NCBI GenBank assembly: GCA_963676835.2
Contig: CAXXFF010000002.1
Span: 1,856,001 to 1,920,000 of the forward strand
Direction: 5' to 3'
Source of the DNA: Marispirochaeta sp.
Lineage (GTDB): Bacteria > Spirochaetota > Spirochaetia > JC444 > Marispirochaetaceae
DNA length: 64,000 nt
Shown here: piece by piece, positions 1 to 64,000 of the stretch
Layout of the letters: the number at the start of each line of letters is the position of its first letter
Position numbering within the stretch: the first letter of the stretch is position 1
Position numbers and translations under genes: made by a program
Notes under the pieces: generated by a model
Told to the model about the DNA's origin: nothing
The model's input: the letters and a program-made list of their open reading frames with translations, nothing else
Databases searched by the model: none

Positions 1-326
1 GTGGAATTGCAGTCATTATTCCTCCGTATCTGGAGTATTTTGCTGATGCGAAACCGGCACGCTGGGCAAAACTTGCCCGCCGGGTTTTCGGCGTTGCTGA
101 GAGGAATGATGTTGCAGCTGCGAAGATGCTTCACCAGAAAGTGCGTGACTGGTTTCAGTCGGTAGGGATGCTGCTGACGTTGACTGATGTAGGGATTACC
201 GGAAAAAACGAGGTCATTGCTGACGATGTTATTAGGATGTATGGCACTCTGGAGGGAGACAAGGTTCCCGGGGCTCGACCTATGTCTCACAGCGACGTTT
301 TAAATGTGCTGAATGCAGCTGTTTAG
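1..326 (+). CDS. Iron-containing alcohol dehydrogenase family protein, C-terminal part (5' end outside window)
   Basis: Frame is open from base 3: GIAVIIPPYLEYFADAKPARWAKLARRVFGV...VRDWFQSVGMLLTLTDVGI, typical of the Fe-ADH/butanol dehydrogenase C-terminus. Confidence 0.7.
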   Translation, partial: GIAVIIPPYLEYFADAKPARWAKLARRVFGVAERNDVAAAKMLHQKVRDWFQSVGMLLTLTDVGITGKNEVIADDVIRMYGTLEGDKVPGARPMSHSDVLNVLNAAV

Positions 327-675
327 GTAAAGAATCACTGGTTGCAGGAGTCAGCAGAGTTCGGCCTGTCAGTTCTTTCTGTAGTTGACGGGCCTTATCT
401 GTTCGAGTCCGCTGATTGTACTAAACGTATACATGGAGTATACGTAAGCTGTGTATTTGTGTGTTTTATAAATTAATGCTGTTCTATGATTAGTCGCCTG
501 TCATAAGTGGAAAAATTGCTAACCTACATGCGTGTTTACCAATAAGTACTTACTTAAAAGGGTTTTATGCAACAAACTGCACTGTTTCAAATCAGCTGGG
601 TTACAAATTTCAAACCATTAGACAATAAGAGAATACAAGAAGTATACAAAAAGACTATTAATGAAACGATTTAGT

Positions 676-704
676 TTGACATAAAAAAATACATGAAGTA
701 TACT
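676..704 (+). promoter_or_regulatory. Sigma70-type promoter of the tct operon, overlapped by a putative GntR operator
   Basis: TTGACA(676-681)-N17-TATACT(699-704); motif ATACAnGnAGTATAC at 429-443, 633-647 and 689-703. Confidence 0.7.
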
Positions 705-904
705 AATAAACGAAATTGATTCCATATCGAAGAAGTTCATAAAAATCAAGACATAGAAAAAGTTATTGAAGGCCCGTCAGGCATGCCTGCAGGCTGAATA
801 GCAGATGCGCGTGCGTTTTGCTTGTGTGTCTATCGTTTGCGCTGGTTGTAGCAATCTGCATATGTAGATGAGCAACATATATATCCATCGGATAAGGAGT
901 GTTT

Positions 905-1888
905 ATGAAAAGGATTCTAGTAGTTTTGTGTTTAGTGCTGATAGTAGCCGGACTGTCTTTCGCTGAAGGACAGGGCGAAAAGGAATATCCCACCAAGGAT
1001 ATTCAGTTTATCTCAGCCGGAAATGCTGGTGGCGGTGCTGATGCACTTTCTAGAAAGATTTGTGCCATTGCGCAAAAGGATCTGGGCGAAGATTTCTATA
1101 TTGTCAACAAGGGTGGATCTTCCGATGCAAACGGACCCAGTCTGTTGATGAAAGCAAAACCCGATGGCTATACAGTCGGGCAGCTTCTGTATGGTTCTGT
1201 TGTTTCAGCTGTGTGGAATGAAGTCCTGCCAGGGTATGATCTGGATCAACTTGAGATTTTCGGAATGGTCTCTGCGGAAGCAGACTCCTTTGTTGCTGGA
1301 AAGCACAGCGGTATCACCTCATTTGATGATCTGATCGCCAAGGCGAAGGCTGCGCCGAACACTATTACCGTAGCAGACCAGGGTGCTGGCTCACGGACTT
1401 ATATGATAGTCCGCCAGGTGGAAGAAATGTATGGTGTAAAATTTAACAATGTGTCATATCCAGGTTCTGGAAACATGCGGGAAGCTATTCTAAACAAGGA
1501 ACTGGCGGTTGGTGTTAATAGTCTCGGAGACTTTGCTCCTATTATAGATTCCGGAGACGCTATCGGTCTGGTAGAGTTCAGTCCGAAAAAGAATATGAAG
1601 TACCAGGATGTCCCCGTTTGTCCTGACCTTGGAATGCCTGAAAGTATGCAGAGTGGGTCTTTCTTTGCACTTGCAGTTCCAAAAGGCACACCTGAAGATA
1701 TTATCACGCTTCTGGCAGATACTTTTAAAATGGCAGTCGAGAGTAAGGAGTTTACCGATTTTACAACTTCGATTGGAGTTACGCCTGTCTCCATGAACAG
1801 AGCTGATTCTGTAGCCTACGTTAAGGGGGTTCAGGAAAGAGCCTTCAATGCTCTTCAGGAATTGAAAGACAAAGGGTTGATTGATTAA
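905..1888 (+). CDS. tctC: Tripartite tricarboxylate transporter substrate-binding protein (TctC/Bug family)
   Basis: Signal peptide; YPTKDI, AGGGAD, KPDGYT, VSYPGSG, VPKGTP motifs; RBS AAGGAG before ATG 905. Confidence 0.9.
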   Translation: MKRILVVLCLVLIVAGLSFAEGQGEKEYPTKDIQFISAGNAGGGADALSRKICAIAQKDLGEDFYIVNKGGSSDANGPSLLMKAKPDGYTVGQLLYGSVVSAVWNEVLPGYDLDQLEIFGMVSAEADSFVAGKHSGITSFDDLIAKAKAAPNTITVADQGAGSRTYMIVRQVEEMYGVKFNNVSYPGSGNMREAILNKELAVGVNSLGDFAPIIDSGDAIGLVEFSPKKNMKYQDVPVCPDLGMPESMQSGSFFALAVPKGTPEDIITLLADTFKMAVESKEFTDFTTSIGVTPVSMNRADSVAYVKGVQERAFNALQELKDKGLID

Positions 1889-1921
1889 AACCTGAGGATT
1901 CGAACTATATTCGAATTTGAC

Positions 1922-1955
1922 GGACGGCAGAAAACACTTCTGCCGTCCATTTTTT
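1922..1955 (+). terminator. Hairpin/attenuator between tctC and tctB
   Basis: GGACGGCAGAA-loop-TTCTGCCGTCC followed by a T-run. Confidence 0.7.
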
Positions 1956-1971
1956 AAGGAGTCGTTTTGTT

Positions 1972-2493
1972 ATGAATAGCAGAGCAACATATTTAAATGC
2001 GGAGGTTCTGACACCAGTCGGAATAATCGTTTTTCTGCTGGGCTATTTAGCAGAAGCTTTACGTATGGGGTGGATTGTAAAGGATGGTTTACCATCGGAA
2101 TCTTTTTTTCCTGTACTTTTATTTGTCCTGGGGTTTCCCGTCGCCGTGTATCTGTTGATACATGGGCTATTGAAAACAAAAGAGAAATTGGAGACTGCAG
2201 TACCAGTTGGTGCTGTCCCCGAGCGGGATGGAGGAAGTTCGTCAAAACTGGTCGTAGATGTAAAATACAAGCCTTTTTTTATCACAGTTTTAACTGTGGC
2301 CTTTATCGTATTGTTTAAATATTTAGGATATACCATTTCGGCTCCTATTTATATTTTTCTTTTTCAGCTGATATATGATGATGAGTTTGGAAACTACTTA
2401 AGAAAAATTATCGTGTCAGTAATTGTTAGTGTACTTGTATATGTTCTCTATGTTGGTTTCTTCAATATTCTCTTTCCGGAGGTTTGGAAATGA
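1972..2493 (+). CDS. tctB: TTT small membrane subunit (TctB family)
   Basis: 173 aa, about 4 TM segments, P..FP and LGY motifs, lies between tctC and tctA. Confidence 0.8.
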   Translation: MNSRATYLNAEVLTPVGIIVFLLGYLAEALRMGWIVKDGLPSESFFPVLLFVLGFPVAVYLLIHGLLKTKEKLETAVPVGAVPERDGGSSSKLVVDVKYKPFFITVLTVAFIVLFKYLGYTISAPIYIFLFQLIYDDEFGNYLRKIIVSVIVSVLVYVLYVGFFNILFPEVWK

Positions 2494-4022
2494 ATAGTCT
2501 TCTGCAAATTCTAGAAGGATTTTCATTTTTGACAGATCCTTATTCAATTCTGTTGTTGAGCCTCGGATTTTTTATAGGTATCATTTTTGGTTGTCTGCCA
2601 GGTTTGACTGCTACTCTGGCAATAGTCCTGCTGATGCCCATGACTTACTCCATGCCACTTTCGCAGGCTCTGGTTGTTTGTGCCGGCATATATATGGCAG
2701 GGACATATTCAGGTTCTATCTCAGCAATTACGCTTAATATACCAGGAGCACCAGCCGCAATGATGACCAGCCTGGAAGGACATCCTATGATGAACAGGGG
2801 GGAAGGCGCTAAAGCCATCGGGTCCGTTACAATAGGATCGGCCATTGGCGGAACTATTGGCAGTATTCTCCTGATCCTTGTGGCTCCTTTAACAATGGAA
2901 CTTGCTCTTCATATCCGCACCCCAGGAAAGACGGCGCTTATTTTCTTTGCCTTAATTGTTGTGTCTCTACTATCAGACAGTAAGGCTAAGGGGCTCATAT
3001 CTCTGGTATTTGGGTGCATGCTTTCCACAATTGGTATGGATGTACTAAGCAATAATTCCCGCTTTACTTTTCAGATCCCCAGTATGCTCCAGGGTATTGA
3101 GCTTACAACCATTATCATTGGCGCCTTCGCTCTTAGCGAATTGCTCTCTCAGTCAACAGTTAACAATAAAGAGTACAAAGAGCGTGTAGATAAAGCGAGT
3201 TCCAGGCGGTTTAAAAGAAAAGAGTTCTTTCCCAGTTTTAAAGAGATGAAAGAGATCGGCTTTTTGACCTACCTGAAAAGCGCATTGATCGGCTATGTAA
3301 TAGGGGTGCTGCCGGGAAGTGGGGCATCGATGGCTGCCTTCGTTTCTTACGCTGAAGCGAAACGAAGCTCCAAACATCCTGAAAAATATGGAAGAGGATA
3401 CCCTGAAGGAATGGTTGCAGCAGAAACCGCTAATAATGCGGTCTGTGGCGGAGCTTTGATTCCCATGCTCTCTTTGGGGATTCCCGGAGACGGTGTTACA
3501 GCTGTTGTGCTTGGGGTTTTAATGATCTATGGAATTGTCCCCGGCCCGACTTTGCTGGCAAATCAGATGGCTGATATTGCACCCATGTTTATTGCACTGC
3601 TTTTTTCAGCAATGATCCTACTGCCACTGTCGCTGTATCTCTTTGGCCCGTTCTATCTAAAGATTGCAAAAATCCCCCGGCTACCCTTATACAGTTCAAT
3701 TGGATTGATTGCGATCCTGGGAGTCTATTCGTCTACCTTGGATTTCTTTCAGATGTTCGTAGCTCTGGTAATCGGAATTCTGATTTATTTTCTGGGCAAA
3801 CAGCATTACCCCAAAGTGCCTTTTATTTTAGGTGTTATTCTGGGGCCGCTGTTTGAGTTGTACCTGCGCACAGCTATGTCAATAAGCAACGGCAACCCAC
3901 TGATTTTTATAACAAGTTTTGACAGTCTTATATTCCTGCTGTTGACAGTTTTCTTTGCTATCTTTTTGCCAAGAGTCAATAACATATCACATGAGCGAGC
4001 TGTGGCTGTTGAAGAGAAATGA
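2490..4022 (+). CDS. tctA: TTT large permease (TctA family)
   Basis: GCLPGL, NIPGAPAA, GVLPGSG, ETANNA, LGIPGD motifs; ATG overlaps the tctB stop. Confidence 0.92.
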   Translation: MNSLLQILEGFSFLTDPYSILLLSLGFFIGIIFGCLPGLTATLAIVLLMPMTYSMPLSQALVVCAGIYMAGTYSGSISAITLNIPGAPAAMMTSLEGHPMMNRGEGAKAIGSVTIGSAIGGTIGSILLILVAPLTMELALHIRTPGKTALIFFALIVVSLLSDSKAKGLISLVFGCMLSTIGMDVLSNNSRFTFQIPSMLQGIELTTIIIGAFALSELLSQSTVNNKEYKERVDKASSRRFKRKEFFPSFKEMKEIGFLTYLKSALIGYVIGVLPGSGASMAAFVSYAEAKRSSKHPEKYGRGYPEGMVAAETANNAVCGGALIPMLSLGIPGDGVTAVVLGVLMIYGIVPGPTLLANQMADIAPMFIALLFSAMILLPLSLYLFGPFYLKIAKIPRLPLYSSIGLIAILGVYSSTLDFFQMFVALVIGILIYFLGKQHYPKVPFILGVILGPLFELYLRTAMSISNGNPLIFITSFDSLIFLLLTVFFAIFLPRVNNISHERAVAVEEK

Positions 4023-4089
4023 TTCATCGGCAGATGATTCAGTGTGATCAGTAACTATATTTCCGTAAGTTTATAAGGAGGCACTTTTT

Positions 4090-4977
4090 GTGAATATAGA
4101 TTTTAAAGGCATTATTCCCCCGGTGGTTACACCGTTTACCTCTGACGGGAAGAAGATATCTGAAGAGAGATTTCGTGAGGTGATCCGCCATGTAGTCTCC
4201 AATGGCTGCTCGGGCGTATTTATCGGTGGCAGCCAGGGTGAGTTCTTCTCCCTCAGCTTCGAAGAAAGAGTTCGGTCGTATGAAATCGCGGTTGATGAGG
4301 CTGCCGGTAAGTTTTATGTGTTTGCCGGTACCGCTGCTGTAACGACGGAAGAAGCAGTCAATCTTACAAAAGCAGCGGAAAAGGCGGGTGTTGACGCTGC
4401 TTCCGTAATAAATCCTTATTTTATTACCCCTGATGCACAGGAGCTGTACGATCACTATAAAACTATTGCTGATTCTACCGCGCTTCCAGTATATCTGTAC
4501 AATAACCCGGGGCGAACCGGGAGTGTAATTCCGGTTTCAGTTATCTCCAGGTTATCTGGGATTGAGAATATTGTTGGTATGAAAGATTCCAGCGGCGATC
4601 TTACCTATGTGAATAATATACTCAGTAGTACGGAAAACTTCGATCTATTCTGTGGACGTGATACCTGCATCTACAATGAACTTACTTCCGGTGCCGTTGG
4701 GGCTGTTGCGGCTACCGCTAATGTTGCTCCTGCGCTGGTATCGAGTATTTATAATGCAGTACAAGTCGGTGACCTGGCGCAGGCCAGGAAGGCGCAATCA
4801 GAACTTGCCCCTTTGAGGAACGCATTCGACCTTGGAAGTTTTCCAGTTGTTGTGAAAGAAGCGTTACAGCTGATCGGCCTGGAGGTGGGGCCTGCGCGCC
4901 TACCTGTGCGTCCCCTGACGATCGAAAACAGGGCTAAATTAAAAGATATTCTTATTTCCATGAATTTGATCAACTAG
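4090..4977 (+). CDS. DapA/NanA-family class I aldolase (probably a catabolic 2-keto-3-deoxy-acid aldolase or dehydratase)
   Basis: GSQGE, YNNPGRTG and Schiff-base GMKDSSGD motifs; transporter operon context. Confidence 0.85.
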   Translation: MNIDFKGIIPPVVTPFTSDGKKISEERFREVIRHVVSNGCSGVFIGGSQGEFFSLSFEERVRSYEIAVDEAAGKFYVFAGTAAVTTEEAVNLTKAAEKAGVDAASVINPYFITPDAQELYDHYKTIADSTALPVYLYNNPGRTGSVIPVSVISRLSGIENIVGMKDSSGDLTYVNNILSSTENFDLFCGRDTCIYNELTSGAVGAVAATANVAPALVSSIYNAVQVGDLAQARKAQSELAPLRNAFDLGSFPVVVKEALQLIGLEVGPARLPVRPLTIENRAKLKDILISMNLIN

Positions 4978-4985
4978 AGCAGTAA

Positions 4986-5010
4986 GCCCGGCTATTGTAC
5001 TCGGCCGGGC
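4986..5010 (+). terminator. GC hairpin after the dapA-like gene
   Basis: GCCCGGC...GCCGGGC. Confidence 0.45.
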
Positions 5011-5100
5011 ATTATTATTGATCTAATAATGAGTTACAGCCAGAGAAGACAGATGGCCTAGCTTGACGCATACAAAATTTTATCATAGCGTGACAAAGGT

Positions 5101-5757
5101 ATGTACTCGGAAAAACACAACAAGGAAAGTGTCTACAAGGACATTCACAAGCAGATTCGAACCGGTAAGCTGGCCCCAGGCGACCATATTCTGGAAAAAG
5201 AGCTTTGTTCAAAGTACGGATTGAGTCGGACTCCAATGCGGGAAGTCCTCTGGAACCTGGAAAAGGAAGGTCTCCTGATACCAGCGCCTAAAAACGGATA
5301 TCTTGTACGCGAACTTAACCTGCAGGAAATAATGGAGATTTTCCAGGCTAGGGAGGCGGTGGAAGGAATGGCTGCCTATCTGGTTTCGCATCTGCGCAAT
5401 GAAGATTTCTTTAACAGGTTGAAGGAATTCAGGGAAGCTCTGGAATCTTTAAGTGATGATGAAATGCAGGCTGAAGGTCCAAAACTTGGTGCCCAGTTGC
5501 ATACATTCATCATAGAAAATGCTAACAACGGTATCTTGTTCGGATACTATAAAATGCTGCACACCCTATACTCTCTAACTGTCAACATTTCAAGTCAGTC
5601 CAGGGAAATCGAGAGTAAGTCGAGGGAATCTCACCTCGCTATAATAAAAGCGATAGAGGACAGAAACGGAGAGCTCGCGGAAAAGCTGATGCGCGAACAT
5701 CTTCGAGAGACCTGTCGAAATATTGCGAAGGTTTTTTATCCTAATTTGATAGAGTAA
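5101..5757 (+). CDS. GntR family regulator (FCD domain)
   Basis: wHTH SRTPMRE; C-terminal H..II.AI and M.EHL. Confidence 0.9.
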   Translation: MYSEKHNKESVYKDIHKQIRTGKLAPGDHILEKELCSKYGLSRTPMREVLWNLEKEGLLIPAPKNGYLVRELNLQEIMEIFQAREAVEGMAAYLVSHLRNEDFFNRLKEFREALESLSDDEMQAEGPKLGAQLHTFIIENANNGILFGYYKMLHTLYSLTVNISSQSREIESKSRESHLAIIKAIEDRNGELAEKLMREHLRETCRNIAKVFYPNLIE

Positions 5758-5799
5758 AGCTTGATGGCTCTGGTGTATATAAACTGTGCTATGCTCAGC

Positions 5800-6816
5800 T
5801 TATTCGTAGTGGATGGGAGCACAGGATTCCCGCTCGATCAATCTGCAGGGGATGATGGAGCGAACGATCTTACTGTCCTTCTTTTCAATGTTATCCAGCA
5901 GGATTCTTGCTGATTCCCTACCCATCTCATAGGGCGATTGGGCAATGACGGTTACCGGTACTTTCAGGTGTTCCGCCATTGGAATCTCATCAAAAGCAAT
6001 GAGTGATATGTCCTCCGGTATCCGCACGTTCAAGCGCCTGAAATCACTCAAAAGGCTACTGGTTATCGCAAGGTAGAGCGACAGGAAGGCTGTGGGAGGA
6101 TCGGGCATGCTGAGTATTTCTTCGGTCGCTGTTTCGAGGCCCGTTTCCCTGTTCCAGAAATGGATCAAGCCAGGGTCGTGAGTAATTCCGTATTTCTTCA
6201 GAGCGTCGCAGTATCCTTCAAACCGTTCTCGCCGGGTTCTGGATGTCTGATATTCAATGGTTTGCAGACATATCCTTTTATGCCCAAGCTTGAGCAAGTG
6301 CTCCGTCGCAACAAAGGCGCCGGCCCGATTGTCGGCGAGGACAATGCTCGTTTTAAGGTCGTCATATTCGAGGTGCAGCTGCACGAGGGGAAATCCGGAG
6401 GACACTTCTCGGGCGATTATCTTGTTGTTCTCACCGGATGAAGCGATGATGATACCATCGACACGCAACTGTCGCAGTTTCTTTAATGACTGTCTTTCGG
6501 TAGCCGGATCGAAGTCTGTATTATGAATAAGCACATCGTATTTATACTCCTTGCAGAAATCATCGATGCCGCGTAATACACGGCTGGTAAAGAAGCCGGT
6601 AATATCCCGGACTATTACTCCTATGGTGCGTGTTCTGTCTGTCTTGAGGCTCTGGGCCAATGGATTCGGGATATAGTTCAGCTCCTCGATGGTGCTCCTG
6701 ATGCGTTTTTTGGTTTCGGCGGACATGTAGTTAAAGCGTCCGTTCAGATACTGGGACACAGTGCTCTTGGACACGCCAGCTTTGTCGGCTACATCGCCTA
6801 TTCGAATCTTACCCAT
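5800..6816 (-). CDS. LacI family regulator (KdgR-like)
   Basis: IGDVADKAGVSKSTVSQYLNG, LNYIPN..AQSLK. Confidence 0.92.
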   Translation of the reverse strand: MGKIRIGDVADKAGVSKSTVSQYLNGRFNYMSAETKKRIRSTIEELNYIPNPLAQSLKTDRTRTIGVIVRDITGFFTSRVLRGIDDFCKEYKYDVLIHNTDFDPATERQSLKKLRQLRVDGIIIASSGENNKIIAREVSSGFPLVQLHLEYDDLKTSIVLADNRAGAFVATEHLLKLGHKRICLQTIEYQTSRTRRERFEGYCDALKKYGITHDPGLIHFWNRETGLETATEEILSMPDPPTAFLSLYLAITSSLLSDFRRLNVRIPEDISLIAFDEIPMAEHLKVPVTVIAQSPYEMGRESARILLDNIEKKDSKIVRSIIPCRLIERESCAPIHYE

Positions 6817-6856
6817 ATTGTCTTTCCTGCTATTCTGGAATATAAAAAACTTTTGC

Positions 6857-6969
6857 TTGACAGCTCATCAATAGAGGGATTATAGTACATAAACCGGTTT
6901 ATGTAAAAGCTAAAAGGCTAAATAAACCAGTTGTTTTTTATTTTTTGTCATACTAAATCGGTTTAGTAT
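6857..6969 (+). promoter_or_regulatory. Promoter and LacI-type operators for the manD/rspA operon
   Basis: TTGACA(6857)-N18-TATAGT(6881); perfect 20-bp palindrome TACATAAACCGGTTTATGTA at 6886-6905; second near-palindrome ATACTAAATCGGTTTAGTAT at 6950-6969. Confidence 0.8.
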
Positions 6970-6986
6970 TCGAAGGGGATAGGAAA

Positions 6987-8204
6987 TTGAAGATAAAGGA
7001 AGTCAAAGTAATCGTCAGCTGCCCCGGCAGGAACTTTGTTACGCTGATAATCACGACAGAAAGCGGGATCCGCGGCATTGGCGATGCAACTGTCAATGGT
7101 CGGGAAATGGCAGTTGTTACCTATCTGGAGGAACACGTTGCCCCCTGTCTTGTAGGCCGTAGTGCCCACGATATTGAAGATATCTGGCAGTATCTTTACA
7201 AGGGTGTGTATTGGCGTAAAGGTCCGATAAATATGGCAGCTATTGGAGCTGTGGATATGGCTCTCTGGGATATTAAGGGAAAGGCCGCGGGGCTTCCGGT
7301 ATATCAGCTGCTAGGCGGTAAAAGCCGCAAGGCAATCACTGTGTATGCCCATGCCAGCGGAAATACGGTGGATGAGACACTGGACCATATGGGAGATCTT
7401 GTAGCCCAGGGATTCAAGGCTGTTCGGCTGCAATCTGCGATTCCCGGTCTTGATGGGAGTTATGGGGTTCTGGGCGATAAAAAGGACCATTTTGAACTGC
7501 AGAGCAACAGACCTCTTCCCCCGGAGCATCCCTGGTCTACCGTTAAATACTTCAATGTTGTATCCGAGCTTTTTGAGAAAGCGCGCGAGCGCTTTGGCAA
7601 TGAGGTTCATCTTTTACATGATGTTCACAGTCGGTTGACTCCCATTGAAGCTGCCAGACTGGGTAAGCTTCTTGAGAAATACAATCTGTTGTATCTGGAG
7701 GATGCGGTAGCCGCGGAAAATCAGGATAGTTACCGAATCGTCAGGCAGCACACCACAACTCCTATGGCTATAGGGGAGATCTACAACACTATCTGGGACT
7801 GCAGAGAGCTGATAGAGAATCAGTGGATCGACTATATCCGGATGGCTGCAACGCATGCCGGCGGTATCACAGCCCTCAAGCGGATAGCGGATTTTGCTGC
7901 CCTTTACCATGTCAGGACTGCACCTCACGGTGCACCGGACCTTTCTCCTATCTGTTACGCCGCCCAGGCTCACGTTGATATCTGGGCACCGAATTTCGGT
8001 ATTCAGGAGTTTGTGGGCTTTGGAACAGACACCTCCAACGAGGTGTTCAAGTATGACATGTTGGTGAAGGACGGGATGATATATCTGGGAGATACTCCTG
8101 GTCTGGGCGTTGATTTCGATGAGGCAGCCGCAGCGAGGTATCCATACAAACGGTCATATCTGCCCGTCAGCAGACTTGAAGACGGAACATTGTGGAGCTG
8201 GTAA
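6987..8204 (+). CDS. manD: D-mannonate/D-altronate dehydratase, ManD/RspA subgroup of the enolase superfamily
   Basis: [48 protein letters not shown]. Confidence 0.88.
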
Positions 8205-8225
8205 AACGTTATACTGTAATTGAGG

Positions 8226-9215
8226 ATGGAAATGATGAGAGCAAAATTTGGAAAAACGGAACTTGAAACAAGCCCTATTGTATATGGCTGTATGGGGGGG
8301 GCTGGCGCCTTTGGTGAGCAGGATGAAAAAGATTCCCTGGAGGCTCTGCGTGAGGCCTACGATGTGGGGATCAATTTCTTTGATACCGCTGAGGCCTACG
8401 GGGATGGGTATTCGGAGCAGCTGCTCAACCGGGCTTTGGGGGATGTACGGAATAACATCGTTATTTCTTCTAAAGTTGCCAGGCAGCATTTGGCACCTCA
8501 GGAGATCAAAGAGGCGTGTGAACGAAGTTTGAAAAACCTGGGCACCGATTTTCTGGACCTGTATCTGCTGCACTGGCCGTCCCGGGATGTTCCCCTGGCC
8601 GATAGTATGGGAGCGCTGAAGGAACTTCAGCAGCAAGGGAAAATCCGCTACTACGGTGTTTCCAACTTCGGTCGCGATGATCTTTCCGAGGCGATGGAAC
8701 TTGGGGAACTGAGCACCAACCAGCTTGTGTACAACCTGATGTATCGTGCCATTGAGTTTGAAGTTCAGCCCAGATGTGAGAAAGAGGGAATCCCGATCAT
8801 GTGTTACTCCTCGCTTATGCAGGGGTTGCTGGCGGCAAAATACCGGAATATTGCCGACTTTCCTGAAAATCGTGCAAGAACCCGCATGTTCGATAGCCGA
8901 AAGTGGTCACAGTGCCGTCATGGTGAAGAAGGAACGGAAGAAGTTGGTCAGCGAGCTCTGGACACCATATGGAGTATCGTCGAAAACTCGGATCTCTCCA
9001 TGGAAGAACTGGCTGTAGGATGGCTAAAGGCCCAGCCTGCTGTAGGCGGAGTAATCGTGGGAACAAGAAATGCTAAGCAGAGCAGGGGGCTGGCTAAGTT
9101 ATTGGAAGTCAAGGTTGACGATTCAACCCTGTATGCTTTGTCCGAGGCTACAGATGAATTAAAAAATGCTCTTGGTACCAATATCGATATGTGGGGTGGA
9201 GGACGCACCCGGTAG
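8226..9215 (+). CDS. Aldo/keto reductase
   Basis: FFDTAEAYGDG.SE, DLYLLHWP, GVSNF, YSSLMQGLL. Confidence 0.9.
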   Translation: MEMMRAKFGKTELETSPIVYGCMGGAGAFGEQDEKDSLEALREAYDVGINFFDTAEAYGDGYSEQLLNRALGDVRNNIVISSKVARQHLAPQEIKEACERSLKNLGTDFLDLYLLHWPSRDVPLADSMGALKELQQQGKIRYYGVSNFGRDDLSEAMELGELSTNQLVYNLMYRAIEFEVQPRCEKEGIPIMCYSSLMQGLLAAKYRNIADFPENRARTRMFDSRKWSQCRHGEEGTEEVGQRALDTIWSIVENSDLSMEELAVGWLKAQPAVGGVIVGTRNAKQSRGLAKLLEVKVDDSTLYALSEATDELKNALGTNIDMWGGGRTR

Positions 9216-9272
9216 AGAGAATTCCAACAACTGTACGTTGTGCAGAGGAATTATAAATTAGGAGGAAAGGAT

Positions 9273-10538
9273 ATGACAAATCACAAAGGAGTCTATCGTA
9301 TTATTTTAACGGTTCTGCTGGTTTTGGGAATCACTGTTAACCTTGGCGCTGCAGGCCAGGATGAAGGAGGAAATGGGAAGGTCGAAACCCTGTCTTTTAT
9401 CACCTGGCGGGGTGATGACTCGGCCGGCTATGACGCTATCATTGAAGCCTTTGAAGCGAAATATCCGAACATCAAGGTCAACGTTGAATATTTCAAAGGT
9501 GGTACCACCTACGACGGTATCGTAACCACCCGCGGAATGGGGGGGGAACTGGATTTTTATGCAGCCCAGCCCGGAGGTCAGTTAGCCGCGTATGTACAGT
9601 CCGGTTATGCTCTGGATATAAGCGATCAGGAGTTCATCAAACGTGTTACGCCCGGTGCTGTTGCAGCCGCCACATATGACGGCAAAACCTATGGTGTTTC
9701 CCAGGCGCTCAGTACCAACTGCGTCTTTTATAATAAGGAGATTTTCGCTGAGTACAACCTCTCTGTTCCTAAAACCTGGGACGAGTTTATTGCAATTTGC
9801 GATACTTTGAAGGCTAACGGTGTTACTCCTTTGGTTGCTGGACTTTCCCAGCACTACATTGCCCAGAATTACTACAAAATGATGGCAGCTCACTGGATGC
9901 CCGAGAAGTCTCCTGGATTCTGGCAGGCTATTACGATGAAAGAGATGACCCTGCGGGATGAGCCTTTTCCAACCATCCTCAAAGATATCCAGATGCTTTA
10001 TGACAAGGGTTATTATGTTGATGGCGTAGAAGGGGTAGACAAACACGGTGCTGCCGCCCTTTTTGCTCAGGGCAAAGTTGCCATGGATGTGGAAGGTACC
10101 TGGCGGACCAGCACCATTTCTACGGCTGAAGGGGCTCCGGATTTCGGCATGTTCTCTCTCCCCTACAAGGGCAATCCCGATGAGATTACGCATGTAGTGG
10201 CACCCAACCAGGCCCACCTGATCTTCCCGGGTTCCAAGCACATCGATGCGGCCCTCAAGTTCTATGATTTCATGACCACCGCTGAAATGGCTTCGGTCTT
10301 CTCGGCTCACACTTCCCAGGTTCCGACCGTGAAAGGTACTAAGGTAGATTCGCCTATTCTTCAGATGGCTATGGATCTGATGGATTCCACACGTCCGGTT
10401 CTGGGACCAAACCTGGCGAACACCAATAATGAAGTTCAGGATACGCTTTACCAAACCTTTACCAAGGTTGCGGTAGGTCAAGATACCGACGCGGTGATTG
10501 AAGAGATGCAGGCTAAGATTGACGCTATTGAACGGTAG
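9273..10538 (+). CDS. Carbohydrate ABC transporter substrate-binding protein
   Basis: Signal peptide, FYNKEIF, VPKTWDEF, FAQGKVAM; RBS AGGAGG before ATG 9273. Confidence 0.88.
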   Translation: MTNHKGVYRIILTVLLVLGITVNLGAAGQDEGGNGKVETLSFITWRGDDSAGYDAIIEAFEAKYPNIKVNVEYFKGGTTYDGIVTTRGMGGELDFYAAQPGGQLAAYVQSGYALDISDQEFIKRVTPGAVAAATYDGKTYGVSQALSTNCVFYNKEIFAEYNLSVPKTWDEFIAICDTLKANGVTPLVAGLSQHYIAQNYYKMMAAHWMPEKSPGFWQAITMKEMTLRDEPFPTILKDIQMLYDKGYYVDGVEGVDKHGAAALFAQGKVAMDVEGTWRTSTISTAEGAPDFGMFSLPYKGNPDEITHVVAPNQAHLIFPGSKHIDAALKFYDFMTTAEMASVFSAHTSQVPTVKGTKVDSPILQMAMDLMDSTRPVLGPNLANTNNEVQDTLYQTFTKVAVGQDTDAVIEEMQAKIDAIER

Positions 10539-10564
10539 ATGTAAGCCATAACGCAATTGGATTG

Positions 10565-10596
10565 TATTCCCCGGGGCCTTTTCCCCCGGGGAATAC
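10565..10596 (+). terminator. Intercistronic hairpin after the SBP gene
   Basis: GTATTCCCCGGGG-CCTTTT-CCCCCGGGGAATAC. Confidence 0.6.
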
Positions 10597-10613
10597 TTCC
10601 TTATGAGGATACG

Positions 10614-11522
10614 ATGATGAGAGCAGCAACAAAAGCCCTATTGAAGAGGAATGCAGGCTATTATGCATTTCTTGCCTTACCACTGGCTTTATATTTTATA
10701 TTTTTCATCTATCCCAATGCATCGGCTCTCGTTTGGAGCCTGTTCAAGTGGGATGGAATGGCTCCGAAGATGGAGTTTGTAGGTCTGAAGAATTTTATCA
10801 CTCTTCTGACTAAAGAGGCGATTTTTTACACCGCCCTCAAAAATACCTTTATTTATACGATCATTCTGATGGTCGGTTCAAATTTAATGGGGCTTATTGT
10901 GGCCCTTCTGATTCACAAGACATCCAGGATCAATAACATATTCAGGACTGTTTTCTACCTTCCCGGAGTGTTAGCTACTGTTGCAATTGCTTCCATGTGG
11001 ACATTAGGAATATACAACCCGAATTTTGGTGTGTTGAATACCGTTCTCAAAGCTATCGGGCTGGATTCTCTGGCAACACCCTGGCTGGCGGACCCTAATA
11101 CCGCACTTATAAGTGTTGCGATTGTACATGTCTGGCAGAATATGGGATTCAGTATGATCCTGTACATCGCCGGACTTCAGGAGATTCCCGAGGAGCTATA
11201 TGAAGCCGCCTCAATTGAAGGAGCTAGCTCCTGGCAAACTACCTGGCATGTTACGCTGCCGCTGCTTCGCCGGGTAGCTTCGATTGTAATGGTTCTGGTG
11301 CTTATATTCGGTATGCGTTCATTCGACCTGATTTTCATCATGACAGAAAGCGGATCGGCTTTCGGTACAACCGAAGTTTTAACAACCTTGCTGTTCAGGC
11401 AGGGCTTTACCTTCCGCAAGGTAGGCTATGCCAATGCTATTGCTGTGGTACTACTGTTTGTTGTTGTTATTACATCCATGATTCAGAGGATTTTTCTGAA
11501 GGACAGTGAGGAGGGGAGATAA
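10614..11522 (+). CDS. Carbohydrate ABC transporter permease
   Basis: EAA loop LYEAASIEGAS; multiple TM segments. Confidence 0.9.
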   Translation: MMRAATKALLKRNAGYYAFLALPLALYFIFFIYPNASALVWSLFKWDGMAPKMEFVGLKNFITLLTKEAIFYTALKNTFIYTIILMVGSNLMGLIVALLIHKTSRINNIFRTVFYLPGVLATVAIASMWTLGIYNPNFGVLNTVLKAIGLDSLATPWLADPNTALISVAIVHVWQNMGFSMILYIAGLQEIPEELYEAASIEGASSWQTTWHVTLPLLRRVASIVMVLVLIFGMRSFDLIFIMTESGSAFGTTEVLTTLLFRQGFTFRKVGYANAIAVVLLFVVVITSMIQRIFLKDSEEGR

Positions 11523-12358
11523 TGAAATACTCCAGTACGCGAAAACGCAAAAATATTATCAAGTACGGACTGCTAACGGTTTTTGCACTAATTTTCATAT
11601 ATCCTGTCTGGCTGGTATTCATTAATTCCCTTAAGGCGGATTCAGCAATTTATACAAATCTTTTTGGTCTGCCGCGCAAGTTTCAATGGGTTAACTATAT
11701 CGATGCTTGGGTAAAAGGCAAGTTTTATCTCTATTATCTGAACAGTATAATAATTACATCCGCATCTGTTGGTTTTATATTGGCTTTCTCAACGCTTTCG
11801 GCTTTTGCTCTCAGCCGGCGGGACCTGATTGGGAAAAAAGTCATCAAGATTCTTTTTATTATCGGTATCACTGTGCCTGTACAGGTCAGTCTGATGCCTC
11901 TGTTCGTCCTGGTAAAAGATTTCGGGATGTACAATTCAATCTTGGGAGTTGTACTTATCTTTATTGCATTCAGGATTTCCTTCGCTACTTTCATCCTTTC
12001 CGGATTCTTTGAGGGAATTCCCCGGGAGCTTGAAGAGGCCGCCTTGATCGATGGTGCATCATCCTTTGTTCTGTTTACCAGGATTATTCTACCGTTAAGT
12101 AAATCCGCTATCTCTGCGGTGGCTATTTTCAATATAGTTTTTGTATGGAATAACTTCTGGTTTCCCCTGATTTTCCTGAGTTCCCAGTCAAAAAAACCAT
12201 TACCCGTCGGTCTCCTGGCTTTCATGGGTGAGGAGACTATGGCATTCGGCAAATTGTTTGCGGGAATCATGATTCTAACACTTCCGATTATTGTCGTCTA
12301 TCTGCTTTTACAGAAGCAGTTTGTTAAGGGAGTGACTGCCGGTGCCGTAAAAGGGTAA
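11522..12358 (+). CDS. Carbohydrate ABC transporter permease
   Basis: ELEEAALIDGAS, C-terminal GVTAGAVKG. Confidence 0.9.
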   Translation: MKYSSTRKRKNIIKYGLLTVFALIFIYPVWLVFINSLKADSAIYTNLFGLPRKFQWVNYIDAWVKGKFYLYYLNSIIITSASVGFILAFSTLSAFALSRRDLIGKKVIKILFIIGITVPVQVSLMPLFVLVKDFGMYNSILGVVLIFIAFRISFATFILSGFFEGIPRELEEAALIDGASSFVLFTRIILPLSKSAISAVAIFNIVFVWNNFWFPLIFLSSQSKKPLPVGLLAFMGEETMAFGKLFAGIMILTLPIIVVYLLLQKQFVKGVTAGAVKG

Positions 12359-12384
12359 TAGTGCATTGCAGATATGGAGAAACA

Positions 12385-13524
12385 ATGGGTGAAAAACTGA
12401 AAGTGCTTGTCCTTGGAACTGGTTTTGCAGGCCGGGGGCATGCCGAAGCGTTTAGAACAGCCTCCGCTGAAGTCGTGGGGATTGTCGGTAGAACAGAAAA
12501 AGTAGTGAAAGAAGTGGCCCGGGATATGCACATTCCCTACGCCGGAACGAATTGGCGCGAAGCCCTCCGGGAGTGTAATCCCGATGTAGTCTCAATCGCT
12601 ACACCGGGGGGCGCTCATTTTGAACCGATTATGGAGGCCCTGGATTTTGGTTGCCACGTATTTTGTGATAAGCCTCTGGCCGAAAGCGGAGAACGTGCTA
12701 AGGACCTTTATCGGAAGTCTGAGGATAAACAAGTAAAGACTGCTTATGCAGCCAGCTATCGGTATATGCCTGCCGTTATGTATGCCAAGAAGCTTATTGC
12801 CGATGGTGTCATCGGTGAACCGAGGGAAGCAGAAAGTATCTCTCATTTTAACCTGGATCCGAATATTCCCTTTGGCTGGTCCCACAGGATAGAGCATGGG
12901 GGAGGGCGATTAAACAACAATTTTACTCATCTGCTGTCAATCATGACCTATGTCCTCGGTGAGAAGATACAGGCCGTCTGTGGGGACGCCCGGAATGATA
13001 TGCCAAAGGCTCCGGTAGTGGAGGGGGTCCACAATTTTGCTGTACGTAGAGACTTTATCCCCAGCGATCTGGATGATCCAGCTTTGAAGTGGAAAAAAGC
13101 TGATGCCGAGTGGTCCTACACTGTAATGGCACGCATAGAAAGTGATTTCCCCGCGGCCCAACCGGTTTCGGTCTTATTTAAGCACGGAGGTCTGGTTCCC
13201 CGTTTTAGCGATGATCACCTGGTATTTTATGGCAGTAAGGGAGCTGTCTTTATAAAAGGGCATTATGGAAAGGGTCCGCTATATTTGTGGGAGAACGAGG
13301 GGAACTGGAAAGAGTTGGCACTTCCCGAAGGAATAATATCGTCCCTGCCCGCTATAGAGGACGATACCCAGAGAAACTGGACACATCTTGCGTGTGAATT
13401 TGTAAAGGATCTGGAGGGAAAAGCGGTAGAACCGTATCAGACATTCAAGGAAGGCAGTTTGTATCAGCAGATTATCGATCTGATCCGAAGAAATAATCGC
13501 TGGGTTGATGTACGCGAGCTGTAA
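12385..13524 (+). CDS. Gfo/Idh/MocA family oxidoreductase
   Basis: GTGFAG, IATPGGAH, HVFCDKPLA. Confidence 0.85.
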   Translation: MGEKLKVLVLGTGFAGRGHAEAFRTASAEVVGIVGRTEKVVKEVARDMHIPYAGTNWREALRECNPDVVSIATPGGAHFEPIMEALDFGCHVFCDKPLAESGERAKDLYRKSEDKQVKTAYAASYRYMPAVMYAKKLIADGVIGEPREAESISHFNLDPNIPFGWSHRIEHGGGRLNNNFTHLLSIMTYVLGEKIQAVCGDARNDMPKAPVVEGVHNFAVRRDFIPSDLDDPALKWKKADAEWSYTVMARIESDFPAAQPVSVLFKHGGLVPRFSDDHLVFYGSKGAVFIKGHYGKGPLYLWENEGNWKELALPEGIISSLPAIEDDTQRNWTHLACEFVKDLEGKAVEPYQTFKEGSLYQQIIDLIRRNNRWVDVREL

Positions 13525-14096
13525 ATGAAACATGAACGTATTATGTTTTCAACAAAGTCTTGGAAAGAGCTACCACTTATAAAGGTTGCGGATCTTGGTG
13601 TGGATGGAGTGGGATTGCTGGAATATCTATTCTGCATCTCATTGTCCCGGTCTATATGTCAGTAGGGCTCTGGTTTGCAGGAGAAGGTTTTTGTGAAGAA
13701 ATTCTTTCAATGAAAAAAGACCTTGAGAGTAACGACGTAAGTGTTGGATTTAAGAATCATTATGACCATTATCTCGGTAATGTCCTGCAAATATGGTATC
13801 AAATATACGGTATATACCCTATCAATAGATACTGTGCTGACCTTGTCTTGTACAGTCTGTATGAATTTTCGAGACGTTGTGTCTCGCATGAGTAAGAAGA
13901 AAATCCTCTCTATTAATGGAAGCGTTATAGATAATTATCTTTATATTGAATTAGGTTTGGTTAGATTGCAAGGTAATCATATAAGATTTTCTGATTTCTC
14001 ACGAATTAAAACAGATATTGCTCATTTGTGAGTTATCAGGGGATTAATCAGAAAAGAAGAATTATATGTATAAGGTTTTCTTATAAAGGAGTGGAT

Positions 14097-14840
14097 TTGG
14101 ATAAGAGAGTTTTATTGATAACAGGCGCGACAAAAGGAATGGGTTTTGCTGCGGCGCTTAAGTTTGGTGAGAACGGGTATGTTGTTGCACTCAGTGATAA
14201 TAGCAAAAAAGATGGTAACGCCGCGATCAGAAAATTGAGAGATAAAGGAATCGAAGCTACATTCTATCAAGCTGATGTGGCCGATGAAAAAGACGTCGGT
14301 TTGCTGGTTGGTCAGGTTGGCGAAGATTATGGAAAGATCGATGTCCTTATTAATAACGCCACTGTTTTGGGAGAGAAAGTATCCATCGAAAAAATGTCAT
14401 CTGAGTTATATAAAAAGGTTATTGGGCGTAATCTTGGAAGTGTTTTTTATTGCTCCCGTGCTGCAATTCCCTATCTTAAGTTGAGCGGGGTGGGGGTAGT
14501 TATCAATTTGATTCCCTTTTCGAGTAAGCAGGTAGCTGACACAGGCTTTGGATTATATGAGGTGACAAAAGCGGGGGTGCTGGCATTTACCCGGGTTTTA
14601 GCAAAGGAGCTTGTCTCTACTGGTATAAGGGTTAATGCCATCTCTCTATGCACCAATGAGACTGGTTTTAATGGCCAAGGTGATCCATCGCTTATGGATG
14701 AATGGCGGAGTGGACTCTCTGTCGACGGTTCAGAAAAGAATGAAGTAGTTGCGGATTTTGCCTGCTTTCTATCTTCCGATGACTATTCTTATATCGTCGG
14801 GGAAGTAATTGAGATAAATGAAGGGCAAATGTATCTATAG
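14097..14840 (+). CDS. SDR family oxidoreductase, strongly diverged (possibly decaying)
   Basis: TGATKGMG and YEVTK retained, but NNAT, INLIP, NAISLC and INEGQ deviate from consensus; TTG start after AAAGGAG. Confidence 0.7.
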   Translation: MDKRVLLITGATKGMGFAAALKFGENGYVVALSDNSKKDGNAAIRKLRDKGIEATFYQADVADEKDVGLLVGQVGEDYGKIDVLINNATVLGEKVSIEKMSSELYKKVIGRNLGSVFYCSRAAIPYLKLSGVGVVINLIPFSSKQVADTGFGLYEVTKAGVLAFTRVLAKELVSTGIRVNAISLCTNETGFNGQGDPSLMDEWRSGLSVDGSEKNEVVADFACFLSSDDYSYIVGEVIEINEGQMYL

Positions 14841-14846
14841 GAGGAA

Positions 14847-15176
14847 ATGATGGTTGTTAATTGTAAGGAAGTCAATTGGGAAGATCTGGGTAGCGGAATT
14901 AAACGCAGGATACTGGCTTCAAAAGGAAAAATGATGAGTGTGGAAGTATCTTTTTCTAAAGGAACGGTGGCCGCTGTTCATGCACATCCCCATGAGCAGA
15001 TTGGGTATATACTCTCTGGGCGTTTTGATTTTGAGATGGACGGTAAAAAGTATGAACTTTCCATAGGGGATTCCTACTACGCCCCTCCCGGAGTTCCACA
15101 TGGGGCGGTTGCTTTGGAGGAGGGGTCAAGAATCCTGGATATATTTACTCCACAGCGGGAAGATTTTCTTACATAA
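14847..15176 (+). CDS. kdgF: Cupin protein, KdgF-like (uronate ring opening)
   Basis: HAHPHEQIGY, PPGVPHG, DIFTPQREDFL. Confidence 0.8.
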   Translation: MMVVNCKEVNWEDLGSGIKRRILASKGKMMSVEVSFSKGTVAAVHAHPHEQIGYILSGRFDFEMDGKKYELSIGDSYYAPPGVPHGAVALEEGSRILDIFTPQREDFLT

Positions 15177-15240
15177 GCTTTATTTTGATAGAGGAGGCGG
15201 GCAGCCTCCCGATGTTATTCATGTTACCCCCCCCCTTGTA

Positions 15241-15295
15241 TTGACGGTCAGTGATCCACAAAGTACTATATTAATTGGATCCAGGATCCAATTAA
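15241..15295 (+). promoter_or_regulatory. Promoter and 25-bp palindromic operator upstream of the tartrate dehydrogenase-like gene
   Basis: TTGACG-N17-TACTAT (15241-15269); TTAATTGGATCC-A-GGATCCAATTAA (15271-15295). Confidence 0.75.
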
Positions 15296-15305
15296 GGGGG
15301 GGGGG

Positions 15306-16338
15306 ATGGAATATTATGATAGAGTGTACAAAATTGCCGTGATAGCGGGAGACGGCATAGGTCTTGAAGTAGTACCCGAAGGCGTTCGTGTCCTGACGGA
15401 AGCAGCCAGAAAATTCAAATTTACGCTGCAGTGGAAGGAGTTTGAATGGGGATGTGCGTATTATAAGCAACATGGGTGCATGATGCCTAAAGACGGATTC
15501 GAGCAACTGCGAGAATTCGATGCAATCTTTCTGGGAGCTGTTGATACCTTTGCGGAGGGTTTTTCAGCAGTATGCTAATGTACGTCCTGTCCGCATGTTT
15601 GAGGGATTAAAATCTCCCTTAAAAAACGCTACGCCAGAACAGATTGATTACGTAATAGTGCGGGAGAACAACGAAGGCGAGTACTCAGACTCAGGTGGAA
15701 GGTTGTATGAAGGAACCGAGGATGAACTGGTTATACAGGAATCGATTTTTACGCGGCGGGGTGTCGACAGGATCATCCGCTATGCCTTTGAGCTGGCCAA
15801 GCATCGGCAGGCAAAAAAGGTGACATCAGCAACAAAATCAAACGGAATAATTCACACCATGCCATTTTGGGATGAGAGGTTTAAAGTAGTCAGTAGTGAA
15901 TATCCGGACATTGCTACTGATCAATACCATATTGACATTTTAACTGCACACTTTGTACTGCATCCGGAATGGTTTGATGTAGTAGTTGGGAGTAACCTGT
16001 TTGGTGATATTCTTTCTGATCTTGGGCCTACCACCACTGGATCAATAGGTATTGCTCCATCAGGAAACATCAATCCCGATAGAAAGTATCCATCCATGTT
16101 TGAACCTGTTCATGGGTCTGCGCCTGATATTGCAGGGAAGAACATTGCTAATCCGATTGCTCAAATATGGTCTGGTGCAATGATGCTTGATCACCTGGGA
16201 GAACATGAAGCATCACAATCCATTGTGGCGGCTATTGAGAAGGTAATAAGGGAGGGGGCGAGTACTACCGAGGACATAGGCGGTAGTGCGAGTACGCAGG
16301 AGTGTGGTGAAGCTGTCTGCAGCGCTCTCTCTTTATGA
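15306..16338 (+). pseudogene. Tartrate dehydrogenase / D-malate dehydrogenase (decarboxylating), frameshifted by an internal deletion
   Basis: N-part IAVIAGDGIG...FDAIFLGAV in one frame; C-part WELLIPLRR..QYANVRP, RENNEGEYS, TKSNG, FEPVHGSAPDIAG in another; linker residues missing. Confidence 0.85.
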
Positions 16339-16452
16339 AAAAGTGCTCGCCTGATTGTTTAGGATGTTCTAAATGAGGTGTTCCCTCAACATTTATGAAG
16401 GATGTGCCATATATATTAATTTATCATATTTGGATAATATCTTGCTAGGGAA

Positions 16453-17106
16453 ATGTGGACGTTGAAGCAGATTAAAGTACTACCGGTAAGAGAGCGCGTA
16501 GCCTCGGAATTGCGTAATGCGATATTTTCCGGCAAATTTACACCTGGCGAGGAACTGCGGCAGGATGCGTTGGCAAAAATGCTGGGGGTTTCACGTATGC
16601 CGATTCGTGAAGCGCTTCAGATTTTGTCCGGCGAAGGTCTTATTAAATTAAGGGCAAACCGTGGTGCTGTTGTACAGGAAGTTTCTGACCAATACATTCG
16701 TGAGCACTTCGAGCTTCGAATGATACTGGAATGCGAAGCTGTCGCACGAGCGTGTACATACATTGACGATATTTCGGAATTAGCACACATACACGAATCC
16801 CAGAAAAAAGCCATTGAAGTGATGGATATGCATGAGACGAATCTTTGCAATCAAGCGTTTCATATGGCAATCTGGGATGGTGCTCGCAACTCAAAGATCA
16901 AAGCTGTTTTGGAGCAACTCTGGAACGGCCTATTTATCGGGAGAGTAATACAGCCGGCAATACATGCTGGCAAGTCCTTTGAAGAGCATGGTTTGATTAC
17001 CGCAGCTATCGAAGAAAAACAGCCGGAGTTAGCCAGGAGCTTAATGAAGCAGCATATTGAACGCAGCATGGAAAATATGCTCATGCATACATCCGATAAT
17101 TCATGA
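16453..17106 (+). CDS. GntR family regulator (FCD domain)
   Basis: GVSRMPIREAL, N..FH, EHGLI. Confidence 0.9.
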   Translation: MWTLKQIKVLPVRERVASELRNAIFSGKFTPGEELRQDALAKMLGVSRMPIREALQILSGEGLIKLRANRGAVVQEVSDQYIREHFELRMILECEAVARACTYIDDISELAHIHESQKKAIEVMDMHETNLCNQAFHMAIWDGARNSKIKAVLEQLWNGLFIGRVIQPAIHAGKSFEEHGLITAAIEEKQPELARSLMKQHIERSMENMLMHTSDNS

Positions 17107-17127
17107 AAAGTTCTCGAGCGATTCAAT

Positions 17128-17983
17128 TTATTTGAATACAGTCCTATCCAAATAATGAGCCCATATGGTTTCAAACCACGATTCTTCCTGTGGAATTTCT
17201 CGCGTCGGTATCCATTGGCACTTTATGGTTCCTGACTGTGGATTCCATCGAATGTGCTGTACTTTTTGCCGCAATGCAGTGTTCTCTGGAATAATTCGCC
17301 AATCAGAAAGTAGGGGATGGATTTGTCTGCCTTCTTCGTTATTGTTGCTGGCAACGAGCGATGAGGCACGGCTGCCTCCACCCTTGTGTAAATAATCTGA
17401 AATTGCTTCTAAGTACATTCTGTGGCCAAAGACCATATGGCGCAGTTTTAGTGCATTGGGCAATCGCCATGGATCCACTTTCAAGCCGGAAAAACGCTTC
17501 TGCTGATCCACGGCTTCCGATATTGCCATATTGATTTCAGTTGAATTACGAATTGCTGCAGCTTGTTTGCTCATGCGGACCTGAAACTCCCGTTTGTATT
17601 CTCTGTCGCAATCAGGGATGGGCGGTTTTCCGGTGAGTGTATCGATAATGGATAAAATCTCTGATAGTGTATCTTTGCCGCTGCTTTGTGCTGAATCCAA
17701 GTCCAATGTTTTCTTCTGGTAACCGAATGCGATTTTTTGAGCAGCCCGGAAAGCTCCTACCTGGCCGGAATTAAGCGCTGTTCCGCCCGGACGGGCTGCG
17801 CCATGGCTCCCATTGACTTCTCCAACTGGGAATAGGTGGTGGATATTAACCGATTCCCACCAAATATCTGCAGCAAGCCCTCCATTGTTATGCTGTGCTG
17901 AAACGGCGATCTGCAGCGGCTCTGTATAGAGATCAATATTGTGATCCTTGTATAACTGTATTGCAGCAGGATTCAGCTGCTTA
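17128..17983 (-). pseudogene. FAD-binding protein of the fumarate reductase/SdhA-like flavoprotein family, 5'-truncated by IS21
   Basis: QHNNGGL, LFPVGEVNGSHG..RPGGTALNSGQVG, GGGSRAS; the frame runs into the IS end and no N-terminal FAD-binding motif is present. Confidence 0.75.
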
Positions 17984-18181
17984 TGTGTACACCGGCCGAA
18001 AACGGACACCCATTCCGGAGGAAAGCGGACAGTGATTCCGGGCAAAAACGGACACCTGTTCCGGCCGAAAACGGACAGTTTTTCCGGAGCGCCGGAATTG
18101 CTTTAACCTGAAATAAGAAATCCTCGATTAACACGAGCACTCTCGTCACAATAGCAAAACTACTATTTGACGGAGTACAGA

Positions 18182-19729
18182 ATGTCGAGAGCGAGGATTC
18201 ATGTGAAACACATGCGTAAACTGCTTGCGCTCACGTACGAGAGCAAGCTGGGACTTCGGGATGTATCCCAACTGACCGGAGTATCTAAAACCACAGTCAG
18301 CGAATATCTGGTGCGATTCCGCCGCACCGGGATCAGCTATGCAGCAAGCCAAAAGCTTACCGATGAGCAGCTGCTTGGCCTGTTCGAAGAGAAAAAGCAG
18401 GAAGAAAGTGAGCAGTATACACAACTAACGACACTGTTCCCCGAGTACGCCAAACGGCTGAAACAGCGGGGGATGACGAAGCAGTTCCTATGGAAGGAAT
18501 ACCGTAGAAAGTATCCAAACGGATATAGATACAGTCAGTTCTGTCACCACTTTACGGTGTTTCTGGACTGCGGTGAGGTGACGATGCGTCAGCCCCACGA
18601 GCCTGGAGATATGGCATATCTCGACTATGCCGGAGAAACGTTCCCTTACTATCCTGATGGAGATGAGCAGCGGGCACAAATATTCGTTGCGGTACTCGGA
18701 GCAAGTCAGCTGGCCTATGTTGAAGCAAGTGAGAGCCAGAAACAAGAGGCCTTTGTCCGCTCCACAGAACGGGCTCTGAGGTACTTCGGCGGGGTTCCGC
18801 GAGCTCTCGTCCCGGATAACCTGAAGGCGGCCGTGCTCAGTGCGAGTAAATATGAGCCGGAGCTTAATCCGTTGTTCGATGATTTTGCCGATTACTACCG
18901 GACGACGATAATCCCCGCCAGGGCCTATAAACCGAAAGACAAATCCCTGGCGGAGAATGCCGTCAAGTTAACCTATCAGCGGATATTCGCCCCGCTGTAC
19001 GGCAAGAGGTTCCATTCGTTGGCTGAGCTCAACCAGGCCATCGCAGAACTTCTTGAAGAACACAATACCCGGAAACTGACAAAGCTGCAAATCTCACGGC
19101 GTCAGTTGTTTGAAGAGATCGAACGGTCTGCGCTGAAGACGCTGCCGGGCGAACCGTATCCAATGAAATACTTCGAAACTCACAAGGTTGCACCGGACTA
19201 TCACTTTATCCTGTCAAAAGATAAGCACTACTACTCTGTTCCCTGGCAGCTGAAGGGAGAACAGGTCAAAGTGATCTTTGATGAGCGAATTATAGCGGTA
19301 TATCACAAGAATGTACGCGTAGCCCAGCACCGCCGGAGCAGAAAGAAAGGACAATACTCCACACAGTCCGCACACATGCCCAGGCACCATCAGTTTGTTG
19401 AATCATGGTCGGCGGAGAAGTTTACCACCTGGGCTCAGTCGATTGGAGAAGAGACGTTCCTGGTGATTTCACATCTATTAAACAGCAAGCCACATGAGCA
19501 GCAGGCGTACAAATCCTGCCTTGGTGTGCTGAACCTGGCAAAGGATGCCGGATCACACCGGCTGAACTGGGCCTGCCGACGTGCGTTGAACTACTCGAGA
19601 ATCAGTTATCGGGATGTTCGTGCATATCTGGATGAAATCATGCGACAAGAAAAGGATGAACAGCAGAACAAACAGGTGTTTCTCTTCGCCGATCACAAGA
19701 ACCTGCGGGATTCTGCAATCTACAAATGA
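18182..19729 (+). CDS. istA: IS21 family transposase IstA
   Basis: N-terminal HTH, LDYAG, VPDNLKAAV, KPKDKSLAEN (DDE), YSVP. Confidence 0.95.
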   Translation: MSRARIHVKHMRKLLALTYESKLGLRDVSQLTGVSKTTVSEYLVRFRRTGISYAASQKLTDEQLLGLFEEKKQEESEQYTQLTTLFPEYAKRLKQRGMTKQFLWKEYRRKYPNGYRYSQFCHHFTVFLDCGEVTMRQPHEPGDMAYLDYAGETFPYYPDGDEQRAQIFVAVLGASQLAYVEASESQKQEAFVRSTERALRYFGGVPRALVPDNLKAAVLSASKYEPELNPLFDDFADYYRTTIIPARAYKPKDKSLAENAVKLTYQRIFAPLYGKRFHSLAELNQAIAELLEEHNTRKLTKLQISRRQLFEEIERSALKTLPGEPYPMKYFETHKVAPDYHFILSKDKHYYSVPWQLKGEQVKVIFDERIIAVYHKNVRVAQHRRSRKKGQYSTQSAHMPRHHQFVESWSAEKFTTWAQSIGEETFLVISHLLNSKPHEQQAYKSCLGVLNLAKDAGSHRLNWACRRALNYSRISYRDVRAYLDEIMRQEKDEQQNKQVFLFADHKNLRDSAIYK

Positions 19730-19737
19730 GGTAACCG

Positions 19738-20478
19738 ATGAATAATAATCAGGCGACAATCAACAAGATGACCGAGATGCGTCTCCACGGAATGGTACAG
19801 GCCTTCCGTACACTGCAGGAGACCGGACGCCATATGGATCTTACAACCGATGAGGTTATCAGCTACCTTGTCGACTCAGAATGGGATGAGAAACACAATC
19901 GCCGACTGGCGCGCCTTGCCAATGCGGCCCGTTTCCGCTATAAGGCAGCGATTGAAGATATCGACTATACCTTCGACCGGAATCTGGACAAAAACCAGAT
20001 CTTAAGACTTGCAGCCTGCTCCTGGATATCCCGGGGGCAGGACCTGCTCATCACGGGTCCGACCGGAGGAGGAAAAAGTTTTCTTGGATCGGCTTTCGGA
20101 CATCAGGCATGTCAGTATGGGTATACCGTCGCTTACTTTTCCACAACGCGTTTATTCAATGAAATAGCGGCGGCAAGGGATGATGGAACCTACCTGAAGC
20201 ACTTGTCACGCATAATGAAAAACAAGCTGGTCATTATCGATGACTTCGGTCTGGAACCGCTGGAGCATACTGCACGGATGGCATTTCTTGAAATCCTTGA
20301 AGATCGACACCGGAGAAAATCTACGATAGTGATCGCCCAACAGCCGGTAGAAAACTGGCACAGCATTATCGGTGACCCCACGATTGCCGATGCCATAATG
20401 GACCGTCTTGCCTTTCATTCTCATAGAATTGTAATAACCGGGGACTCGGTAAGGAGGAAACTCTATGCTGTAGATTGA
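19738..20478 (+). CDS. istB: IS21 helper AAA+ ATPase IstB
   Basis: Walker A GPTGGGKS, Walker B IIDDFG, ADAIMDRL. Confidence 0.95.
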   Translation: MNNNQATINKMTEMRLHGMVQAFRTLQETGRHMDLTTDEVISYLVDSEWDEKHNRRLARLANAARFRYKAAIEDIDYTFDRNLDKNQILRLAACSWISRGQDLLITGPTGGGKSFLGSAFGHQACQYGYTVAYFSTTRLFNEIAAARDDGTYLKHLSRIMKNKLVIIDDFGLEPLEHTARMAFLEILEDRHRRKSTIVIAQQPVENWHSIIGDPTIADAIMDRLAFHSHRIVITGDSVRRKLYAVD

Positions 20479-20595
20479 CGCAAAACGGACACCTGATCAT
20501 ACTGAAGACGAGGATTTACTTCCTTCAGGCAGCTGTCCGTTTTCCGCCGGAATCACTGTCCGAAATCATCGGAATACACATAACTGTAAACTAAT

Positions 20596-20702
20596 GTCCT
20601 GACTTGAAAAAAGCCCCAATCTTTTGAATGGAACAAAAACTGAAGCCGAAGGGCTGGGCCAGCGGTTTGCAAAGCAACACCGCGAACCAAGTCAGCGGCA
20701 GG
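20596..20702. repeat. Direct-repeat copy of tRNA-downstream sequence 25001-25109
   Basis: 45-nt exact match between 20626-20670 and 25031-25075, with similar flanks. Confidence 0.9.
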
Positions 20703-21075
20703 ATGGCGCGAAGCTGAGCAGTCCATGGATGGACAAAAGCGAAGCCGGGCGGCAAACCTTAAGGCAATAATTATATTCATCCCTTTTCCATTGCTTTCCA
20801 CGACCGCACTACATAGACCGATCGACTGCTCCGCTGATGCAGATGATTGAAATTCCAATAACATAACATTATTTGACTGGATACGGTTTATCAGGTTTTA
20901 AAAATGTTCCAAAAATCTACATGTAATCCGGCAGATTCTAAAAAAATTGGAAGAGAGAATGCAATTCTTCTCGGGGTAGGTGTAGCTTGACCATAAATTG
21001 TAGATTGTATACATTGTGTCGACATGTAGTAGTGATAGAATTGGTAAATGAAGAATCGTGCAGAAGGAGATAATC

Positions 21076-22245
21076 ATGAAAATTACGGAAATAGAAACTT
21101 TTATATTACGGGTACCTTTAAAAGGAAAAACCTTTCTTTCCTCCCAGTGTTCCTTCCCGGAACGTAACAGCCTTCTGGTTAAAATAACTACAGATAACGG
21201 CCATATCGGCTGGGGAGAGGGTGGCCAGTACGGACCACCGGAACCGGTTAAGGCTTGCATCGATCATGTTCTTGGCCCCCGATTGCTGGGTCAGGATCCC
21301 ATGAACCGGGTTGTGCTCTCCGAGCAGATGTATGCGGCAACTCGCGATTTTGGTCAGCGGGGGCCTTATATTGAAGGTATCAGTGCGCTGGATATTGCCA
21401 TGTGGGACATTGCCGGCAGATATCTGAATCAGCCTGTAAGCGTCCTTCTCGGCGGTGCCTACCGGGAAAGTATTTCCGCTTATGCTACAGGAGGCTACTA
21501 TCCGATTGCGGATTTTGAAGATGGAAAAGTCGACTACGAATCACTACGGTCCGAGGCTGAGGGGTATCTGAGAAAGGGCTTTACCATGATTAAAATGAAG
21601 ATAGGACTCCTGTCTCTGGAGGAAGATTATAACCGGGTTAAGACGATTCGGGATGTTGTCGGCCAGGATTTTAAAATCATGATCGACTGTAACCATGCCT
21701 ATAACGCAGCATCAGCCGCAAAAATGATCCGTCTCCTGGAGTCGCTGAAGATCGAGTTTCTGGAAGAACCTGTGCCTCCTGAGGACCTTACAGGATATTC
21801 ACGGCTCCGTGAGTGGTCTCCAATTCGTATTGCCGGGGGGGAATGTTTTTATACCGGCTACGATTTTCGTACAACTCTGGAGAAAGGGGCAGTAGATATT
21901 CTGCAGCCTGATATCTGTGTAACCGGTGGGTTTACAGAATTCTTGAAAATTCGTTCTCTCGCGTTTGTGTATAACACCATGCTAATACCCCATGTCTGGG
22001 GATCTGGAATTGCCTTTGCCGCTGCACTCCAGGCGATAAGCACAATTCCGGCGTTTCCATACACCGCTAATAATGTTCCCCTGCAGAATGTTCCCATGGT
22101 AGAATTTGATCAAAGCCCCAATCCTCTACGGGATGAACTTCTGGTGGAAAAGTTTGTATTGGAGGAGGGGAAGGTGGCGGTTCCCTGTAGAGCGGGGCTT
22201 GGAGTTACCATTGATCCGGATGTACTTGAGAAATATGCAGTGTGA
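21076..22245 (+). CDS. Mandelate racemase-subgroup enolase, D-galactarolactone cycloisomerase (Gci)-like
   Basis: RDFGQRG, AYATG, KMKIG, MIDCNHAY, EEP, GGE, PHVWGSG, EFDQSPNPLR. Confidence 0.78.
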   Translation: MKITEIETFILRVPLKGKTFLSSQCSFPERNSLLVKITTDNGHIGWGEGGQYGPPEPVKACIDHVLGPRLLGQDPMNRVVLSEQMYAATRDFGQRGPYIEGISALDIAMWDIAGRYLNQPVSVLLGGAYRESISAYATGGYYPIADFEDGKVDYESLRSEAEGYLRKGFTMIKMKIGLLSLEEDYNRVKTIRDVVGQDFKIMIDCNHAYNAASAAKMIRLLESLKIEFLEEPVPPEDLTGYSRLREWSPIRIAGGECFYTGYDFRTTLEKGAVDILQPDICVTGGFTEFLKIRSLAFVYNTMLIPHVWGSGIAFAAALQAISTIPAFPYTANNVPLQNVPMVEFDQSPNPLRDELLVEKFVLEEGKVAVPCRAGLGVTIDPDVLEKYAV

Positions 22246-22266
22246 ACGGTTATGGTTAAGCCTGGT

Positions 22267-22920
22267 CTATGACTGGTACCGGATTAATGCATCCCGGGTG
22301 TTACGGATATGCAGACGCATGGCACTCTCGGCTGCTTCCGGTCCGGTCCGCAGCCCCTGTAATATTTGAAGGTGTTCGACGTAGGATTCTTCAATCCGCT
22401 TCGGAATCAAGGCCGCATCCCTGTGCTCCTTGTCGAGAAGAGTCCGGTAGTTATTCAGAATTTCCTTTATACGCCTGTTCTGGGAGATTTCTATAATCAG
22501 GCGGTGAAGTTTTTCTCCGGCTTCTTCGGCAGCACTCTGGAAAATGGAAATTTCTGATTCAATGCGTGCGGCAGTGAACTGTACTTCAAGTTCTGCAAGC
22601 AGTTCTGGCGATAATCTTCCGGCAGACAAAGAGGCTGCCATGCCTTCAATGGCTTCACGGATCTGAAACAGCTCAATGATATCGTGTAGGCTTATCCGAC
22701 GGATGAATGCACCTTTGCGGGGAATTATCTCGACGATTCCCTCCTTCTCAAGCTGGAGAAATGCTTCCCGCACCGGAGTTCGGCTAATTTGCAGCCGGGT
22801 GGAGATTTCAACCTCGTTGAGTGGATCCCCCTGGTTCAGTTCGTTTGCCAGGTAGAGTGAGGAGAGATGGTCGTAGACCTGCTGTTTCAGGGATTGTGGC
22901 TTTCTGTTTTCAGGCAGCAT
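22267..22920 (-). CDS. GntR family regulator (FCD domain)
   Basis: ISRTPVREAF, PRKGAF, EHLQI. Confidence 0.9.
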   Translation of the reverse strand: MLPENRKPQSLKQQVYDHLSSLYLANELNQGDPLNEVEISTRLQISRTPVREAFLQLEKEGIVEIIPRKGAFIRRISLHDIIELFQIREAIEGMAASLSAGRLSPELLAELEVQFTAARIESEISIFQSAAEEAGEKLHRLIIEISQNRRIKEILNNYRTLLDKEHRDAALIPKRIEESYVEHLQILQGLRTGPEAAESAMRLHIRNTRDALIRYQS

Positions 22921-22974
22921 TTTTTCGTGTATATTCCTCTCAATCTGACATTAAAAATGCCTGATAGAAACTAT

Positions 22975-23580
22975 TTATACCACATTTGCGCGCAGAGATC
23001 GAATCGCGGCCTCAATATCACCGACTTCCACTGCTTTTAGAATATTTTGATGCTCAGTTACCCTGTGATTTAGATCACGCAAACTTGAATAGCTGGGAAT
23101 AGTCCTGTTTCGTACCATTTCCCACAGATTAAGCACATGATCTTCCGGGTGAAGAACAATAAAGAACCGGTGAAAGCTGATATCAGTTTCAATATACTCA
23201 TCCAGATTATCATTATTGGCAGCCGATTCCATCCCGGATAATATTTCTTTCCAGGCAGGAAGATAGTTTTCCTTCAGATTCTGCCATACCTTGCGAAGCA
23301 CAAACTCCTCAATTTCAAGACGAATATGAATAATAAGATCCACAACCTCCTGTTCTGGTGATCCTGCTACCTTTGTTCCTACATTGGGGGTCATTTCCAC
23401 TATGCCCTCCCGCATAAGCAGCTGCAGGGCCGCACGGATTGTCCCCCTGCTTACTTCAAAGCGGTCTGAAAGCTGCTGCTCTTTTAGCAGAGTGTTCCGC
23501 GGGAGGCTCCCGGAGAGTATCTCTATGCGTATTCTATACGCTATCTGTTCAGAGATGGTTCTGTAAATACCTCGTGCCAT
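22975..23580 (-). CDS. GntR family regulator (FCD domain)
   Basis: VSRGTIRAAL, D..FH, EHQNI. Confidence 0.88.
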   Translation of the reverse strand: MARGIYRTISEQIAYRIRIEILSGSLPRNTLLKEQQLSDRFEVSRGTIRAALQLLMREGIVEMTPNVGTKVAGSPEQEVVDLIIHIRLEIEEFVLRKVWQNLKENYLPAWKEILSGMESAANNDNLDEYIETDISFHRFFIVLHPEDHVLNLWEMVRNRTIPSYSSLRDLNHRVTEHQNILKAVEVGDIEAAIRSLRANVV

Positions 23581-23642
23581 ATAATTCCTTCCTGATGGAT
23601 TAAATTACCCTGTTAAAGCGAGGTTGTCTATCTTAATGCTAA

Positions 23643-23688
23643 TTGACAATTGTTGACAATTGACAATAGGGGCATGCTGTAATAGTAT
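23643..23688 (+). promoter_or_regulatory. Promoter with triple TTGACAAT repeat (putative GntR operator)
   Basis: TTGACAAT at 23643, 23653 and 23660; TTGACA(23660)-N17-TAGTAT(23683). Confidence 0.65.
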
Positions 23689-23717
23689 TTCCTGAGAACA
23701 AACTAAGGAGATAAACT

Positions 23718-24863
23718 ATGAAAATTGTAAGTGTTGAGGCATTCCCTGTGGAATTTCCCCTGAAGGTTCCTTCCCGGGATGCCACCGGAATATGGAACAG
23801 CTGGAATACGGTTATTATTAAAATCACCGCAGCTGATGGAACCTGCGGCTACGGAGAAGCTGGCCCTATACACGGCGGTGGAATCCCCATTTTCACAGCC
23901 ATTGTTGAGCACAGACTGGCTGGGCTTCTCTTGGGGGAAAACCCTTTTGACCGAGAGCGGATCTATGAAAAACTTCTCGGCAGAGGATCAGGTGCCTATG
24001 CTCTCGGTCAAAAAGGAGCTATTGTCACCGCAATAGCTGGAGTAGATATTGCTTTGTGGGACCTCACTGGAAAGATCCTGAAAACACCGGTCTACAACCT
24101 TCTCGGAGGCTGTGTTTATGAAAAAATTCCCGCATATGCCTCTGGTTTCTTTGGCAAAGACGGGAGGGCGCTTACTGCGGAAGAGTGCGCAGAAGAAGCC
24201 AGGTGTTATGTTGATCAGGGGTTCAAAGGTGTTAAGATGAAGGTCGGTTTCGGGCGGGATCGCGACCTTAAGAACCTGGCAGCAGTTCGTAAAGCTCTGG
24301 GACCGGATCTGGGCATTATGGTGGATGCCAACCAGAGCTATTCTTATCATGATGTTCTGAAAACAGCCAATGAGCTTGCAGCATTTGATCTTACTTTTCT
24401 TGAAGAACCTCTTCCCATTAACGATCTGGATGGTATGGCATCCCTGGTGCAGAATACTGCAACCCCCATCGCTGCAGGCGAGAATTATTATACCCGGTAC
24501 GAGTTTCGGGAAGTGATAGCACGACGAGCAGTAAATATTATTCAGCCGGATATTATTCATGCCGGAGGTATCGCAGAAACAAAAAAGGTCGCATCCATGG
24601 CACTGGCCCATAATATACCCCTGGCGCCTCACATTCATGCGACAGTCGGTGTCCCTGCAAGCATCCATCTACTTGCCTCATGTTCAAATACTCTCGCCGC
24701 GGAATATATTACCTCCGGCGGTTCCTATGACCTGCGGCTTGCCATGTTCGGAGATTGCTGCCTTGTGGATAAAGACGGATATGTTCCCGTACCTCAGGAG
24801 CCGGGGCTTGGCATACGGATGAACGAGGAGATCTTTGAAAGATTTAGGCCGAAGAAAAAATAG
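23718..24863 (+). CDS. Mandelate racemase/MLE family enolase-superfamily enzyme
   Basis: DIALWDL.GK, KMKVG, MVDAN, EEP, AGEN, PHIH, PGLG. Confidence 0.88.
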   Translation: MKIVSVEAFPVEFPLKVPSRDATGIWNSWNTVIIKITAADGTCGYGEAGPIHGGGIPIFTAIVEHRLAGLLLGENPFDRERIYEKLLGRGSGAYALGQKGAIVTAIAGVDIALWDLTGKILKTPVYNLLGGCVYEKIPAYASGFFGKDGRALTAEECAEEARCYVDQGFKGVKMKVGFGRDRDLKNLAAVRKALGPDLGIMVDANQSYSYHDVLKTANELAAFDLTFLEEPLPINDLDGMASLVQNTATPIAAGENYYTRYEFREVIARRAVNIIQPDIIHAGGIAETKKVASMALAHNIPLAPHIHATVGVPASIHLLASCSNTLAAEYITSGGSYDLRLAMFGDCCLVDKDGYVPVPQEPGLGIRMNEEIFERFRPKKK

Positions 24864-24916
24864 CTGGTAATCAATATTGCTGATAAAAAGGTTCAACTCT
24901 TAGCACTGGAATGATC

Positions 24917-25204
24917 GGCCAGCGGTTTGCGAAGCAACACCGCGAGCCCGAGATTGTGGCAGGGTTTTCTGAAGGAAAATCCCGAGAACAAGCGAAGGAA
25001 GCCCGACTACAAAAAAAGCCCCATTCTTTCGAATGGAACAAAAACTGAAGCCGAAGGGCTGGGCCAGCGGTTTGCCGAAGGCAACACCGCGAGCCGAGTC
25101 AACGGCAGGGTTTTCCCGGAGGGAAAATCCCGAGAGTTGACGAAGAAGCCCGAAAAAGAAAAGGGTTCCGCTCTTTCGAACGGAACCCTTTTCTTTTTCG
25201 GGCT
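24917..25204. repeat. Two diverged tandem units (about 145-bp period) of a structured repeat downstream of tRNA-Pro
   Basis: GGCCAGCGGTTTGC..GCAACACCGCGAGCC..GGCAGGGTTTTC..GGAAAATCCCGAGA..GAAGCCCGA at 24917 and 25062. Confidence 0.85.
25147..25204 (-). terminator. 24-bp perfect inverted repeat at the tRNA 3' end
   Basis: AGCCCGAAAAAGAAAAGGGTTCCG / 10-nt loop / CGGAACCCTTTTCTTTTTCGGGCT. Confidence 0.75.
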
Positions 25205-25271
25205 GGGCGGATTTGAACCGCCGACCCCTTGTCCCCCAGACAAGTACGCTAAACCACTGCGCTACAGCCCG
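25198..25271 (-). tRNA. tRNA-Pro (anticodon GGG), CCA not encoded
   Basis: CGGGCTG acceptor stem; TAGCGCAGTGGTTTAGCG D-arm; CTTGT-CTGGGGG-ACAAG anticodon arm; GGCGGTTCAAATCCGCC T-arm. Confidence 0.95.
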
Positions 25272-25282
25272 ATGTGAGCACC

Positions 25283-25312
25283 AAAATAGCACAATGGCAG
25301 AAGGAATGTCAA
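25283..25312 (-). promoter_or_regulatory. Promoter of tRNA-Pro
   Basis: Minus strand TTGACA-N18-TATTTT with extended -10 TG. Confidence 0.6.
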
Positions 25313-25422
25313 CTCATTACAGCAGGCAAATTGTATCTCCCTTCTTCCTGACTTTTTACCTTTGTCTTTACCTCAGAAGAGTATACTGGTAGACTTTGGT
25401 TTAACCTGAATGGGAGAAAAGT

Positions 25423-26598
25423 ATGTCCCGTAAATATGTTGATTTCCTTCAAACCGTTTCATTTTTCAGTCACCTGGATACCCAATATCTTGAAGAACTT
25501 GCCCGCTACTGCCGGGAGACCATATACAAGCCGGGAGAGCTGATTTTCCGGGAAGGGGATATTGCCGACCGCTTTTTTATTCTCATGGAAGGCCAGGTTG
25601 AGGTCTGGAAGAATTACGACAGCCCCAGTGCGGATCTGCTTACAGTCCATGGTCCGGGTAAACCCTTCGGCGAAATGGCGCTTGTTGATTCTCTTCCCCG
25701 GTATGCCACCCTCAGAGCCCGGGTTGAATCAACTACCCTGGCTGTGCATGAAGATGACTTTATGACCCTTATTAGTGAGAACTCCGCGGTGGCCCTTGCT
25801 GTTATCAGGTCTCTTTCGGCCATGGTGCGGAGATCTAACGACAGTCTTCTTGAAGACCTCAAAAACCGTAACCAGGAGCTGGAATTCGCAGTTCGGGAAC
25901 TCAGAGAAGCCCAGGATCAGCTTATCCGGCAGGAACGCTTAAGCAACCTGGGGAAGTTCTCATCCATGATTCTCCACGATATCCGTAACCCTATTTCCAT
26001 TGTTCAGGGCTACGCCGAAATCCTCAAAAGGTCTGAAGATCTTCCTGAAAAATATATCGAATATGCGGAGAATATCATCAGTGAGTCCGACCGGCTGGCA
26101 GGGCTTGCCAATGAGTTTCTGGACTATTCCAGAGGGGAAATCCGCCTTGATTTTTCTCCTGTAGAGCTGGAACCCTTTATTCATAAGCTTGAATCGGTGG
26201 TGCGGCGCCGTTTTGGTTCCAAAAAAGCCGAGCTTAAGTTTGAGGTTGAGGGAATCCGCACTGCAATATTTGATTCAGCCCGTATTTTTCGGGTGCTGGT
26301 TAATCTCACAGAAAATGCCCGTAAAGCCATGAGCCGGGAAGGGGAGCTTCTCGTACGCTTCGATACCACCGATGAGTCTTTAAGGATTCTGGTTAAAGAT
26401 TCAGGCGAAGGGATGAGCGAAGAGGTTGTAAAGCATGTGTTTGAGCCCTTCTATTCTTCATCCAGTCAGGGGGGAACCGGCCTTGGTATGCTTATCGTAA
26501 AGAATATTATCGATGCCCATCATGGGGATATCCTTATCTCATCCACCCCTGGTGAAGGTACGGAAATCACCATCCATCTCCCCTTGAGAAAGGTATAG
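25423..26598 (+). CDS. Cyclic-nucleotide-binding domain plus histidine kinase (cytoplasmic sensor kinase)
   Basis: IFREGD, FGEMAL..PRYAT; H-box ILHDIRNP; N box NLTENA; DSGEG, FEPF, GTGLG. Confidence 0.9.
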   Translation: MSRKYVDFLQTVSFFSHLDTQYLEELARYCRETIYKPGELIFREGDIADRFFILMEGQVEVWKNYDSPSADLLTVHGPGKPFGEMALVDSLPRYATLRARVESTTLAVHEDDFMTLISENSAVALAVIRSLSAMVRRSNDSLLEDLKNRNQELEFAVRELREAQDQLIRQERLSNLGKFSSMILHDIRNPISIVQGYAEILKRSEDLPEKYIEYAENIISESDRLAGLANEFLDYSRGEIRLDFSPVELEPFIHKLESVVRRRFGSKKAELKFEVEGIRTAIFDSARIFRVLVNLTENARKAMSREGELLVRFDTTDESLRILVKDSGEGMSEEVVKHVFEPFYSSSSQGGTGLGMLIVKNIIDAHHGDILISSTPGEGTEITIHLPLRKV

Positions 26599-26600
26599 CA

Positions 26601-27521
26601 ATGGCTAAGAAGAACAGTAACCAGCCTCTGTTGATTCTTGTTGGCGGGCTTGTCCTGGTGCTGGCCATGATAACCGGTTTGACCAATGTTGATGTCGATT
26701 CCATGCTAGACAGCATAACCAGTACTATAAGTGAAGCTGCAGGGGGGAGTTCCGGAAACAGTTCGGAAAATGTTGACCGGGGTAAGAGTTCAGACCTGTC
26801 CGGTTCTCTTGGTGATGATATTGCTGCCTTTCTCAAAAATCCCGAATCCCTTGCTCTGCCTCCGGAACTTCCGGGCGTACTGCTTACCCGGGAAGGATTT
26901 ATCGTTGTCTACAGTATGGATTATATGGTGCCGCTGTGGGTTGGCTATGAGCTGACCGGGGAGGAGGTGGAAGGGGATCTTCCTCGTGAGGATGGTTTCC
27001 GGAAGGATCCTGAACTTGGTTCTGACGCACCTTCTTCTGCGGATTATACCGGTACAGGTTATGACCGGGGCCATATGATTCCCGCAGCGGATGCTAAATG
27101 GTCACAGGACGCCATGGAAGACAGTTTTCTCATGTCAAATGTAGTGCCGCAGATTCCCGAACTAAACAGGGGAAGCTGGAAAGATCTGGAAGAAGCAATA
27201 CGAAATCTGGCTCTTGATGAGAAGTCTCTTATTGTAATCACCGGACCGGTTATTGCAGATAAAGAATATCCTGTACTCGGTGATTCCGGAGTTATTGTTC
27301 CCGAGTATTTCTTTAAAGTAATTCTGGACTACTCCGAACCCGGAGTTTCCGCCTGGGGATTTATATTCCCCAACAGGGAAGAGGCTCTGGAAGGCCGGAA
27401 ATACTCGGATTTTATGTTTTCTATTGATCAGGTAGAACAGTACACCGGCTACGATTTCTTTGCTCCCCTCCCGGACGAAATGGAAGATGCCCTGGAGAAG
27501 AGCAAAGGTCCTGTATTCTAA
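26601..27521 (+). CDS. Membrane-anchored DNA/RNA non-specific endonuclease (NucA/EndA family)
   Basis: DRGHMIPAAD, MSNVVPQ..LN..SW..LE; N-terminal TM segment. Confidence 0.9.
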   Translation: MAKKNSNQPLLILVGGLVLVLAMITGLTNVDVDSMLDSITSTISEAAGGSSGNSSENVDRGKSSDLSGSLGDDIAAFLKNPESLALPPELPGVLLTREGFIVVYSMDYMVPLWVGYELTGEEVEGDLPREDGFRKDPELGSDAPSSADYTGTGYDRGHMIPAADAKWSQDAMEDSFLMSNVVPQIPELNRGSWKDLEEAIRNLALDEKSLIVITGPVIADKEYPVLGDSGVIVPEYFFKVILDYSEPGVSAWGFIFPNREEALEGRKYSDFMFSIDQVEQYTGYDFFAPLPDEMEDALEKSKGPVF

Positions 27522-30325
27522 TTTTCCGGCAACTGTCGCAGCTGAATCAGATTGTCCGTGTCAAGCATTGCGGCAGCAGTCCGCCGGACAGAATCGGCAT
27601 CAACTATAGAACGGTATTCTTCCGGGGTAAGCAGATCTTCCGGGTTTCGCCCTTCTTTAAAGGCGGATTCAAAGAAACCGGTCCAGAAGCTGTTCTGTTC
27701 CAGCTGTTCTTCGTAGGAACGCATGTATGCCTCTTCCACGTTGTTAACAAAGCGTTCCTCCGGTCCCTGTTCAGCAAGTTCCTCACAGACCGCAAGCACT
27801 GCCTGTGTCAGTTCCTCCACCCGGTCCGGATCAGAACCGAAATATATTCCCGCCTCTGTGTATTCATAGGGAACAGTATGTAGATCTGCCCAGGCGGAAA
27901 TACTGTAGGTTCCTCCCATCTCCTCCCGTATTCGTTCTCCCAGAATGTTATCCAGAATGGAAGCTGTTGCGCTTATAAGCACTGCCTTTTCCGGCGTCCA
28001 TGTATCCTGGTAGTTGAACATCAAAAGCTGGGTTGCCTGGTTTTCTATTCCCTTTTGTATTGTCTCTGCCACAGGACGTTCTACAGGGCGGATTCCGTTA
28101 TCCTGTACATTTTCCCGTTTGTGCGAAGCGGGCAGCGCTGCCAGATAGATTTCCGCCAGCTTTCGCACTGTCTGTAGGTCGGTGTCCCCGGTGACTATTA
28201 CGGTAAAATCCCCGGCATTGGCAAAACGGTCGTTGTAGACCTGTTCTGCAGTATTCAGGTCCATTTCCGACACTTTTTCCAGTGTAAAGGGCTCTCTTCT
28301 TGGGCTTCCACTGCTGAGGATCTGTGTGAGGGTGTCCGAAAAAAGGGTACGGGGAGATTTGTCGCGGTTGGATACAGAGGCGGCTATCCGGGACTGTACC
28401 GATTGGAATGCTTCCTGATCAAAGCGCGGCGCAGTAAACGCCAGATGAATCAGCTGAAACAGATATTCAAGATCTTTTGTAGAGGATGATCCGCTAAAGC
28501 CTTCGTAATAGGCACCTATATAGCTGGAGAACTCGGCATCCTTGTCGGCAAGAAACTTGTCCAGTTCCTGGGCGGTAAAATCTCCCAGGCCGCTCTCTTT
28601 CTGAATCAGTACTGCCGTGCGTGCTGCGGTCAGTTCCTCCAGGGGCAGCAGGCTTTCTCCTCCGGGACTGAAGGCAGAGAGAATGACCCGGTTGGTGTCA
28701 AAATCGGTCTGCTTAAAGCCCAGGCGCAGACCATTGGACAGGGTCAGCAGGCTCATATCCACCGCGGGATAGTATTCTTCAGAAACAATCGAGCCCGGTG
28801 CGGGCAGCGCGGGAACAAGCTCCGAGGCTATGGCTTCTTCGCTGTAGGGGGGAACATTCAGGCTGGCTGTTTCTTTCCTTATGCTGCGGATATCTTCTGC
28901 AGTAGGGGGGGCCTCACCTTCGGGCAGGATCAGGCTGATCAGGGTGCCCTGTGAAGGAAAGAACTCGGCGGTCAGTCCCTCTACTTCATTGAGACTGACC
29001 AGGGGAATCTCCGTCATAAAGAGATTGTGTTCATATTCAATTCCGGGCATTCCGGTTTTTTCAAGATAGTAGTCCCCGATCTCTTTCACGATACTGGAGG
29101 ACTGCCGGTTTTCCCGTTCCAGCCAGGCGTTTTCAATAGCCTTGAGCACCCGGGCCTTTTCTCTGTCCAGTTCGCTTTGGGTAAAGCCGTGAAGCTGTAC
29201 CCTCCGTACTTCGGTCAGCAGCTCCTTCAATGACCGGAGTAGAGTCTCTCCCGGGGCTCTGGCAGAAAGATAGCTCAGCTCAACCGGCCGGAGGTAGCGG
29301 TAGTTGGTTCCGCCTGCCCGCAGAAAAGGAGGCTCCACCTCTTTCGTGCGGTCTTCAAGGCGGGAGTTGAGCATGTTCCAGAAGAGAATTTCCCGTATGG
29401 TCTGCTGATAATCCTCTCTTGTTTCGAGCTGCCGGGGCTCCATGGGAGTAAGCAGTTCGGCTCTTCCCATGGTCAGTTCCGGATCGGTAAGAACGATTTC
29501 CCGGTTTTCCGATATAAAGGGAACAGAGTATTCCGGCCGTTTTTCGGCATTTTCGGGTGCCGGATAATCAAATGCATTGCGGATAAGCTCTTCTGCCTTT
29601 TCCGAACTGATATCACCGGCTACGGCGACAGCCATGTTGGCTGGAATATACCAGGTGGAATAAAAGTCCCTGATGCGCTCGGCCGGGGTATTCATTACAT
29701 CTTCCATATCGCCGATGGGCTTCCGCTCTGCATAACGGGAGCCTTTTAGCAGTTCCGCTATCTGTTTGTCCCGGATTCGTGCCTCGGCACTGCGCCGGAG
29801 CCTCCACTCTTCCCTGACAACAAGTCGTTCATCATCAATGGCTTTCTCCTCAAGCAGAAGGCCATTTGCCCAGTCCCTCAGCACGATAAAGGCTTTTTCT
29901 ACGGCTTCAGGATTATCCGCCGGGAGTTCCAGCTGATAGACGGTTTCATCATAGGTGGTATATGCATTCAAATCCGGACCAAATTCCATGCCCTGGGCTT
30001 CAAGAAACTCTTCAAGGTGATTTGCAGCAAAGTGTTCACTGCCGTTAAAAGCCATATGTTCCAACAGGTGAGCGATCCCTTCCTGATCGTCATCTTCCAG
30101 GATGGAACCGGCATTAACAAATAGTCTGAGAACTATGCGGTTTTCCGGTTCATGGTTTTCGCGGATAAAGTAGGTAAGGCCGTTGGCAAGGGTTCCCCGG
30201 CTTACCTGGGGATCAAAGGGAAGGGGAGTTGTGTCATGTGGTTGAAGACCGGCACAGCTGCCGGCAAGGATAACCAGTAGTACGGCGGCTGCCGCGGTAA
30301 ACAGTACTTTTGGCAGTTTTACCAT
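27518..30325 (-). CDS. M16 family zinc protease (PqqL-like), lipoprotein
   Basis: HLLEH inverzincin motif, LNAYT, lipobox LAGSC, duplicated M16 halves. Confidence 0.9.
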   Translation of the reverse strand: MVKLPKVLFTAAAAVLLVILAGSCAGLQPHDTTPLPFDPQVSRGTLANGLTYFIRENHEPENRIVLRLFVNAGSILEDDDQEGIAHLLEHMAFNGSEHFAANHLEEFLEAQGMEFGPDLNAYTTYDETVYQLELPADNPEAVEKAFIVLRDWANGLLLEEKAIDDERLVVREEWRLRRSAEARIRDKQIAELLKGSRYAERKPIGDMEDVMNTPAERIRDFYSTWYIPANMAVAVAGDISSEKAEELIRNAFDYPAPENAEKRPEYSVPFISENREIVLTDPELTMGRAELLTPMEPRQLETREDYQQTIREILFWNMLNSRLEDRTKEVEPPFLRAGGTNYRYLRPVELSYLSARAPGETLLRSLKELLTEVRRVQLHGFTQSELDREKARVLKAIENAWLERENRQSSSIVKEIGDYYLEKTGMPGIEYEHNLFMTEIPLVSLNEVEGLTAEFFPSQGTLISLILPEGEAPPTAEDIRSIRKETASLNVPPYSEEAIASELVPALPAPGSIVSEEYYPAVDMSLLTLSNGLRLGFKQTDFDTNRVILSAFSPGGESLLPLEELTAARTAVLIQKESGLGDFTAQELDKFLADKDAEFSSYIGAYYEGFSGSSSTKDLEYLFQLIHLAFTAPRFDQEAFQSVQSRIAASVSNRDKSPRTLFSDTLTQILSSGSPRREPFTLEKVSEMDLNTAEQVYNDRFANAGDFTVIVTGDTDLQTVRKLAEIYLAALPASHKRENVQDNGIRPVERPVAETIQKGIENQATQLLMFNYQDTWTPEKAVLISATASILDNILGERIREEMGGTYSISAWADLHTVPYEYTEAGIYFGSDPDRVEELTQAVLAVCEELAEQGPEERFVNNVEEAYMRSYEEQLEQNSFWTGFFESAFKEGRNPEDLLTPEEYRSIVDADSVRRTAAAMLDTDNLIQLRQLPEN

Positions 30326-30437
30326 AAAGGGACTCCTGAAATAATTCCTTCGCAATTAGAAAGGTAACACCAATGGGGTAAATAGCCAACAGCTGTTTTT
30401 ATGCGGCAAAAGGTAGAACTCTGCTATTTCAGGCAAA

Positions 30438-30478
30438 AAAATGTCCCTGCTGGCTGTAAAGCACCGCAGGGACATTTC
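30438..30478 (-). terminator. Rho-independent terminator after asd
   Basis: AAATGTCCCTGC...GCAGGGACATTT with an adjacent A-run. Confidence 0.6.
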
Positions 30479-30497
30479 CATTTTTCGATGGAAAATT

Positions 30498-31610
30498 TTA
30501 TTTGAGGGTTTCCTTGAGGATGACAAGCATTCTGCGGATGGGTTCCGCTGCTCCCCATAAAAGCTGGTCTCCCACGGTAAAGGCTGACAGGTAGTCATCT
30601 CCCATACGCATCTTTCGCAGTCTTCCCACAGGAGTTGAAAGGGTTCCGGTAACAGCCGCGGGAGTAAGTCCCTTCATGGAGGCTTCTTTGGTATTGGGGA
30701 TAACCTTTGCCCATTCATTATGCTCTGCCAGCATGGATTCGATCTCATCCAGGGGTGCATTTTTGTTCAGTTTGATGGTCAGTGCCTGGCTGTGACAGCG
30801 CATGGCGCCGATACGTACACAAAGTCCGTCTACGGGAATTCCGGGATTAAGATCGAGGATTTTATTGGTCTCCACATATCCCTTCCACTCTTCCTTGCTC
30901 TGACCAAGGTCAACCTCGCTGTCGATCCAGGGGATCAGACTTCCCGCAAGGGGGACGCCGAAATTATCCGTGGGATAACTTCCGGAGCGGAGATTCTCTG
31001 TTACCTTACGGTCGATCTCAAGAATTGCCGAGGAGGGATTTGTCAGAAGATCATGTACCGATCCTTCCAGGGAGCCCATCTGGCTCAGAAGTTCCCGCAT
31101 GTTTTTTGCTCCGGCGCCTGAGGCCGCCTGGTAGGTCATGGAGGTTATCCATTCAACCAGGCCGGCTTTGAACAGTCCGCCCAGGGCCATCAGCATAAGG
31201 CTGACCGTGCAGTTGCCTCCAACATAATCTTTAACACCCGAGGCAAGAGCCTTGTCGATAACATGCCGGTTAACCGGGTCGAGTACAATAACGCTGTCGG
31301 ATTTCATCCGCAGGGTAGATGCTGCATCAATCCAGTATCCCTGCCAGCCTGCCTTGCGAAGCTGTGGGTGAATATCGCTTGTGTAACCGCCGCCCTGGCA
31401 GGTAACAATAGCGTCCATGGTTTTAAGGGTATCAATGGAAAAAGCATCCTGCAGTTCCGGTGTGTCGATTCCCACATCCGGTGCCTTCTGTCCTACCTGG
31501 GAGGTTGAAAAGAATACAGGTTCAAAACCGCTGAAATCTTTTTCTTCCAGCATCCGGTCCATCAATACAGAGCCGACCATTCCCCGCCAGCCGATGAATC
31601 CTACGCGCAT
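30498..31610 (-). CDS. asd: Aspartate-semialdehyde dehydrogenase (E. coli-type long form)
   Basis: [47 protein letters not shown]. Confidence 0.95.
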
Positions 31611-31726
31611 ATACTGCTCCTGAAACAATTATCCGGCCCGAAACAGGCCGGTGGTGTGCCTAAACGTGAGGGAGTTTATCATAATTATCAGCAGATCTTC
31701 AAGTTAGGCAGATTTTAAAGAATTTG

Positions 31727-32479
31727 TCAGTCCCTTAAGGTTCCTCCGTTAACCATCATGCTTTCGGCGGTAATAAAGCCTGCCCGGGGACTTGCCAGAT
31801 AGGCTGCTGCAAAGGCTACATCTTCAGGTTTTCCCAGCTTCTTGAGGATACTGTTGTCTATAAACTTCTGGTTTTCCTTGTCTCCTGCAGCGGCTGCCAT
31901 TTCCGTCATAATTCTTCCGGGACATATTGCATTAACAGTGATGCCGTCTGCTCCAACCTGCTGGGCAAGGTTTCTGGTAAAGCCTAAAACCCCGGCCTTT
32001 GAGGCAGCGTAATGGGCTGCTGCAACGGTTCCCCCGTTTTTACCGGCTTCTGAAGCAAGGTTGATAATTCTGCCGTATTTCTGTTTCCGCATAATAGGCA
32101 GAACTGCCTTGGCAAAAAGAAACTGGCCGCGGAGGTTAACATTGAGGACGAGATCCCACTCATCGGAACTTATTTCTTCGATAGGGTGGAGGGGATGAAT
32201 GCCGGCATTATTGACCAGGATATGTACGCCGCCGAAGCGCTCTGCAACTTTTTCGACAAAAGCGTCAATTTCATCCTGTTTCGCGATATCGACGGTATCG
32301 AAGAGAATGCCTCCTTCAGCATTTACCGTCAGCTCTGCGGCGGTTTTCTGAAGATTATCCTTCAATAAGTCGCAGAGGGCAACTGATGCTCCCCTGGCTG
32401 CCAGTTCGGTGACGATTGCTTTTCCTATACCTCTTGCACAGCCGGTAACTATTGCGGTGTATCCCTGTAAGTCATTCAT
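31727..32479 (-). CDS. SDR family oxidoreductase
   Basis: TGCARGIG, NNAG, YAASK. Confidence 0.9.
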   Translation of the reverse strand: MNDLQGYTAIVTGCARGIGKAIVTELAARGASVALCDLLKDNLQKTAAELTVNAEGGILFDTVDIAKQDEIDAFVEKVAERFGGVHILVNNAGIHPLHPIEEISSDEWDLVLNVNLRGQFLFAKAVLPIMRKQKYGRIINLASEAGKNGGTVAAAHYAASKAGVLGFTRNLAQQVGADGITVNAICPGRIMTEMAAAAGDKENQKFIDNSILKKLGKPEDVAFAAAYLASPRAGFITAESMMVNGGTLRD

Positions 32480-32512
32480 TTCTGTTTTCTCCTTTGTGTA
32501 AATATACGCATA

Positions 32513-32548
32513 AAAAAACCTTCCGAAACAATGTTCCGGAAGGTTTTT
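32513..32548 (-). terminator. Hairpin terminator after the transketolase pair
   Basis: AAAAAACCTTCCG...CGGAAGGTTTTTT. Confidence 0.65.
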
Positions 32549-32647
32549 TCTGCCGTACGGCCACGGGAGATGACTGACTAAGCGGGTGAAACGGCTCCCG
32601 CGCGTCTATGCCGTCGGCGCATTATTCTTGTTGTATGCTGAAAACTA

Positions 32648-33613
32648 TCAGCAGCACTTGCATTTGCGGGAGATAGCCTTTTTGGCACCTGCTACAATTG
32701 CTTCGGTGGTCAGACCGTATTTAGCGATAAGTGTATCATAGGGTCCGGACTCGGTGAAAGTATCCTGAATACCGACATATTCAACAGGAACAGCACAGTT
32801 TTTGGAAAGAGATTCCGCAACTGCTGAACCGAAACCGCCGTAGATATTGTGCTCTTCTGCAGTTACAACTGCACCGGTTTTGTTGGCACTTGCTGCAAGA
32901 AGCTCATCATCAATGGGCTTAACGGTGTGAATGTTAAGAACCTCAGCGGAAATACCTTCTGCTTTGAGCTTTTCTGCTGCTTCAATAGCCATTGTTACAG
33001 GAATACCGGATGCAGCAATAGTCACATCGGTTCCCTCTGCAAGAACGCGTCCCTTGCCGGTTTTGTATCCCGCATCATCCATTTCGATGAGGGGGGTAGC
33101 ATTACGGCAGGCACGAATGTAGGTTGGTCCTTTGGCAGTAAGTGCTTCTTCCAGGGCTTCCTTCATTTCAGTTGCATCGGCAGGAACGATTACCTTCATG
33201 TTGGGAAGTGCGCGCATGATGGCAATATCGGTAATTGCCTGGTGGCTGGCACCGTCGAAGGAGTCGGAAAGACCTGCATAACCGCCCACAATAATGACCG
33301 GCAGCTCGTTGTAACACATAACGTTACGGATCTGGTCGGTACATTTCAGAGCCAGAAAGAGTGCAAAGGTGCTGATTACGGGACGGTAGCCGCAGGTTGC
33401 GAGACCGGAAGCCACGTCTGCCATGTTTGCTTCGGCTACACCGACGTTGAAGAAACGCTCGGGGTATGCTGCACCGAAAACACCGGTTTTGGTTGAAGAA
33501 GAAACGTCTGCATCGAGAACAACCAGTTCGGGATGAGTTTTTCCAAGCTCTACAAGGGCTTCGCCGAAGGCGTCGCGCATTGCGACCATGGTATCGGTAA
33601 CTTTAACTGCCAT
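32648..33613 (-). CDS. Split transketolase, C-terminal (pyrimidine-binding) subunit
   Basis: RFFNVGVAEANM, DGASHQ, EEHNIYGGFG. Confidence 0.9.
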   Translation of the reverse strand: MAVKVTDTMVAMRDAFGEALVELGKTHPELVVLDADVSSSTKTGVFGAAYPERFFNVGVAEANMADVASGLATCGYRPVISTFALFLALKCTDQIRNVMCYNELPVIIVGGYAGLSDSFDGASHQAITDIAIMRALPNMKVIVPADATEMKEALEEALTAKGPTYIRACRNATPLIEMDDAGYKTGKGRVLAEGTDVTIAASGIPVTMAIEAAEKLKAEGISAEVLNIHTVKPIDDELLAASANKTGAVVTAEEHNIYGGFGSAVAESLSKNCAVPVEYVGIQDTFTESGPYDTLIAKYGLTTEAIVAGAKKAISRKCKCC

Positions 33614-34470
33614 TATTTTGCCTCCAGTGCCGCAAGACCGGCTTCGAGTTCAGGACGGGCAATTGCGTATACATCGTCTGTAACAGGCGCACCGTGCCAC
33701 TTGTTGGTGTTCTCCATGGACTTAACACCCTTACCTTTGATGGTGTCAAAGATAATTACGGAAGGACCGGCTTTTTCGGAATCAAGCCATTTGAAAGCCT
33801 CTGCAATAGAGTCCATGTTGTGTCCGTCGAAGCTCTTGGGAGCAACTCTCCAGCCGAATGCCTTGAAGCGTTCTGACAGGTCATCAAGAGGCATAATTTC
33901 TGCAGAAGTACCGTCAAGCTGTACCTTGTTGTAGTCAACGAGAAGAACCAGATTCTCGGGTTTGAACTTTGCCGCACCCATGATTCCTTCCCAGCTGGTA
34001 CCTTCATCAAGACAGCCTTCGCCTACGATTACATAGGTTTTGAAGTCTTTCTTTGCAAGGCGTCCGCCGAGAGCCATACCCAGACCAACAGAAACACCAT
34101 GACCAAGGGCTCCGGTAGACATGTCCACACCGGGGGTCTTTTTCATACAGGGGTGTCCCTGGAGACGGCTGTTCAGTTCACGGAAGGTGTTGAGCTCTTC
34201 TTTGGGGAAGTAGCCTTTCTCCGCAAGAACAGCATACAGCATTGTTGATGCGTGTCCTTTGCTCAATACCAGCCGGTCCCGGTCTTCCCATGCGGGATTT
34301 TCGGGTTTTACGTTCATCCGTTCAAAATAAAGATAGGTAAGAATGTCTGCTACAGACGCTGCTCCGCCCCAGTGGCCGGTGCCTTTGTCATGCAGTACAT
34401 CCAGTACTTCTATCCGAAACTGTTGTGCAAGTCGTGCCAGTTCAGCAGACCTGCCGGTAACTGTTTGCAT
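33613..34470 (-). CDS. Split transketolase, N-terminal (ThDP-binding) subunit
   Basis: DRLVLSKGH, LQGHP, STGALGHG; ThDP motif reads GEG rather than GDG. Confidence 0.9.
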   Translation of the reverse strand: MQTVTGRSAELARLAQQFRIEVLDVLHDKGTGHWGGAASVADILTYLYFERMNVKPENPAWEDRDRLVLSKGHASTMLYAVLAEKGYFPKEELNTFRELNSRLQGHPCMKKTPGVDMSTGALGHGVSVGLGMALGGRLAKKDFKTYVIVGEGCLDEGTSWEGIMGAAKFKPENLVLLVDYNKVQLDGTSAEIMPLDDLSERFKAFGWRVAPKSFDGHNMDSIAEAFKWLDSEKAGPSVIIFDTIKGKGVKSMENTNKWHGAPVTDDVYAIARPELEAGLAALEAK

Positions 34471-34497
34471 AGTGCATCCTCCATACAAAATATGTTG

Positions 34498-35172
34498 CTA
34501 AAATCTATCCAGTTTAACCGCGGCCTCTCGGGACGCGATTATATGACTGCGCATGTAATTTTCCGCCGTGTCCGGATCCCTGTTGGTAAAGGCATCGAGA
34601 ATTTTGAGATGCTCATTATTTGTGTGGGTTGCCCGTGACGGCGTTTTCCCCGCCAGAATACGGACCCGCAAATGGAGATCCATAATATCCTGGTAGGTTC
34701 TGATAAGGGTTTCATTCTCGGTGGACTGAATAAGGAAGTCATGAAAATCCCTGTCCATATGAAACCATGTTTTGTAGGAACTTTCCGCAAGGGAGTTGTC
34801 GCTGAAATGGCGGCGGAACTCCTCTATTCGCTCTATATCGATTGTGGGGCATATCTGCCGAGCCACTGCAGGCTCGATCATCAGGCGGATTTCAAATATC
34901 TCATATACGCTTTTCAGGGATATCTGGCTGGCAAAGGTTCCCTGTCTGGGGTAGATTGTTACCAGCCTGTCCCGCTGAAGCCGCAAAAGTGCTTCCCTGA
35001 TTGGGGTTCGGGATGTTCCAAACTCGTCACTGAGGCTGCTTTCAACAATAAGGCCGCCGGGAGGAATATCTCCGTCAATTATGCGCTCTTTTATGGTTGC
35101 GTAAATTGAGTCCTGCAGCACGCCTTTACGCTGAGGATCCGCAGCATTGGAAGTTCCGGTATTGTCTGACAC
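34498..35172 (-). CDS. GntR family regulator (FCD domain)
   Basis: TSRTPIREAL, D.DFH, EHLKI. Confidence 0.9.
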   Translation of the reverse strand: MSDNTGTSNAADPQRKGVLQDSIYATIKERIIDGDIPPGGLIVESSLSDEFGTSRTPIREALLRLQRDRLVTIYPRQGTFASQISLKSVYEIFEIRLMIEPAVARQICPTIDIERIEEFRRHFSDNSLAESSYKTWFHMDRDFHDFLIQSTENETLIRTYQDIMDLHLRVRILAGKTPSRATHTNNEHLKILDAFTNRDPDTAENYMRSHIIASREAAVKLDRF

Positions 35173-35288
35173 ACAGCCCCGCTATTTTGGTCTATTAATT
35201 GAAAAATATATCTTGTACACGACAGATATATCAGTATAATATCTAATAGTGATTACACTGTCAATTGAAACAGGAGGTATTTTTTGAT

Positions 35289-36236
35289 ATGGCTGTGTTG
35301 GTAACAGGTGCCGGTGGTTTTCTCGGCAAAGAAATAATTAACAGAATACTTGATTCAGGCCGGGATGTACTGGCCTTCGATTTTGCGGAACCTAATCCGG
35401 ATACACTGAAAGCCTGGGGCGACCGGGTGGAATTTATTCAGGGAGATATCCGGGATAAGTCCATGGCTTATCATCTTGTACGGAAGTCCGGTACAGAAGA
35501 CCCCATTATTCATCTTGCTGGAATCCTCACTGCAGGATGCGACAGGGATCCTGCCATGGCAATTGCGGTTAATATCAATGGCCTCAATAATGTGCTTGAG
35601 GCTGCAGTAAAGTACGGAAACCGCAGAACTGTTCATGCAAGTACCATTGGAGTGTACGGCCGCGGACTTCCCCAGCCCATACTTGAGGATATGCCCGCGG
35701 AGCCCGACGGCTGGTACGGCTATACAAAATGGATGGGTGAACACATGGGGCTTCTCTACGAGCGCCGCCATGGTCTGGATTTCCGGGCAGCAAGGTTTGC
35801 CGCGGTTACCGGTCCCGGACGTACTGCGGTAGGTTCAGCCAGTCTTTTTACTTCATACATTGCGGAAAAGCCTGCTCTGGGTGAAGTCTATGAAATTGAA
35901 GTTGCAGAGGATACTGCTTATCCTGTTGTCTATATCAAAGACGCTGCAGATGCTCTTTTCAAGATTACTTTTGCAGAATCCGCCCCCAGCAGGGTCTATA
36001 ATGTTTCATCAGGCCGGGTTATTGTTTCTGATATGATTAAAACTGTTAAGGAAATAATTCCTGATGCAAAATACACTTACAAGCCGGATGAAGTTATCAT
36101 GGCGGTTGTGAGCGGCTATAAAGAGTGGCATATCAGTACTGAGCGGATTGAGAAGGAACTTGGCTGGACGCCCAAGTATACTCCTGAGGTAATGGTTAAG
36201 GATATTATTACTGAAGCCCGGAAAATGAAGGGCTGA
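35289..36236 (+). CDS. NAD-dependent epimerase/dehydratase (extended SDR)
   Basis: TGAGGFLG, HLAG, ASTIGVYG, YGYTK. Confidence 0.88.
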   Translation: MAVLVTGAGGFLGKEIINRILDSGRDVLAFDFAEPNPDTLKAWGDRVEFIQGDIRDKSMAYHLVRKSGTEDPIIHLAGILTAGCDRDPAMAIAVNINGLNNVLEAAVKYGNRRTVHASTIGVYGRGLPQPILEDMPAEPDGWYGYTKWMGEHMGLLYERRHGLDFRAARFAAVTGPGRTAVGSASLFTSYIAEKPALGEVYEIEVAEDTAYPVVYIKDAADALFKITFAESAPSRVYNVSSGRVIVSDMIKTVKEIIPDAKYTYKPDEVIMAVVSGYKEWHISTERIEKELGWTPKYTPEVMVKDIITEARKMKG

Positions 36237-36257
36237 TTTTTATCGTTCATTAATTAA

Positions 36258-36295
36258 AAAGGCCGCGGGTGGTTTTAAAGCACTCCGCGGCCTTT
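36258..36295. terminator. Bidirectional terminator between convergent genes
   Basis: AAAGGCCGCGG...CCGCGGCCTTT flanked by A/T runs. Confidence 0.7.
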
Positions 36296-36324
36296 ATTTT
36301 CTGTTTGAATTGTTTTCTCCGGAT

Positions 36325-37161
36325 TTAGAACCTGATTCCTTTCCGTATGTGTTCAACTGCTTCTAATGAGGGAGCAGCAATAAACTGTCCGGGCATCTTC
36401 CAGAGCTTCTCACTTGTTTTATCCAGAATATAGTTATCCGAATTTACCCTGTCGTCCATTACTCTGCCGTCAGAAAAGTGTATTACGAATCCTGCATTGC
36501 GCAGCAGGGGAATTGAGCCGGCGATATCCCAAAGTTTGAGATTCCCGACGAACGCCAGAAACCGGCCCATTAGCATGTAGGTAAAGGGTACAACTGCACA
36601 TCCCAGGGCCTGTACCGGGTTGGGCATGGCATATTGTCCCTGACGAAGTACATCATTGGTAATGGCTATTATGGTTTTATCGTTCGGCGGGTGTTTTACT
36701 ATCTTAAGGGGTTGTAGATCAGGCTTTTCATTTATTCCGCAGCGTGCATAGAGAACGGTGTTTTCGCCGGTAAGAAAATATTCCCCGCTTACGGGAAGGA
36801 AAATTGCACTTTCGGTGAGGATTCCCTGCTGCATAAAGCCGATTGAGATTCCCCAATGAGAAAGATGATGCGCATAGGGTGCGGTTCCGTCGATAGGGTC
36901 TACAACCCAGGCGGTTTCCTGAAATGCCCTGTCCATATATTCGGAAGACTTGGTGTCGATTGTCTCTTCTCCGATCATATAACTGCCTTTTTCAGGCTGG
37001 TCAAACACGGCAGCCAGATGATTTTCCACGGCATGATCAGCCCGGGTTACCAGGCTCAGATCATCCTTTACATCTATACCGGGGTCATCAAAGTAGGCGA
37101 GGGCGGTTTTTCCGCATTCCTGCAGCAACTGCAGAATTGTCTCGGTATTCCAGCGTGTCAT
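36325..37161 (-). CDS. Inositol monophosphatase family phosphatase
   Basis: VTRAD, IGEE, WVVDPIDGT, WDIAG. Confidence 0.88.
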   Translation of the reverse strand: MTRWNTETILQLLQECGKTALAYFDDPGIDVKDDLSLVTRADHAVENHLAAVFDQPEKGSYMIGEETIDTKSSEYMDRAFQETAWVVDPIDGTAPYAHHLSHWGISIGFMQQGILTESAIFLPVSGEYFLTGENTVLYARCGINEKPDLQPLKIVKHPPNDKTIIAITNDVLRQGQYAMPNPVQALGCAVVPFTYMLMGRFLAFVGNLKLWDIAGSIPLLRNAGFVIHFSDGRVMDDRVNSDNYILDKTSEKLWKMPGQFIAAPSLEAVEHIRKGIRF

Positions 37162-37817
37162 CAGCTCATCTGTCCCCGGACAACCTTCTGCATTATTCTC
37201 ACCTTCGAGTTCTGCAGATGTTCTTCCAGTATCTCAACCGCCCGCTCTGTATCACGGACGCAGATGGCGTCTATAAGGTTGAGGTGCTCATCACAGGTGC
37301 TGAGCCGCACCTCGTCATCCCGGAACCCCAGTTCACGGAAGGTCTGAATAAGATGGTAGAGCTGATTCACCATGTTGATCAGTCGCCTGCGGCCGCAGTT
37401 TTCCACCAGATAGGTATGCAGCTCAGCGTCCACCTCTGCATGCCCCATGGCATCCCTGGTTTTAACCACCTCTTCAATCTTTTTGCGAATTTCTATAAGC
37501 CGCTGAATGCTGAGGGCGGGAATGGAAAAACGCAGAGCAAGAGCTTCCAGTGATTTTCGTATCTCGTAGATATCTTCAAGGTCATCAGCGGTAAAGGGAA
37601 AGGTTTTTGCCCCCCGGTTCGGAATAAGCTGGATCAGCTGATCCTGTTCGAGCCGTTTGAGCACATTACGGACAGGAGTCCGGCTGGTGCCGAACTCCTT
37701 TGCCAGAGAATCTTCCCGGAGAAAATTCTCCGGGGGATAATAGTTATGAATTATACGGTCAAAGAGGGCCGTATATATATCGTGGCTTGCCTGATTCGTT
37801 GGTTCTCTCATTTCCAA
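37161..37817 (-). CDS. GntR family regulator (FCD domain)
   Basis: TSRTPVR, PNRGA, EHLNLI. Confidence 0.9.
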   Translation of the reverse strand: MEMREPTNQASHDIYTALFDRIIHNYYPPENFLREDSLAKEFGTSRTPVRNVLKRLEQDQLIQLIPNRGAKTFPFTADDLEDIYEIRKSLEALALRFSIPALSIQRLIEIRKKIEEVVKTRDAMGHAEVDAELHTYLVENCGRRRLINMVNQLYHLIQTFRELGFRDDEVRLSTCDEHLNLIDAICVRDTERAVEILEEHLQNSKVRIMQKVVRGQMS

Positions 37818-39982
37818 GCTCGTTTGGCCATGGCAAACAGCTGCTCCTCTATCTCGGAATCCTGAAGGATTGCCGCCTCTTCCAGCTTTCTTGATACTGA
37901 ATTAGGCACATTGAGAGATGAGAGGCAGCCGGGAGGTGCGTCCAGATAGTCGAAACAGCGGGTGCTGACCTCATGTGCAATTCGGGCACCGATGGTCTGA
38001 GCACCTGCAGCCTCCTCCACGATGGCCAGTACTCCTGTCTTCTGAACTGATGCACTGATTGTATCATAGTCAATAGACGGTAAATCAAGAGTTCTCAGGT
38101 CAATTATTTCCGCAGAAACCCCTCTTTCTGCAAGTTTAGCTGCCACACCGCGCACTCTTTCACTCATTACACCGTAAACGAGCACGGTTATTTCATCCCC
38201 GGGAACAAGCACGTTTGCCTTTCCGAAGGGAATACAGTAGTCAAGATCATCGGCGGGAACGTCAAAACGTTTGCCGTAGAGGCTGTGGTGCTCAAGGAAA
38301 ACCACGGGATCCTTGGATTTCATGGCAGTATTAAAGAGACCGATATAGTCCATGGCATTACCGGGTGCAACCATTCTCCAACCGGAGAACATTGCGAAAA
38401 GGGCTACAGGATCCATGGAATGCTGTCCCCCGTAACCGACACCGATGGCGATTCTGGTTCTGGCGATGATCGGCAGGTCGGTGGAACCGCCGTACATATG
38501 CCGGGCTTTGGCAATCTGGTTGAAAAGCTGGTCTCCCGCTACAAGGGCAAAGTCGGGAAACATAATTTCGCTTATGGTTTTGAGGCCGTTCATGGCGGCA
38601 CCGCCGGCAATTCCGACAAATCCTGCTTCAGAAATAGGGGTATTTACAATCTGCTCGGGAAATTTCTCCGGCAGACCTTTTGTTGCACCGTATGCACCAC
38701 CGCCGAAGTTGGCAATCTCTTCACCAAACTCGTAAACAGTTTTGTCCTTTTCCATCCAGCGCCCTGTAACCGCGGCAATTGCATCGGAGTAACGCATTTT
38801 TGCAGTAGCTCCGCTGTAGGGTTCCTGAATATAGGGAAGGCCTTCCAGCTCTTTTCCGTCGGAGCGCATCCCTTCACCGGCAGTTTCCGCTGCAGGCCAG
38901 AGGGATTCCCGGATAATAGTTTTATCTTCTCCTTCTACACAGAAGTCCACTGCCTTGGAAACAGCTTCTTTTGCAAGAGCAATAATCTCATCAATGGCAG
39001 CCTGGGATAACAGTTCCTGTTCAAGCAGCTGTGAAGGGAAGTTCTTTACAGGGTCTATTGCCAGCCGACGGGCCTCTTCTTCCTTGTCTCTATAGCCATA
39101 GGAACTGCCGGGAATGTCGCCTGCGTGGTGGTAATGGCGCCAGCACTTTGCTTCAACGATCGCAGGCTTGCCGCCGCCGCGGATGTCGGAGGAGACCTTT
39201 TTCATCAGGTTGTAGATTCCGGCTGTATCTGCACCGTCTACAACATATCCGTCCATATTATAGGACGAGGCTCTGATTGAAATATCATTTACAGCACATA
39301 CATCTTCGTTTCTTGTGCCGACGGCAAACTCATTGTTCTCAACAAAGAAAATAATCGGAAGCTTCCAGGCTCCTACCATGTTAAGGGCTTCGTGGAAGGC
39401 CCCCTGGTTGGCCGCACCGTCACCGAAGTAGCAGACAACAATATTATCTGTTCCGAGCTTCTGTTCAGCATAGGCTGCTCCGGCTGCAAGCGGAATACCA
39501 CCGCCTACGATTGCATTGGATCCGTAGAAACCGGCCTCTTTCCAGCGCAGGTGCATTGAGCCTCCCCGGCCGCCGCAGTAACCGGGAGCAAGTCCTAATA
39601 TCTCCGCGAAGGAGCGGTTTACTACTTCCTGTGCATTTACCGGGAATTCGTTTTTGGTAGGATTCCATTTTCCATCCAGCACATAATTAAGGGATTTGCT
39701 GAGGAACTGGTGGTGGGCACGATGGCTGCCGAATACCTTATCTCCTGCAGTGAGGGGGCCGATACTGGCTGCAGCTACAGCCTCCTGGCCTACACTGGAA
39801 TGTACGGGTCCCCAAACAGCATCAGCATTCTTGAGCCTGAGAAGTTCCATTTCAAAAAAATGTATCAGGTTCATTTCAAAGAGCAGTCTTGCGGAAGTGC
39901 CTGCTCCAAGTTTTTTGAGGTCATTTCCATCTGAAGACCATTTCTGCCAATTGAAATCAGGGGACAGTTTGTTCTTTTTCAT
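37808..39982 (-). CDS. Fused alpha/beta E1-type ThDP-dependent 2-oxoacid/acetoin dehydrogenase
   Basis: HSSVGQEA, GRGGSMH, GDGAANQG...ENN; beta part TPISEAGF, GGQHS, DLRTL. Confidence 0.9.
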   Translation of the reverse strand: MKKNKLSPDFNWQKWSSDGNDLKKLGAGTSARLLFEMNLIHFFEMELLRLKNADAVWGPVHSSVGQEAVAAASIGPLTAGDKVFGSHRAHHQFLSKSLNYVLDGKWNPTKNEFPVNAQEVVNRSFAEILGLAPGYCGGRGGSMHLRWKEAGFYGSNAIVGGGIPLAAGAAYAEQKLGTDNIVVCYFGDGAANQGAFHEALNMVGAWKLPIIFFVENNEFAVGTRNEDVCAVNDISIRASSYNMDGYVVDGADTAGIYNLMKKVSSDIRGGGKPAIVEAKCWRHYHHAGDIPGSSYGYRDKEEEARRLAIDPVKNFPSQLLEQELLSQAAIDEIIALAKEAVSKAVDFCVEGEDKTIIRESLWPAAETAGEGMRSDGKELEGLPYIQEPYSGATAKMRYSDAIAAVTGRWMEKDKTVYEFGEEIANFGGGAYGATKGLPEKFPEQIVNTPISEAGFVGIAGGAAMNGLKTISEIMFPDFALVAGDQLFNQIAKARHMYGGSTDLPIIARTRIAIGVGYGGQHSMDPVALFAMFSGWRMVAPGNAMDYIGLFNTAMKSKDPVVFLEHHSLYGKRFDVPADDLDYCIPFGKANVLVPGDEITVLVYGVMSERVRGVAAKLAERGVSAEIIDLRTLDLPSIDYDTISASVQKTGVLAIVEEAAGAQTIGARIAHEVSTRCFDYLDAPPGCLSSLNVPNSVSRKLEEAAILQDSEIEEQLFAMAKRAWK

Positions 39983-40207
39983 TCGTTCTGCTTCTCTCTT
40001 TTTTCTGGGCGTTGTATGTGAAAACCACCTTTAATGGTGATTGAACTACCATGCGTCATAGTAGCTTTATCGGGTATATTGTACGTTAAAACTTGTGTAC
40101 TTGCAACAAAATGATGTATAATAGGCGTAAATTGTATACTCATTTGGGGTATTTTGTTTTAAAACAGGGGTTGAGGATGTCACAAACCCTTAAAAAAGGA
40201 GATTGTT

Positions 40208-40939
40208 ATGATGGAGCTTGAAAACAGAGTTGCACTTATCACCGGTGGAGCGAGAGGTATTGGTGCTGCTATTGCAGAACTGTTTGTGGAACGGGGAGCC
40301 GCCGTTGTTCTTGCGGACGTAAACAAGGCAACGGTTGAAGAAACCGCTGCAAAACTTCGGGAAGGCGGGGCAAAGGCTCTTGGTCTTCAGGTGGATATTA
40401 CCGACCGCAGCTCGGTTAAGGTAATGGTGGATGCTGCCATAAAAGAGTATGGAAAAATCGATATTCTTATTAATAATGCCGGTATTGCTAACTTTAAAAA
40501 TGCAATGGAAGGTACCGATGATGAGTGGGACAAGGTTATTCTTGTGAACATGACAGGTACTCAGAATGTGTGTAAGGCTGTCATTCCTCACATGGAAAAG
40601 GCCGGCTACGGCAAGGTTGTTTCCATCTCATCCATGGCTGCCAGGGTAGGTGGGTTAAAGGTTGCAACGGACTACACTTCTTCCAAGGCAGGAGTAATCG
40701 GAATAGCAAAATCCTGGGCCCGTTATGGTGCTTCAAGGGGCATACTTTCCAACGCCATTGCTCCGGGACCAACCGCTTCAGATATGGCAGCTGATAACTT
40801 TGATGTTTCTACCATGCCTCTGGGAAGAATCGGTCAGCCGAAAGATATTGCCTATGCGGCCCTGTTTCTTTCTTCCTATATGTCTGACTACATTACCGGA
40901 ATTACCCTGGATGTAAACGGCGGCCAGTATCTTCCCTGA
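40208..40939 (+). CDS. SDR family oxidoreductase
   Basis: TGGARGIG, NNAG, YTSSK. Confidence 0.9.
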   Translation: MMELENRVALITGGARGIGAAIAELFVERGAAVVLADVNKATVEETAAKLREGGAKALGLQVDITDRSSVKVMVDAAIKEYGKIDILINNAGIANFKNAMEGTDDEWDKVILVNMTGTQNVCKAVIPHMEKAGYGKVVSISSMAARVGGLKVATDYTSSKAGVIGIAKSWARYGASRGILSNAIAPGPTASDMAADNFDVSTMPLGRIGQPKDIAYAALFLSSYMSDYITGITLDVNGGQYLP

Positions 40940-41025
40940 TAATATGCCACACCATGACTGTCGTTTTATGATAGAATTGGGAGCTGTTTTTATACCTTTC
41001 TGATGAAAGAAGGAGTGAATTGGAT

Positions 41026-42345
41026 ATGAGAGTAAATATGCGGGAGAGCAAGTTTGACCGCAACGGTGTTGTGGAGAGGATGGTGGGAAGCACCCCGCTG
41101 CCCAAAATGATAAAGGTTCGGCAGAAGCTGAACGACGAGAAACTGAACGATATCCCCGGTGAGATCAAAAAGCAGATCAACCTGGATAAAATCAAGGCAA
41201 CAGTAAAACCGGGAATGTCCATCGGAATAACCGTAGGAAGCCGGGGTATTGCCAATCTTGCCTTACTGGTAAAAGAAACTGTAGCAGCACTGAAAGCGCT
41301 TGGTGCAGAACCTTTTGTCTTTCCTGCCATGGGAAGTCACGGAGGTGGAAATGCTCAGGGGCAGAAAGAGATGATTGAAGGCTTCGGTGTTACCGAAGAG
41401 TACATCGGATGTCCCATCAAAGCCACCATGGAAGTTGTTCAGATTGCTACCCTTGATGACGGCCGCCCTGTTTACCTCGACAAATATGCATCCGAGGCCG
41501 ATGGCTATATTCTTCTCGGCCGGGTAAAGGCTCATACCGCCTTCCGGGGCGAGTATGAGAGCGGAATGCTCAAGATGCTTGCTATCGGGGCGGCGAAGCA
41601 CGAGGGTGCACTTGCCTGTCACAGTCAGGGATTCCGCAAGATGGCGGAAAATGTTCCAGCCTATGGAATGGCTATGCTGAACAACTCCAACATGCTGTTC
41701 GGTCTGGCTATTATTGAAAATGCCCATGATGAAACAAACCGGATTATTGCTCTTACCAAAGAAGAGATACCGGTAGAAGAGCCTAAACTGCTTATTGAAG
41801 CAAAAGAGAAGATGGCTCAGATCTATTTTGATGATATTGATGTCATGGTTGTAGATGAAGTAGGTAAAAACCACTCCGGCGACGGAATGGACCCCAATAT
41901 AACCGGAAGCTACCAGACTCCCCAGGCTCAGGGACCTCCCAACGTATACCAGTATGTAGTTCTTGGCCTGTCCGAAGAGACCCACGGAAATGCCATGGGA
42001 GTCGGTATGGCTCATTTTACCACCAAACAGGTATTTGACGAGGCCGATTACGATACCATGTATCCCAACGCCCTTACTGCCCGGGTTGTTCTTGCGGTAC
42101 GGATGCCCATGGTTCTGAATACCGATAAGCTTGCAATTCAGGCTGCTACTTATGTGGTAAACGGTAATGGATACCTTGAGCCGAGAATTGTCCGGATTAA
42201 GAGCTCCAGTCATGTTGGTGAAATCTGGATTTCCGAATACATGCTGGAAGAGGCAAAGAAAAATCCCAATATCGAGATAATCGGCGAAGCTGAAGATTTT
42301 GATTTCGATTCAAAAGGTGAGCTGAAAGAGAAGGGCGGACACTGA
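41026..42345 (+). CDS. Lactate racemase (LarA)-like / DUF362-related putative nickel-pincer 2-hydroxyacid isomerase
   Basis: GSRGIAN, PAMGSHGG, RVKAHTAF, ESG..KM..IG..K, GKN.SG.GMDPNITG, HGNA.GVG. Confidence 0.75.
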   Translation: MRVNMRESKFDRNGVVERMVGSTPLPKMIKVRQKLNDEKLNDIPGEIKKQINLDKIKATVKPGMSIGITVGSRGIANLALLVKETVAALKALGAEPFVFPAMGSHGGGNAQGQKEMIEGFGVTEEYIGCPIKATMEVVQIATLDDGRPVYLDKYASEADGYILLGRVKAHTAFRGEYESGMLKMLAIGAAKHEGALACHSQGFRKMAENVPAYGMAMLNNSNMLFGLAIIENAHDETNRIIALTKEEIPVEEPKLLIEAKEKMAQIYFDDIDVMVVDEVGKNHSGDGMDPNITGSYQTPQAQGPPNVYQYVVLGLSEETHGNAMGVGMAHFTTKQVFDEADYDTMYPNALTARVVLAVRMPMVLNTDKLAIQAATYVVNGNGYLEPRIVRIKSSSHVGEIWISEYMLEEAKKNPNIEIIGEAEDFDFDSKGELKEKGGH

Positions 42346-42372
42346 GTTCTGCTCTGATTTTTGCTGATACTG

Positions 42373-42400
42373 AAACCCCGGCTAAACGCCGGGGTTTTTT
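42373..42400 (+). terminator. Rho-independent terminator
   Basis: AAACCCCGGC-TAAAC-GCCGGGGTTTTTT. Confidence 0.8.
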
Positions 42401-42409
42401 ATACCCTGC

Positions 42410-42616
42410 GTACCACAGGCCCGAAGGGCCGAGGAACGCAGGGCGGAGAAGCGTGGCTTTGCGGAGCAAAACGCGCGGTCCGGGGGTGTACCACAGGCCC
42501 GAAGGGCCGAGGAACGCAGGGCGGATAAGCGTGGCTTTGCGGAGCAAAACGCGCGGTCCGGGGGTGTACCACAGGCCCGATGGGCCAAGGAACGCAGGGT
42601 GGATGAGCGTGGTTTT
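42410..42616 (+). repeat. 78-bp tandem repeat (about 2.6 copies), structured and REP-like
   Basis: Units start at 42410, 42488 and 42566; internal hairpins GGCCC-GAA-GGGCC and TTTGC-GGA-GCAAA. Confidence 0.92.
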
Positions 42617-42729
42617 TAGTATATGAATACTATGAAATTAAGAATTGGATATCGGTTAACTTAGTCTTTTAGGTATTAATAAGCATACATGAATGGACGT
42701 GATGCTGGTCGAGAATCAGGTGGAAGAAG

Positions 42730-42802
42730 CGGACCGCACGTTTGCCTTCGGCAAGCCGCTCTCGTCCGCCCCGCGTCCCTCCTTTCAGTCCGGTACGCGG
42801 GG
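42730..42802 (-). repeat. Inverted diverged copy of the 78-bp element
   Basis: Minus strand CCCCGCGTACC...GACGCGGGGCGGA...TTGCCGAAGGCAAACGTGCGGTCCG aligns with the tandem unit. Confidence 0.75.
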
Positions 42803-42803
42803 G

Positions 42804-42836
42804 AAAAAAAACCCGTGAAGCTTTCGCCTCACGGGT
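42804..42836 (-). terminator. Rho-independent terminator of the TRAP operon
   Basis: ACCCGTGA...TCACGGGT with A8 on the plus strand. Confidence 0.75.
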
Positions 42837-42859
42837 CTTGAGATCATCAGAAGTATTCC

Positions 42860-44155
42860 TTAATCGATAAAACCGGCCAGCCTTGGCAGGAAGAGAACGA
42901 TTTCGGGGATGTAGGTAATTGCAAATACCGCAGCCATTTCCGCTGCAACAAAGGGCATTACCTTGGGAACCATTTTCTCTACTGAACACTTGGCAATGGG
43001 GACCGCTGTGAACAGACATACACCTACCGGAGGAGTGGTAAGACCGATGTTGAGGTTTACCAGCATGATAAGTGCAAAGTGAAGAGGATGGATTCCATAT
43101 TCCATTGCCAGGGGCAGCAGAATGGGGGTAAGCATGATAACCGATGCAGAGATTTCCATTACCATTCCCATAAAGAAGAAGAGAATGTTAACCGCAAACA
43201 GGAAGAGATACTTGTTTGAGATCAGGGAAGTAATGAAGTTTGCAACGTGCTCGGGGATATGCTCAATGGTAAGAACCATACTGAAAAGCTGGGAACAGGA
43301 TACAATCAGAAGGATTGTCGCACCAACTTTTCCCGCATCGATCAAACTGTCGATCATAAGCTTCATACTAAGGGTTTTATAGTAGAAAACACCAACCAGG
43401 AAGGCATAGAGACAGGCGATTGCTGCAGCTTCTGTGGGAGTAAAAATACCGGACAGAATACCACCGATAATAATTACAGGAACCAGCAAGGCTACGATTG
43501 AACGGCGAACTATTCCCGCAGCTTCCTTGAAGGGTATGCGCTCAGTTCTTTTGGGGTGATTGTACTTGATGGCATATACATACGCCAGAATCATAAGCGA
43601 GAGAGCAACTGCAAGACCGGGAAGGAAGCCACCCACAAAGAGTGCTCCAACTGATTCACCGGTTACTGAGCTGTAGATAACCATGATAATACTCGGCGGG
43701 ATAATCGGTCCGATTACTGAAGACGCCGTGGTTACCGCCGCTGCATATTCGGCTGAATATCCTTCCTCTTTCATTGCAGGAATCAGGATGGAACCGATAG
43801 CTGCGGTATCCGCAACGGCCGCACCGGTAAGACCTGCAAATGCGATACTTACAACGATATTAACCTGTGCAAGGGCTCCCCGAACACGGCCGACCAGCAG
43901 CTGTGCAAAGTTAACCAGGTCACGGGTAATACCGGTATGGTTCATAATGTTACCGGCAAGCACAAAGAAGGGCAGAGCCAGAAGAACATAGTTGTCTATA
44001 CCACCGAAGAGCTTGGAAGCGATTGCAACCAGAGGCAGTCCCTGAAAAAAGATCAGGTAAAGAAGTGGTACCAGTCCAAGTACAAAGGCGATAGGTACGC
44101 CGATGACAAGGAGAAAAACGAATAATACTACCATTATCTGTACTGAAATATGCAT
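42860..44155 (-). CDS. dctM: TRAP transporter large permease DctM
   Basis: LALPFFVLAG, GAAVAD, PIIPPS, TPTEA, TPPVG. Confidence 0.93.
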   Translation of the reverse strand: MHISVQIMVVLFVFLLVIGVPIAFVLGLVPLLYLIFFQGLPLVAIASKLFGGIDNYVLLALPFFVLAGNIMNHTGITRDLVNFAQLLVGRVRGALAQVNIVVSIAFAGLTGAAVADTAAIGSILIPAMKEEGYSAEYAAAVTTASSVIGPIIPPSIIMVIYSSVTGESVGALFVGGFLPGLAVALSLMILAYVYAIKYNHPKRTERIPFKEAAGIVRRSIVALLVPVIIIGGILSGIFTPTEAAAIACLYAFLVGVFYYKTLSMKLMIDSLIDAGKVGATILLIVSCSQLFSMVLTIEHIPEHVANFITSLISNKYLFLFAVNILFFFMGMVMEISASVIMLTPILLPLAMEYGIHPLHFALIMLVNLNIGLTTPPVGVCLFTAVPIAKCSVEKMVPKVMPFVAAEMAAVFAITYIPEIVLFLPRLAGFID

Positions 44156-44169
44156 AGTATACCTCTATC

Positions 44170-44685
44170 CTAAAAATCGTGTCCGCCGGAAAGAAGATAC
44201 TCTTTGTCATCTCCCTTCTCGGTAAGCAGGCCGGTGGTAAAGTACATCATGTGAATCAGCATGAACAAAGACCCGATGGGTATGTTCAGCTTAACCCAGG
44301 TCATCGGGATGCGGATGATCGCACCAAGCTGACGGCGGGCAACATATGCGGCTTTAAAACCGTAGATAATGACAACCACGAGGAACAGGATAATAGTGAT
44401 ATATCCTATTACAAGGGAGAGTTTTCTGAGTGCAGGTTTCATGCGGGTAATAAAAAATTCGATACCGATATGAGCACGCTCTTTCATTGCAACCGAAGCT
44501 CCAATGTATCCCATGCCGATCAGCATCCAGCGCATAAGTTCCTCATTCCACGAAAGGGACTGCAAAAAGACCCTGAAAAAGACGCCGAGAATCGCGAGGA
44601 AGGTTACCCCGAGAACGTACGCCAGCAGGATCCACTTGGCGGCTATATTGGTATAGTCGCTGGCTTTCTTCAAATACTGAATCAT
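44170..44685 (-). CDS. dctQ: TRAP transporter small permease DctQ
   Basis: WNEELMR, HIGIEF, 4 TM segments. Confidence 0.88.
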   Translation of the reverse strand: MIQYLKKASDYTNIAAKWILLAYVLGVTFLAILGVFFRVFLQSLSWNEELMRWMLIGMGYIGASVAMKERAHIGIEFFITRMKPALRKLSLVIGYITIILFLVVVIIYGFKAAYVARRQLGAIIRIPMTWVKLNIPIGSLFMLIHMMYFTTGLLTEKGDDKEYLLSGGHDF

Positions 44686-44737
44686 TCTGTTTTCTCTCAA
44701 TAAGTAAGTGTGGGAGACTCTTTATACAAGAGTAAGG

Positions 44738-44769
44738 GCAGTCCGGTCCTTTTGGGGACCGGACTGCCA
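44738..44769 (-). terminator. Intercistronic hairpin after dctP
   Basis: GGCAGTCCGGTCC-TTTTGG-GGACCGGACTGCC. Confidence 0.65.
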
Positions 44770-44808
44770 TATATCCTTCTACAGGATGTATTTAACTAAG
44801 AGGTGAGA

Positions 44809-45963
44809 TTAGCGTCTCCAGCCTGCAGAGGCTTCAGCGCGCTTAACATCTTCTACGAAAGCATCAACAAGTTCCGCTCCGAGTTCGCCCTTCAGGTAAT
44901 CGATAACTGCGGGCTGTGCAACTTCCTGGAACTTTGCCTTTTCTCCAGCTGTGGGGAAGTAAACTTCCATCTGAGCTGCAACTTCTTCGAACTTAACAAT
45001 GTTGGAAACCATTTTCTCAGCAGTGTTGTTAGCTTCTACAGAAAGACGGGCACCAGCAAGGAGAACCTGCTGTACACCGATGGGAAGGCTGTTGAATTTG
45101 TCAGCGTTCATTACCATAACGTTTTCAGACCATACGTGGCCGTCCATTGTCAGGTATTTCTGAACTTCCTGGATTTTTCCGAGGAAGATGGAAGAAACGG
45201 GGTTCTCTTCACCGTCTACAACACCAGTCTGGAGAGCAGTGTAGAGCTCGTTCCATGCGATGGGTACTGCAGATGCGCCGAGAGACTCAACCATTTTTAC
45301 GTATACGGGGCTCTGCATAACGCGGAACTTGATTCCCTTCATGTCTGCGGGAGTCTTGATGGGGCGTACGTTGTTGGTGAAGTTTCTCCAACCATTCTGA
45401 CCCATTCCGAGGTATTTCAGGCCGGTTTCTTTTTCCATGTTGTCCATGAGGTCTGCCCATACTTTGCTTTCCCGGAAGAAAGTAGTAGTGATGTCGTCAT
45501 TGGCGAACAGGTAAGGAATGGTGAAAATCTGGAAGGGAGCATAGAAAGTTCCCAGTGAACCGGTTCCGATGTTGATGTCCAGTGAACCGTTCTGTACCAT
45601 TTCACAAGTTTCGCGGTAGCTACCGAGAGATCCGGCACCGAAAAGCTCAAGCTGAACCATTCCGCCAGTCTGAGATTCTACGAAGTCCTTGAACATAACT
45701 GCCATGGCATGCTCGGGATCGGGTACGTTAGCTGATTTGGGCCAAAGTACGGGGTCGTCATAAGACATGCGCAGAGTAATGGGTTTTGAAGGCATTGTCA
45801 TGTCAATGAATGCTGGGATTGCGCCTTCAGAGGAGGACATTGCGGGGGCTGCTGCTGCAGGTGCTGCTGCTGCGGGTGCTTCCTTAGCGCAGGAAAAAGC
45901 CAGCAGTGACAGTGTTACCAAGAGAGCAATGGTGAGCTTTCCTAACCATTTTCCTTTTGTCAT
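44809..45963 (-). CDS. dctP: TRAP substrate-binding lipoprotein DctP
   Basis: Lipobox LAFSC, Ala/Pro linker, NGWR, FRVM, ELYTALQTGVVDGEEN. Confidence 0.92.
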   Translation of the reverse strand: MTKGKWLGKLTIALLVTLSLLAFSCAKEAPAAAAPAAAAPAMSSSEGAIPAFIDMTMPSKPITLRMSYDDPVLWPKSANVPDPEHAMAVMFKDFVESQTGGMVQLELFGAGSLGSYRETCEMVQNGSLDINIGTGSLGTFYAPFQIFTIPYLFANDDITTTFFRESKVWADLMDNMEKETGLKYLGMGQNGWRNFTNNVRPIKTPADMKGIKFRVMQSPVYVKMVESLGASAVPIAWNELYTALQTGVVDGEENPVSSIFLGKIQEVQKYLTMDGHVWSENVMVMNADKFNSLPIGVQQVLLAGARLSVEANNTAEKMVSNIVKFEEVAAQMEVYFPTAGEKAKFQEVAQPAVIDYLKGELGAELVDAFVEDVKRAEASAGWRR

Positions 45964-46245
45964 ACATACACTCCTTTTCTGTGTATTTAAGTAGAATATC
46001 CTGTGGAAATCACAGGCCGTGTAACCGTTATACTACGACTTTTTGCTGGAGTCAATTTTTTTTTGTATGACATCTTATAACAAAAGCCTATTTTTTATAT
46101 TTTTTGTAAATACAGGGAAAAAGCAGGGAATATTGTATACAGTTTTCGTCTGCCGTCCCCGTTTTTCCTCAGAATGTCGTGTACTGTATTTTTTGCTATG
46201 CAAATTCGCAAAAGCAAGTGTAAGATAGTGCCCTAGGATTATTAA

Positions 46246-46923
46246 ATGAAAGATAGCGAACAACGCCAGACAAAGCATGAAATCTATACCACCCTCTTTG
46301 ACCGGATAGTGCACAATAAATATCCCGAGGAAACCTGGCTCAGGGAGGATATTCTTGCTGCAGAGTTTAATGTCTCACGTTCTCCGGTACGGAGTGTGCT
46401 GCGGGATCTCGAACAGGATCATCTCATAGAGATTCTTCCCAAACGAGGAGCCAGGGTATTTCCTTTTACCGCTGATGACCTTGAGGATATTTATGAGCTG
46501 AGGAGAGATCTTGAACTCCTTGCCATGAAACGCTCCGCCCACTCTCTCAGTATCCAGAGGCTCCTCGAGCTGAAAGCCGATATTCTCGGGATGAAAGGAA
46601 TAGTGCATCCTGTTGAGCATGCCAGAGCGGACAGCGCTCTCCATTCCTATATTATCGAATCCTCCGGCCGCCGGCGCCTTATTCTTATGCTTAAGCAGCT
46701 GTACCGGCTTACCCAGACTTTCCGGGAGCTCAGCCTTATAAATGAAACCTCACGTAATGCAACTATCGACGAACATATAAATCTGATAGATGCATTGTGT
46801 ATCAGGGATCTGGATAAAGCGGCAGAACTGTTAACAAGGCATATTGAAAACAGTAAAATTCGGGTGCTGACTCTGGTTATTCAGGGGAAAATGAAGGAGT
46901 CAGGCTCTAAGGTCACCGGCTAA
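46246..46923 (+). CDS. GntR family regulator (paralog of 37161-37817)
   Basis: VSRSPVR, FPFTADDLEDIYE shared with the paralog. Confidence 0.9.
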   Translation: MKDSEQRQTKHEIYTTLFDRIVHNKYPEETWLREDILAAEFNVSRSPVRSVLRDLEQDHLIEILPKRGARVFPFTADDLEDIYELRRDLELLAMKRSAHSLSIQRLLELKADILGMKGIVHPVEHARADSALHSYIIESSGRRRLILMLKQLYRLTQTFRELSLINETSRNATIDEHINLIDALCIRDLDKAAELLTRHIENSKIRVLTLVIQGKMKESGSKVTG

Positions 46924-47849
46924 ATAACATTCACCTCTATTGATGCTTTCTGCAATAATGTAACTGCCCTGTCTACTGTTTCCGAATCTGCTGCGGGAAT
47001 TGCATCCCCCGGGTTTCTGCGGCCGAGGTGTCCATATTTTTCTGTTCCAAGGGTATGGTGGGGGAGCAGATCAACCTGACTGATGTTTAAGTCTGAGAAC
47101 AGGCGAATCATAGCGTTCAGTTCGTCATCTGTGGTATTTATCTCGGGAATAAGGGGAATCCGTATTCTGATTTTTGTTCGGTACTTCCCCATGGCGGTTT
47201 GAAGGTTGTTAAGAATAACTGAGTTGGTTTTTCCGGTGTATTTTTTATGGGTAGCAGGAACTGCTGTTTTAATGTCAAAAAGCAGTAAACTTGCAGTTCG
47301 GCAGACTTCCTGCATTACATCCCATGCTCCATCTCCGCAGGTATCTACGGCGGAATGAACTCTATGGTCTTTCAATTTCTCAAGCAGGGAGAGGGTAAAC
47401 TCCGGCTGAAACAGTGGTTCGCCGCCTGAAAGTGTAACCCCTCCTCCGGATTCCTCGAAAAATGGTTTGTCTTTAATAAGCTCATCAAATATTTCTTCCA
47501 CGCTAACTGTTTTGCCTGCAACACTTAACGCATCTGTTGGACATTTTAATGGGGCTTCATGCAGGAAGAAATCGGAGGTTCTGGCTCTCTGAGGGATTAG
47601 TACTTTTCCTTCTTTGTCTTTTTTTACGCTTGCATTAACTCCTGTGCTGGAGTAGAGGGTGCAATCCGGGAGGCATAGAGTTCTGTTATACATCAGTTCC
47701 GGGAAGCTGTTCTGACTTTCCGGATTCGCACACCAGATACACCGGAGAGGACAACCTTTCAGAAAAATTGTGGTGCGTATGCCGGGGCCGTTGTGAAGGC
47801 TGAAAGTCTGGAGGGCAAATATGCAGCCCTTTGGTGTGCTATGTGACAT
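46920..47849 (-). CDS. Glycyl-radical-enzyme activating enzyme (radical SAM), variant
   Basis: GCPLRCIWCANPES (CxxxCxxC), SGGEP, VDTCG, FDIK, LLPHH; HNGPG instead of HDGPG. Confidence 0.92.
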   Translation of the reverse strand: MSHSTPKGCIFALQTFSLHNGPGIRTTIFLKGCPLRCIWCANPESQNSFPELMYNRTLCLPDCTLYSSTGVNASVKKDKEGKVLIPQRARTSDFFLHEAPLKCPTDALSVAGKTVSVEEIFDELIKDKPFFEESGGGVTLSGGEPLFQPEFTLSLLEKLKDHRVHSAVDTCGDGAWDVMQEVCRTASLLLFDIKTAVPATHKKYTGKTNSVILNNLQTAMGKYRTKIRIRIPLIPEINTTDDELNAMIRLFSDLNISQVDLLPHHTLGTEKYGHLGRRNPGDAIPAADSETVDRAVTLLQKASIEVNVI

Positions 47850-47858
47850 TCCTGCTGC

Positions 47859-50225
47859 CTAAAACTGCGACATTTCTGCCCTGGATATTATTTCGTTCTG
47901 AACTTCCATGCTCAGCTGGTGCCAGTTTGTCACGTAGGCGGCTACACGAATAAGCAGGTCCGGGTATTTTTCCGGGCTTTTTTGGGCATCCTTCAAAATA
48001 GATGGGTCGATCACATTAAACTGAATATGAAATCCACCGAGGCGAAAATAGGTACGGATAAGGTCTTCAAGGTTTTTCTGTCCGTTTTTTGTGGAGATCA
48101 AACCTTTGTTCAGCTTCATGTTCAGCAGGGTTCCGTTTATTGCCTTATGGTGAGGCAGTTTTGCCTGGCTGGATAAGATGGATGTTACCTCCCCCTGCTT
48201 AAGGTACTGAGATGGAGAGCTTGCATCCGACAGGGGTGCAGCCGCTTGTCTTCCGTCCGGGGTTGCCCCTACCAGCTTTCCGAAGCCTACATGAGAGGTA
48301 AGGCTGTAGAGGCTCACAGTGTAGAGACCTCCCCAGATATCCCTATAATCTTCTGCAGTGTCACAACAGAGATTGAACAGATTGACTGCAATGGTGTTGG
48401 AATTCTCCGAATCACTGCCGAAGCGGTCTGTTTTGTTTAAAAGTGTCTGCCGAAGAACCTCTTCATTCATAAAATTGTTATTGATTGTCTTTACCAGATC
48501 CTGGAGAGAAATTATCTGCTTTTCATAGACAAACTCTTTCAGAGCTGACAGTGAATCACATACCGTGGCGAATCCAACCATCTGCACACCGGTATGATAG
48601 GAAACGGCTCCGCCGTTGTTTACATCTTTGCCGCTTTGCATGCAGCCCTGCACTAGAAGAGATTCATAGGGTTCCGGCCAAAGATCCCGGTGAGCCTTCT
48701 GCAGGCAGGTAACTCCTTCAACAACGGAAGCGAAAAGAGAGGATAACTGCGCTTTAAAAGCCTGCATAAAAAGGGAATAGTCCGTGAGTTCCGCCGGTTC
48801 TCCCGTTGTCGGTCCCAATTGTCTCCCGGTGAGGGGATTTCGCCCGTTATTCAGGGTGAGTTCCAGGCATTTCCCCAGATTAATCAGTGCAGCATCTGCC
48901 CAGGTCCAGGTTTTACCCTGGACGCCGTATTCTACACAGCCGATAAAAGCCCATTCGCTTAAGGCGGTGTCTTCTGGTAGACCTGCCTCAATATACATTT
49001 TGCTTCCTATATGATAGTTGAAGAATTTTGGCTTGGAGTTTTCTGCCACCAGCGCCACCGAGGCACTGTAAAATGCAGGATCCATTTCCTCTGTCCAGAG
49101 AAGGCCGATATCCGGCTGATACAGATGGACTTTTTTCTCCGCTTCAAGAAAAAGAAAGGAGAGCTCATCGGTATCATCATTTCCGTTGGCAGTGAGGCCT
49201 CCCAGCTGAACCGGCTGGCCCACGGGAAAACCGCCATAGTTTCCAGCTGCAGCATTATTGTAAAGCTTGAGGATGTCGTTTGTTTTAAAGAAAAAGCTGA
49301 CCAGCAGATTCACCGCATGGTCTCTGTTCAGTTTTCCCCTGTCCAGGTCCCTTTGATAGTAGGGCTGCAGCATAGACGCAATCCGGCCCAGGGTAACCCC
49401 GTAACCGTTGGAATCGATATAGCAGATTACATGAGTAAGCCATATACTCTGCAGGGCGGATTCAAAGCTGTCCGGGGGATTCCAGGGAACCTTCCGGCAG
49501 TTTTCTGCAATGGCTTTCAGCTCTTCTGCCCGAGTGGTATCTGCTGTTTCAGACAGTGATTCTGCAAGATGAGCGTATCTTTCTGCGAAACTGCGCACCG
49601 CTCGGGTAATAATAAGCACGCTTTCATAAAACTCTGCGCTTTCCGGAGCCAGGCTGCTGCTTTTCAGATAAGTCTCCGCTTCGGAATCGAGACCTGAAAA
49701 ACCTTTCTTCAGAATCAGGGCATAGTCGGGCAGAAAGTGTCCGGTTCCGCAGGTAAGCATGTTTTCTGCAGAGAATAATCCCTCTTTCCGCATCTGGAGA
49801 ATCTGTTCCGGGATATCAGACAGCCCGCGGTCTCTGAGGGTTCTACCTTCCCACCATGGCAAAAGCTGGCGAAGCTCCTGTTTAACCTCATCTGAGACGG
49901 CGAATTTATCCCCCGGCCGTGTTTCGTAGCTGTCCAGTTCGTTAAGAATGAAATCGACTCCCCCTTCGGGAAAGATTGGTGCAGAAACCGGTTCCGGCCC
50001 GAGGTTTCCTGCCATAAGCTCCCAGGGTTGAATATAGATTGTCATTTTTTCAAGGATATCGCGAAGCGCATAGGCTCTGAGGAGAAGCGGTGATACTTCT
50101 TCATTTTTCCGGTAGGTTTCGGTAATGATTCGCGCCCGTTCGGAGGTGAGGGACGGTTTCAGCAGCCTGGAGAGATAATAATTACGTGTTTCCTGCAGAC
50201 GAATCTCATTTGCAAACCAGCTCAT
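47859..50225 (-). CDS. Glycyl radical enzyme (PFL2-type) homolog with Ala at the radical site (candidate alanyl-radical enzyme), 788 aa
   Basis: Cys loop GCVE, GATPDGR, NGTLLN, HIQFNV, RVAAY; the real start ATG overlaps the upstream TAA at 50225. Confidence 0.92.
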   Translation of the reverse strand: MSWFANEIRLQETRNYYLSRLLKPSLTSERARIITETYRKNEEVSPLLLRAYALRDILEKMTIYIQPWELMAGNLGPEPVSAPIFPEGGVDFILNELDSYETRPGDKFAVSDEVKQELRQLLPWWEGRTLRDRGLSDIPEQILQMRKEGLFSAENMLTCGTGHFLPDYALILKKGFSGLDSEAETYLKSSSLAPESAEFYESVLIITRAVRSFAERYAHLAESLSETADTTRAEELKAIAENCRKVPWNPPDSFESALQSIWLTHVICYIDSNGYGVTLGRIASMLQPYYQRDLDRGKLNRDHAVNLLVSFFFKTNDILKLYNNAAAGNYGGFPVGQPVQLGGLTANGNDDTDELSFLFLEAEKKVHLYQPDIGLLWTEEMDPAFYSASVALVAENSKPKFFNYHIGSKMYIEAGLPEDTALSEWAFIGCVEYGVQGKTWTWADAALINLGKCLELTLNNGRNPLTGRQLGPTTGEPAELTDYSLFMQAFKAQLSSLFASVVEGVTCLQKAHRDLWPEPYESLLVQGCMQSGKDVNNGGAVSYHTGVQMVGFATVCDSLSALKEFVYEKQIISLQDLVKTINNNFMNEEVLRQTLLNKTDRFGSDSENSNTIAVNLFNLCCDTAEDYRDIWGGLYTVSLYSLTSHVGFGKLVGATPDGRQAAAPLSDASSPSQYLKQGEVTSILSSQAKLPHHKAINGTLLNMKLNKGLISTKNGQKNLEDLIRTYFRLGGFHIQFNVIDPSILKDAQKSPEKYPDLLIRVAAYVTNWHQLSMEVQNEIISRAEMSQF

Positions 50226-51025
50226 TATTCTGTTCCTTTTTTTTCGGTATGTTTCGTTTCCCGGGAGGCAAAGAATTCTGCCAGCCTTTTTTGAGTATCT
50301 CCCGAAGCCATGGCGGCGGAGGAGGCTGCAGCTTCGGCAAAACACATCTCTGTCTCTTTCAGGGCTGAGGCAGTGTTTATGCACTGCTTTATCATGGCTA
50401 TGGATATGTGACTGTTGGCAGATACTGATGTATTGAACTGCTGAATGTGTTCGGAAAGGTCTTCTTCGGTCCCGTAAAAATTGATCAAGCCCGCAGCGAA
50501 GGCTGTTTCTGCAGAAATAGTTCTGCCCGTGAAAAGCAGTTCCTTTGCGAAAGGTGCCCCGGTTCTTAAAGGGACACGGAAAGTGCCTCCCCAGCCGGGA
50601 ATAAGCCCAAGCCCTGCTTCGGGCATGGCAAACCTGGCGGAAGTTTCGGCGTAGATAAAGTCGCAGGCAAGGGCAAGTTCCAGCCCTCCGCCGGCTGCGA
50701 TTCCCCGGACCATAGCCACTACGGGAATTTCAAGGGACTGCAGTCTATTAAATACTGCATGCCCTCTTTTTACCCAGGGGCGAATACTCTCATGATCTAT
50801 CTCCTGGAGGGCTTTCAGATTTGCTCCTACCAGAAAATACTTTGGTTCACTGCTTTCAATGTACAGAACCCTGATATCCGGAACTGCTGCAGCAGCCTTT
50901 TCTATGGCATTTTCCAGCATCTCCAGAGATTCATAATCAAGGGTCGGGGGCTTGCCTGGAGGATCAACGGATAAAAGAATCCGTCCGGTCTGGCCTGAAA
51001 TTTCAAGGCTGATCACTGTTTTCAT
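50225..51025 (-). CDS. Enoyl-CoA hydratase/isomerase (crotonase)
   Basis: GGGLELALACD and MPEAGLGLIPGWGG (both catalytic Glu present). Confidence 0.9.
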   Translation of the reverse strand: MKTVISLEISGQTGRILLSVDPPGKPPTLDYESLEMLENAIEKAAAAVPDIRVLYIESSEPKYFLVGANLKALQEIDHESIRPWVKRGHAVFNRLQSLEIPVVAMVRGIAAGGGLELALACDFIYAETSARFAMPEAGLGLIPGWGGTFRVPLRTGAPFAKELLFTGRTISAETAFAAGLINFYGTEEDLSEHIQQFNTSVSANSHISIAMIKQCINTASALKETEMCFAEAAASSAAMASGDTQKRLAEFFASRETKHTEKKGTE

Positions 51026-51035
51026 TATTGCTACC

Positions 51036-52577
51036 TCAGCTGAAAAAACGGGTATCCATGGTTTTCAGATTTGATGAGATAAGCGGGCGGAAATCCATGT
51101 TGGCGAGAATATCTCTCTCAAGATCTATGCCGGGAGCAATTTCTGTCAGCATCAGTTCTCTATTATGCAGACTGAAGACCGCCCGCTCCGTGACATACAG
51201 AACCGGCTGTTTACGCTTGTCTGCATAGCCGGCACTGAAAGTACGCTGGGCCACTCCGGAAACAAACTTCCTGATTTCACCTTCATGCTCTATGGTAATC
51301 TTTCCGTTACCGCTTGTGCATTTAAGCCCCTTTGCGGTAAAGGTGCCGCAGAACACTACTTTTCCGGCATTCTGGGTAATATTGATAAAACCGCCGCATC
51401 CTGCCAGCATACTGCCGACCTTGCTTGAGTTCACATTTCCGGCGCTGTCCACCTGGGCCATGCCCAGGAAGGCAAGATCCAGCCCGCCACCGTCATAAAA
51501 ACTAAACTGTGAATCCATGGGAATGATTGCTTCGGGATTATAGGCCATTCCGAAAACCACGCCTCCCGCCGGTCGACCGCCGATGGACCCCTGTTCGACT
51601 GTCAGGGTCAGCTGGTCTAAATAGCCATCTTCTGCTGCAACCGCGGCGACTCCGTCGGGAACGCCATAGCCAAGATTAACCACTGCACCGGAAAAAAGTT
51701 CCTCCGCTGCTCTACGGGCAATAATTTTTTTCGGTCCCGCCGGGAGGGGCGGAATGGTTCCCAGAGGAGTTTTGACTCCACCGTTAAAGGCGGGTTCATA
51801 GCTGTGGAGACAGGTCATTGTCTGTTCCGGGTCTACTACAATGTTATCTACGTATATGCCGGGGACAATTACCTCCCGGGGATTGAGAGTTCCCGGCTCT
51901 GCCAGGTATTTCACCTGGGCTATAACGGTTCCGCCGCTGTTTTTTACCGCCTGGGCAATGGCACGGGCTTCAAGCATCGGACCATCTTCCTCGCAGGTAA
52001 TGTTTCCTTTGAGGTCTGCTGTTGTGCCTCGAATAAAGGCTGCATCTATATGAAAGCGGGGAAAAAAGAGCCATTCCTCCCCCTTGATCTGAATTACCTC
52101 TACCAGATCCTCTGTTGTTATCGTATTGGTTTTTCCCCCCTCCAGACGGGGGTCGACATAGGTATTAAGTCCGATTTTGGTTATAACCCCCGGGGTTTTT
52201 CCTGCCACGGCATGATACATATGGGATAAAACGCCCTGGGGAAAGTTGTATGCTTCCACCTGATTGGACAGGATCAGCCTGCCCATGGCAGGGGACATGC
52301 CGAAGTGTCCGGAAATATCCCGTTTGACCAGGCCGGGGTGGGCGAGGAAATCAATTCCTGTCCCTTCCCTGTTGCCGATACCGGTAGAGTGGATAATGGT
52401 AATCCCTGAAGGAGTTGAATTATCCCGGTAATGCTCTCCCAGAGTCCGGAGCAGGAGTGAGGGTTCACACACTCCGCCACCGGACCCGTGAATGGCAAGG
52501 GTCATTCCGTTTTTAATTTTTGAAGCAGCCTCCATTGGCGTAAGCACTTTTGTCTTCATTCTTTTATTCTCCTCCAT
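51036..52577 (-). CDS. Family I acyl-CoA:acetate CoA-transferase (YdiF/propionate CoA-transferase type)
   Basis: YNFPQG, GLNTYVDPR, NLGYGVP, catalytic VEQG, GCGGFINI, YVTER. Confidence 0.9.
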   Translation of the reverse strand: MEENKRMKTKVLTPMEAASKIKNGMTLAIHGSGGGVCEPSLLLRTLGEHYRDNSTPSGITIIHSTGIGNREGTGIDFLAHPGLVKRDISGHFGMSPAMGRLILSNQVEAYNFPQGVLSHMYHAVAGKTPGVITKIGLNTYVDPRLEGGKTNTITTEDLVEVIQIKGEEWLFFPRFHIDAAFIRGTTADLKGNITCEEDGPMLEARAIAQAVKNSGGTVIAQVKYLAEPGTLNPREVIVPGIYVDNIVVDPEQTMTCLHSYEPAFNGGVKTPLGTIPPLPAGPKKIIARRAAEELFSGAVVNLGYGVPDGVAAVAAEDGYLDQLTLTVEQGSIGGRPAGGVVFGMAYNPEAIIPMDSQFSFYDGGGLDLAFLGMAQVDSAGNVNSSKVGSMLAGCGGFINITQNAGKVVFCGTFTAKGLKCTSGNGKITIEHEGEIRKFVSGVAQRTFSAGYADKRKQPVLYVTERAVFSLHNRELMLTEIAPGIDLERDILANMDFRPLISSNLKTMDTRFFS

Positions 52578-52604
52578 ATCTGCATTACGCCGGGTGAAGA
52601 AACC

Positions 52605-53909
52605 TTAGACGAACAATTCCGGCATGAATAATTTGGGAATGCCAAGGGTAATGGAGGGAAAAACAATAATAAGAACAAGAACCGCCAACATAGCCAGCAG
52701 GAATATACCAATCTCCTTAAGAGACTTCATGGCATTGATGCCTGCGATCTCACTTGATATAAGCAGGCAGAGTCCGTAGGGCGGAGTAACCAGACCAAAG
52801 GCCAGAGAGATAACGCCTACAATAGCGAAGTGTAGAGGATGGATTCCGACATGGGCGGCAATGGGTGCGAGCAGTGGTCCAAGAATGACAATGGCTGGAA
52901 CCGAATCGAGAAAGGTTCCGACCAGAAGGAAGATCCCGACGAAAATCATCAGCATCAAGGTTGGAGATGTTGTTATACCTCCAAGAAGGCCAACCAGAAA
53001 GTTTGGAATCTTATAGTAGGCAAGGACCCATCCGTATATCGATGCGGTACCAACGGCAAACAGTACAATCGCGGCAAGCTGCGCTGTATCCAGCATGAGC
53101 TGGATAAATTTATTGAACGAGACCGTGCGGTAGATAAACATTCCCAGTATAAGAGAGTAGATTACGGCAACCAGTGAAGCTTCTGTGGGGGTAACAAAGC
53201 CGAAAACTATACCGCCGACAATAATTATCGGAGTAAAGAGAGCGAGAATTGCTCCCTTGAAGCTGGCTACGAACTCTTTCAGGCTGAAACCGGATTCCCT
53301 CGGATAGCCTCGCTTGAGGGCGAAATAGAGCACCAGAGCCATCTGGAAGAGAGCGATCAATACTCCGGGAACAAAGCCGGCAAGAAACAGTCCGGCAACG
53401 GAAGTGCTCATTACACCTCCCCAGACCACCATGGTTATGCTGGGGGGAATAATGTTTCCCATAACTGCGGAACAGGCGGTAACAGCAACGGAAAACTGCT
53501 TGTCATACCCTTCCTTTTCCATTGCGGGTATAAGAACCGAACCGATACCCGCGGCATCAGCATTGGATGAGCCGGAAATTCCTGCGAAGAGCATGCTTAC
53601 TGCCACGTTTACATGTCCAAGACCCCCGGGAAGCGGTCCGACAATGGAACGGGAAAAGCGTATGAGACGGTCGGTTATCTTGGCTTCATTCATTACAACT
53701 GCAGCAAGCAGGAAGAAGGGAATCGACAGCAATATAAAGGAACCGTACTGCACCATCATGCGCTGAAGCAGCATAAGCGGGGTAACCCTCGGGGTTAATA
53801 TAAGAATCGGGATGACGGCGAAGGCCAGGGTAAAACTGACCGGAACGCGGAGTATAATAAGCACAATAAGTAGAGTGAACATTATGGCAGCAACAGTGGC
53901 AGCAGTCAT
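52605..53909 (-). CDS. dctM: TRAP transporter large permease DctM
   Basis: SGSSNAD, IIPPS, TPTEA, TPPYG. Confidence 0.93.
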   Translation of the reverse strand: MTAATVAAIMFTLLIVLIILRVPVSFTLAFAVIPILILTPRVTPLMLLQRMMVQYGSFILLSIPFFLLAAVVMNEAKITDRLIRFSRSIVGPLPGGLGHVNVAVSMLFAGISGSSNADAAGIGSVLIPAMEKEGYDKQFSVAVTACSAVMGNIIPPSITMVVWGGVMSTSVAGLFLAGFVPGVLIALFQMALVLYFALKRGYPRESGFSLKEFVASFKGAILALFTPIIIVGGIVFGFVTPTEASLVAVIYSLILGMFIYRTVSFNKFIQLMLDTAQLAAIVLFAVGTASIYGWVLAYYKIPNFLVGLLGGITTSPTLMLMIFVGIFLLVGTFLDSVPAIVILGPLLAPIAAHVGIHPLHFAIVGVISLAFGLVTPPYGLCLLISSEIAGINAMKSLKEIGIFLLAMLAVLVLIIVFPSITLGIPKLFMPELFV

Positions 53910-54460
53910 TTGTTGTTTTCTCCTTCATCCTTGGAATTTTCATTGTGATGAATGGTGTACGAATCAGACATGTGATGTTCCGATAGTCTCCGGGCAAAGA
54001 TATCTCTGTATAGTTGTTGCAGAAGGAAGAGCAGCCATGAGAATCCTGCAATCGGAACAGAGGCATAGAGAAACCCAAGATTTATGCCCGTGAGTTCTGA
54101 TGTCTGGATAAGCCCCCACTCTTTAAAGAAACGGTAGCCGTATCTTACGAATACATAGGTAACGGTGAAGGTCACAATGTAATAGATGATCTTCAGGAGC
54201 ACGTCGAACCAGACTGGAAGATTTTCACCGAAAATATCGATGAAAAAATGACGTGAATCACGAACTCCAATGATCGAGCCGATAAAGACCATCCATATCA
54301 ATGAAAAATTCGTTACTTCCAGGGTCCAGAAAAAACGGGGAATAAAGGGAATATATCTGCCGGCAACGGTCAAGCCGACTGCGGCGAGCAGTACGAACAT
54401 CAAAAAGATCAATAAGCCGGTAAGGAACCGTGAATAGAGATCGATAAGCTTAGAGACCAC
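53906..54460 (-). CDS. dctQ: TRAP transporter small permease DctQ
   Basis: WTLEVT, WMVFIG, HFFID; 4 TM segments. Confidence 0.87.
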   Translation of the reverse strand: MVSKLIDLYSRFLTGLLIFLMFVLLAAVGLTVAGRYIPFIPRFFWTLEVTNFSLIWMVFIGSIIGVRDSRHFFIDIFGENLPVWFDVLLKIIYYIVTFTVTYVFVRYGYRFFKEWGLIQTSELTGINLGFLYASVPIAGFSWLLFLLQQLYRDIFARRLSEHHMSDSYTIHHNENSKDEGENNK

Positions 54461-54481
54461 AGCATTGCTCCTTATATGGAA

Positions 54482-54512
54482 AAAGCAGGCGGAATTTACT
54501 CCGGCCTGCTTT
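54482..54512 (-). terminator. Intercistronic hairpin after dctP
   Basis: AAAGCAGGC...GCCTGCTTT. Confidence 0.6.
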
Positions 54513-54531
54513 AAGATTAGTTGGTTTCAGA

Positions 54532-55548
54532 TCAGTCCATGGACTGGATTTTCTCAAATATATCGAGAGCACCAACCTCTTTCGCATACTCCCGGACAAC
54601 AGGAAGCGCGCGCTCCTGGATTATCTTATTGTCAGCATCGCTCAACTCAATGACTTTCAGCCCATGATTCTTCTCCAGGTTGGCGATTATCTCCTGGGCT
54701 TCGGCAACTTCGGTTTTACGGTGCCAGCGGCCTGCATCAAGCCCTGCTTTAAGAATGGCGTCCTGCATATCCTGGGGAAAACTCTCCAGACGGGGCTGTG
54801 AGAAAGCGAGAATCCTGGTTGTAATCTGATGGCGGGTCATAACATAGTAGGGTGCAACTTCGTAGAACTTCATACCTTCCAGACCGGCGGGTTCATTCTC
54901 GAGGCCGTCTACAACGCCGGTTTTAATTGCGTTATATACCTCCATGTAATCAAGAGGAGTGGGGTTGACGCCGACAGCTTCAAATACCTTTGCATGCAGA
55001 GGCGAGCCCTGAACCCGCAGATCGATCTTTCCAAGGTCATCTACAGATTTGATAGGCTGATTAAGAATAAGGCTGCGGGCTCCGCCACCACCGTATCCGA
55101 TGAAGTTGACACCTTTTTCGATCATTGTGTTTCTGATCGGATCAAGGGCGCCGGCTTCAAGGGCGTTTTCCCAGTTTGACAGACTCTTGAAAAGAAATGG
55201 TGCATCGATAACCGGGGCGGTTTTGTCCCAGGTTGCAGCCCATGCGGGGGAAACAACGGCAAAGTCTACCGATACTCCCTGCATCATAAACTCAAGCATG
55301 TCTTTCTCGGTTCCGATTGAACCGGAATGGTGCAGCTCGAATTCGACATCGACGGAACCGTCGTAATACTCATTGAAGAGTTCGACAAACTTTTCCATGG
55401 CACGATAGTAAACGTGACCTTCAGGCAGCATAACGCCTCCAACGAGGGTTATCTTTTCCGGTGCAGCGCCTGAATCCTGTGCGCCGCCGGCAAACAGTCC
55501 CAGTGACAGTACCGACATAACCAGAACCAATACAATAAATTTTTTCAT
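54532..55548 (-). CDS. dctP: TRAP substrate-binding protein DctP
   Basis: Signal peptide, LRVQG (carboxylate-binding Arg), EVYNAIKTGVVDGLEN, KFYEV; RBS GGGAGG before ATG 55548. Confidence 0.92.
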   Translation of the reverse strand: MKKFIVLVLVMSVLSLGLFAGGAQDSGAAPEKITLVGGVMLPEGHVYYRAMEKFVELFNEYYDGSVDVEFELHHSGSIGTEKDMLEFMMQGVSVDFAVVSPAWAATWDKTAPVIDAPFLFKSLSNWENALEAGALDPIRNTMIEKGVNFIGYGGGGARSLILNQPIKSVDDLGKIDLRVQGSPLHAKVFEAVGVNPTPLDYMEVYNAIKTGVVDGLENEPAGLEGMKFYEVAPYYVMTRHQITTRILAFSQPRLESFPQDMQDAILKAGLDAGRWHRKTEVAEAQEIIANLEKNHGLKVIELSDADNKIIQERALPVVREYAKEVGALDIFEKIQSMD

Positions 55549-55592
55549 AGATCCTCCCTTGCGAATTGACTTCACGGCAGTTACCGTATTTA

Positions 55593-55609
55593 ATTGGAAC
55601 GTTACAATA
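55593..55609. promoter_or_regulatory. Putative LacI operator upstream of dctP
   Basis: ATTGGAACGTTACAATA; its exact reverse complement is at 57595-57611. Confidence 0.75.
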
Positions 55610-55790
55610 GAAACGATATCAGCCATGTTTTCAGCTGTCAAGAAAATAGTTGATATCAGCCGGATTTTGGGGTATAACAGGAAACCTGTGTCGATGTACT
55701 GCTGGTTTTAGTGAAATTAATTTAAAAACCTGTTATTTTCACCCCTAAGCCGGTTTTATCGTTCCAACTCTGACAGGCACGGCGGGAAAT

Positions 55791-56807
55791 ATGAAAAGAG
55801 GAAAGCGGGTTACTATCAAAGATATTGCAGAGCATGCGGGGGTATCAAAATCAACGGTATCGCTGGTTCTGCAGAACAGTCCACTGATTCCGGAGGCAAC
55901 CTCTGAGAAGGTCCGGAAATCCATTGACGCCCTTGGCTATGTCTATAACAGGGCGGCTGCCAACCTCAGAACCAAACGATCCCATATAGTGGGAGTTATT
56001 ATCTCTGATATCGGCAACCCTTTTTTCAGCGAGCTGGTGACCACCATAGAAAACAGCCTTGAGCCCCATGGGATTGTGGTAATGCTTACCAATATTGCCG
56101 AAAGTCCGGAACGGCAGCGCAAGGCAATTTCCACGCTTATGGAGCATAACGTGGACGGACTTTTCCTGAGTCCCGCGAGAAACTCAACCGTCGATGATCT
56201 TGGGCCCCTGAAAAACAGCTCCATTCCGGCTGTGTTTGTAAACCGCTATGTTGCTGATTACGCCTGTAACTATGTGGGCGGTGATAATATCCTTGGTACG
56301 CGGATGGCTGTGGAGTATCTGCTTGATCAGGGCCACCGGGAGATAGCCTTTATTGGAGGGGATGAGGGGTCATCCTCCCGGAAAGAGCGGGTACAGGGCT
56401 ATCTGGATGCTTTTGCAAAATATGGGATTGATCCCCCGGAGGGCTTGAATATACATACCACCGGTAACCGTAAGGGGGGGTACGCCGGGGTCCGTAGTCT
56501 GCTTGAGTCCGGAGTCCGGCCTACTGCCGCTTTCTGCTATAACGATGTTATAGCTCTGGGTGTTATGCTGGGGCTGGAATCCAAGGGGATTCATCCGGGG
56601 GGGGATTTTGCAGTTTTCGGCTTTGATGATATTTCCGAGGCGGAACTCTGGACGCCGTCTCTTTCTACGGTGGCGATATCTCCCGAGACTCTGGGAAAGC
56701 GTGCGGCAGCACTGATGATTGAGAAAATAGAAAACAACAGCACAAATGAAAGAATCCTTGTTTCTCCCCGCCTTATGATCCGCGAGTCTTCCGTGGGCAG
56801 AAAATAA
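55791..56807 (+). CDS. LacI family regulator
   Basis: TIKDIAEHAGVSKSTVS, LGYVYNRAAANLR, NPFF. Confidence 0.93.
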   Translation: MKRGKRVTIKDIAEHAGVSKSTVSLVLQNSPLIPEATSEKVRKSIDALGYVYNRAAANLRTKRSHIVGVIISDIGNPFFSELVTTIENSLEPHGIVVMLTNIAESPERQRKAISTLMEHNVDGLFLSPARNSTVDDLGPLKNSSIPAVFVNRYVADYACNYVGGDNILGTRMAVEYLLDQGHREIAFIGGDEGSSSRKERVQGYLDAFAKYGIDPPEGLNIHTTGNRKGGYAGVRSLLESGVRPTAAFCYNDVIALGVMLGLESKGIHPGGDFAVFGFDDISEAELWTPSLSTVAISPETLGKRAAALMIEKIENNSTNERILVSPRLMIRESSVGRK

Positions 56808-56844
56808 AACGGCCGCGATTGCGGCCGTCTGCTGTTTCCCGTTT

Positions 56845-57576
56845 TTAATACATAAACAGACCGCCGTTCACATCAATGGTGGCACCGGTGGTAAAATCGT
56901 TTTCAATAAGATATTTGACCGCCTGGGCAATATGAATGGCCTGGCCGTTTCTTTTAAGGGGTGTATTTTCCCTGAAGGTTTTCATCTTTTCCGGGGTGGA
57001 AACCTTTTCATGGAAAGGTGTTTCTATAACCCCCGGGGCAACAGCATTGACCCGTATTTTCGGAGCCAGTTCAGCGGCAGCACCACGGGTAAAAGTATCG
57101 AGGGCTCCCTTGCAGGCACCATAGATTGTCGCCGACGGCGCGCCGTGCCGCATGGCAATACTTGTCATGTTGATAATAACCGGATCATCTCCTTTTTCCA
57201 GCAAGGGAACACAGAGGGAGGTTATTTTCATTGTTGAAAAAGTATTCAGAGAAAAGGTCTCTATCATAAAGTCCCAGTCGAGTTCGTTAATCGGCTGACG
57301 GTGAATAAGCCCTCCGGCATTGTTTACCAGAACATCCACCACGGGGAATAATTTTGCGCATTCAGCTACAAAGCGTTCACATTCCTCCGGTTTGGACAGG
57401 TCAGCCTGAATCAGGTGGGCTTTGCCGCCTTTAGCCTCCACATCTGCGGCCACTTTTTCAGCCGGCGCTTTCGATGAGTAGTAGTGAACAATAATTTCAT
57501 TTTCAGGAGCAAGCAGCCGTGCGGTGTCTGCACCAATACCCGTACTTGCTCCTGTAATAATAATTTTTTTTCCCAT
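56845..57576 (-). CDS. SDR oxidoreductase, resembles DEH (uronate) reductases
   Basis: TGASTGIG, NNAGGL..R, YGACK, PGVIETPFH. Confidence 0.85.
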   Translation of the reverse strand: MGKKIIITGASTGIGADTARLLAPENEIIVHYYSSKAPAEKVAADVEAKGGKAHLIQADLSKPEECERFVAECAKLFPVVDVLVNNAGGLIHRQPINELDWDFMIETFSLNTFSTMKITSLCVPLLEKGDDPVIINMTSIAMRHGAPSATIYGACKGALDTFTRGAAAELAPKIRVNAVAPGVIETPFHEKVSTPEKMKTFRENTPLKRNGQAIHIAQAVKYLIENDFTTGATIDVNGGLFMY

Positions 57577-57594
57577 ATAAGCTCCTTGAGAATG

Positions 57595-57611
57595 TATTGT
57601 AACGTTCCAAT
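57595..57611. promoter_or_regulatory. Putative LacI operator upstream of the SDR
   Basis: TATTGTAACGTTCCAAT, the same site as 55593-55609 inverted. Confidence 0.75.
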
Positions 57612-57851
57612 AAGAATGTACCCCATCAAGGATGATTTGTACAAGGGAAAAAACAGCGAGAATTCAATACAGGTGTGATGTAAAAGGAGGGAGGGCCGGG
57701 CATGCATAACGCGTCGTTTGCGCGCTGAGACGGTGCACCGCCCCGTCTCAAAGAAGGAGTGCCCTGCAATGCATCCCACCTGGAGGCGTTTTGGCCTGGA
57801 ATAAGGAGGCGGTGCAGTGCACCGCCTGTGCTGATGTCCGGCTTTTTGCTG

Positions 57852-59201
57852 TTAGGCCAGCTCTTCGATGTATTTCTTTGCCAGGAGGGCTGCTCCGCGA
57901 AGGGAGGACTGGTCGCGGTAGACATAGTTGCAGTCCCGCATCCAGAGTTTCTTGGCCTGTATCGTCAGATCGTTGGCGGCGCCGCCGGTGATGAACATAT
58001 CGTCCTTCAGGGGAATTTCCAGAGAGATCTCTTTCAGGTGTTCCCGCTGATACTCCGCAAGTCCCCGTACCAGAGCTGCCAGGAGTTCATCTCTTCTGGT
58101 TTCCTGGTTCATGCCGGTAAACTCGGCTTTCAATGGATCCAGGGAGTAGCGTGAACCCATGAGGTAGGGAACATAGCGTACATTGCTGGTTTTGTGCATC
58201 CACTTGTTCAGGGCTTCGGGCATAAAGTCGGACCAGAACTGGTCGGGTGTCATTTCCGAGCAGAAAACCTGCTGGAACCATTCAAAAGCCTTTCCTCCGG
58301 CATTCATTACATAAAGGGTAAGCCAGCGGTCGGGCAGAACGTGGGCCCTGATGTTGTATTCAGTTGAAGGGTAACACTTGGGAAGACAGACCAGTGATAT
58401 TTCGCAGGTTCCGTTTACATTAATGGACTGGCCGGGTTCGTTTACTCCTGCATCATATGCAGCCAGGGCCGCATCGTTTCCGCCGATGATGACGTATGGC
58501 TGTTTTTTAAAGCCAAGTTCCTGTGCCAGCTCTTTCTTTACAACACCGGCGCTGTCGTAGGAGTGGATTACCTTCGGTAGACGGTCTATGGAGAGATCAA
58601 AAGCTGAGGCAATCTCCTCATTCCAGGTAAGATCATTTTTGGTTGTATTATAAAGGGCGCTCAGAGATGCGGAAGATGGATCAATGGCAAAGTTTCCGGT
58701 AAGCCATTTGGCTACGAAGGTATTGGAGTGTCCGAAGCATGCTGTTTTCTCATAGGCCTCCGGTTCATTCTCCTTGATCCAGAGGATACTGGCCAGAGAA
58801 CATCCACCTGCAACGGGCATGTTTGAAGTATCTGCCAGAATCTTTTCAAGTCCGACTTTCTTGATAATATCAGCTGCCTGTTTGCGAGAACGCTGATCCA
58901 GCATCAGAATTGCCGGATAAGTGGCATTGCCGTCGGCATCCATGGCACTGAGACCGGGAGTTGTGCCGGACAGGGCCAGAGCATCAATATCGGCTATCAG
59001 GTCTGCCATGGCTTTGCATCCGTTGCGGAAGGCAATCTGCCATTTTTCCTGCTCGATATCACCGAATGTTCCGTCGTTGTAGACGTTTACATCATAGGGT
59101 TCGGAGTACTCTTTAATCTGCTCCAGATCTCCCGAGGCATTCTCTTTAAAAACCCCCATTTTCATGGACGTGGTTCCGATGTCTACTCCAAGAATGTTCA
59201 T
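57852..59201 (-). CDS. FGGY family carbohydrate kinase
   Basis: LGVDIGTTSMK, LDQRS, GGND, GT, TGGAA. Confidence 0.88.
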   Translation of the reverse strand: MNILGVDIGTTSMKMGVFKENASGDLEQIKEYSEPYDVNVYNDGTFGDIEQEKWQIAFRNGCKAMADLIADIDALALSGTTPGLSAMDADGNATYPAILMLDQRSRKQAADIIKKVGLEKILADTSNMPVAGGCSLASILWIKENEPEAYEKTACFGHSNTFVAKWLTGNFAIDPSSASLSALYNTTKNDLTWNEEIASAFDLSIDRLPKVIHSYDSAGVVKKELAQELGFKKQPYVIIGGNDAALAAYDAGVNEPGQSINVNGTCEISLVCLPKCYPSTEYNIRAHVLPDRWLTLYVMNAGGKAFEWFQQVFCSEMTPDQFWSDFMPEALNKWMHKTSNVRYVPYLMGSRYSLDPLKAEFTGMNQETRRDELLAALVRGLAEYQREHLKEISLEIPLKDDMFITGGAANDLTIQAKKLWMRDCNYVYRDQSSLRGAALLAKKYIEELA

Positions 59202-59297
59202 CTGCCGCTCCTTTTTGCTTGTTGTTGTAAGTTCAGTTATAAAAGTAATCCCTCCGGCTTACGCGGAGGGATTGAGCGCCGGCTGAGCCGGCGTGTA

Positions 59298-60260
59298 TCA
59301 GGCAATAAAATTCTTTACTGAATCTTTTATCTGATCCGACTGCAGTCCATAGAGACCCAGAAGCGCATCGTAGGGTCCGTTGGATGCATACAGATCGTTC
59401 ACGCCGATCCGGAGTACCGGTACCGGGTGTTTTGCAGAACATACTTCTGCTACTGCACTGCCGAGTCCGCCGGAAGTGTAGTGCTCCTCAACAGTTACAA
59501 TGCGACCGGTTTTCTCCGCTGCTTCAAGAACAAGCTCCTCATCCAGAGGCTTGATGGTGTGCATGTCTATCAGGCATACACTTACACCTTCTGCTTCGAG
59601 GGCCATAGCTGCGGTAACCGCATTTGCCAGCATGGTGCCGGTTGCTATTATGGTTACATCAGATCCGTCCATCAGGGTTATTCCCTTACCGGCTTTAAAC
59701 TCAACATCTTCGGGGTAAATGCCGGGCATGGGAGGACTTCCGATACGCAGGTATACAGGTCCGTCGATTTCTGCTGCGGCCTGCACTGTTTTGTGAATGC
59801 TCACGGGATCGCCGGGGTTGAGGATTGTAACACCGGGAATGGTGCGGATAATTCCGTAGTCATCCAGTGAGTGGTGGGTCGGTCCCAGATGGGAGTAGGT
59901 AAGACCCGCACAGCGGCCTACAACCTTGGCATTCTGGTTCATATATCCCAGGTCATTTCGAAACATCTCGTAGGGACGGGCAGTTACGAAAGGTGCAATG
60001 GCTGCGTAAAAAGGAATAAGCCCGGTGGAGGCCATTCCTGCTGCATATCCTACTGCTCCCTGCTCCATAATTCCGAACTCAAAGTGACGCTCGGGGAAGG
60101 CCTGGGCAAAGGGGCCCATGCCTGATCCGGAGGAGCTGTCGGTGGATATGGCAACAACTTTGGGATTTTTATCTCCTGCTGCTTTCAGGGCTTCTCCGAA
60201 GACCTTTCGGGGATCCTTGGCTTCGGTAAAGGTTCTGTTCCAGTTGGTAATCTTCTTCAT
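59298..60260 (-). CDS. Split transketolase, C-terminal subunit
   Basis: RHFEFGIMEQ, GPTHHS, VEEH..GGLG. Confidence 0.9.
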   Translation of the reverse strand: MKKITNWNRTFTEAKDPRKVFGEALKAAGDKNPKVVAISTDSSSGSGMGPFAQAFPERHFEFGIMEQGAVGYAAGMASTGLIPFYAAIAPFVTARPYEMFRNDLGYMNQNAKVVGRCAGLTYSHLGPTHHSLDDYGIIRTIPGVTILNPGDPVSIHKTVQAAAEIDGPVYLRIGSPPMPGIYPEDVEFKAGKGITLMDGSDVTIIATGTMLANAVTAAMALEAEGVSVCLIDMHTIKPLDEELVLEAAEKTGRIVTVEEHYTSGGLGSAVAEVCSAKHPVPVLRIGVNDLYASNGPYDALLGLYGLQSDQIKDSVKNFIA

Positions 60261-61123
60261 TATGCACCTTTCCCCGCGCTTGCAAGAGCTTCTTTCATTT
60301 TCTTAAGGTCCGCATCTGCTGCAGCCAGTTCATCGGCATTGGCCTTCCAGTAGTGGTAGGCTGCCTTGCCTTCTGCAAAAGCGAGTCCCTTGGATTTTAC
60401 CGTGTCGGCAATAATTACCGAGGGTTTTCCTTTTTCGAAGGGAACTGCGTCGAGGGCGGCAGTGACTGCTTCAATGTCGTTTCCGTCTATGGTTTTAACA
60501 CTCCAGCCGAAGGCCGCCCAGCGGTCTTCCAGGGGTTCGTAACTCATTACTTCTGTGGTTTTTCCGCCGATCTGCAGGCCGTTACGGTCTACAAAGGCCA
60601 CCAGGTTGTCCAGCTTATGGAATGACGCGGCAGCAGCAGCTTCCCAGTTGGAACCTTCCGCCTGTTCGCCGTCGCCCATAAGAACATAGACGTTATTATC
60701 TTTTTTCTGGGCCTTAAGGCCCATGGCCATTCCGCCGGCGATGGAGAGACCGTGGCCGAGGGCTCCGGTATTCGCCTCAACACCGGGCTGCTTCTGCATG
60801 CTCGGGTGGCCGGGGAGGGGTGATTTCAGATCACCGTAGGTATCGAGGTAATCATCGGGCAGGAAGCCTTTCTCTGACAGTGCTGCATAGAGAATAAGGC
60901 ATTTGTGTCCTGCGGAGAGAATAAATCTGTCTCTGTCTTCCCAGTCAGGTTTTTTCGGGTCAACCTTCATGGTTCGAAAATAGAGGGCAGTCATAATTTC
61001 GGTGGCCGAGAGGGCCCCGCCGAGGTGACCGGATCCGGACGCTTTTATCATGCGCAGAACCCGCTCACGGAGGGCAAGGGCCTTCCCTTCCAGTTCAAGT
61101 TTTTCTGTGGCAGTCAAGCTCAT
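60260..61123 (-). CDS. Split transketolase, N-terminal subunit
   Basis: GHLGG, DRFILSAGH, GHP, TGALGHG, GDGEQAEG. Confidence 0.9.
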   Translation of the reverse strand: MSLTATEKLELEGKALALRERVLRMIKASGSGHLGGALSATEIMTALYFRTMKVDPKKPDWEDRDRFILSAGHKCLILYAALSEKGFLPDDYLDTYGDLKSPLPGHPSMQKQPGVEANTGALGHGLSIAGGMAMGLKAQKKDNNVYVLMGDGEQAEGSNWEAAAAASFHKLDNLVAFVDRNGLQIGGKTTEVMSYEPLEDRWAAFGWSVKTIDGNDIEAVTAALDAVPFEKGKPSVIIADTVKSKGLAFAEGKAAYHYWKANADELAAADADLKKMKEALASAGKGA

Positions 61124-61132
61124 CTTCACATC

Positions 61133-61582
61133 CTACTTGCTATGCGCTTCGGCATAGTCGGTAATTGCTTTAACCTTGGGTTCAGACCGGCACCCGTCTT
61201 CCCATTCCGCTTCCAGGTAGGTTTTCACCATCTGTACTGCGATAACAGGCCCGATTGTCTGAGCTCCCATGGTCATTACATTGGTGTTGTTGCTCTTGAT
61301 TGCCCGCTCTGCTGAGTAAACATCGGTACAGAGAGCCGCATAACAGCCGGGGACCTTGTTGGCAGCAATGCTTACACCGATACCGGTACCACAGATGATG
61401 ATTCCTCTGTCGTATTCACCTTTGGCAACTGCTTCACCCACTTTGAATGCCACGTTGGCATAAATGGGGTCATCACTTCCCATATCAGCATATTCATAAC
61501 CCCAGTCGTCAAGACTCTTTTTGATGATCTCTTTTAAATCGCTTGCGTTCGGGTCACAGCCGATGGCGACTCTCTTTTTCAT
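61133..61582 (-). CDS. RpiB/LacAB family sugar-phosphate isomerase (DerI-like)
   Basis: CGTGIGVSIAANKVPG; SAERAIKSNN. Confidence 0.85.
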   Translation of the reverse strand: MKKRVAIGCDPNASDLKEIIKKSLDDWGYEYADMGSDDPIYANVAFKVGEAVAKGEYDRGIIICGTGIGVSIAANKVPGCYAALCTDVYSAERAIKSNNTNVMTMGAQTIGPVIAVQMVKTYLEAEWEDGCRSEPKVKAITDYAEAHSK

Positions 61583-61607
61583 GTTTACTCCTTCTATTTA
61601 TAAACGC

Positions 61608-62957
61608 CTATTTTGCTCCATTGGCGGCGTTCATAAATCTTCTCTGGTAAGATACTACCTGGTTTGCGCTGGTGAAACGGGCCAGATACTGCGGTTCGGC
61701 AGTTATAACGATCCGGTCGGTCATGTCGACAAACTCTGGCTCAGCCAGCAGACGGTCGATATCCGGATAGTTGTAATCACCTTCCATACTGCAGATAATC
61801 AGCTTTGTTTCAGGCAGGTTGACCTGTCTCAGCATGCGTAAATTATGCCGAACGCCATCGAGGCCGTCAATACGCTCATCTGTGTCTGCGCCTCTCTCTT
61901 TTACAATCCGGCGGCCGGTTTTCATTACCTCGATAAGATTGAGATCTGCATCGCCCTTGGCAAGGTAGTCGGTTTTAACCATGTAGGCCCGCAGGTCTTC
62001 CAGGTATTTCGCGTCTTCGGTCAGGTCGAAGATATCAAGAAACTTCTTGATTTCTGTGGTCTGGGTAAGCCGGTGACGGACGAAGCTGTTGATAAAGTAG
62101 GGCTTGGCCTGAAGAGCCATGGCGGTCTGCCAGGGTTCAAACATCAGAGTAAAGTTGATTCTGAATCCCCGCTCCCGCAGCATCATGGCAAGGTTGTGGC
62201 CTCTGAGGGCGTCTTCAGTACTGCCTTTGGTGAAGTGGTTGCTGAAAAGTTTATCACCTTCGAGCAGTTCACCGACATTATCTCTGTTTACCGGTCCTGT
62301 GTGGGGAATCTTGACAACTACCCGGTAGTCGGAGAGCATTTCCCGGAAATGTTCAGCCTCTTCAATGATTTTCTCGGGGTCATCGAAGGGGTTGTTCACT
62401 TCTACGCTTATATCACAACCGGGGCCGAGGATATCGCCCAGGGCTTTCATTACTTCATCCCGGTCTTTGTACTTGTTGCCTATGTTGGCTTTGGGGTTAT
62501 TGATAAACAGATCGTAAACAATACCGGGGTTACAGGTAAGGTTTGCCAGCTGATTGCTGATGGCTGCTACTTCGTAGGGGTTTGCGCTGTCCGCGGAAAA
62601 GAGGTAGTTTGTCGCCCGTTTCTGTCCGTTCTTGTCGTAGCAGATGTCCCTGACGAGGTCTGCGCGAAGAACACCTTCTGCTTCGAGGTTGAGGTCGATG
62701 CGGAATCCTGCGGGGGTTTCCTTTTCGGGAGTAGGGAAGGTATCCATAACCTTCTTGAAATTCTCAGTTACTCCGATGTGGCGTACCAGGGGCCAGATTT
62801 CCCGGTACTCTTCCCAGCGAATGGGCATGTCGAGGATATGGTTAAGGTATTTTGCGTCCTCATTTATCAGGCTGGTTTCTTCGCCTGTAAGGGAGCGCAG
62901 GTTTGCAGTAAGGTTGGGCCGTAAAGGTGCCGTGCGGCCGAGGTTGGAAAGATCCAT
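61608..62957 (-). CDS. Atypical long transaldolase-family protein
   Basis: ADSAN, TCNP, ISVEV, Schiff-base VKIP, INFTLMF, FINSF; about 115-aa N-terminal extension. Confidence 0.75.
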   Translation of the reverse strand: MDLSNLGRTAPLRPNLTANLRSLTGEETSLINEDAKYLNHILDMPIRWEEYREIWPLVRHIGVTENFKKVMDTFPTPEKETPAGFRIDLNLEAEGVLRADLVRDICYDKNGQKRATNYLFSADSANPYEVAAISNQLANLTCNPGIVYDLFINNPKANIGNKYKDRDEVMKALGDILGPGCDISVEVNNPFDDPEKIIEEAEHFREMLSDYRVVVKIPHTGPVNRDNVGELLEGDKLFSNHFTKGSTEDALRGHNLAMMLRERGFRINFTLMFEPWQTAMALQAKPYFINSFVRHRLTQTTEIKKFLDIFDLTEDAKYLEDLRAYMVKTDYLAKGDADLNLIEVMKTGRRIVKERGADTDERIDGLDGVRHNLRMLRQVNLPETKLIICSMEGDYNYPDIDRLLAEPEFVDMTDRIVITAEPQYLARFTSANQVVSYQRRFMNAANGAK

Positions 62958-62984
62958 GGATTTCCTCCGTATATCAGTCAAATT

Positions 62985-63038
62985 AAGTGGATAGGCCACT
63001 TGGTGCTTACTGTAATTGGTGGATAGGCCACCTGTCAA
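62985..63038 (-). promoter_or_regulatory. Promoter with duplicated GTGGATAGGCCAC operator
   Basis: Operators at 62985-63001 and 63018-63032; minus strand TTGACA(63038-63033)-N18-TACAGT. Confidence 0.75.
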
Positions 63039-63183
63039 GTAAAAAGGGTGATTTCCCCTGTTTTTCCCGAAAATTTCAGGGTAATCAGGCGGTTATTAAA
63101 GAAAAGGTGATCAGTGGCTTGGCCATTTAGTTGATTTTGCTCAAGCTATAGGTTACACTGTTCCCAAGGCGGTAGTATTTCAG

Positions 63184-63944
63184 ATGATAAATAAGGACCC
63201 GATATATCAACAGCTTAACCGACTCCTCAGAAGAAAGCTCACTTCCGGGGAGTATCAGGTGGGCGATAAGTTTCTTACGGAAAGAATGATCTGTGAACAG
63301 TATGATGTGAGCAGGGCGACGGCAAATAAATCTCTTTCAAGCCTTGTCTCTGAAGGGTTGCTGGAATTCAGAAAGGGCGTCGGTACTTTTATCCGCTCGA
63401 AGCCGACGGCGGGTAAACTTTTAAAGCTTAACAGTTTTACCGAGAATGCCAGGCTGGCCGGGTACGATACGAAATCATCGGTTCTTCGCTTTGAACGCCT
63501 CAAGGCACGGGTTATTGAACCTATTATTGCAGAGAAGCTGCAGGTTAATCCTGAAGATGATATTTACCATATAGAGCGGCTGAGAACTGCAAACAAAGTG
63601 CCCATGATTCTGGAAAACCGCTATATCGTAACCAAATTCTGCCCCGATTTGTTTGAGCAGAGCCTTCAGGCTCACTTTATCAGCTGTTTACCGATAAATA
63701 TGATCTGAATATTACCGGCACCGATGAAACCATAAATGCCGTATCTCTAACAAAAGAAGAAGCTGATCTTCTGGATATAGAAGAGGGGAAAGCCGGTTTT
63801 CAGGTAACCGCCATGGGGTATATAGATGACTATATTCCTCTCTGGTGGGAACGAACCATTCATAAGCCCGACGCTTTTGAATACCGCTGTCAAATCCGTC
63901 CGAATCAGGGCCAGCAGGAACTGAAAGGGCATCTTAAAATCTGA
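63184..63944 (+). pseudogene. GntR/HutC (UTRA) regulator with a single-base frameshift near 63669
   Basis: The N-part stops at 63708; the UTRA domain continues in another frame (GSLYQLFTDKYDL...EEADLLDI) to TGA 63944. Confidence 0.8.
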
Positions 63945-63977
63945 TTTTTATCACAGGATATTTTCAAGGAGATTCAA

Positions 63978-64000
63978 ATGGACTACAAAAGCAAACTGGA
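63978..64000 (+). CDS. Start of next gene (truncated by window edge)
   Basis: AAGGAG RBS then ATG GAC TAC AAA... Confidence 0.45.

Follow-up and report, generated by a model that had tools for sequence, protein, structure and literature searches.

The activase loop motif that holds Asp16 of PFL-AE is known as DGxG. In the available part of PMC9326890, this aspartate hydrogen-bonds radical residue 734 and so anchors it. Formation of an alanyl radical was demonstrated by EPR for the Desulfoscipio geothermicus enzyme DgARE (Fu et al. 2024, PMC11528403), and the accessible portion of a 2026 review accepts alanyl radical enzymes (AREs) as a class for which no function is known. AARE activases overwhelmingly retain their cluster cysteines (Fu et al. 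2024, PMC11528403); the supplement of that paper aligns AARE activases in Figure S4 and gives 17 AREs in Table S1.

Here we describe an activase and its partner enzyme in a 64,000-nucleotide stretch of Marispirochaeta sp. DNA (the window). Judged by sequence, the two are likely an added member of the class described in 2024, working normally. Like DgARE and DgARE-AE (Desulfoscipio geothermicus DSM 3669; PMC11528403), the pair combines an RVAAY enzyme that has the catalytic cysteine and belongs to the Ala clade with one adjacent radical-SAM activase. The window enzyme differs from DgARE in its loop end (VTNW, where DgARE has VALF) and in its pocket (Y275/L, G336/T, D444/N, Y640/F), and the window activase differs from the AARE activases of PMC11528403 in keeping 3/8 insert slots. 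The features of the locus are collected in Table 1.

Table 1. Features of the activase, its partner enzyme and their surroundings (positions in the window)
Feature	Position	Strand	Basis
Radical-SAM activating enzyme (GRE-AE family), 309 aa	47849..46920	-	ORF, TIGR02494, predicted fold
NGPGIR loop; Asn20 = AAC 47792-47790, at PFL-AE Asp16 place	47775..47792	-	sequence, alignment
C33-x3-C37-x2-C40 cluster motif and Asn42 (PFL-AE Asn38 position)	47724..47753	-	sequence, alignment
GGEP SAM-binding motif, residues 142-145 (G142-G143-E144)	47415..47426	-	sequence
Reduced ferredoxin-like insert: C59, C63, Y66 (47654-47652), C103; slots 4-7 lost	47541..47675	-	slot alignment
Alanyl radical enzyme (ARE), 788 aa from MSWFANEI	47859..50225	-	42% identity to DgARE, clade
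Radical loop RVAAYVTNW; Ala763 (GCC) at 47939-47937; Thr766-Asn767-Trp768 mark subclade	47922..47948	-	sequence, alignment
Catalytic Cys430-Val-Glu432 (CxE)	48930..48938	-	alignment; CxE known from eliminases
Enoyl-CoA hydratase-family gene, same operon	50225..51025	-	same position in L001, L002
CoA-transferase gene, same operon	51036..52577	-	
TRAP transporter dctPQM, same operon	52605..55641	-	
GntR/FCD regulator, convergent, overlaps activase end by 4 nt	46246..46923	+	
LacI-family regulator, divergent from operon	55791..56807	+	
Short-chain dehydrogenase	56845..57576	-	

The activase has asparagine at the place of PFL-AE Asp16

The activase reading frame, which includes QTFSLHNGPGIRT, scores 297.9 bits against the curated profile of GRE activating enzymes (TIGR02494, cut-off 174.35) and falls under the curated cut-off of every named-function model (HpsH, HypD-AE, CutD, IAD-AE, BssD, HPAD-AE, PFL-AE and NrdG). 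Its predicted model has a mean pLDDT of 95, with residues 61-80 at about 75, and the top Foldseek match is E. coli PFL-AE (3cb8; rmsd 1.9 Å, TM 0.91 by target length). The predicted fold, the order of motifs and Asn38 agree with PFL-AE. As the preliminary description had claimed, the radical-SAM CxxxCxxC motif is intact (C33, C37 and C40, followed by Asn42); the GGE motif is described in the available part of PMC10267522. Departures from PFL-AE are the asparagine in place of Asp16, an insert of about 60 residues and the predicted substrate, L-Ala here and Gly for PFL-AE.

Alignment with E. coli PFL-AE places Asn20 at the position of the typical aspartate anchor of the DGxG loop, which it replaces, and its AAC codon in an NGPG loop was correctly read beforehand. 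The accompanying claim that this motif touches the radical loop of the partner agrees with the contact between Asp16 and the radical residue in the accessible text of PMC9326890; in the portion available of PMC10267522 we found no mention of Asp16. In passing the TIGR02494 cut-off and carrying an insert at the same place, the activase resembles the long-form GRE activases (HPAD-AE, IbsAE, CutD). Unlike them, it is without the two CX2CX2CX3C motifs, and its first motif is CX3C-spaced, like that of most ARE activases. Some members of NrdG, the class III ribonucleotide reductase activase, have NGxG at the same place; however, NrdG is short, insertless and acts on a glycine enzyme, and the window activase reaches 38.9 against the NrdG cut-off of 126.1.

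The partner belongs to a subclade of alanyl radical enzymes

A gap of 9 nt separates the stop codon of the enzyme gene from the activase start downstream, and the order of enzyme then activase is common to loci L001-L004, L028 and L113. In the partner, alanine (Ala763, in RVAAY) replaces the glycine of the RVxG[FWY] fingerprint. Among its 120 best homologues the radical site is Ala in 47, Gly in 72 and incomplete in 1; one of them (P0152, Ala762) is DgARE itself, which is 42% identical to the partner. With an identity of only 42%, the substrate of the partner probably differs from that of DgARE. The closest named relative, from a Marispirochaeta genome, is 85% identical. In a FastTree phylogeny of 104 enzymes, for which every second Gly row was omitted, the long Ala enzymes, DgARE and the partner included, form one clade (support 1.0). 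The partner lies inside a nested RVAAYVTNW subclade (support 1.0), whose sisters are L051/P0143 and a VAPW group.

By alignment, His163, Cys430 and Glu432 of the partner correspond to His164, Cys433 and Glu435 of glycerol dehydratase, the residues that take out water in that enzyme. All three are unvarying across the RVAAYVTNW subclade, and Asn20 marks a subfamily with an invariant active site.

Asn20 follows the loop end of the partner

To place Asn20 among related activases, we surveyed enzyme and activase pairs. A metagenome scan that admitted only Ala or Thr at the radical site yielded at least 127 stretches; pairs were scored where the two genes lie side by side on the DNA, in the scan stretches, four genome loci and the window. 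Omitted from the counts were L012 and L034 (Asp, with short RVAAY pieces), L016 (its Asp activase is 1.6 kb off), the duplicates L010, L137, L138, L143 and L144, and DgARE/DgARE-AE, for which the profile search returned no DgARE activase; L051 was entered by hand. Among the matches listed there were 16 Ala pairs, 7 with Asn and 9 with Asp. The Asn activases (window, L001, L002, L003, L004, L028 and L113) all adjoin TNW enzymes of the one RVAAYVTNW subclade; the Asp activases are those of L007, L013, L043, L050, L051, L054, L060, L078 and L119, three of which are near-identical. Asp was found at 41/41 Thr enzyme loci, many of them redundant, and in 14/14 Gly pairs of the PFL type, again among the matches listed. 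Comparison of 7/16 with 0/14 gives a nominal Fisher p of 0.007, invalid for kin; since the pairs are kin, Fisher tests were kept out of the evidence.

Asparagine is rare in wider comparisons as well. The 120 best homologues of the activase have Asp in 104 cases and Asn in 16, and a set of 225 homologues has Asn in 17, which fall into two supported groups, each including activases that adjoin TNW enzymes. On the best tree Asn requires 2 changes; the AU test does not reject a single clade (p-AU 0.354). A long-form pattern admitting either residue gave 46 matches in 34 of 151 Bacillota genomes, all Asp, and the strict NGPG pattern, run on 401 genomes of the window's phylum, matched the window's genome alone. 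Because it was seen only in the TNW subclade among PFL-type activases, Asn20 is a usable marker of one ARE sub-branch; its rarity and confinement suggest that Asn may be selected, not merely tolerated.

What Asn20 tracks is the partner's Thr766-Asn767 and not Ala763. Thr766, Asn767 and Trp768 occur in 23/23 subclade rows (2 of them duplicates) and Ala766 in 35/35 other Ala enzymes; among the matches listed, the activase has Asn in each of the 7 direct TNW pairs and Asp in each of the remaining 9 Ala pairs. Position 14 of the activase is acidic in 18/22 Asn rows and Gln in 11/11 Ala/Asp activases, in a column comparison that, unlike the pair counts, also took in indirectly inferred pairs. In this comparison no column cleanly separated all ARE activases from background; only positions 55 and 260 came near, both weakly.

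If Asn20 has a selected role, these links give the best hypothesis left, namely that it is a partner-recognition change matched to the Thr766-Asn767-Trp768 loop end, with a Gln14-to-Glu change possibly restoring the loop charge. The view in the available part of the 2026 review that loop sequence sets activase specificity would fit this proposal. However, with one or two origins of Asn, every subclade-wide residue co-varies equally and the loop-end and position-14 links are indistinguishable from shared descent; moreover, the reported contact of Asp16 is with residue 734, not +3/+4 (PMC9326890, available part), and the window activase itself keeps Gln14. On balance we consider matched recognition rather unlikely. 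We would give no better prospects to a broader version, in which NGPG activases and RVAAYVTNW enzymes form a co-adapted, single-function subfamily, Asn20 reads the Thr-Asn loop end and the spirochaete activases shed their auxiliary clusters stepwise (8, 6, 4 and 3 ligand slots). If true, this would offer a natural series for studying partner recognition and the role of auxiliary clusters.

Another proposal, made in the preliminary description, was that Asn co-varies with the Ala loop and that the change from Asp lets the activase take an L-alanine loop. The association holds in part: within the PFL type, Asn stands only beside Ala enzymes (7/7 direct pairs among the matches listed), and in the accessible text of PMC9326890 (S)-Ala binds PFL-AE poorly in simulation, Asp16 being the residue that bonds position 734. 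It is no rule for the class, however. Many Ala enzymes adjoin ordinary Asp activases, so that Asn is not needed for Ala; all the Thr enzymes counted above do so as well. Asp lineages, L051 and L043/L013/L060, are sisters of the Asn subclade and branch outside and beside it, so that Ala arose first and Asn afterwards. Finally, asparagine activases also serve glycine enzymes. A looser NGxG pattern matched 6 proteins in the same 151 Bacillota genomes, all short and without the insert, which we read as probably of NrdG type; 4/6 adjoin an RRTCGYL enzyme. The annotated NrdG of phage ICP1 has NGDG and lies beside an NrdD with RACGY, and Asp was found in 2/3 of the phage NrdG checked. NGxG in NrdG-type activases beside glycine enzymes indicates that Asn at the Asp16 place is compatible with a Gly partner, and the Asp anchor thus appears typical, not defining, for GRE activases. 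It had been asked whether NGxG is equally common with glycine enzymes; it is not within the PFL type, but it does occur in the NrdG type. As a general rule the alanine-accommodation idea is largely refuted, and we judge it very improbable. This removes the Asp-to-Asn change as a simple answer to how ARE activases accept an L-amino acid.

The activase is under purifying selection

Marginally less credible still is that the activase is in decay and has ceased to function. It is the operon's most diverged gene relative to L001 (63% identity, against 81-98% for the others), and a further insert cysteine was lost recently. Against decay, the frame is open, the core motifs are all intact and the model is confident. 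Between the window and L001 the activase has dN 0.27 and dS 2.38, the latter near saturation, and the ordinary activase of both genomes has 0.21 and 1.30; at about 0.11, dN/dS is not above that of the ordinary activase. The gene is under purifying selection, and nothing suggests release. The genome's two other activase matches, at 35% and 26% identity, have partners of their own.

That sequencing or assembly produced Asn, Ala or both in error is next to impossible: each residue is one base off its usual codon, but both recur in 7 other loci and in more than one codon (AAC or AAT for Asn), Ala is found in 47 of the partner's 120 best homologues, the contig of run X1, which may be the source of this DNA, has 0 differences across 46900-48200, and run X2, from another study, leaves the Ala codon unchanged, the Asn codon lying outside its coverage. 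The earlier argument that the changes are real is borne out by this recurrence.

The window's genome holds a second, ordinary pair (G000:C2:963304-966524) that consists of a Gly enzyme with KVAGY, Lys standing for the fingerprint Arg, and an eight-cysteine DGPG activase.

Cysteine loss in the ferredoxin-like insert

Two CX2CX2CX3C-type motifs (eight cysteines) serve two auxiliary [4Fe-4S] clusters, and the window activase fills 3/8 slots, which read C C Y G D L A C. The three insert cysteines reported earlier are confirmed as C59, C63 and C103. All eight slots are kept in 6 of the 17 Asn activases and six slots in 2; another 8 retain slots 1, 2, 3 and 8, and the window's retains 1, 2 and 8. 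Those of L003, L004 and L028 retain eight or more cysteines. Most of the same slots are missing from 2/73 Asp activases, and the L069 and L158 pairs have a short insert with zero cysteines. Given that six Asn activases keep all slots and two Asp activases have lost most, cysteine loss is later than, and independent of, Asn.

Position 66, Tyr in the window, is Cys in the ten nearest reduced-insert relatives (P0002-P0008, P0020, P0025 and L002). Run X2 reads T>C at 47653, giving Cys for Tyr66 (one contig, depth 2), and on this reading the state with three rather than four insert cysteines is probably strain-level. Two-cluster ferredoxins bind one cluster through slots 1-3 and 8 and the other through slots 4-7. 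Applied to the slot pattern, this assignment leaves close relatives with the full ligand set of a single cluster and suggests that several spirochaete-type members have lost one predicted Fe-S site and that the other is short of one ligand in this strain.

In the portion available of PMC10239695, IbsAE and HPAD-AE can install the radical in the absence of auxiliary clusters, and HPAD-AE without its ferredoxin domain is said, second-hand, to yield a short-lived radical; the latter suggests that the loss may have consequences. Activases that naturally carry two auxiliary sites, one, or part of one bear on the role of these clusters. Neither the Asn/NGxG/NGPG marker nor stepwise cysteine loss appears in the main texts searched (Fu et al. 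2024 JACS and the available part of the 2026 review), although the supplement of Fu et al. may show them, along with the subclade itself. Literature searches for the motif also found nothing on it in the papers listed.

In most ARE activases, whether they have Asn or Asp, the first insert motif (window 47661-47675) has the spacing C-x3-C-x2-C, as opposed to C-x2-C-x2-C. The same spacing is seen in some activases without a known partner.

Proposed mechanism

Taken jointly, the observations are probably best explained by an activase that abstracts the alpha-hydrogen of Ala763 in the upstream ARE, with Asn20 as one sub-branch's Asp-like anchor and an insert that has separately lost one predicted Fe-S site and part of the other. 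The activase is predicted to cleave SAM and would take the alpha-hydrogen off Ala763. By analogy with DgARE, the resulting alanyl radical would then be passed to Cys430. The side-chain carbonyl of Asn20 could accept a hydrogen bond from the backbone NH of the radical residue, as PFL-AE suggests for Asp16, and the auxiliary clusters, to go by other activases, may be dispensable for radical installation. Counting against this explanation, Asn is very rare among PFL-type activases and was seen there in one subclade only, and NrdG is a remote relative that acts on another kind of partner.

The least certain step is the reaction itself. The match of His163, Cys430 and Glu432 and the TRAP, CoA-transferase and enoyl-CoA hydratase neighbours lead to a best guess, in which the partner would break a C-O bond of a hydroxylated organic or sugar acid imported by the TRAP system. 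The kind of system is not surprising and the result is useful to specialists; the compact operon for uptake and breakdown narrows the substrate search for alanyl radical enzymes.

Operon and neighbourhood

Parts of this neighbourhood recur elsewhere. The L003 enzyme has an orthologue-like TRAP copy (DctM 67%, DctP 49%) and an enolase-family gene in its vicinity. In L005, whose sequence stops short of the radical loop, a homologue of the short-chain dehydrogenase (74.5% identical) immediately precedes a related enzyme gene. A scan of the locus for promoters and terminators gave nothing usable.

Relative to L001, dS across window 46246-52577 is 1.3-2.4 in the CoA-transferase, hydratase, ARE, activase and GntR genes, compared with 0.3-0.5 in the TRAP genes alongside; the core block may have recombined, or the transporter genes may have a biased codon usage. 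The operon sits inside a large catabolic island (window 35265-45963 and 56845-63038) with a second TRAP system, dehydrogenases and a fused E1 alpha-beta gene, together with an inositol monophosphatase-family gene, an epimerase, an FGGY kinase and a split transketolase.

Other radical enzyme loci

The activases of threonyl radical enzymes (L008, L011, L014, L017, L021 and other Thr loci among the matches listed) have the loop signature GSFVDG[YWHF]G. Among the matches listed, Gly16 is found in 16/18, Phe18 in 18/18 and Val19 in 17/18, and there is mostly an aromatic residue or His where 188/188 background rows have Pro. This loop is a better candidate than Asn for side-chain accommodation, though it represents one clade.

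In L016 (2449-7447), a putative transposase-like frame lies between an Ala enzyme and its Asp activase, and the Ala enzyme stands in tandem with a glycine enzyme. Three stand-alone frames of 59-77 residues (L012:4949-5125, minus strand; L034:1474-1671, minus strand; L055:4884-5114, plus strand) carry RVAAY and then continue as a glycine-type loop (SAFF, SAYF and SDYF); two directly precede an Asp activase and one follows an intact Gly enzyme. They may be remnants of genes, proteins of a spare-part kind or cases of independent Gly-to-Ala change. Finally, Ser replaces PFL-AE Asn38, the second peptide anchor, in L007:5217-6179, P0265, P0268, P0272 and P0277, the first of which adjoins an Ala enzyme.

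Follow-up and report, generated by a model that had tools for sequence, protein, structure and literature searches.

The view that glycine alone can carry a stable backbone radical was overturned by the aminoacyl radical enzymes (AAREs), a class published by Fu et al. in 2024 (JACS 146:29645; PMC11528403). According to the parts of that paper available to us, DgARE from Desulfoscipio geothermicus DSM 3669 forms an alanyl radical seen by EPR as a 1:3:3:1 quartet, AARE activases are specific for the side chain, 17 alanyl radical enzymes (AREs) were listed, and genomic neighborhoods vary, with none common to all AAREs. The discoverers named two bottlenecks, the small number of homologs in tractable organisms and the uninformative neighborhoods. 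A review of June 2026, in the passages available, gives no AARE with a known function or reaction, and our search of the literature from 2024 on for alanyl, threonyl or serinyl radicals and aminoacyl radical enzymes found no reaction assigned to an ARE.

Here we compare with these enzymes an ARE encoded in a 64,000-nucleotide stretch of a Marispirochaeta sp. genome (contig CAXXFF010000002.1, positions 1,856,001 to 1,920,000), referred to below as the window and numbered from its first letter. The original prediction, made from the sequence alone, had mentioned non-glycyl Ala/Ser/Thr variants of the glycyl radical enzymes (GREs), and these are indeed the published AAREs (PMC11528403, as far as its available text goes). 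Because that class has already been published, the window protein does not found a new one: the class and its alanyl radical have been known since 2024, and the protein is a further member. The additions over published AARE work are the distribution of Asp and Glu at one activase position (Asp169) and a conserved ARE operon. This operon, a compact uptake-and-processing unit that 5 of the genus's 6 genomes carry, helps with both bottlenecks. Our overall explanation is that the locus encodes a functional ARE of the published class that would use its radical to dehydrate a hydroxy or sugar acid imported by the cell, a reading to which we give a probability of roughly 0.6.

The radical-position alanine and its conservation

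The ARE gene (47859–50225, minus strand), delineated from its ORF, Pfam domains, homologs and trees, runs without internal stops from the ATG at 50223–50225 to the TAG at 47859–47861 and encodes 788 residues. It has the architecture of the GRE superfamily, a PFL-like domain (PF02901, residues 9–649, profile positions 4–647 of 647, E = 7.8e-175) followed by a C-terminal radical domain (Gly_radical, PF01228, residues 666–768, E = 3.3e-24); its length is usual for a GRE and Pfam detects no extra domain. A GTG at 50384 is a possible longer start; the ortholog with 85% identity nonetheless has 788 residues at 100% query coverage. The radical loop reads CGT GTA GCC GCC TAC GTG on the minus strand (R760 V761 A762 A763 Y764 V765), which places the GCC codon of Ala763 (47937–47939) at the radical-glycine position of the RVxG[FWY] motif; A763 aligns with the Gly of RVAGY in glycerol dehydratase (1r8w). 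The Cys loop G429-C430-V431-E432 (48930–48941, minus strand), assigned from the alignment and from review passages, holds the thiyl cysteine and the glutamate of a CXE motif. The RVAAYV loop, the GCVE loop and the intact 788-residue frame, on which the original prediction was built, were all borne out by ORF and codon reading.

The glycine codon GGC is one base away from GCC, and the evidence on the codon consists of assembled contigs, not raw reads; both points leave room for an error in sequencing or assembly, or for a mutation private to the strain. GCC is nevertheless what the contigs from two runs, each of a different study, carry. The 11,299-nt contig of run X1 (depth 10.8), possibly the source assembly, has 0 differences to positions 47600–48600. 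The 196-nt contig of run X2 (depth 3.7), from another study, spans 47858–48053, and since its lone mismatch lies at 47970, it likewise reads GCC at the Ala763 codon; X2 covers 16 of 30 depth bins. RVAAYV orthologs also occur in four congeners besides the genome itself and across many unrelated phyla. Ala763 is neither a sequence error nor a private strain mutation, and the probability of that explanation is negligible.

Close homologs share the alanine. All 30 C-terminally complete matches ranked above the first Gly-bearing one carry RVAA[YF], at 44–100% identity to the window ARE, and alanine occupies the radical position in 109 of the 226 cluster representatives from two protein searches combined, a family far larger than the 17 AREs listed in 2024. 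The window ARE falls within an all-Ala main clade that comprises 54 of 247 rows with a support of 1.0 in the FastTree tree and 23 of 55 rows with an SH-aLRT of 100 in the IQ-TREE tree. C430, the catalytic cysteine, is invariant in all 33 ARE rows. The position of His163 is occupied by His in 28 of the 33, and a deep ARE subclade has Asn there and lacks the Glu. A second ARE origin was considered, as FastTree put P0034 and P0035 (both RVAAYN) outside the main clade; it is unsupported because IQ-TREE lets all 25 AREs share one side of a branch.

With glycine considered essential until 2024 and GGC a single base from GCC, the protein might be read as an inactive relic, a GRE disabled by a Gly-to-Ala change that is decaying or is retained for a non-catalytic role. 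We consider a dead GRE very improbable because all close homologs keep the alanine and purifying selection acts on the gene. Alanine is fixed throughout the clade of 54, and between them 34 ARE loci use each of its four codons (GCT 15, GCC 12, GCA 5, GCG 2). Relative to the 85% ortholog, dN/dS comes to 0.063 for the ARE (0.088 for the neighboring hydratase and 0.039 for the CoA-transferase). Both Cys430 and Glu432 are intact, the dedicated activase is kept under selection as well (dN/dS 0.122), and the alanyl radical of DgARE has been demonstrated experimentally. The claim of a functional enzyme rather than a dead GRE is thus supported at the sequence level by the conservation of the alanine, purifying selection and the correlated activase changes described below, and the window protein is very probably a real, selected and activatable ARE.

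We infer that the window ARE belongs to the same clade as DgARE. The two share the GRE fold, the radical-position alanine, the conserved cysteine and an adjoining radical-SAM activase; the nearest kin of both are GRE eliminases, and both are without an assigned function. No match named Desulfoscipio appeared in the search with the window ARE or in a second search seeded with the deep ARE P0038, and the genome scan of the best 80 of 263 relatives contained none from D. geothermicus. Fu et al. remark that AREs occur in candidate phyla of extreme environments, which agrees with the presence here of members from Bipolaricaulota and Bathyarchaeia. The host of the window ARE is a different one, a spirochaete. 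The window ARE further differs from DgARE in sharing its operon with genes for a TRAP transporter, a CoA-transferase and an enoyl-CoA hydratase, and from the DgARE system in that its activase lacks most of the auxiliary-cluster cysteines.

Sequence features of the cognate activase

The cognate radical-SAM activase (46920–47849, minus strand; 309 residues), assigned from TIGR02494 (297.9 bits against a cut-off of 174) and alignments, starts 10 nt past the ARE stop. With PFL-AE (3cb8, 8fo0) and the ferredoxin-insert GRE activases (TIGR02494) it shares the CX3CX2C motif of the radical-SAM cluster (C33, C37 and C40; 47730–47753, minus strand), read directly from the sequence, as well as GGE and the fold. 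Three departures set it apart from the insert-type activases. The alignment shows NGPGIR, with Asn20 (47790–47792, minus strand), in place of the DGxGxR of the other sampled activases; just three of eight auxiliary-cluster cysteines are kept; and Asp169 in HSAVDTCG (47343–47345, minus strand), which aligns with Asp104 of PFL-AE, stands where Glu is seen in the 70 insert-type Gly-enzyme activases sampled.

The last of these differences correlates with the target residue among the sampled activases. The position is Asp in 26 of 26 ARE activases and in both TRE activases, which form separate clades in the activase tree, and Glu in 70 of 70 Gly-enzyme activases. The same genome provides an internal control in the form of a canonical GRE (KVAGYA, GCVE) at about 963–966 kb (G000 C2), with a separate activase that has Glu at this position, DGPGIR and all eight auxiliary cysteines. 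The original statement that the activase carries matching changes is borne out by correlated changes, the clearest being Asp169, and the window activase appears to be adapted to a non-glycine target. Two independent contrasts on well-supported branches are available and both agree; with only two, a sign test cannot reach significance. Asp alone is not diagnostic of an Ala-specific activase, because PFL-AE, which activates a glycine, likewise has Asp there. In PFL-AE, Asp104 is a ligand of the active-site monovalent cation (K+) beside SAM.

A possible reading is that the Glu-to-Asp change at the PFL-AE Asp104 equivalent arose at least twice, in the ARE activases and in the TRE activases, and that it may be part of a structural solution for abstracting hydrogen from the C-alpha of an L-amino acid, given that this hydrogen and the pro-S hydrogen removed from glycine lie on opposite faces. 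The Asp/Glu signature offers a simple, falsifiable hypothesis for how Ala or Thr is discriminated from Gly; if it is true, Asp at this position would allow non-glycyl targets to be predicted from sequence and would give activase re-engineering a starting point. The main text of Fu et al., in the part available (PMC11528403), makes no mention of an Asp/Glu difference between activases.

By analogy with DgARE, the activase would most likely cleave SAM and remove hydrogen from the C-alpha of Ala763, so that a stable alanyl radical is left in the backbone. During turnover, this radical would oxidize Cys430 to a thiyl radical, which in turn would take hydrogen from the substrate. For DgARE the radical steps have been shown (PMC11528403, available text); for the window ARE they are carried over by inference.

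Active site and nearest characterized enzymes

The closest solved structure is that of Clostridium butyricum's glycerol dehydratase, a B12-independent enzyme (1r8w, E = 7.4e-145, aligned over residues 22–784; also 1r9d). The two enzymes share their length and the CXE motif, and His163 (49737–49739, minus strand), Glu432 and Asp444 of the window ARE align with His164, Glu435 and Asp447 of the dehydratase. In the review passages available (PMC13450708), Glu435 and His164 act as a catalytic pair, with His164 the proposed proton donor to the leaving hydroxyl. Glu432 and His163 would be the retained counterpart of this pair. The enzymes differ in the radical loop (RVAGYS, with its radical Gly, against RVAAYV), at His281-Ser282 of the dehydratase (Tyr275-Gly276 in the window ARE) and at Tyr339 (Phe). 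Unlike the window ARE, the dehydratase has no transporter or CoA gene context.

From the GCVE loop, eliminase or dehydratase chemistry rather than PFL chemistry had been proposed at the outset. The first part stands insofar as CXE is the motif of GRE 1,2-eliminases; dehydration is not the sole option, because the motif is also common to C-N lyases, C-S lyases and GRE isomerases (PMC13450708, same passages). Against PFL itself stand a score of 144.3 bits with the PFL equivalog TIGR01255, whose cut-off is 994, and the single cysteine of the loop (GCVE). Compared with the C-O-cleaving 1,2-eliminases, the window ARE has CXE (C430-V-E432) and the His164 equivalent (His163); it has Ala763 in place of the radical glycine, and it showed no orthology to a characterized eliminase. 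Its scores lie below every NCBIfam equivalog cut-off, among them those of HypD (486.7 against 1100), HpfG (461.1 against 1000), CutC (443.5 against 1050) and HpsG (439.3 against 1000), and below that of the PFL2-3 subfamily (626 against 678). CutC, HypD, PD, HpfG, IslA, HpsG, YbiW and PflD share with it the PFL-like division and the CXE Cys loop, with PDB E-values from about 1e-129 to 1e-86, and all use Gly. A sulfonate (C-S) lyase was also considered and judged unlikely, since none of the Arg/Gln anchors of IslA were seen at the positions of the glycerol dehydratase alignment inspected by eye.

Taken at this level, the window ARE probably performs CXE-type eliminase or isomerase chemistry, and the most likely reaction would be a radical 1,2-elimination, the dehydration of a vicinal-hydroxy substrate. 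A functional ARE might instead catalyze another reaction, whether GRE-type isomerization, C-N or C-S lysis or the conversion of an unrelated small molecule, in which case the CoA-transferase and hydratase would have a separate function and share a transcript with it. We regard this as unlikely. CXE does span all eliminase subclasses and the isomerases (PMC13450708, passages available), and the E-values of CutC (6e-129) and of the isomerases PflD (2e-122) and YbiW (5e-110) nearly match that of glycerol dehydratase; on the other side stand the alignment of His163, Glu432 and Asp444 with the glycerol dehydratase triad and the lack of a sulfonate-anchoring Arg of the kind found in C-S lyases at the positions inspected. 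The gene context bears on the same question.

The operon and a candidate pathway

The ARE and its activase are the last genes of an operon on the minus strand. Its first genes encode TRAP transporter 1 (52605–55641; assigned from domains and a model of the binding protein), composed of the binding protein DctP (54532–55641), DctQ (53906–54460) and DctM (52605–53909). They are followed by a family I CoA-transferase with fused subunits (51036–52577; 513 residues, YdiF-like, matching 2ahu with E = 1.1e-133) and by an enoyl-CoA hydratase of the crotonase family (50225–51025; 266 residues; domain and family searches), whose TAA stop shares one base with the ATG of the ARE. A LacI-family regulator (55791–56807, plus strand) is divergent from the operon, with the same placement in L001 and L002. 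A GntR/FCD regulator (46246–46923, plus strand) is convergent with the activase gene, the 3' ends overlapping by 4 nt, and is likewise placed in L001, L002 and L081. Beyond it lies TRAP transporter 2 (42860–45963, minus strand; DctP 44809–45963, DctQ 44170–44700, DctM 42860–44155), which is syntenic in close orthologs.

The order LacI / DctPQM-CoA-transferase-hydratase-ARE-activase / GntR / DctPQM is the same in the window and in three other loci, L001 (ARE identity to the window 85%), L002 and L081 (both 64%). The CoA-transferase and hydratase genes stand beside the ARE only at these identities of at least 64%: L003 (62%) and L004 (58%) lack both, and most ARE loci lack CoA-handling genes. 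Elsewhere, ARE loci contain genes for TRAP transporters, aldehyde:ferredoxin oxidoreductase, Fe-ADH, GntR/FCD regulators, LarA-like proteins and 2-hydroxyacid dehydrogenase. The neighborhoods thus differ across the ARE clade, consistent with Fu et al. (PMC11528403, available text), and the link to the CoA-transferase and hydratase may be a local operon fusion.

For an ARE with other chemistry, this context cuts both ways. Loci below 64% identity do without the CoA-transferase and hydratase, and AAREs have no common neighborhood in the available text of PMC11528403; against it, the hydratase stop overlaps the ARE start and the gene order is conserved down to 64% identity. The order of transcription (transporter, CoA-transferase, hydratase, ARE), together with the overlap of the last two genes, would also suit a scheme in which an imported acid is activated by the CoA-transferase and passes through the hydratase, and the ARE acts on the resulting CoA thioester. 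This we consider improbable: such a substrate type would be new to the superfamily, with no CoA ester among the GRE substrates in the review passages available, the ARE has a normal GRE length without an extra domain, and CoA-handling genes are missing from most ARE loci.

The operon, together with the match of His163 and Glu432 to the catalytic pair of glycerol dehydratase, points to an imported hydroxy or sugar acid as a substrate that the ARE would dehydrate by radical chemistry. The substrate would be brought in by the co-transcribed TRAP transporter, and we put at even odds that it is a TRAP-imported carboxylate. The YdiF-like transferase could next turn the oxo-acid product, or its reduced form, into a CoA thioester for the enoyl-CoA hydratase to process, so that the dehydrated acid would enter a CoA-dependent fermentation; the placement of these two enzymes downstream of the ARE is tentative. 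That the Glu-to-Asp change in the activase enables non-glycine activation and that the spirochaete operon is also the first readable AARE pathway is, as a joint proposition, doubtful.

The TRAP binding protein of the operon can be screened for ligands. It retains the invariant Arg of its family (R209). Its model, predicted from a 100-row alignment with a pLDDT of 92.8, best matches 4ovp (Z = 44.5, rmsd 1.2, 38% identity), followed by proteins that bind sugar acids, among them DctPAm (7bbr) and SiaP. The ligands held in 4NX1 and 4OVP are, we presume, taluronate and mannuronate.

The alanine at the radical position

The alanyl radical enzyme (ARE) is encoded on the minus strand at 47859–50225 by an open reading frame of 788 residues, whose ATG (50223–50225) shares one base with the TAA stop codon of the enoyl-CoA hydratase gene upstream. 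Its translation agrees exactly with the original prediction of an RVAAYV loop with a GCC codon at 47937–47939 (R760-V-A-A763-Y-V, the codon being that of Ala763) and of an intact, stop-free protein with a GCVE loop (G429-C430-V431-E432). Pfam assigns it an end-to-end PFL-like domain (E 7.8e-175) and a Gly_radical domain (E 3.3e-24).

The evidence from sequencing runs at the Ala763 codon consists of contigs, not raw reads. A contig from run X1 (depth 10.8), which may be the source assembly, has no differences across 47600–48600, and a short contig from run X2, a different study (depth 3.7), spans 47858–48053 and retains GCC, because its single difference is at 47970. Conservation is the stronger evidence for a real alanine. 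RVAA[YF] is found in all 30 C-terminus-containing matches ranked above the first Gly-bearing match (44–100% identity; 120 matches listed), so that close homologs do share the motif; two further top-ranked matches end before the loop and are not among the 30. Ala is present in 109 of 226 cluster representatives from the protein search and a second search seeded from a deep branch, and all four Ala codons are used across 34 ARE loci (GCT 15, GCC 12, GCA 5, GCG 2). Five of the six genomes of the genus, this one included, contain an ortholog with 64% identity or more, always with RVAAYV, and paralogs in those genomes carry Gly. Compared with the 85% ortholog of a Marispirochaeta MAG (locus L001), the ARE has a dN/dS of 0.063, the activase 0.122, the hydratase 0.088 and the CoA-transferase 0.039; with dS above 1 these values are rough, but they point clearly in one direction. 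Judged from sequence, the finding is real and its interpretation as a functional non-glycyl radical enzyme holds.

According to Fu et al. 2024 (PMC11528403), hundreds of glycyl radical enzyme (GRE) homologs have Ala, Ser or Thr at the radical position, with 17 AREs, 21 seryl (SREs) and 71 threonyl enzymes (TREs) in NCBI nr. The same paper reports C-alpha radicals detected by EPR on DgARE, DaSRE and two FpTREs, each with its own activase, describes the activases of such enzymes (AAREs) as side-chain specific, and states that AARE reactions are unknown. Our literature search for a reaction assigned to an ARE found no such paper. Since AREs were published in 2024, the locus adds a member to a known class; the class itself is not new.

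Phylogeny and distribution of AREs

FastTree, applied to 247 GRE-family sequences, unites 53 rows with Ala and the enzyme of locus L003 (RVAAYV) in one clade (support 1.0, stem 0.20), and the window ARE lies inside an 11-row spirochaete subclade (support 1.0). Two cluster representatives with RVAAYN, P0034 and P0035, fall outside the main clade, next to Gly enzymes. With IQ-TREE and 55 chosen rows, the main ARE clade has an SH-aLRT of 100, and all 25 AREs, P0034 and P0035 included, can be placed on one side of a branch, so that the trees allow a single origin of AREs. The hosts include Spirochaetota, Bacillota, Bipolaricaulota, Bathyarchaeia, Desulfobacteraceae and others. The residue following the Tyr is Val in almost all AREs (RVAAYV), whereas Gly enzymes have Ser or Thr, a second fixed difference that accompanies the Ala.

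One Firmicutes UBA3567 MAG encodes three AREs (L006, L010, L017) as well as Gly enzymes. Threonyl-type homologs (RVATYS) occur on four metagenome contigs (L111, L129, L141, L146), and their clade is nested among RVSGY enzymes.

The cognate activase

The activase gene (46920–47849) lies 10 nt downstream of the ARE; its product scores 297.9 bits against TIGR02494 (cut-off 174) and has an intact CX3CX2C motif. From 161 loci we collected 132 activase-like ORFs, kept the 102 spanning query positions 25–270, leaving out 30 partial ones, and gave each a label according to which radical residue the closest GRE-family gene encodes. The column of window Asp169 (HSAVDTCG) separates the labelled classes perfectly, with Asp in 26/26 ARE and 2/2 TRE activases versus Glu in 70/70 Gly-enzyme activases; the matching changes expected of the activase are thus present, as a clean signature testable by mutagenesis. 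Four unlabelled Asp activases adjoin AREs or TREs missed by the labelling pattern. Asp is found in the activases beside L141 and L146, near L129, and on L158, where no RVATYS loop was seen and the activase is closely related to those of the TRE loci. The same genome (G000) provides a control, a Gly/Ala pair of enzyme-activase systems being of particular value: its only other Gly_radical match is a canonical 782-aa GRE with KVAGYA and GCVE (contig C2, ~963,247–966,527; L163: 8248–11528). The activase belonging to this GRE has Glu where the window activase has Asp169, together with DGPGIR and 8/8 auxiliary-cluster Cys.

In the activase tree, the ARE activases make up a single clade (27 rows, support 0.99), and TRE activases form a separate clade nested among Glu-bearing activases. 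IQ-TREE without the Asp169 column yields two independent contrasts on well-supported branches (four on all branches), all agreeing, which are too few for an Asp/Glu sign test to reach significance. Asp169 aligns with Asp104 of the pyruvate formate-lyase activase (PFL-AE). In PFL-AE structures this residue coordinates a monovalent cation in the active site, and the cation also binds the SAM carboxylate (PMC10267522). PFL-AE activates a Gly, yet has Asp like the window activase; Asp169 is therefore a marker within insert-type activases and not a sufficient determinant. The discoverers noted (PMC11528403) that the C-alpha hydrogen of L-Ala is on the face opposite the Gly pro-S hydrogen, and we infer that an activase for L-Ala would therefore plausibly need a repositioned SAM.

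In the DGxGxR loop, Asn in place of Asp is confined to the spirochaete subclade (window, L001–L004, L081, L082) and occurs in none of the Gly-enzyme activases aligned, and auxiliary-cluster Cys are lost in the activases of the window, L001, L002 and L081; both changes are lineage-restricted. Residues 59–103 of the window activase (47541–47675) keep three of the eight Cys of the ferredoxin-like insert (CCYGDLAC), and the L001, L002 and L081 activases retain insert Cys 1–3 and the last, which, by the usual two-cluster ferredoxin pattern, would together bind a single auxiliary cluster. One auxiliary [4Fe-4S] cluster thus seems to be missing throughout the subclade, and in the window strain one further ligand as well.

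Similar Cys loss is seen in three Gly-enzyme activases (L019, L022, L023). At 47653, an X2 contig of depth 2, too low to trust, has C versus T, a change that would make activase Tyr66 a Cys and restore the third cluster ligand as in L001 and L002. L082 (1720–7530) encodes an ARE with RVAAYV, followed directly by an Asp-type activase and then by a canonical Gly enzyme that has KVAGYS and an ACSE loop; the activase is thus flanked by one Ala and one Gly enzyme.

Operon and likely chemistry

The closest solved relative of the ARE is the B12-independent glycerol dehydratase (GD; 1r8w, E 7.4e-145). The two share His164/His163, Glu435/Glu432 and Asp447/Asp444 (GD/ARE), whereas GD His281-Ser282 is Tyr-Gly and GD Tyr339 is Phe in the ARE. 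According to a review (PMC13450708), GD Glu435 deprotonates the C1-OH, His164 protonates the leaving C2-OH, and a CXE motif occurs throughout the C-O, C-N and C-S eliminases and also in the isomerases. The shared residues and CXE therefore point to chemistry of the eliminase type acting on a hydroxylated substrate, most likely a dehydration, as the GCVE loop had suggested; isomerases share this motif. The ARE approaches none of the NCBIfam equivalog cut-offs. In a deep ARE subclade (P0038, P0040, P0041), Asn occupies the His163 position and Ser/Thr that of the CXE Glu, so AREs are not chemically uniform. This subclade is large, including L010, L011, L017:8156–10552 and relatives (e.g. GCVT), and its reaction probably differs from that of the window's subclade.

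The operon is unusually readable. Along the minus strand it runs from DctP-DctQ-DctM through a YdiF-like family I CoA-transferase (PDB match 2ahu, E 1.1e-133) and a crotonase-type hydratase (best PDB matches short-chain enoyl-CoA hydratase and 3-hydroxypropionyl-CoA dehydratase, E ~1e-31 to 1e-33) to the ARE and the activase. A divergent LacI regulator lies upstream, and a convergent GntR/FCD regulator, then a second TRAP system, downstream. The same gene order is present in L001 (85%), L002 and L081 (64%) and was not found in L003 (62%) or L004 (58%). Elsewhere in the clade, AREs lie near TRAP transporters (L003, L005, L010, L082, L090, L099, L110), aldehyde:ferredoxin oxidoreductase (L005, L007, L018, L084, L085, L105) and Fe-ADH (L005, L018, L099); GntR/FCD regulators, LarA-like proteins, 2-hydroxyacid dehydrogenases, SDRs and KDPG aldolase also recur. 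These neighbourhoods fit organic-acid uptake and the processing of a product that is an aldehyde or an oxo compound.

The DctP binding protein (54532–55641) has R209, the Arg that is invariant among TRAP binding proteins. A model of it built from an alignment (pLDDT 92.8) matches 4ovp best (Z 44.5, rmsd 1.2, 38% identity), ahead of sugar-acid binders that include DctPAm and SiaP; the ligand in 4ovp and 4nx1 we take to be a uronate. The true start of this protein may be ~31 codons downstream of the longest-ORF start, because homolog alignments begin at ~residue 32–35 and Met32 is nearly invariant.

In an unproven scheme, dehydration of a vicinal-diol acid by the ARE would give an oxo or aldehyde acid. 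This product would be reduced and then activated by the CoA-transferase, and the hydratase would dehydrate the CoA ester, as in 3-hydroxypropionate-to-acryloyl-CoA routes. None of the redox enzymes required by this scheme is in the operon; an SDR lies just past the LacI gene, outside it.

The flanking regions (30498–42345 and 56845–63708) are dense in sugar and sugar-acid genes, among them three GntR/FCD regulators, two split transketolases, RpiB, an FGGY kinase, a transaldolase-like protein, SDRs, a LarA-N/DUF362-like protein and a fused E1 dehydrogenase. Synteny with L001 includes the SDR and the FGGY kinase that lie upstream of LacI.
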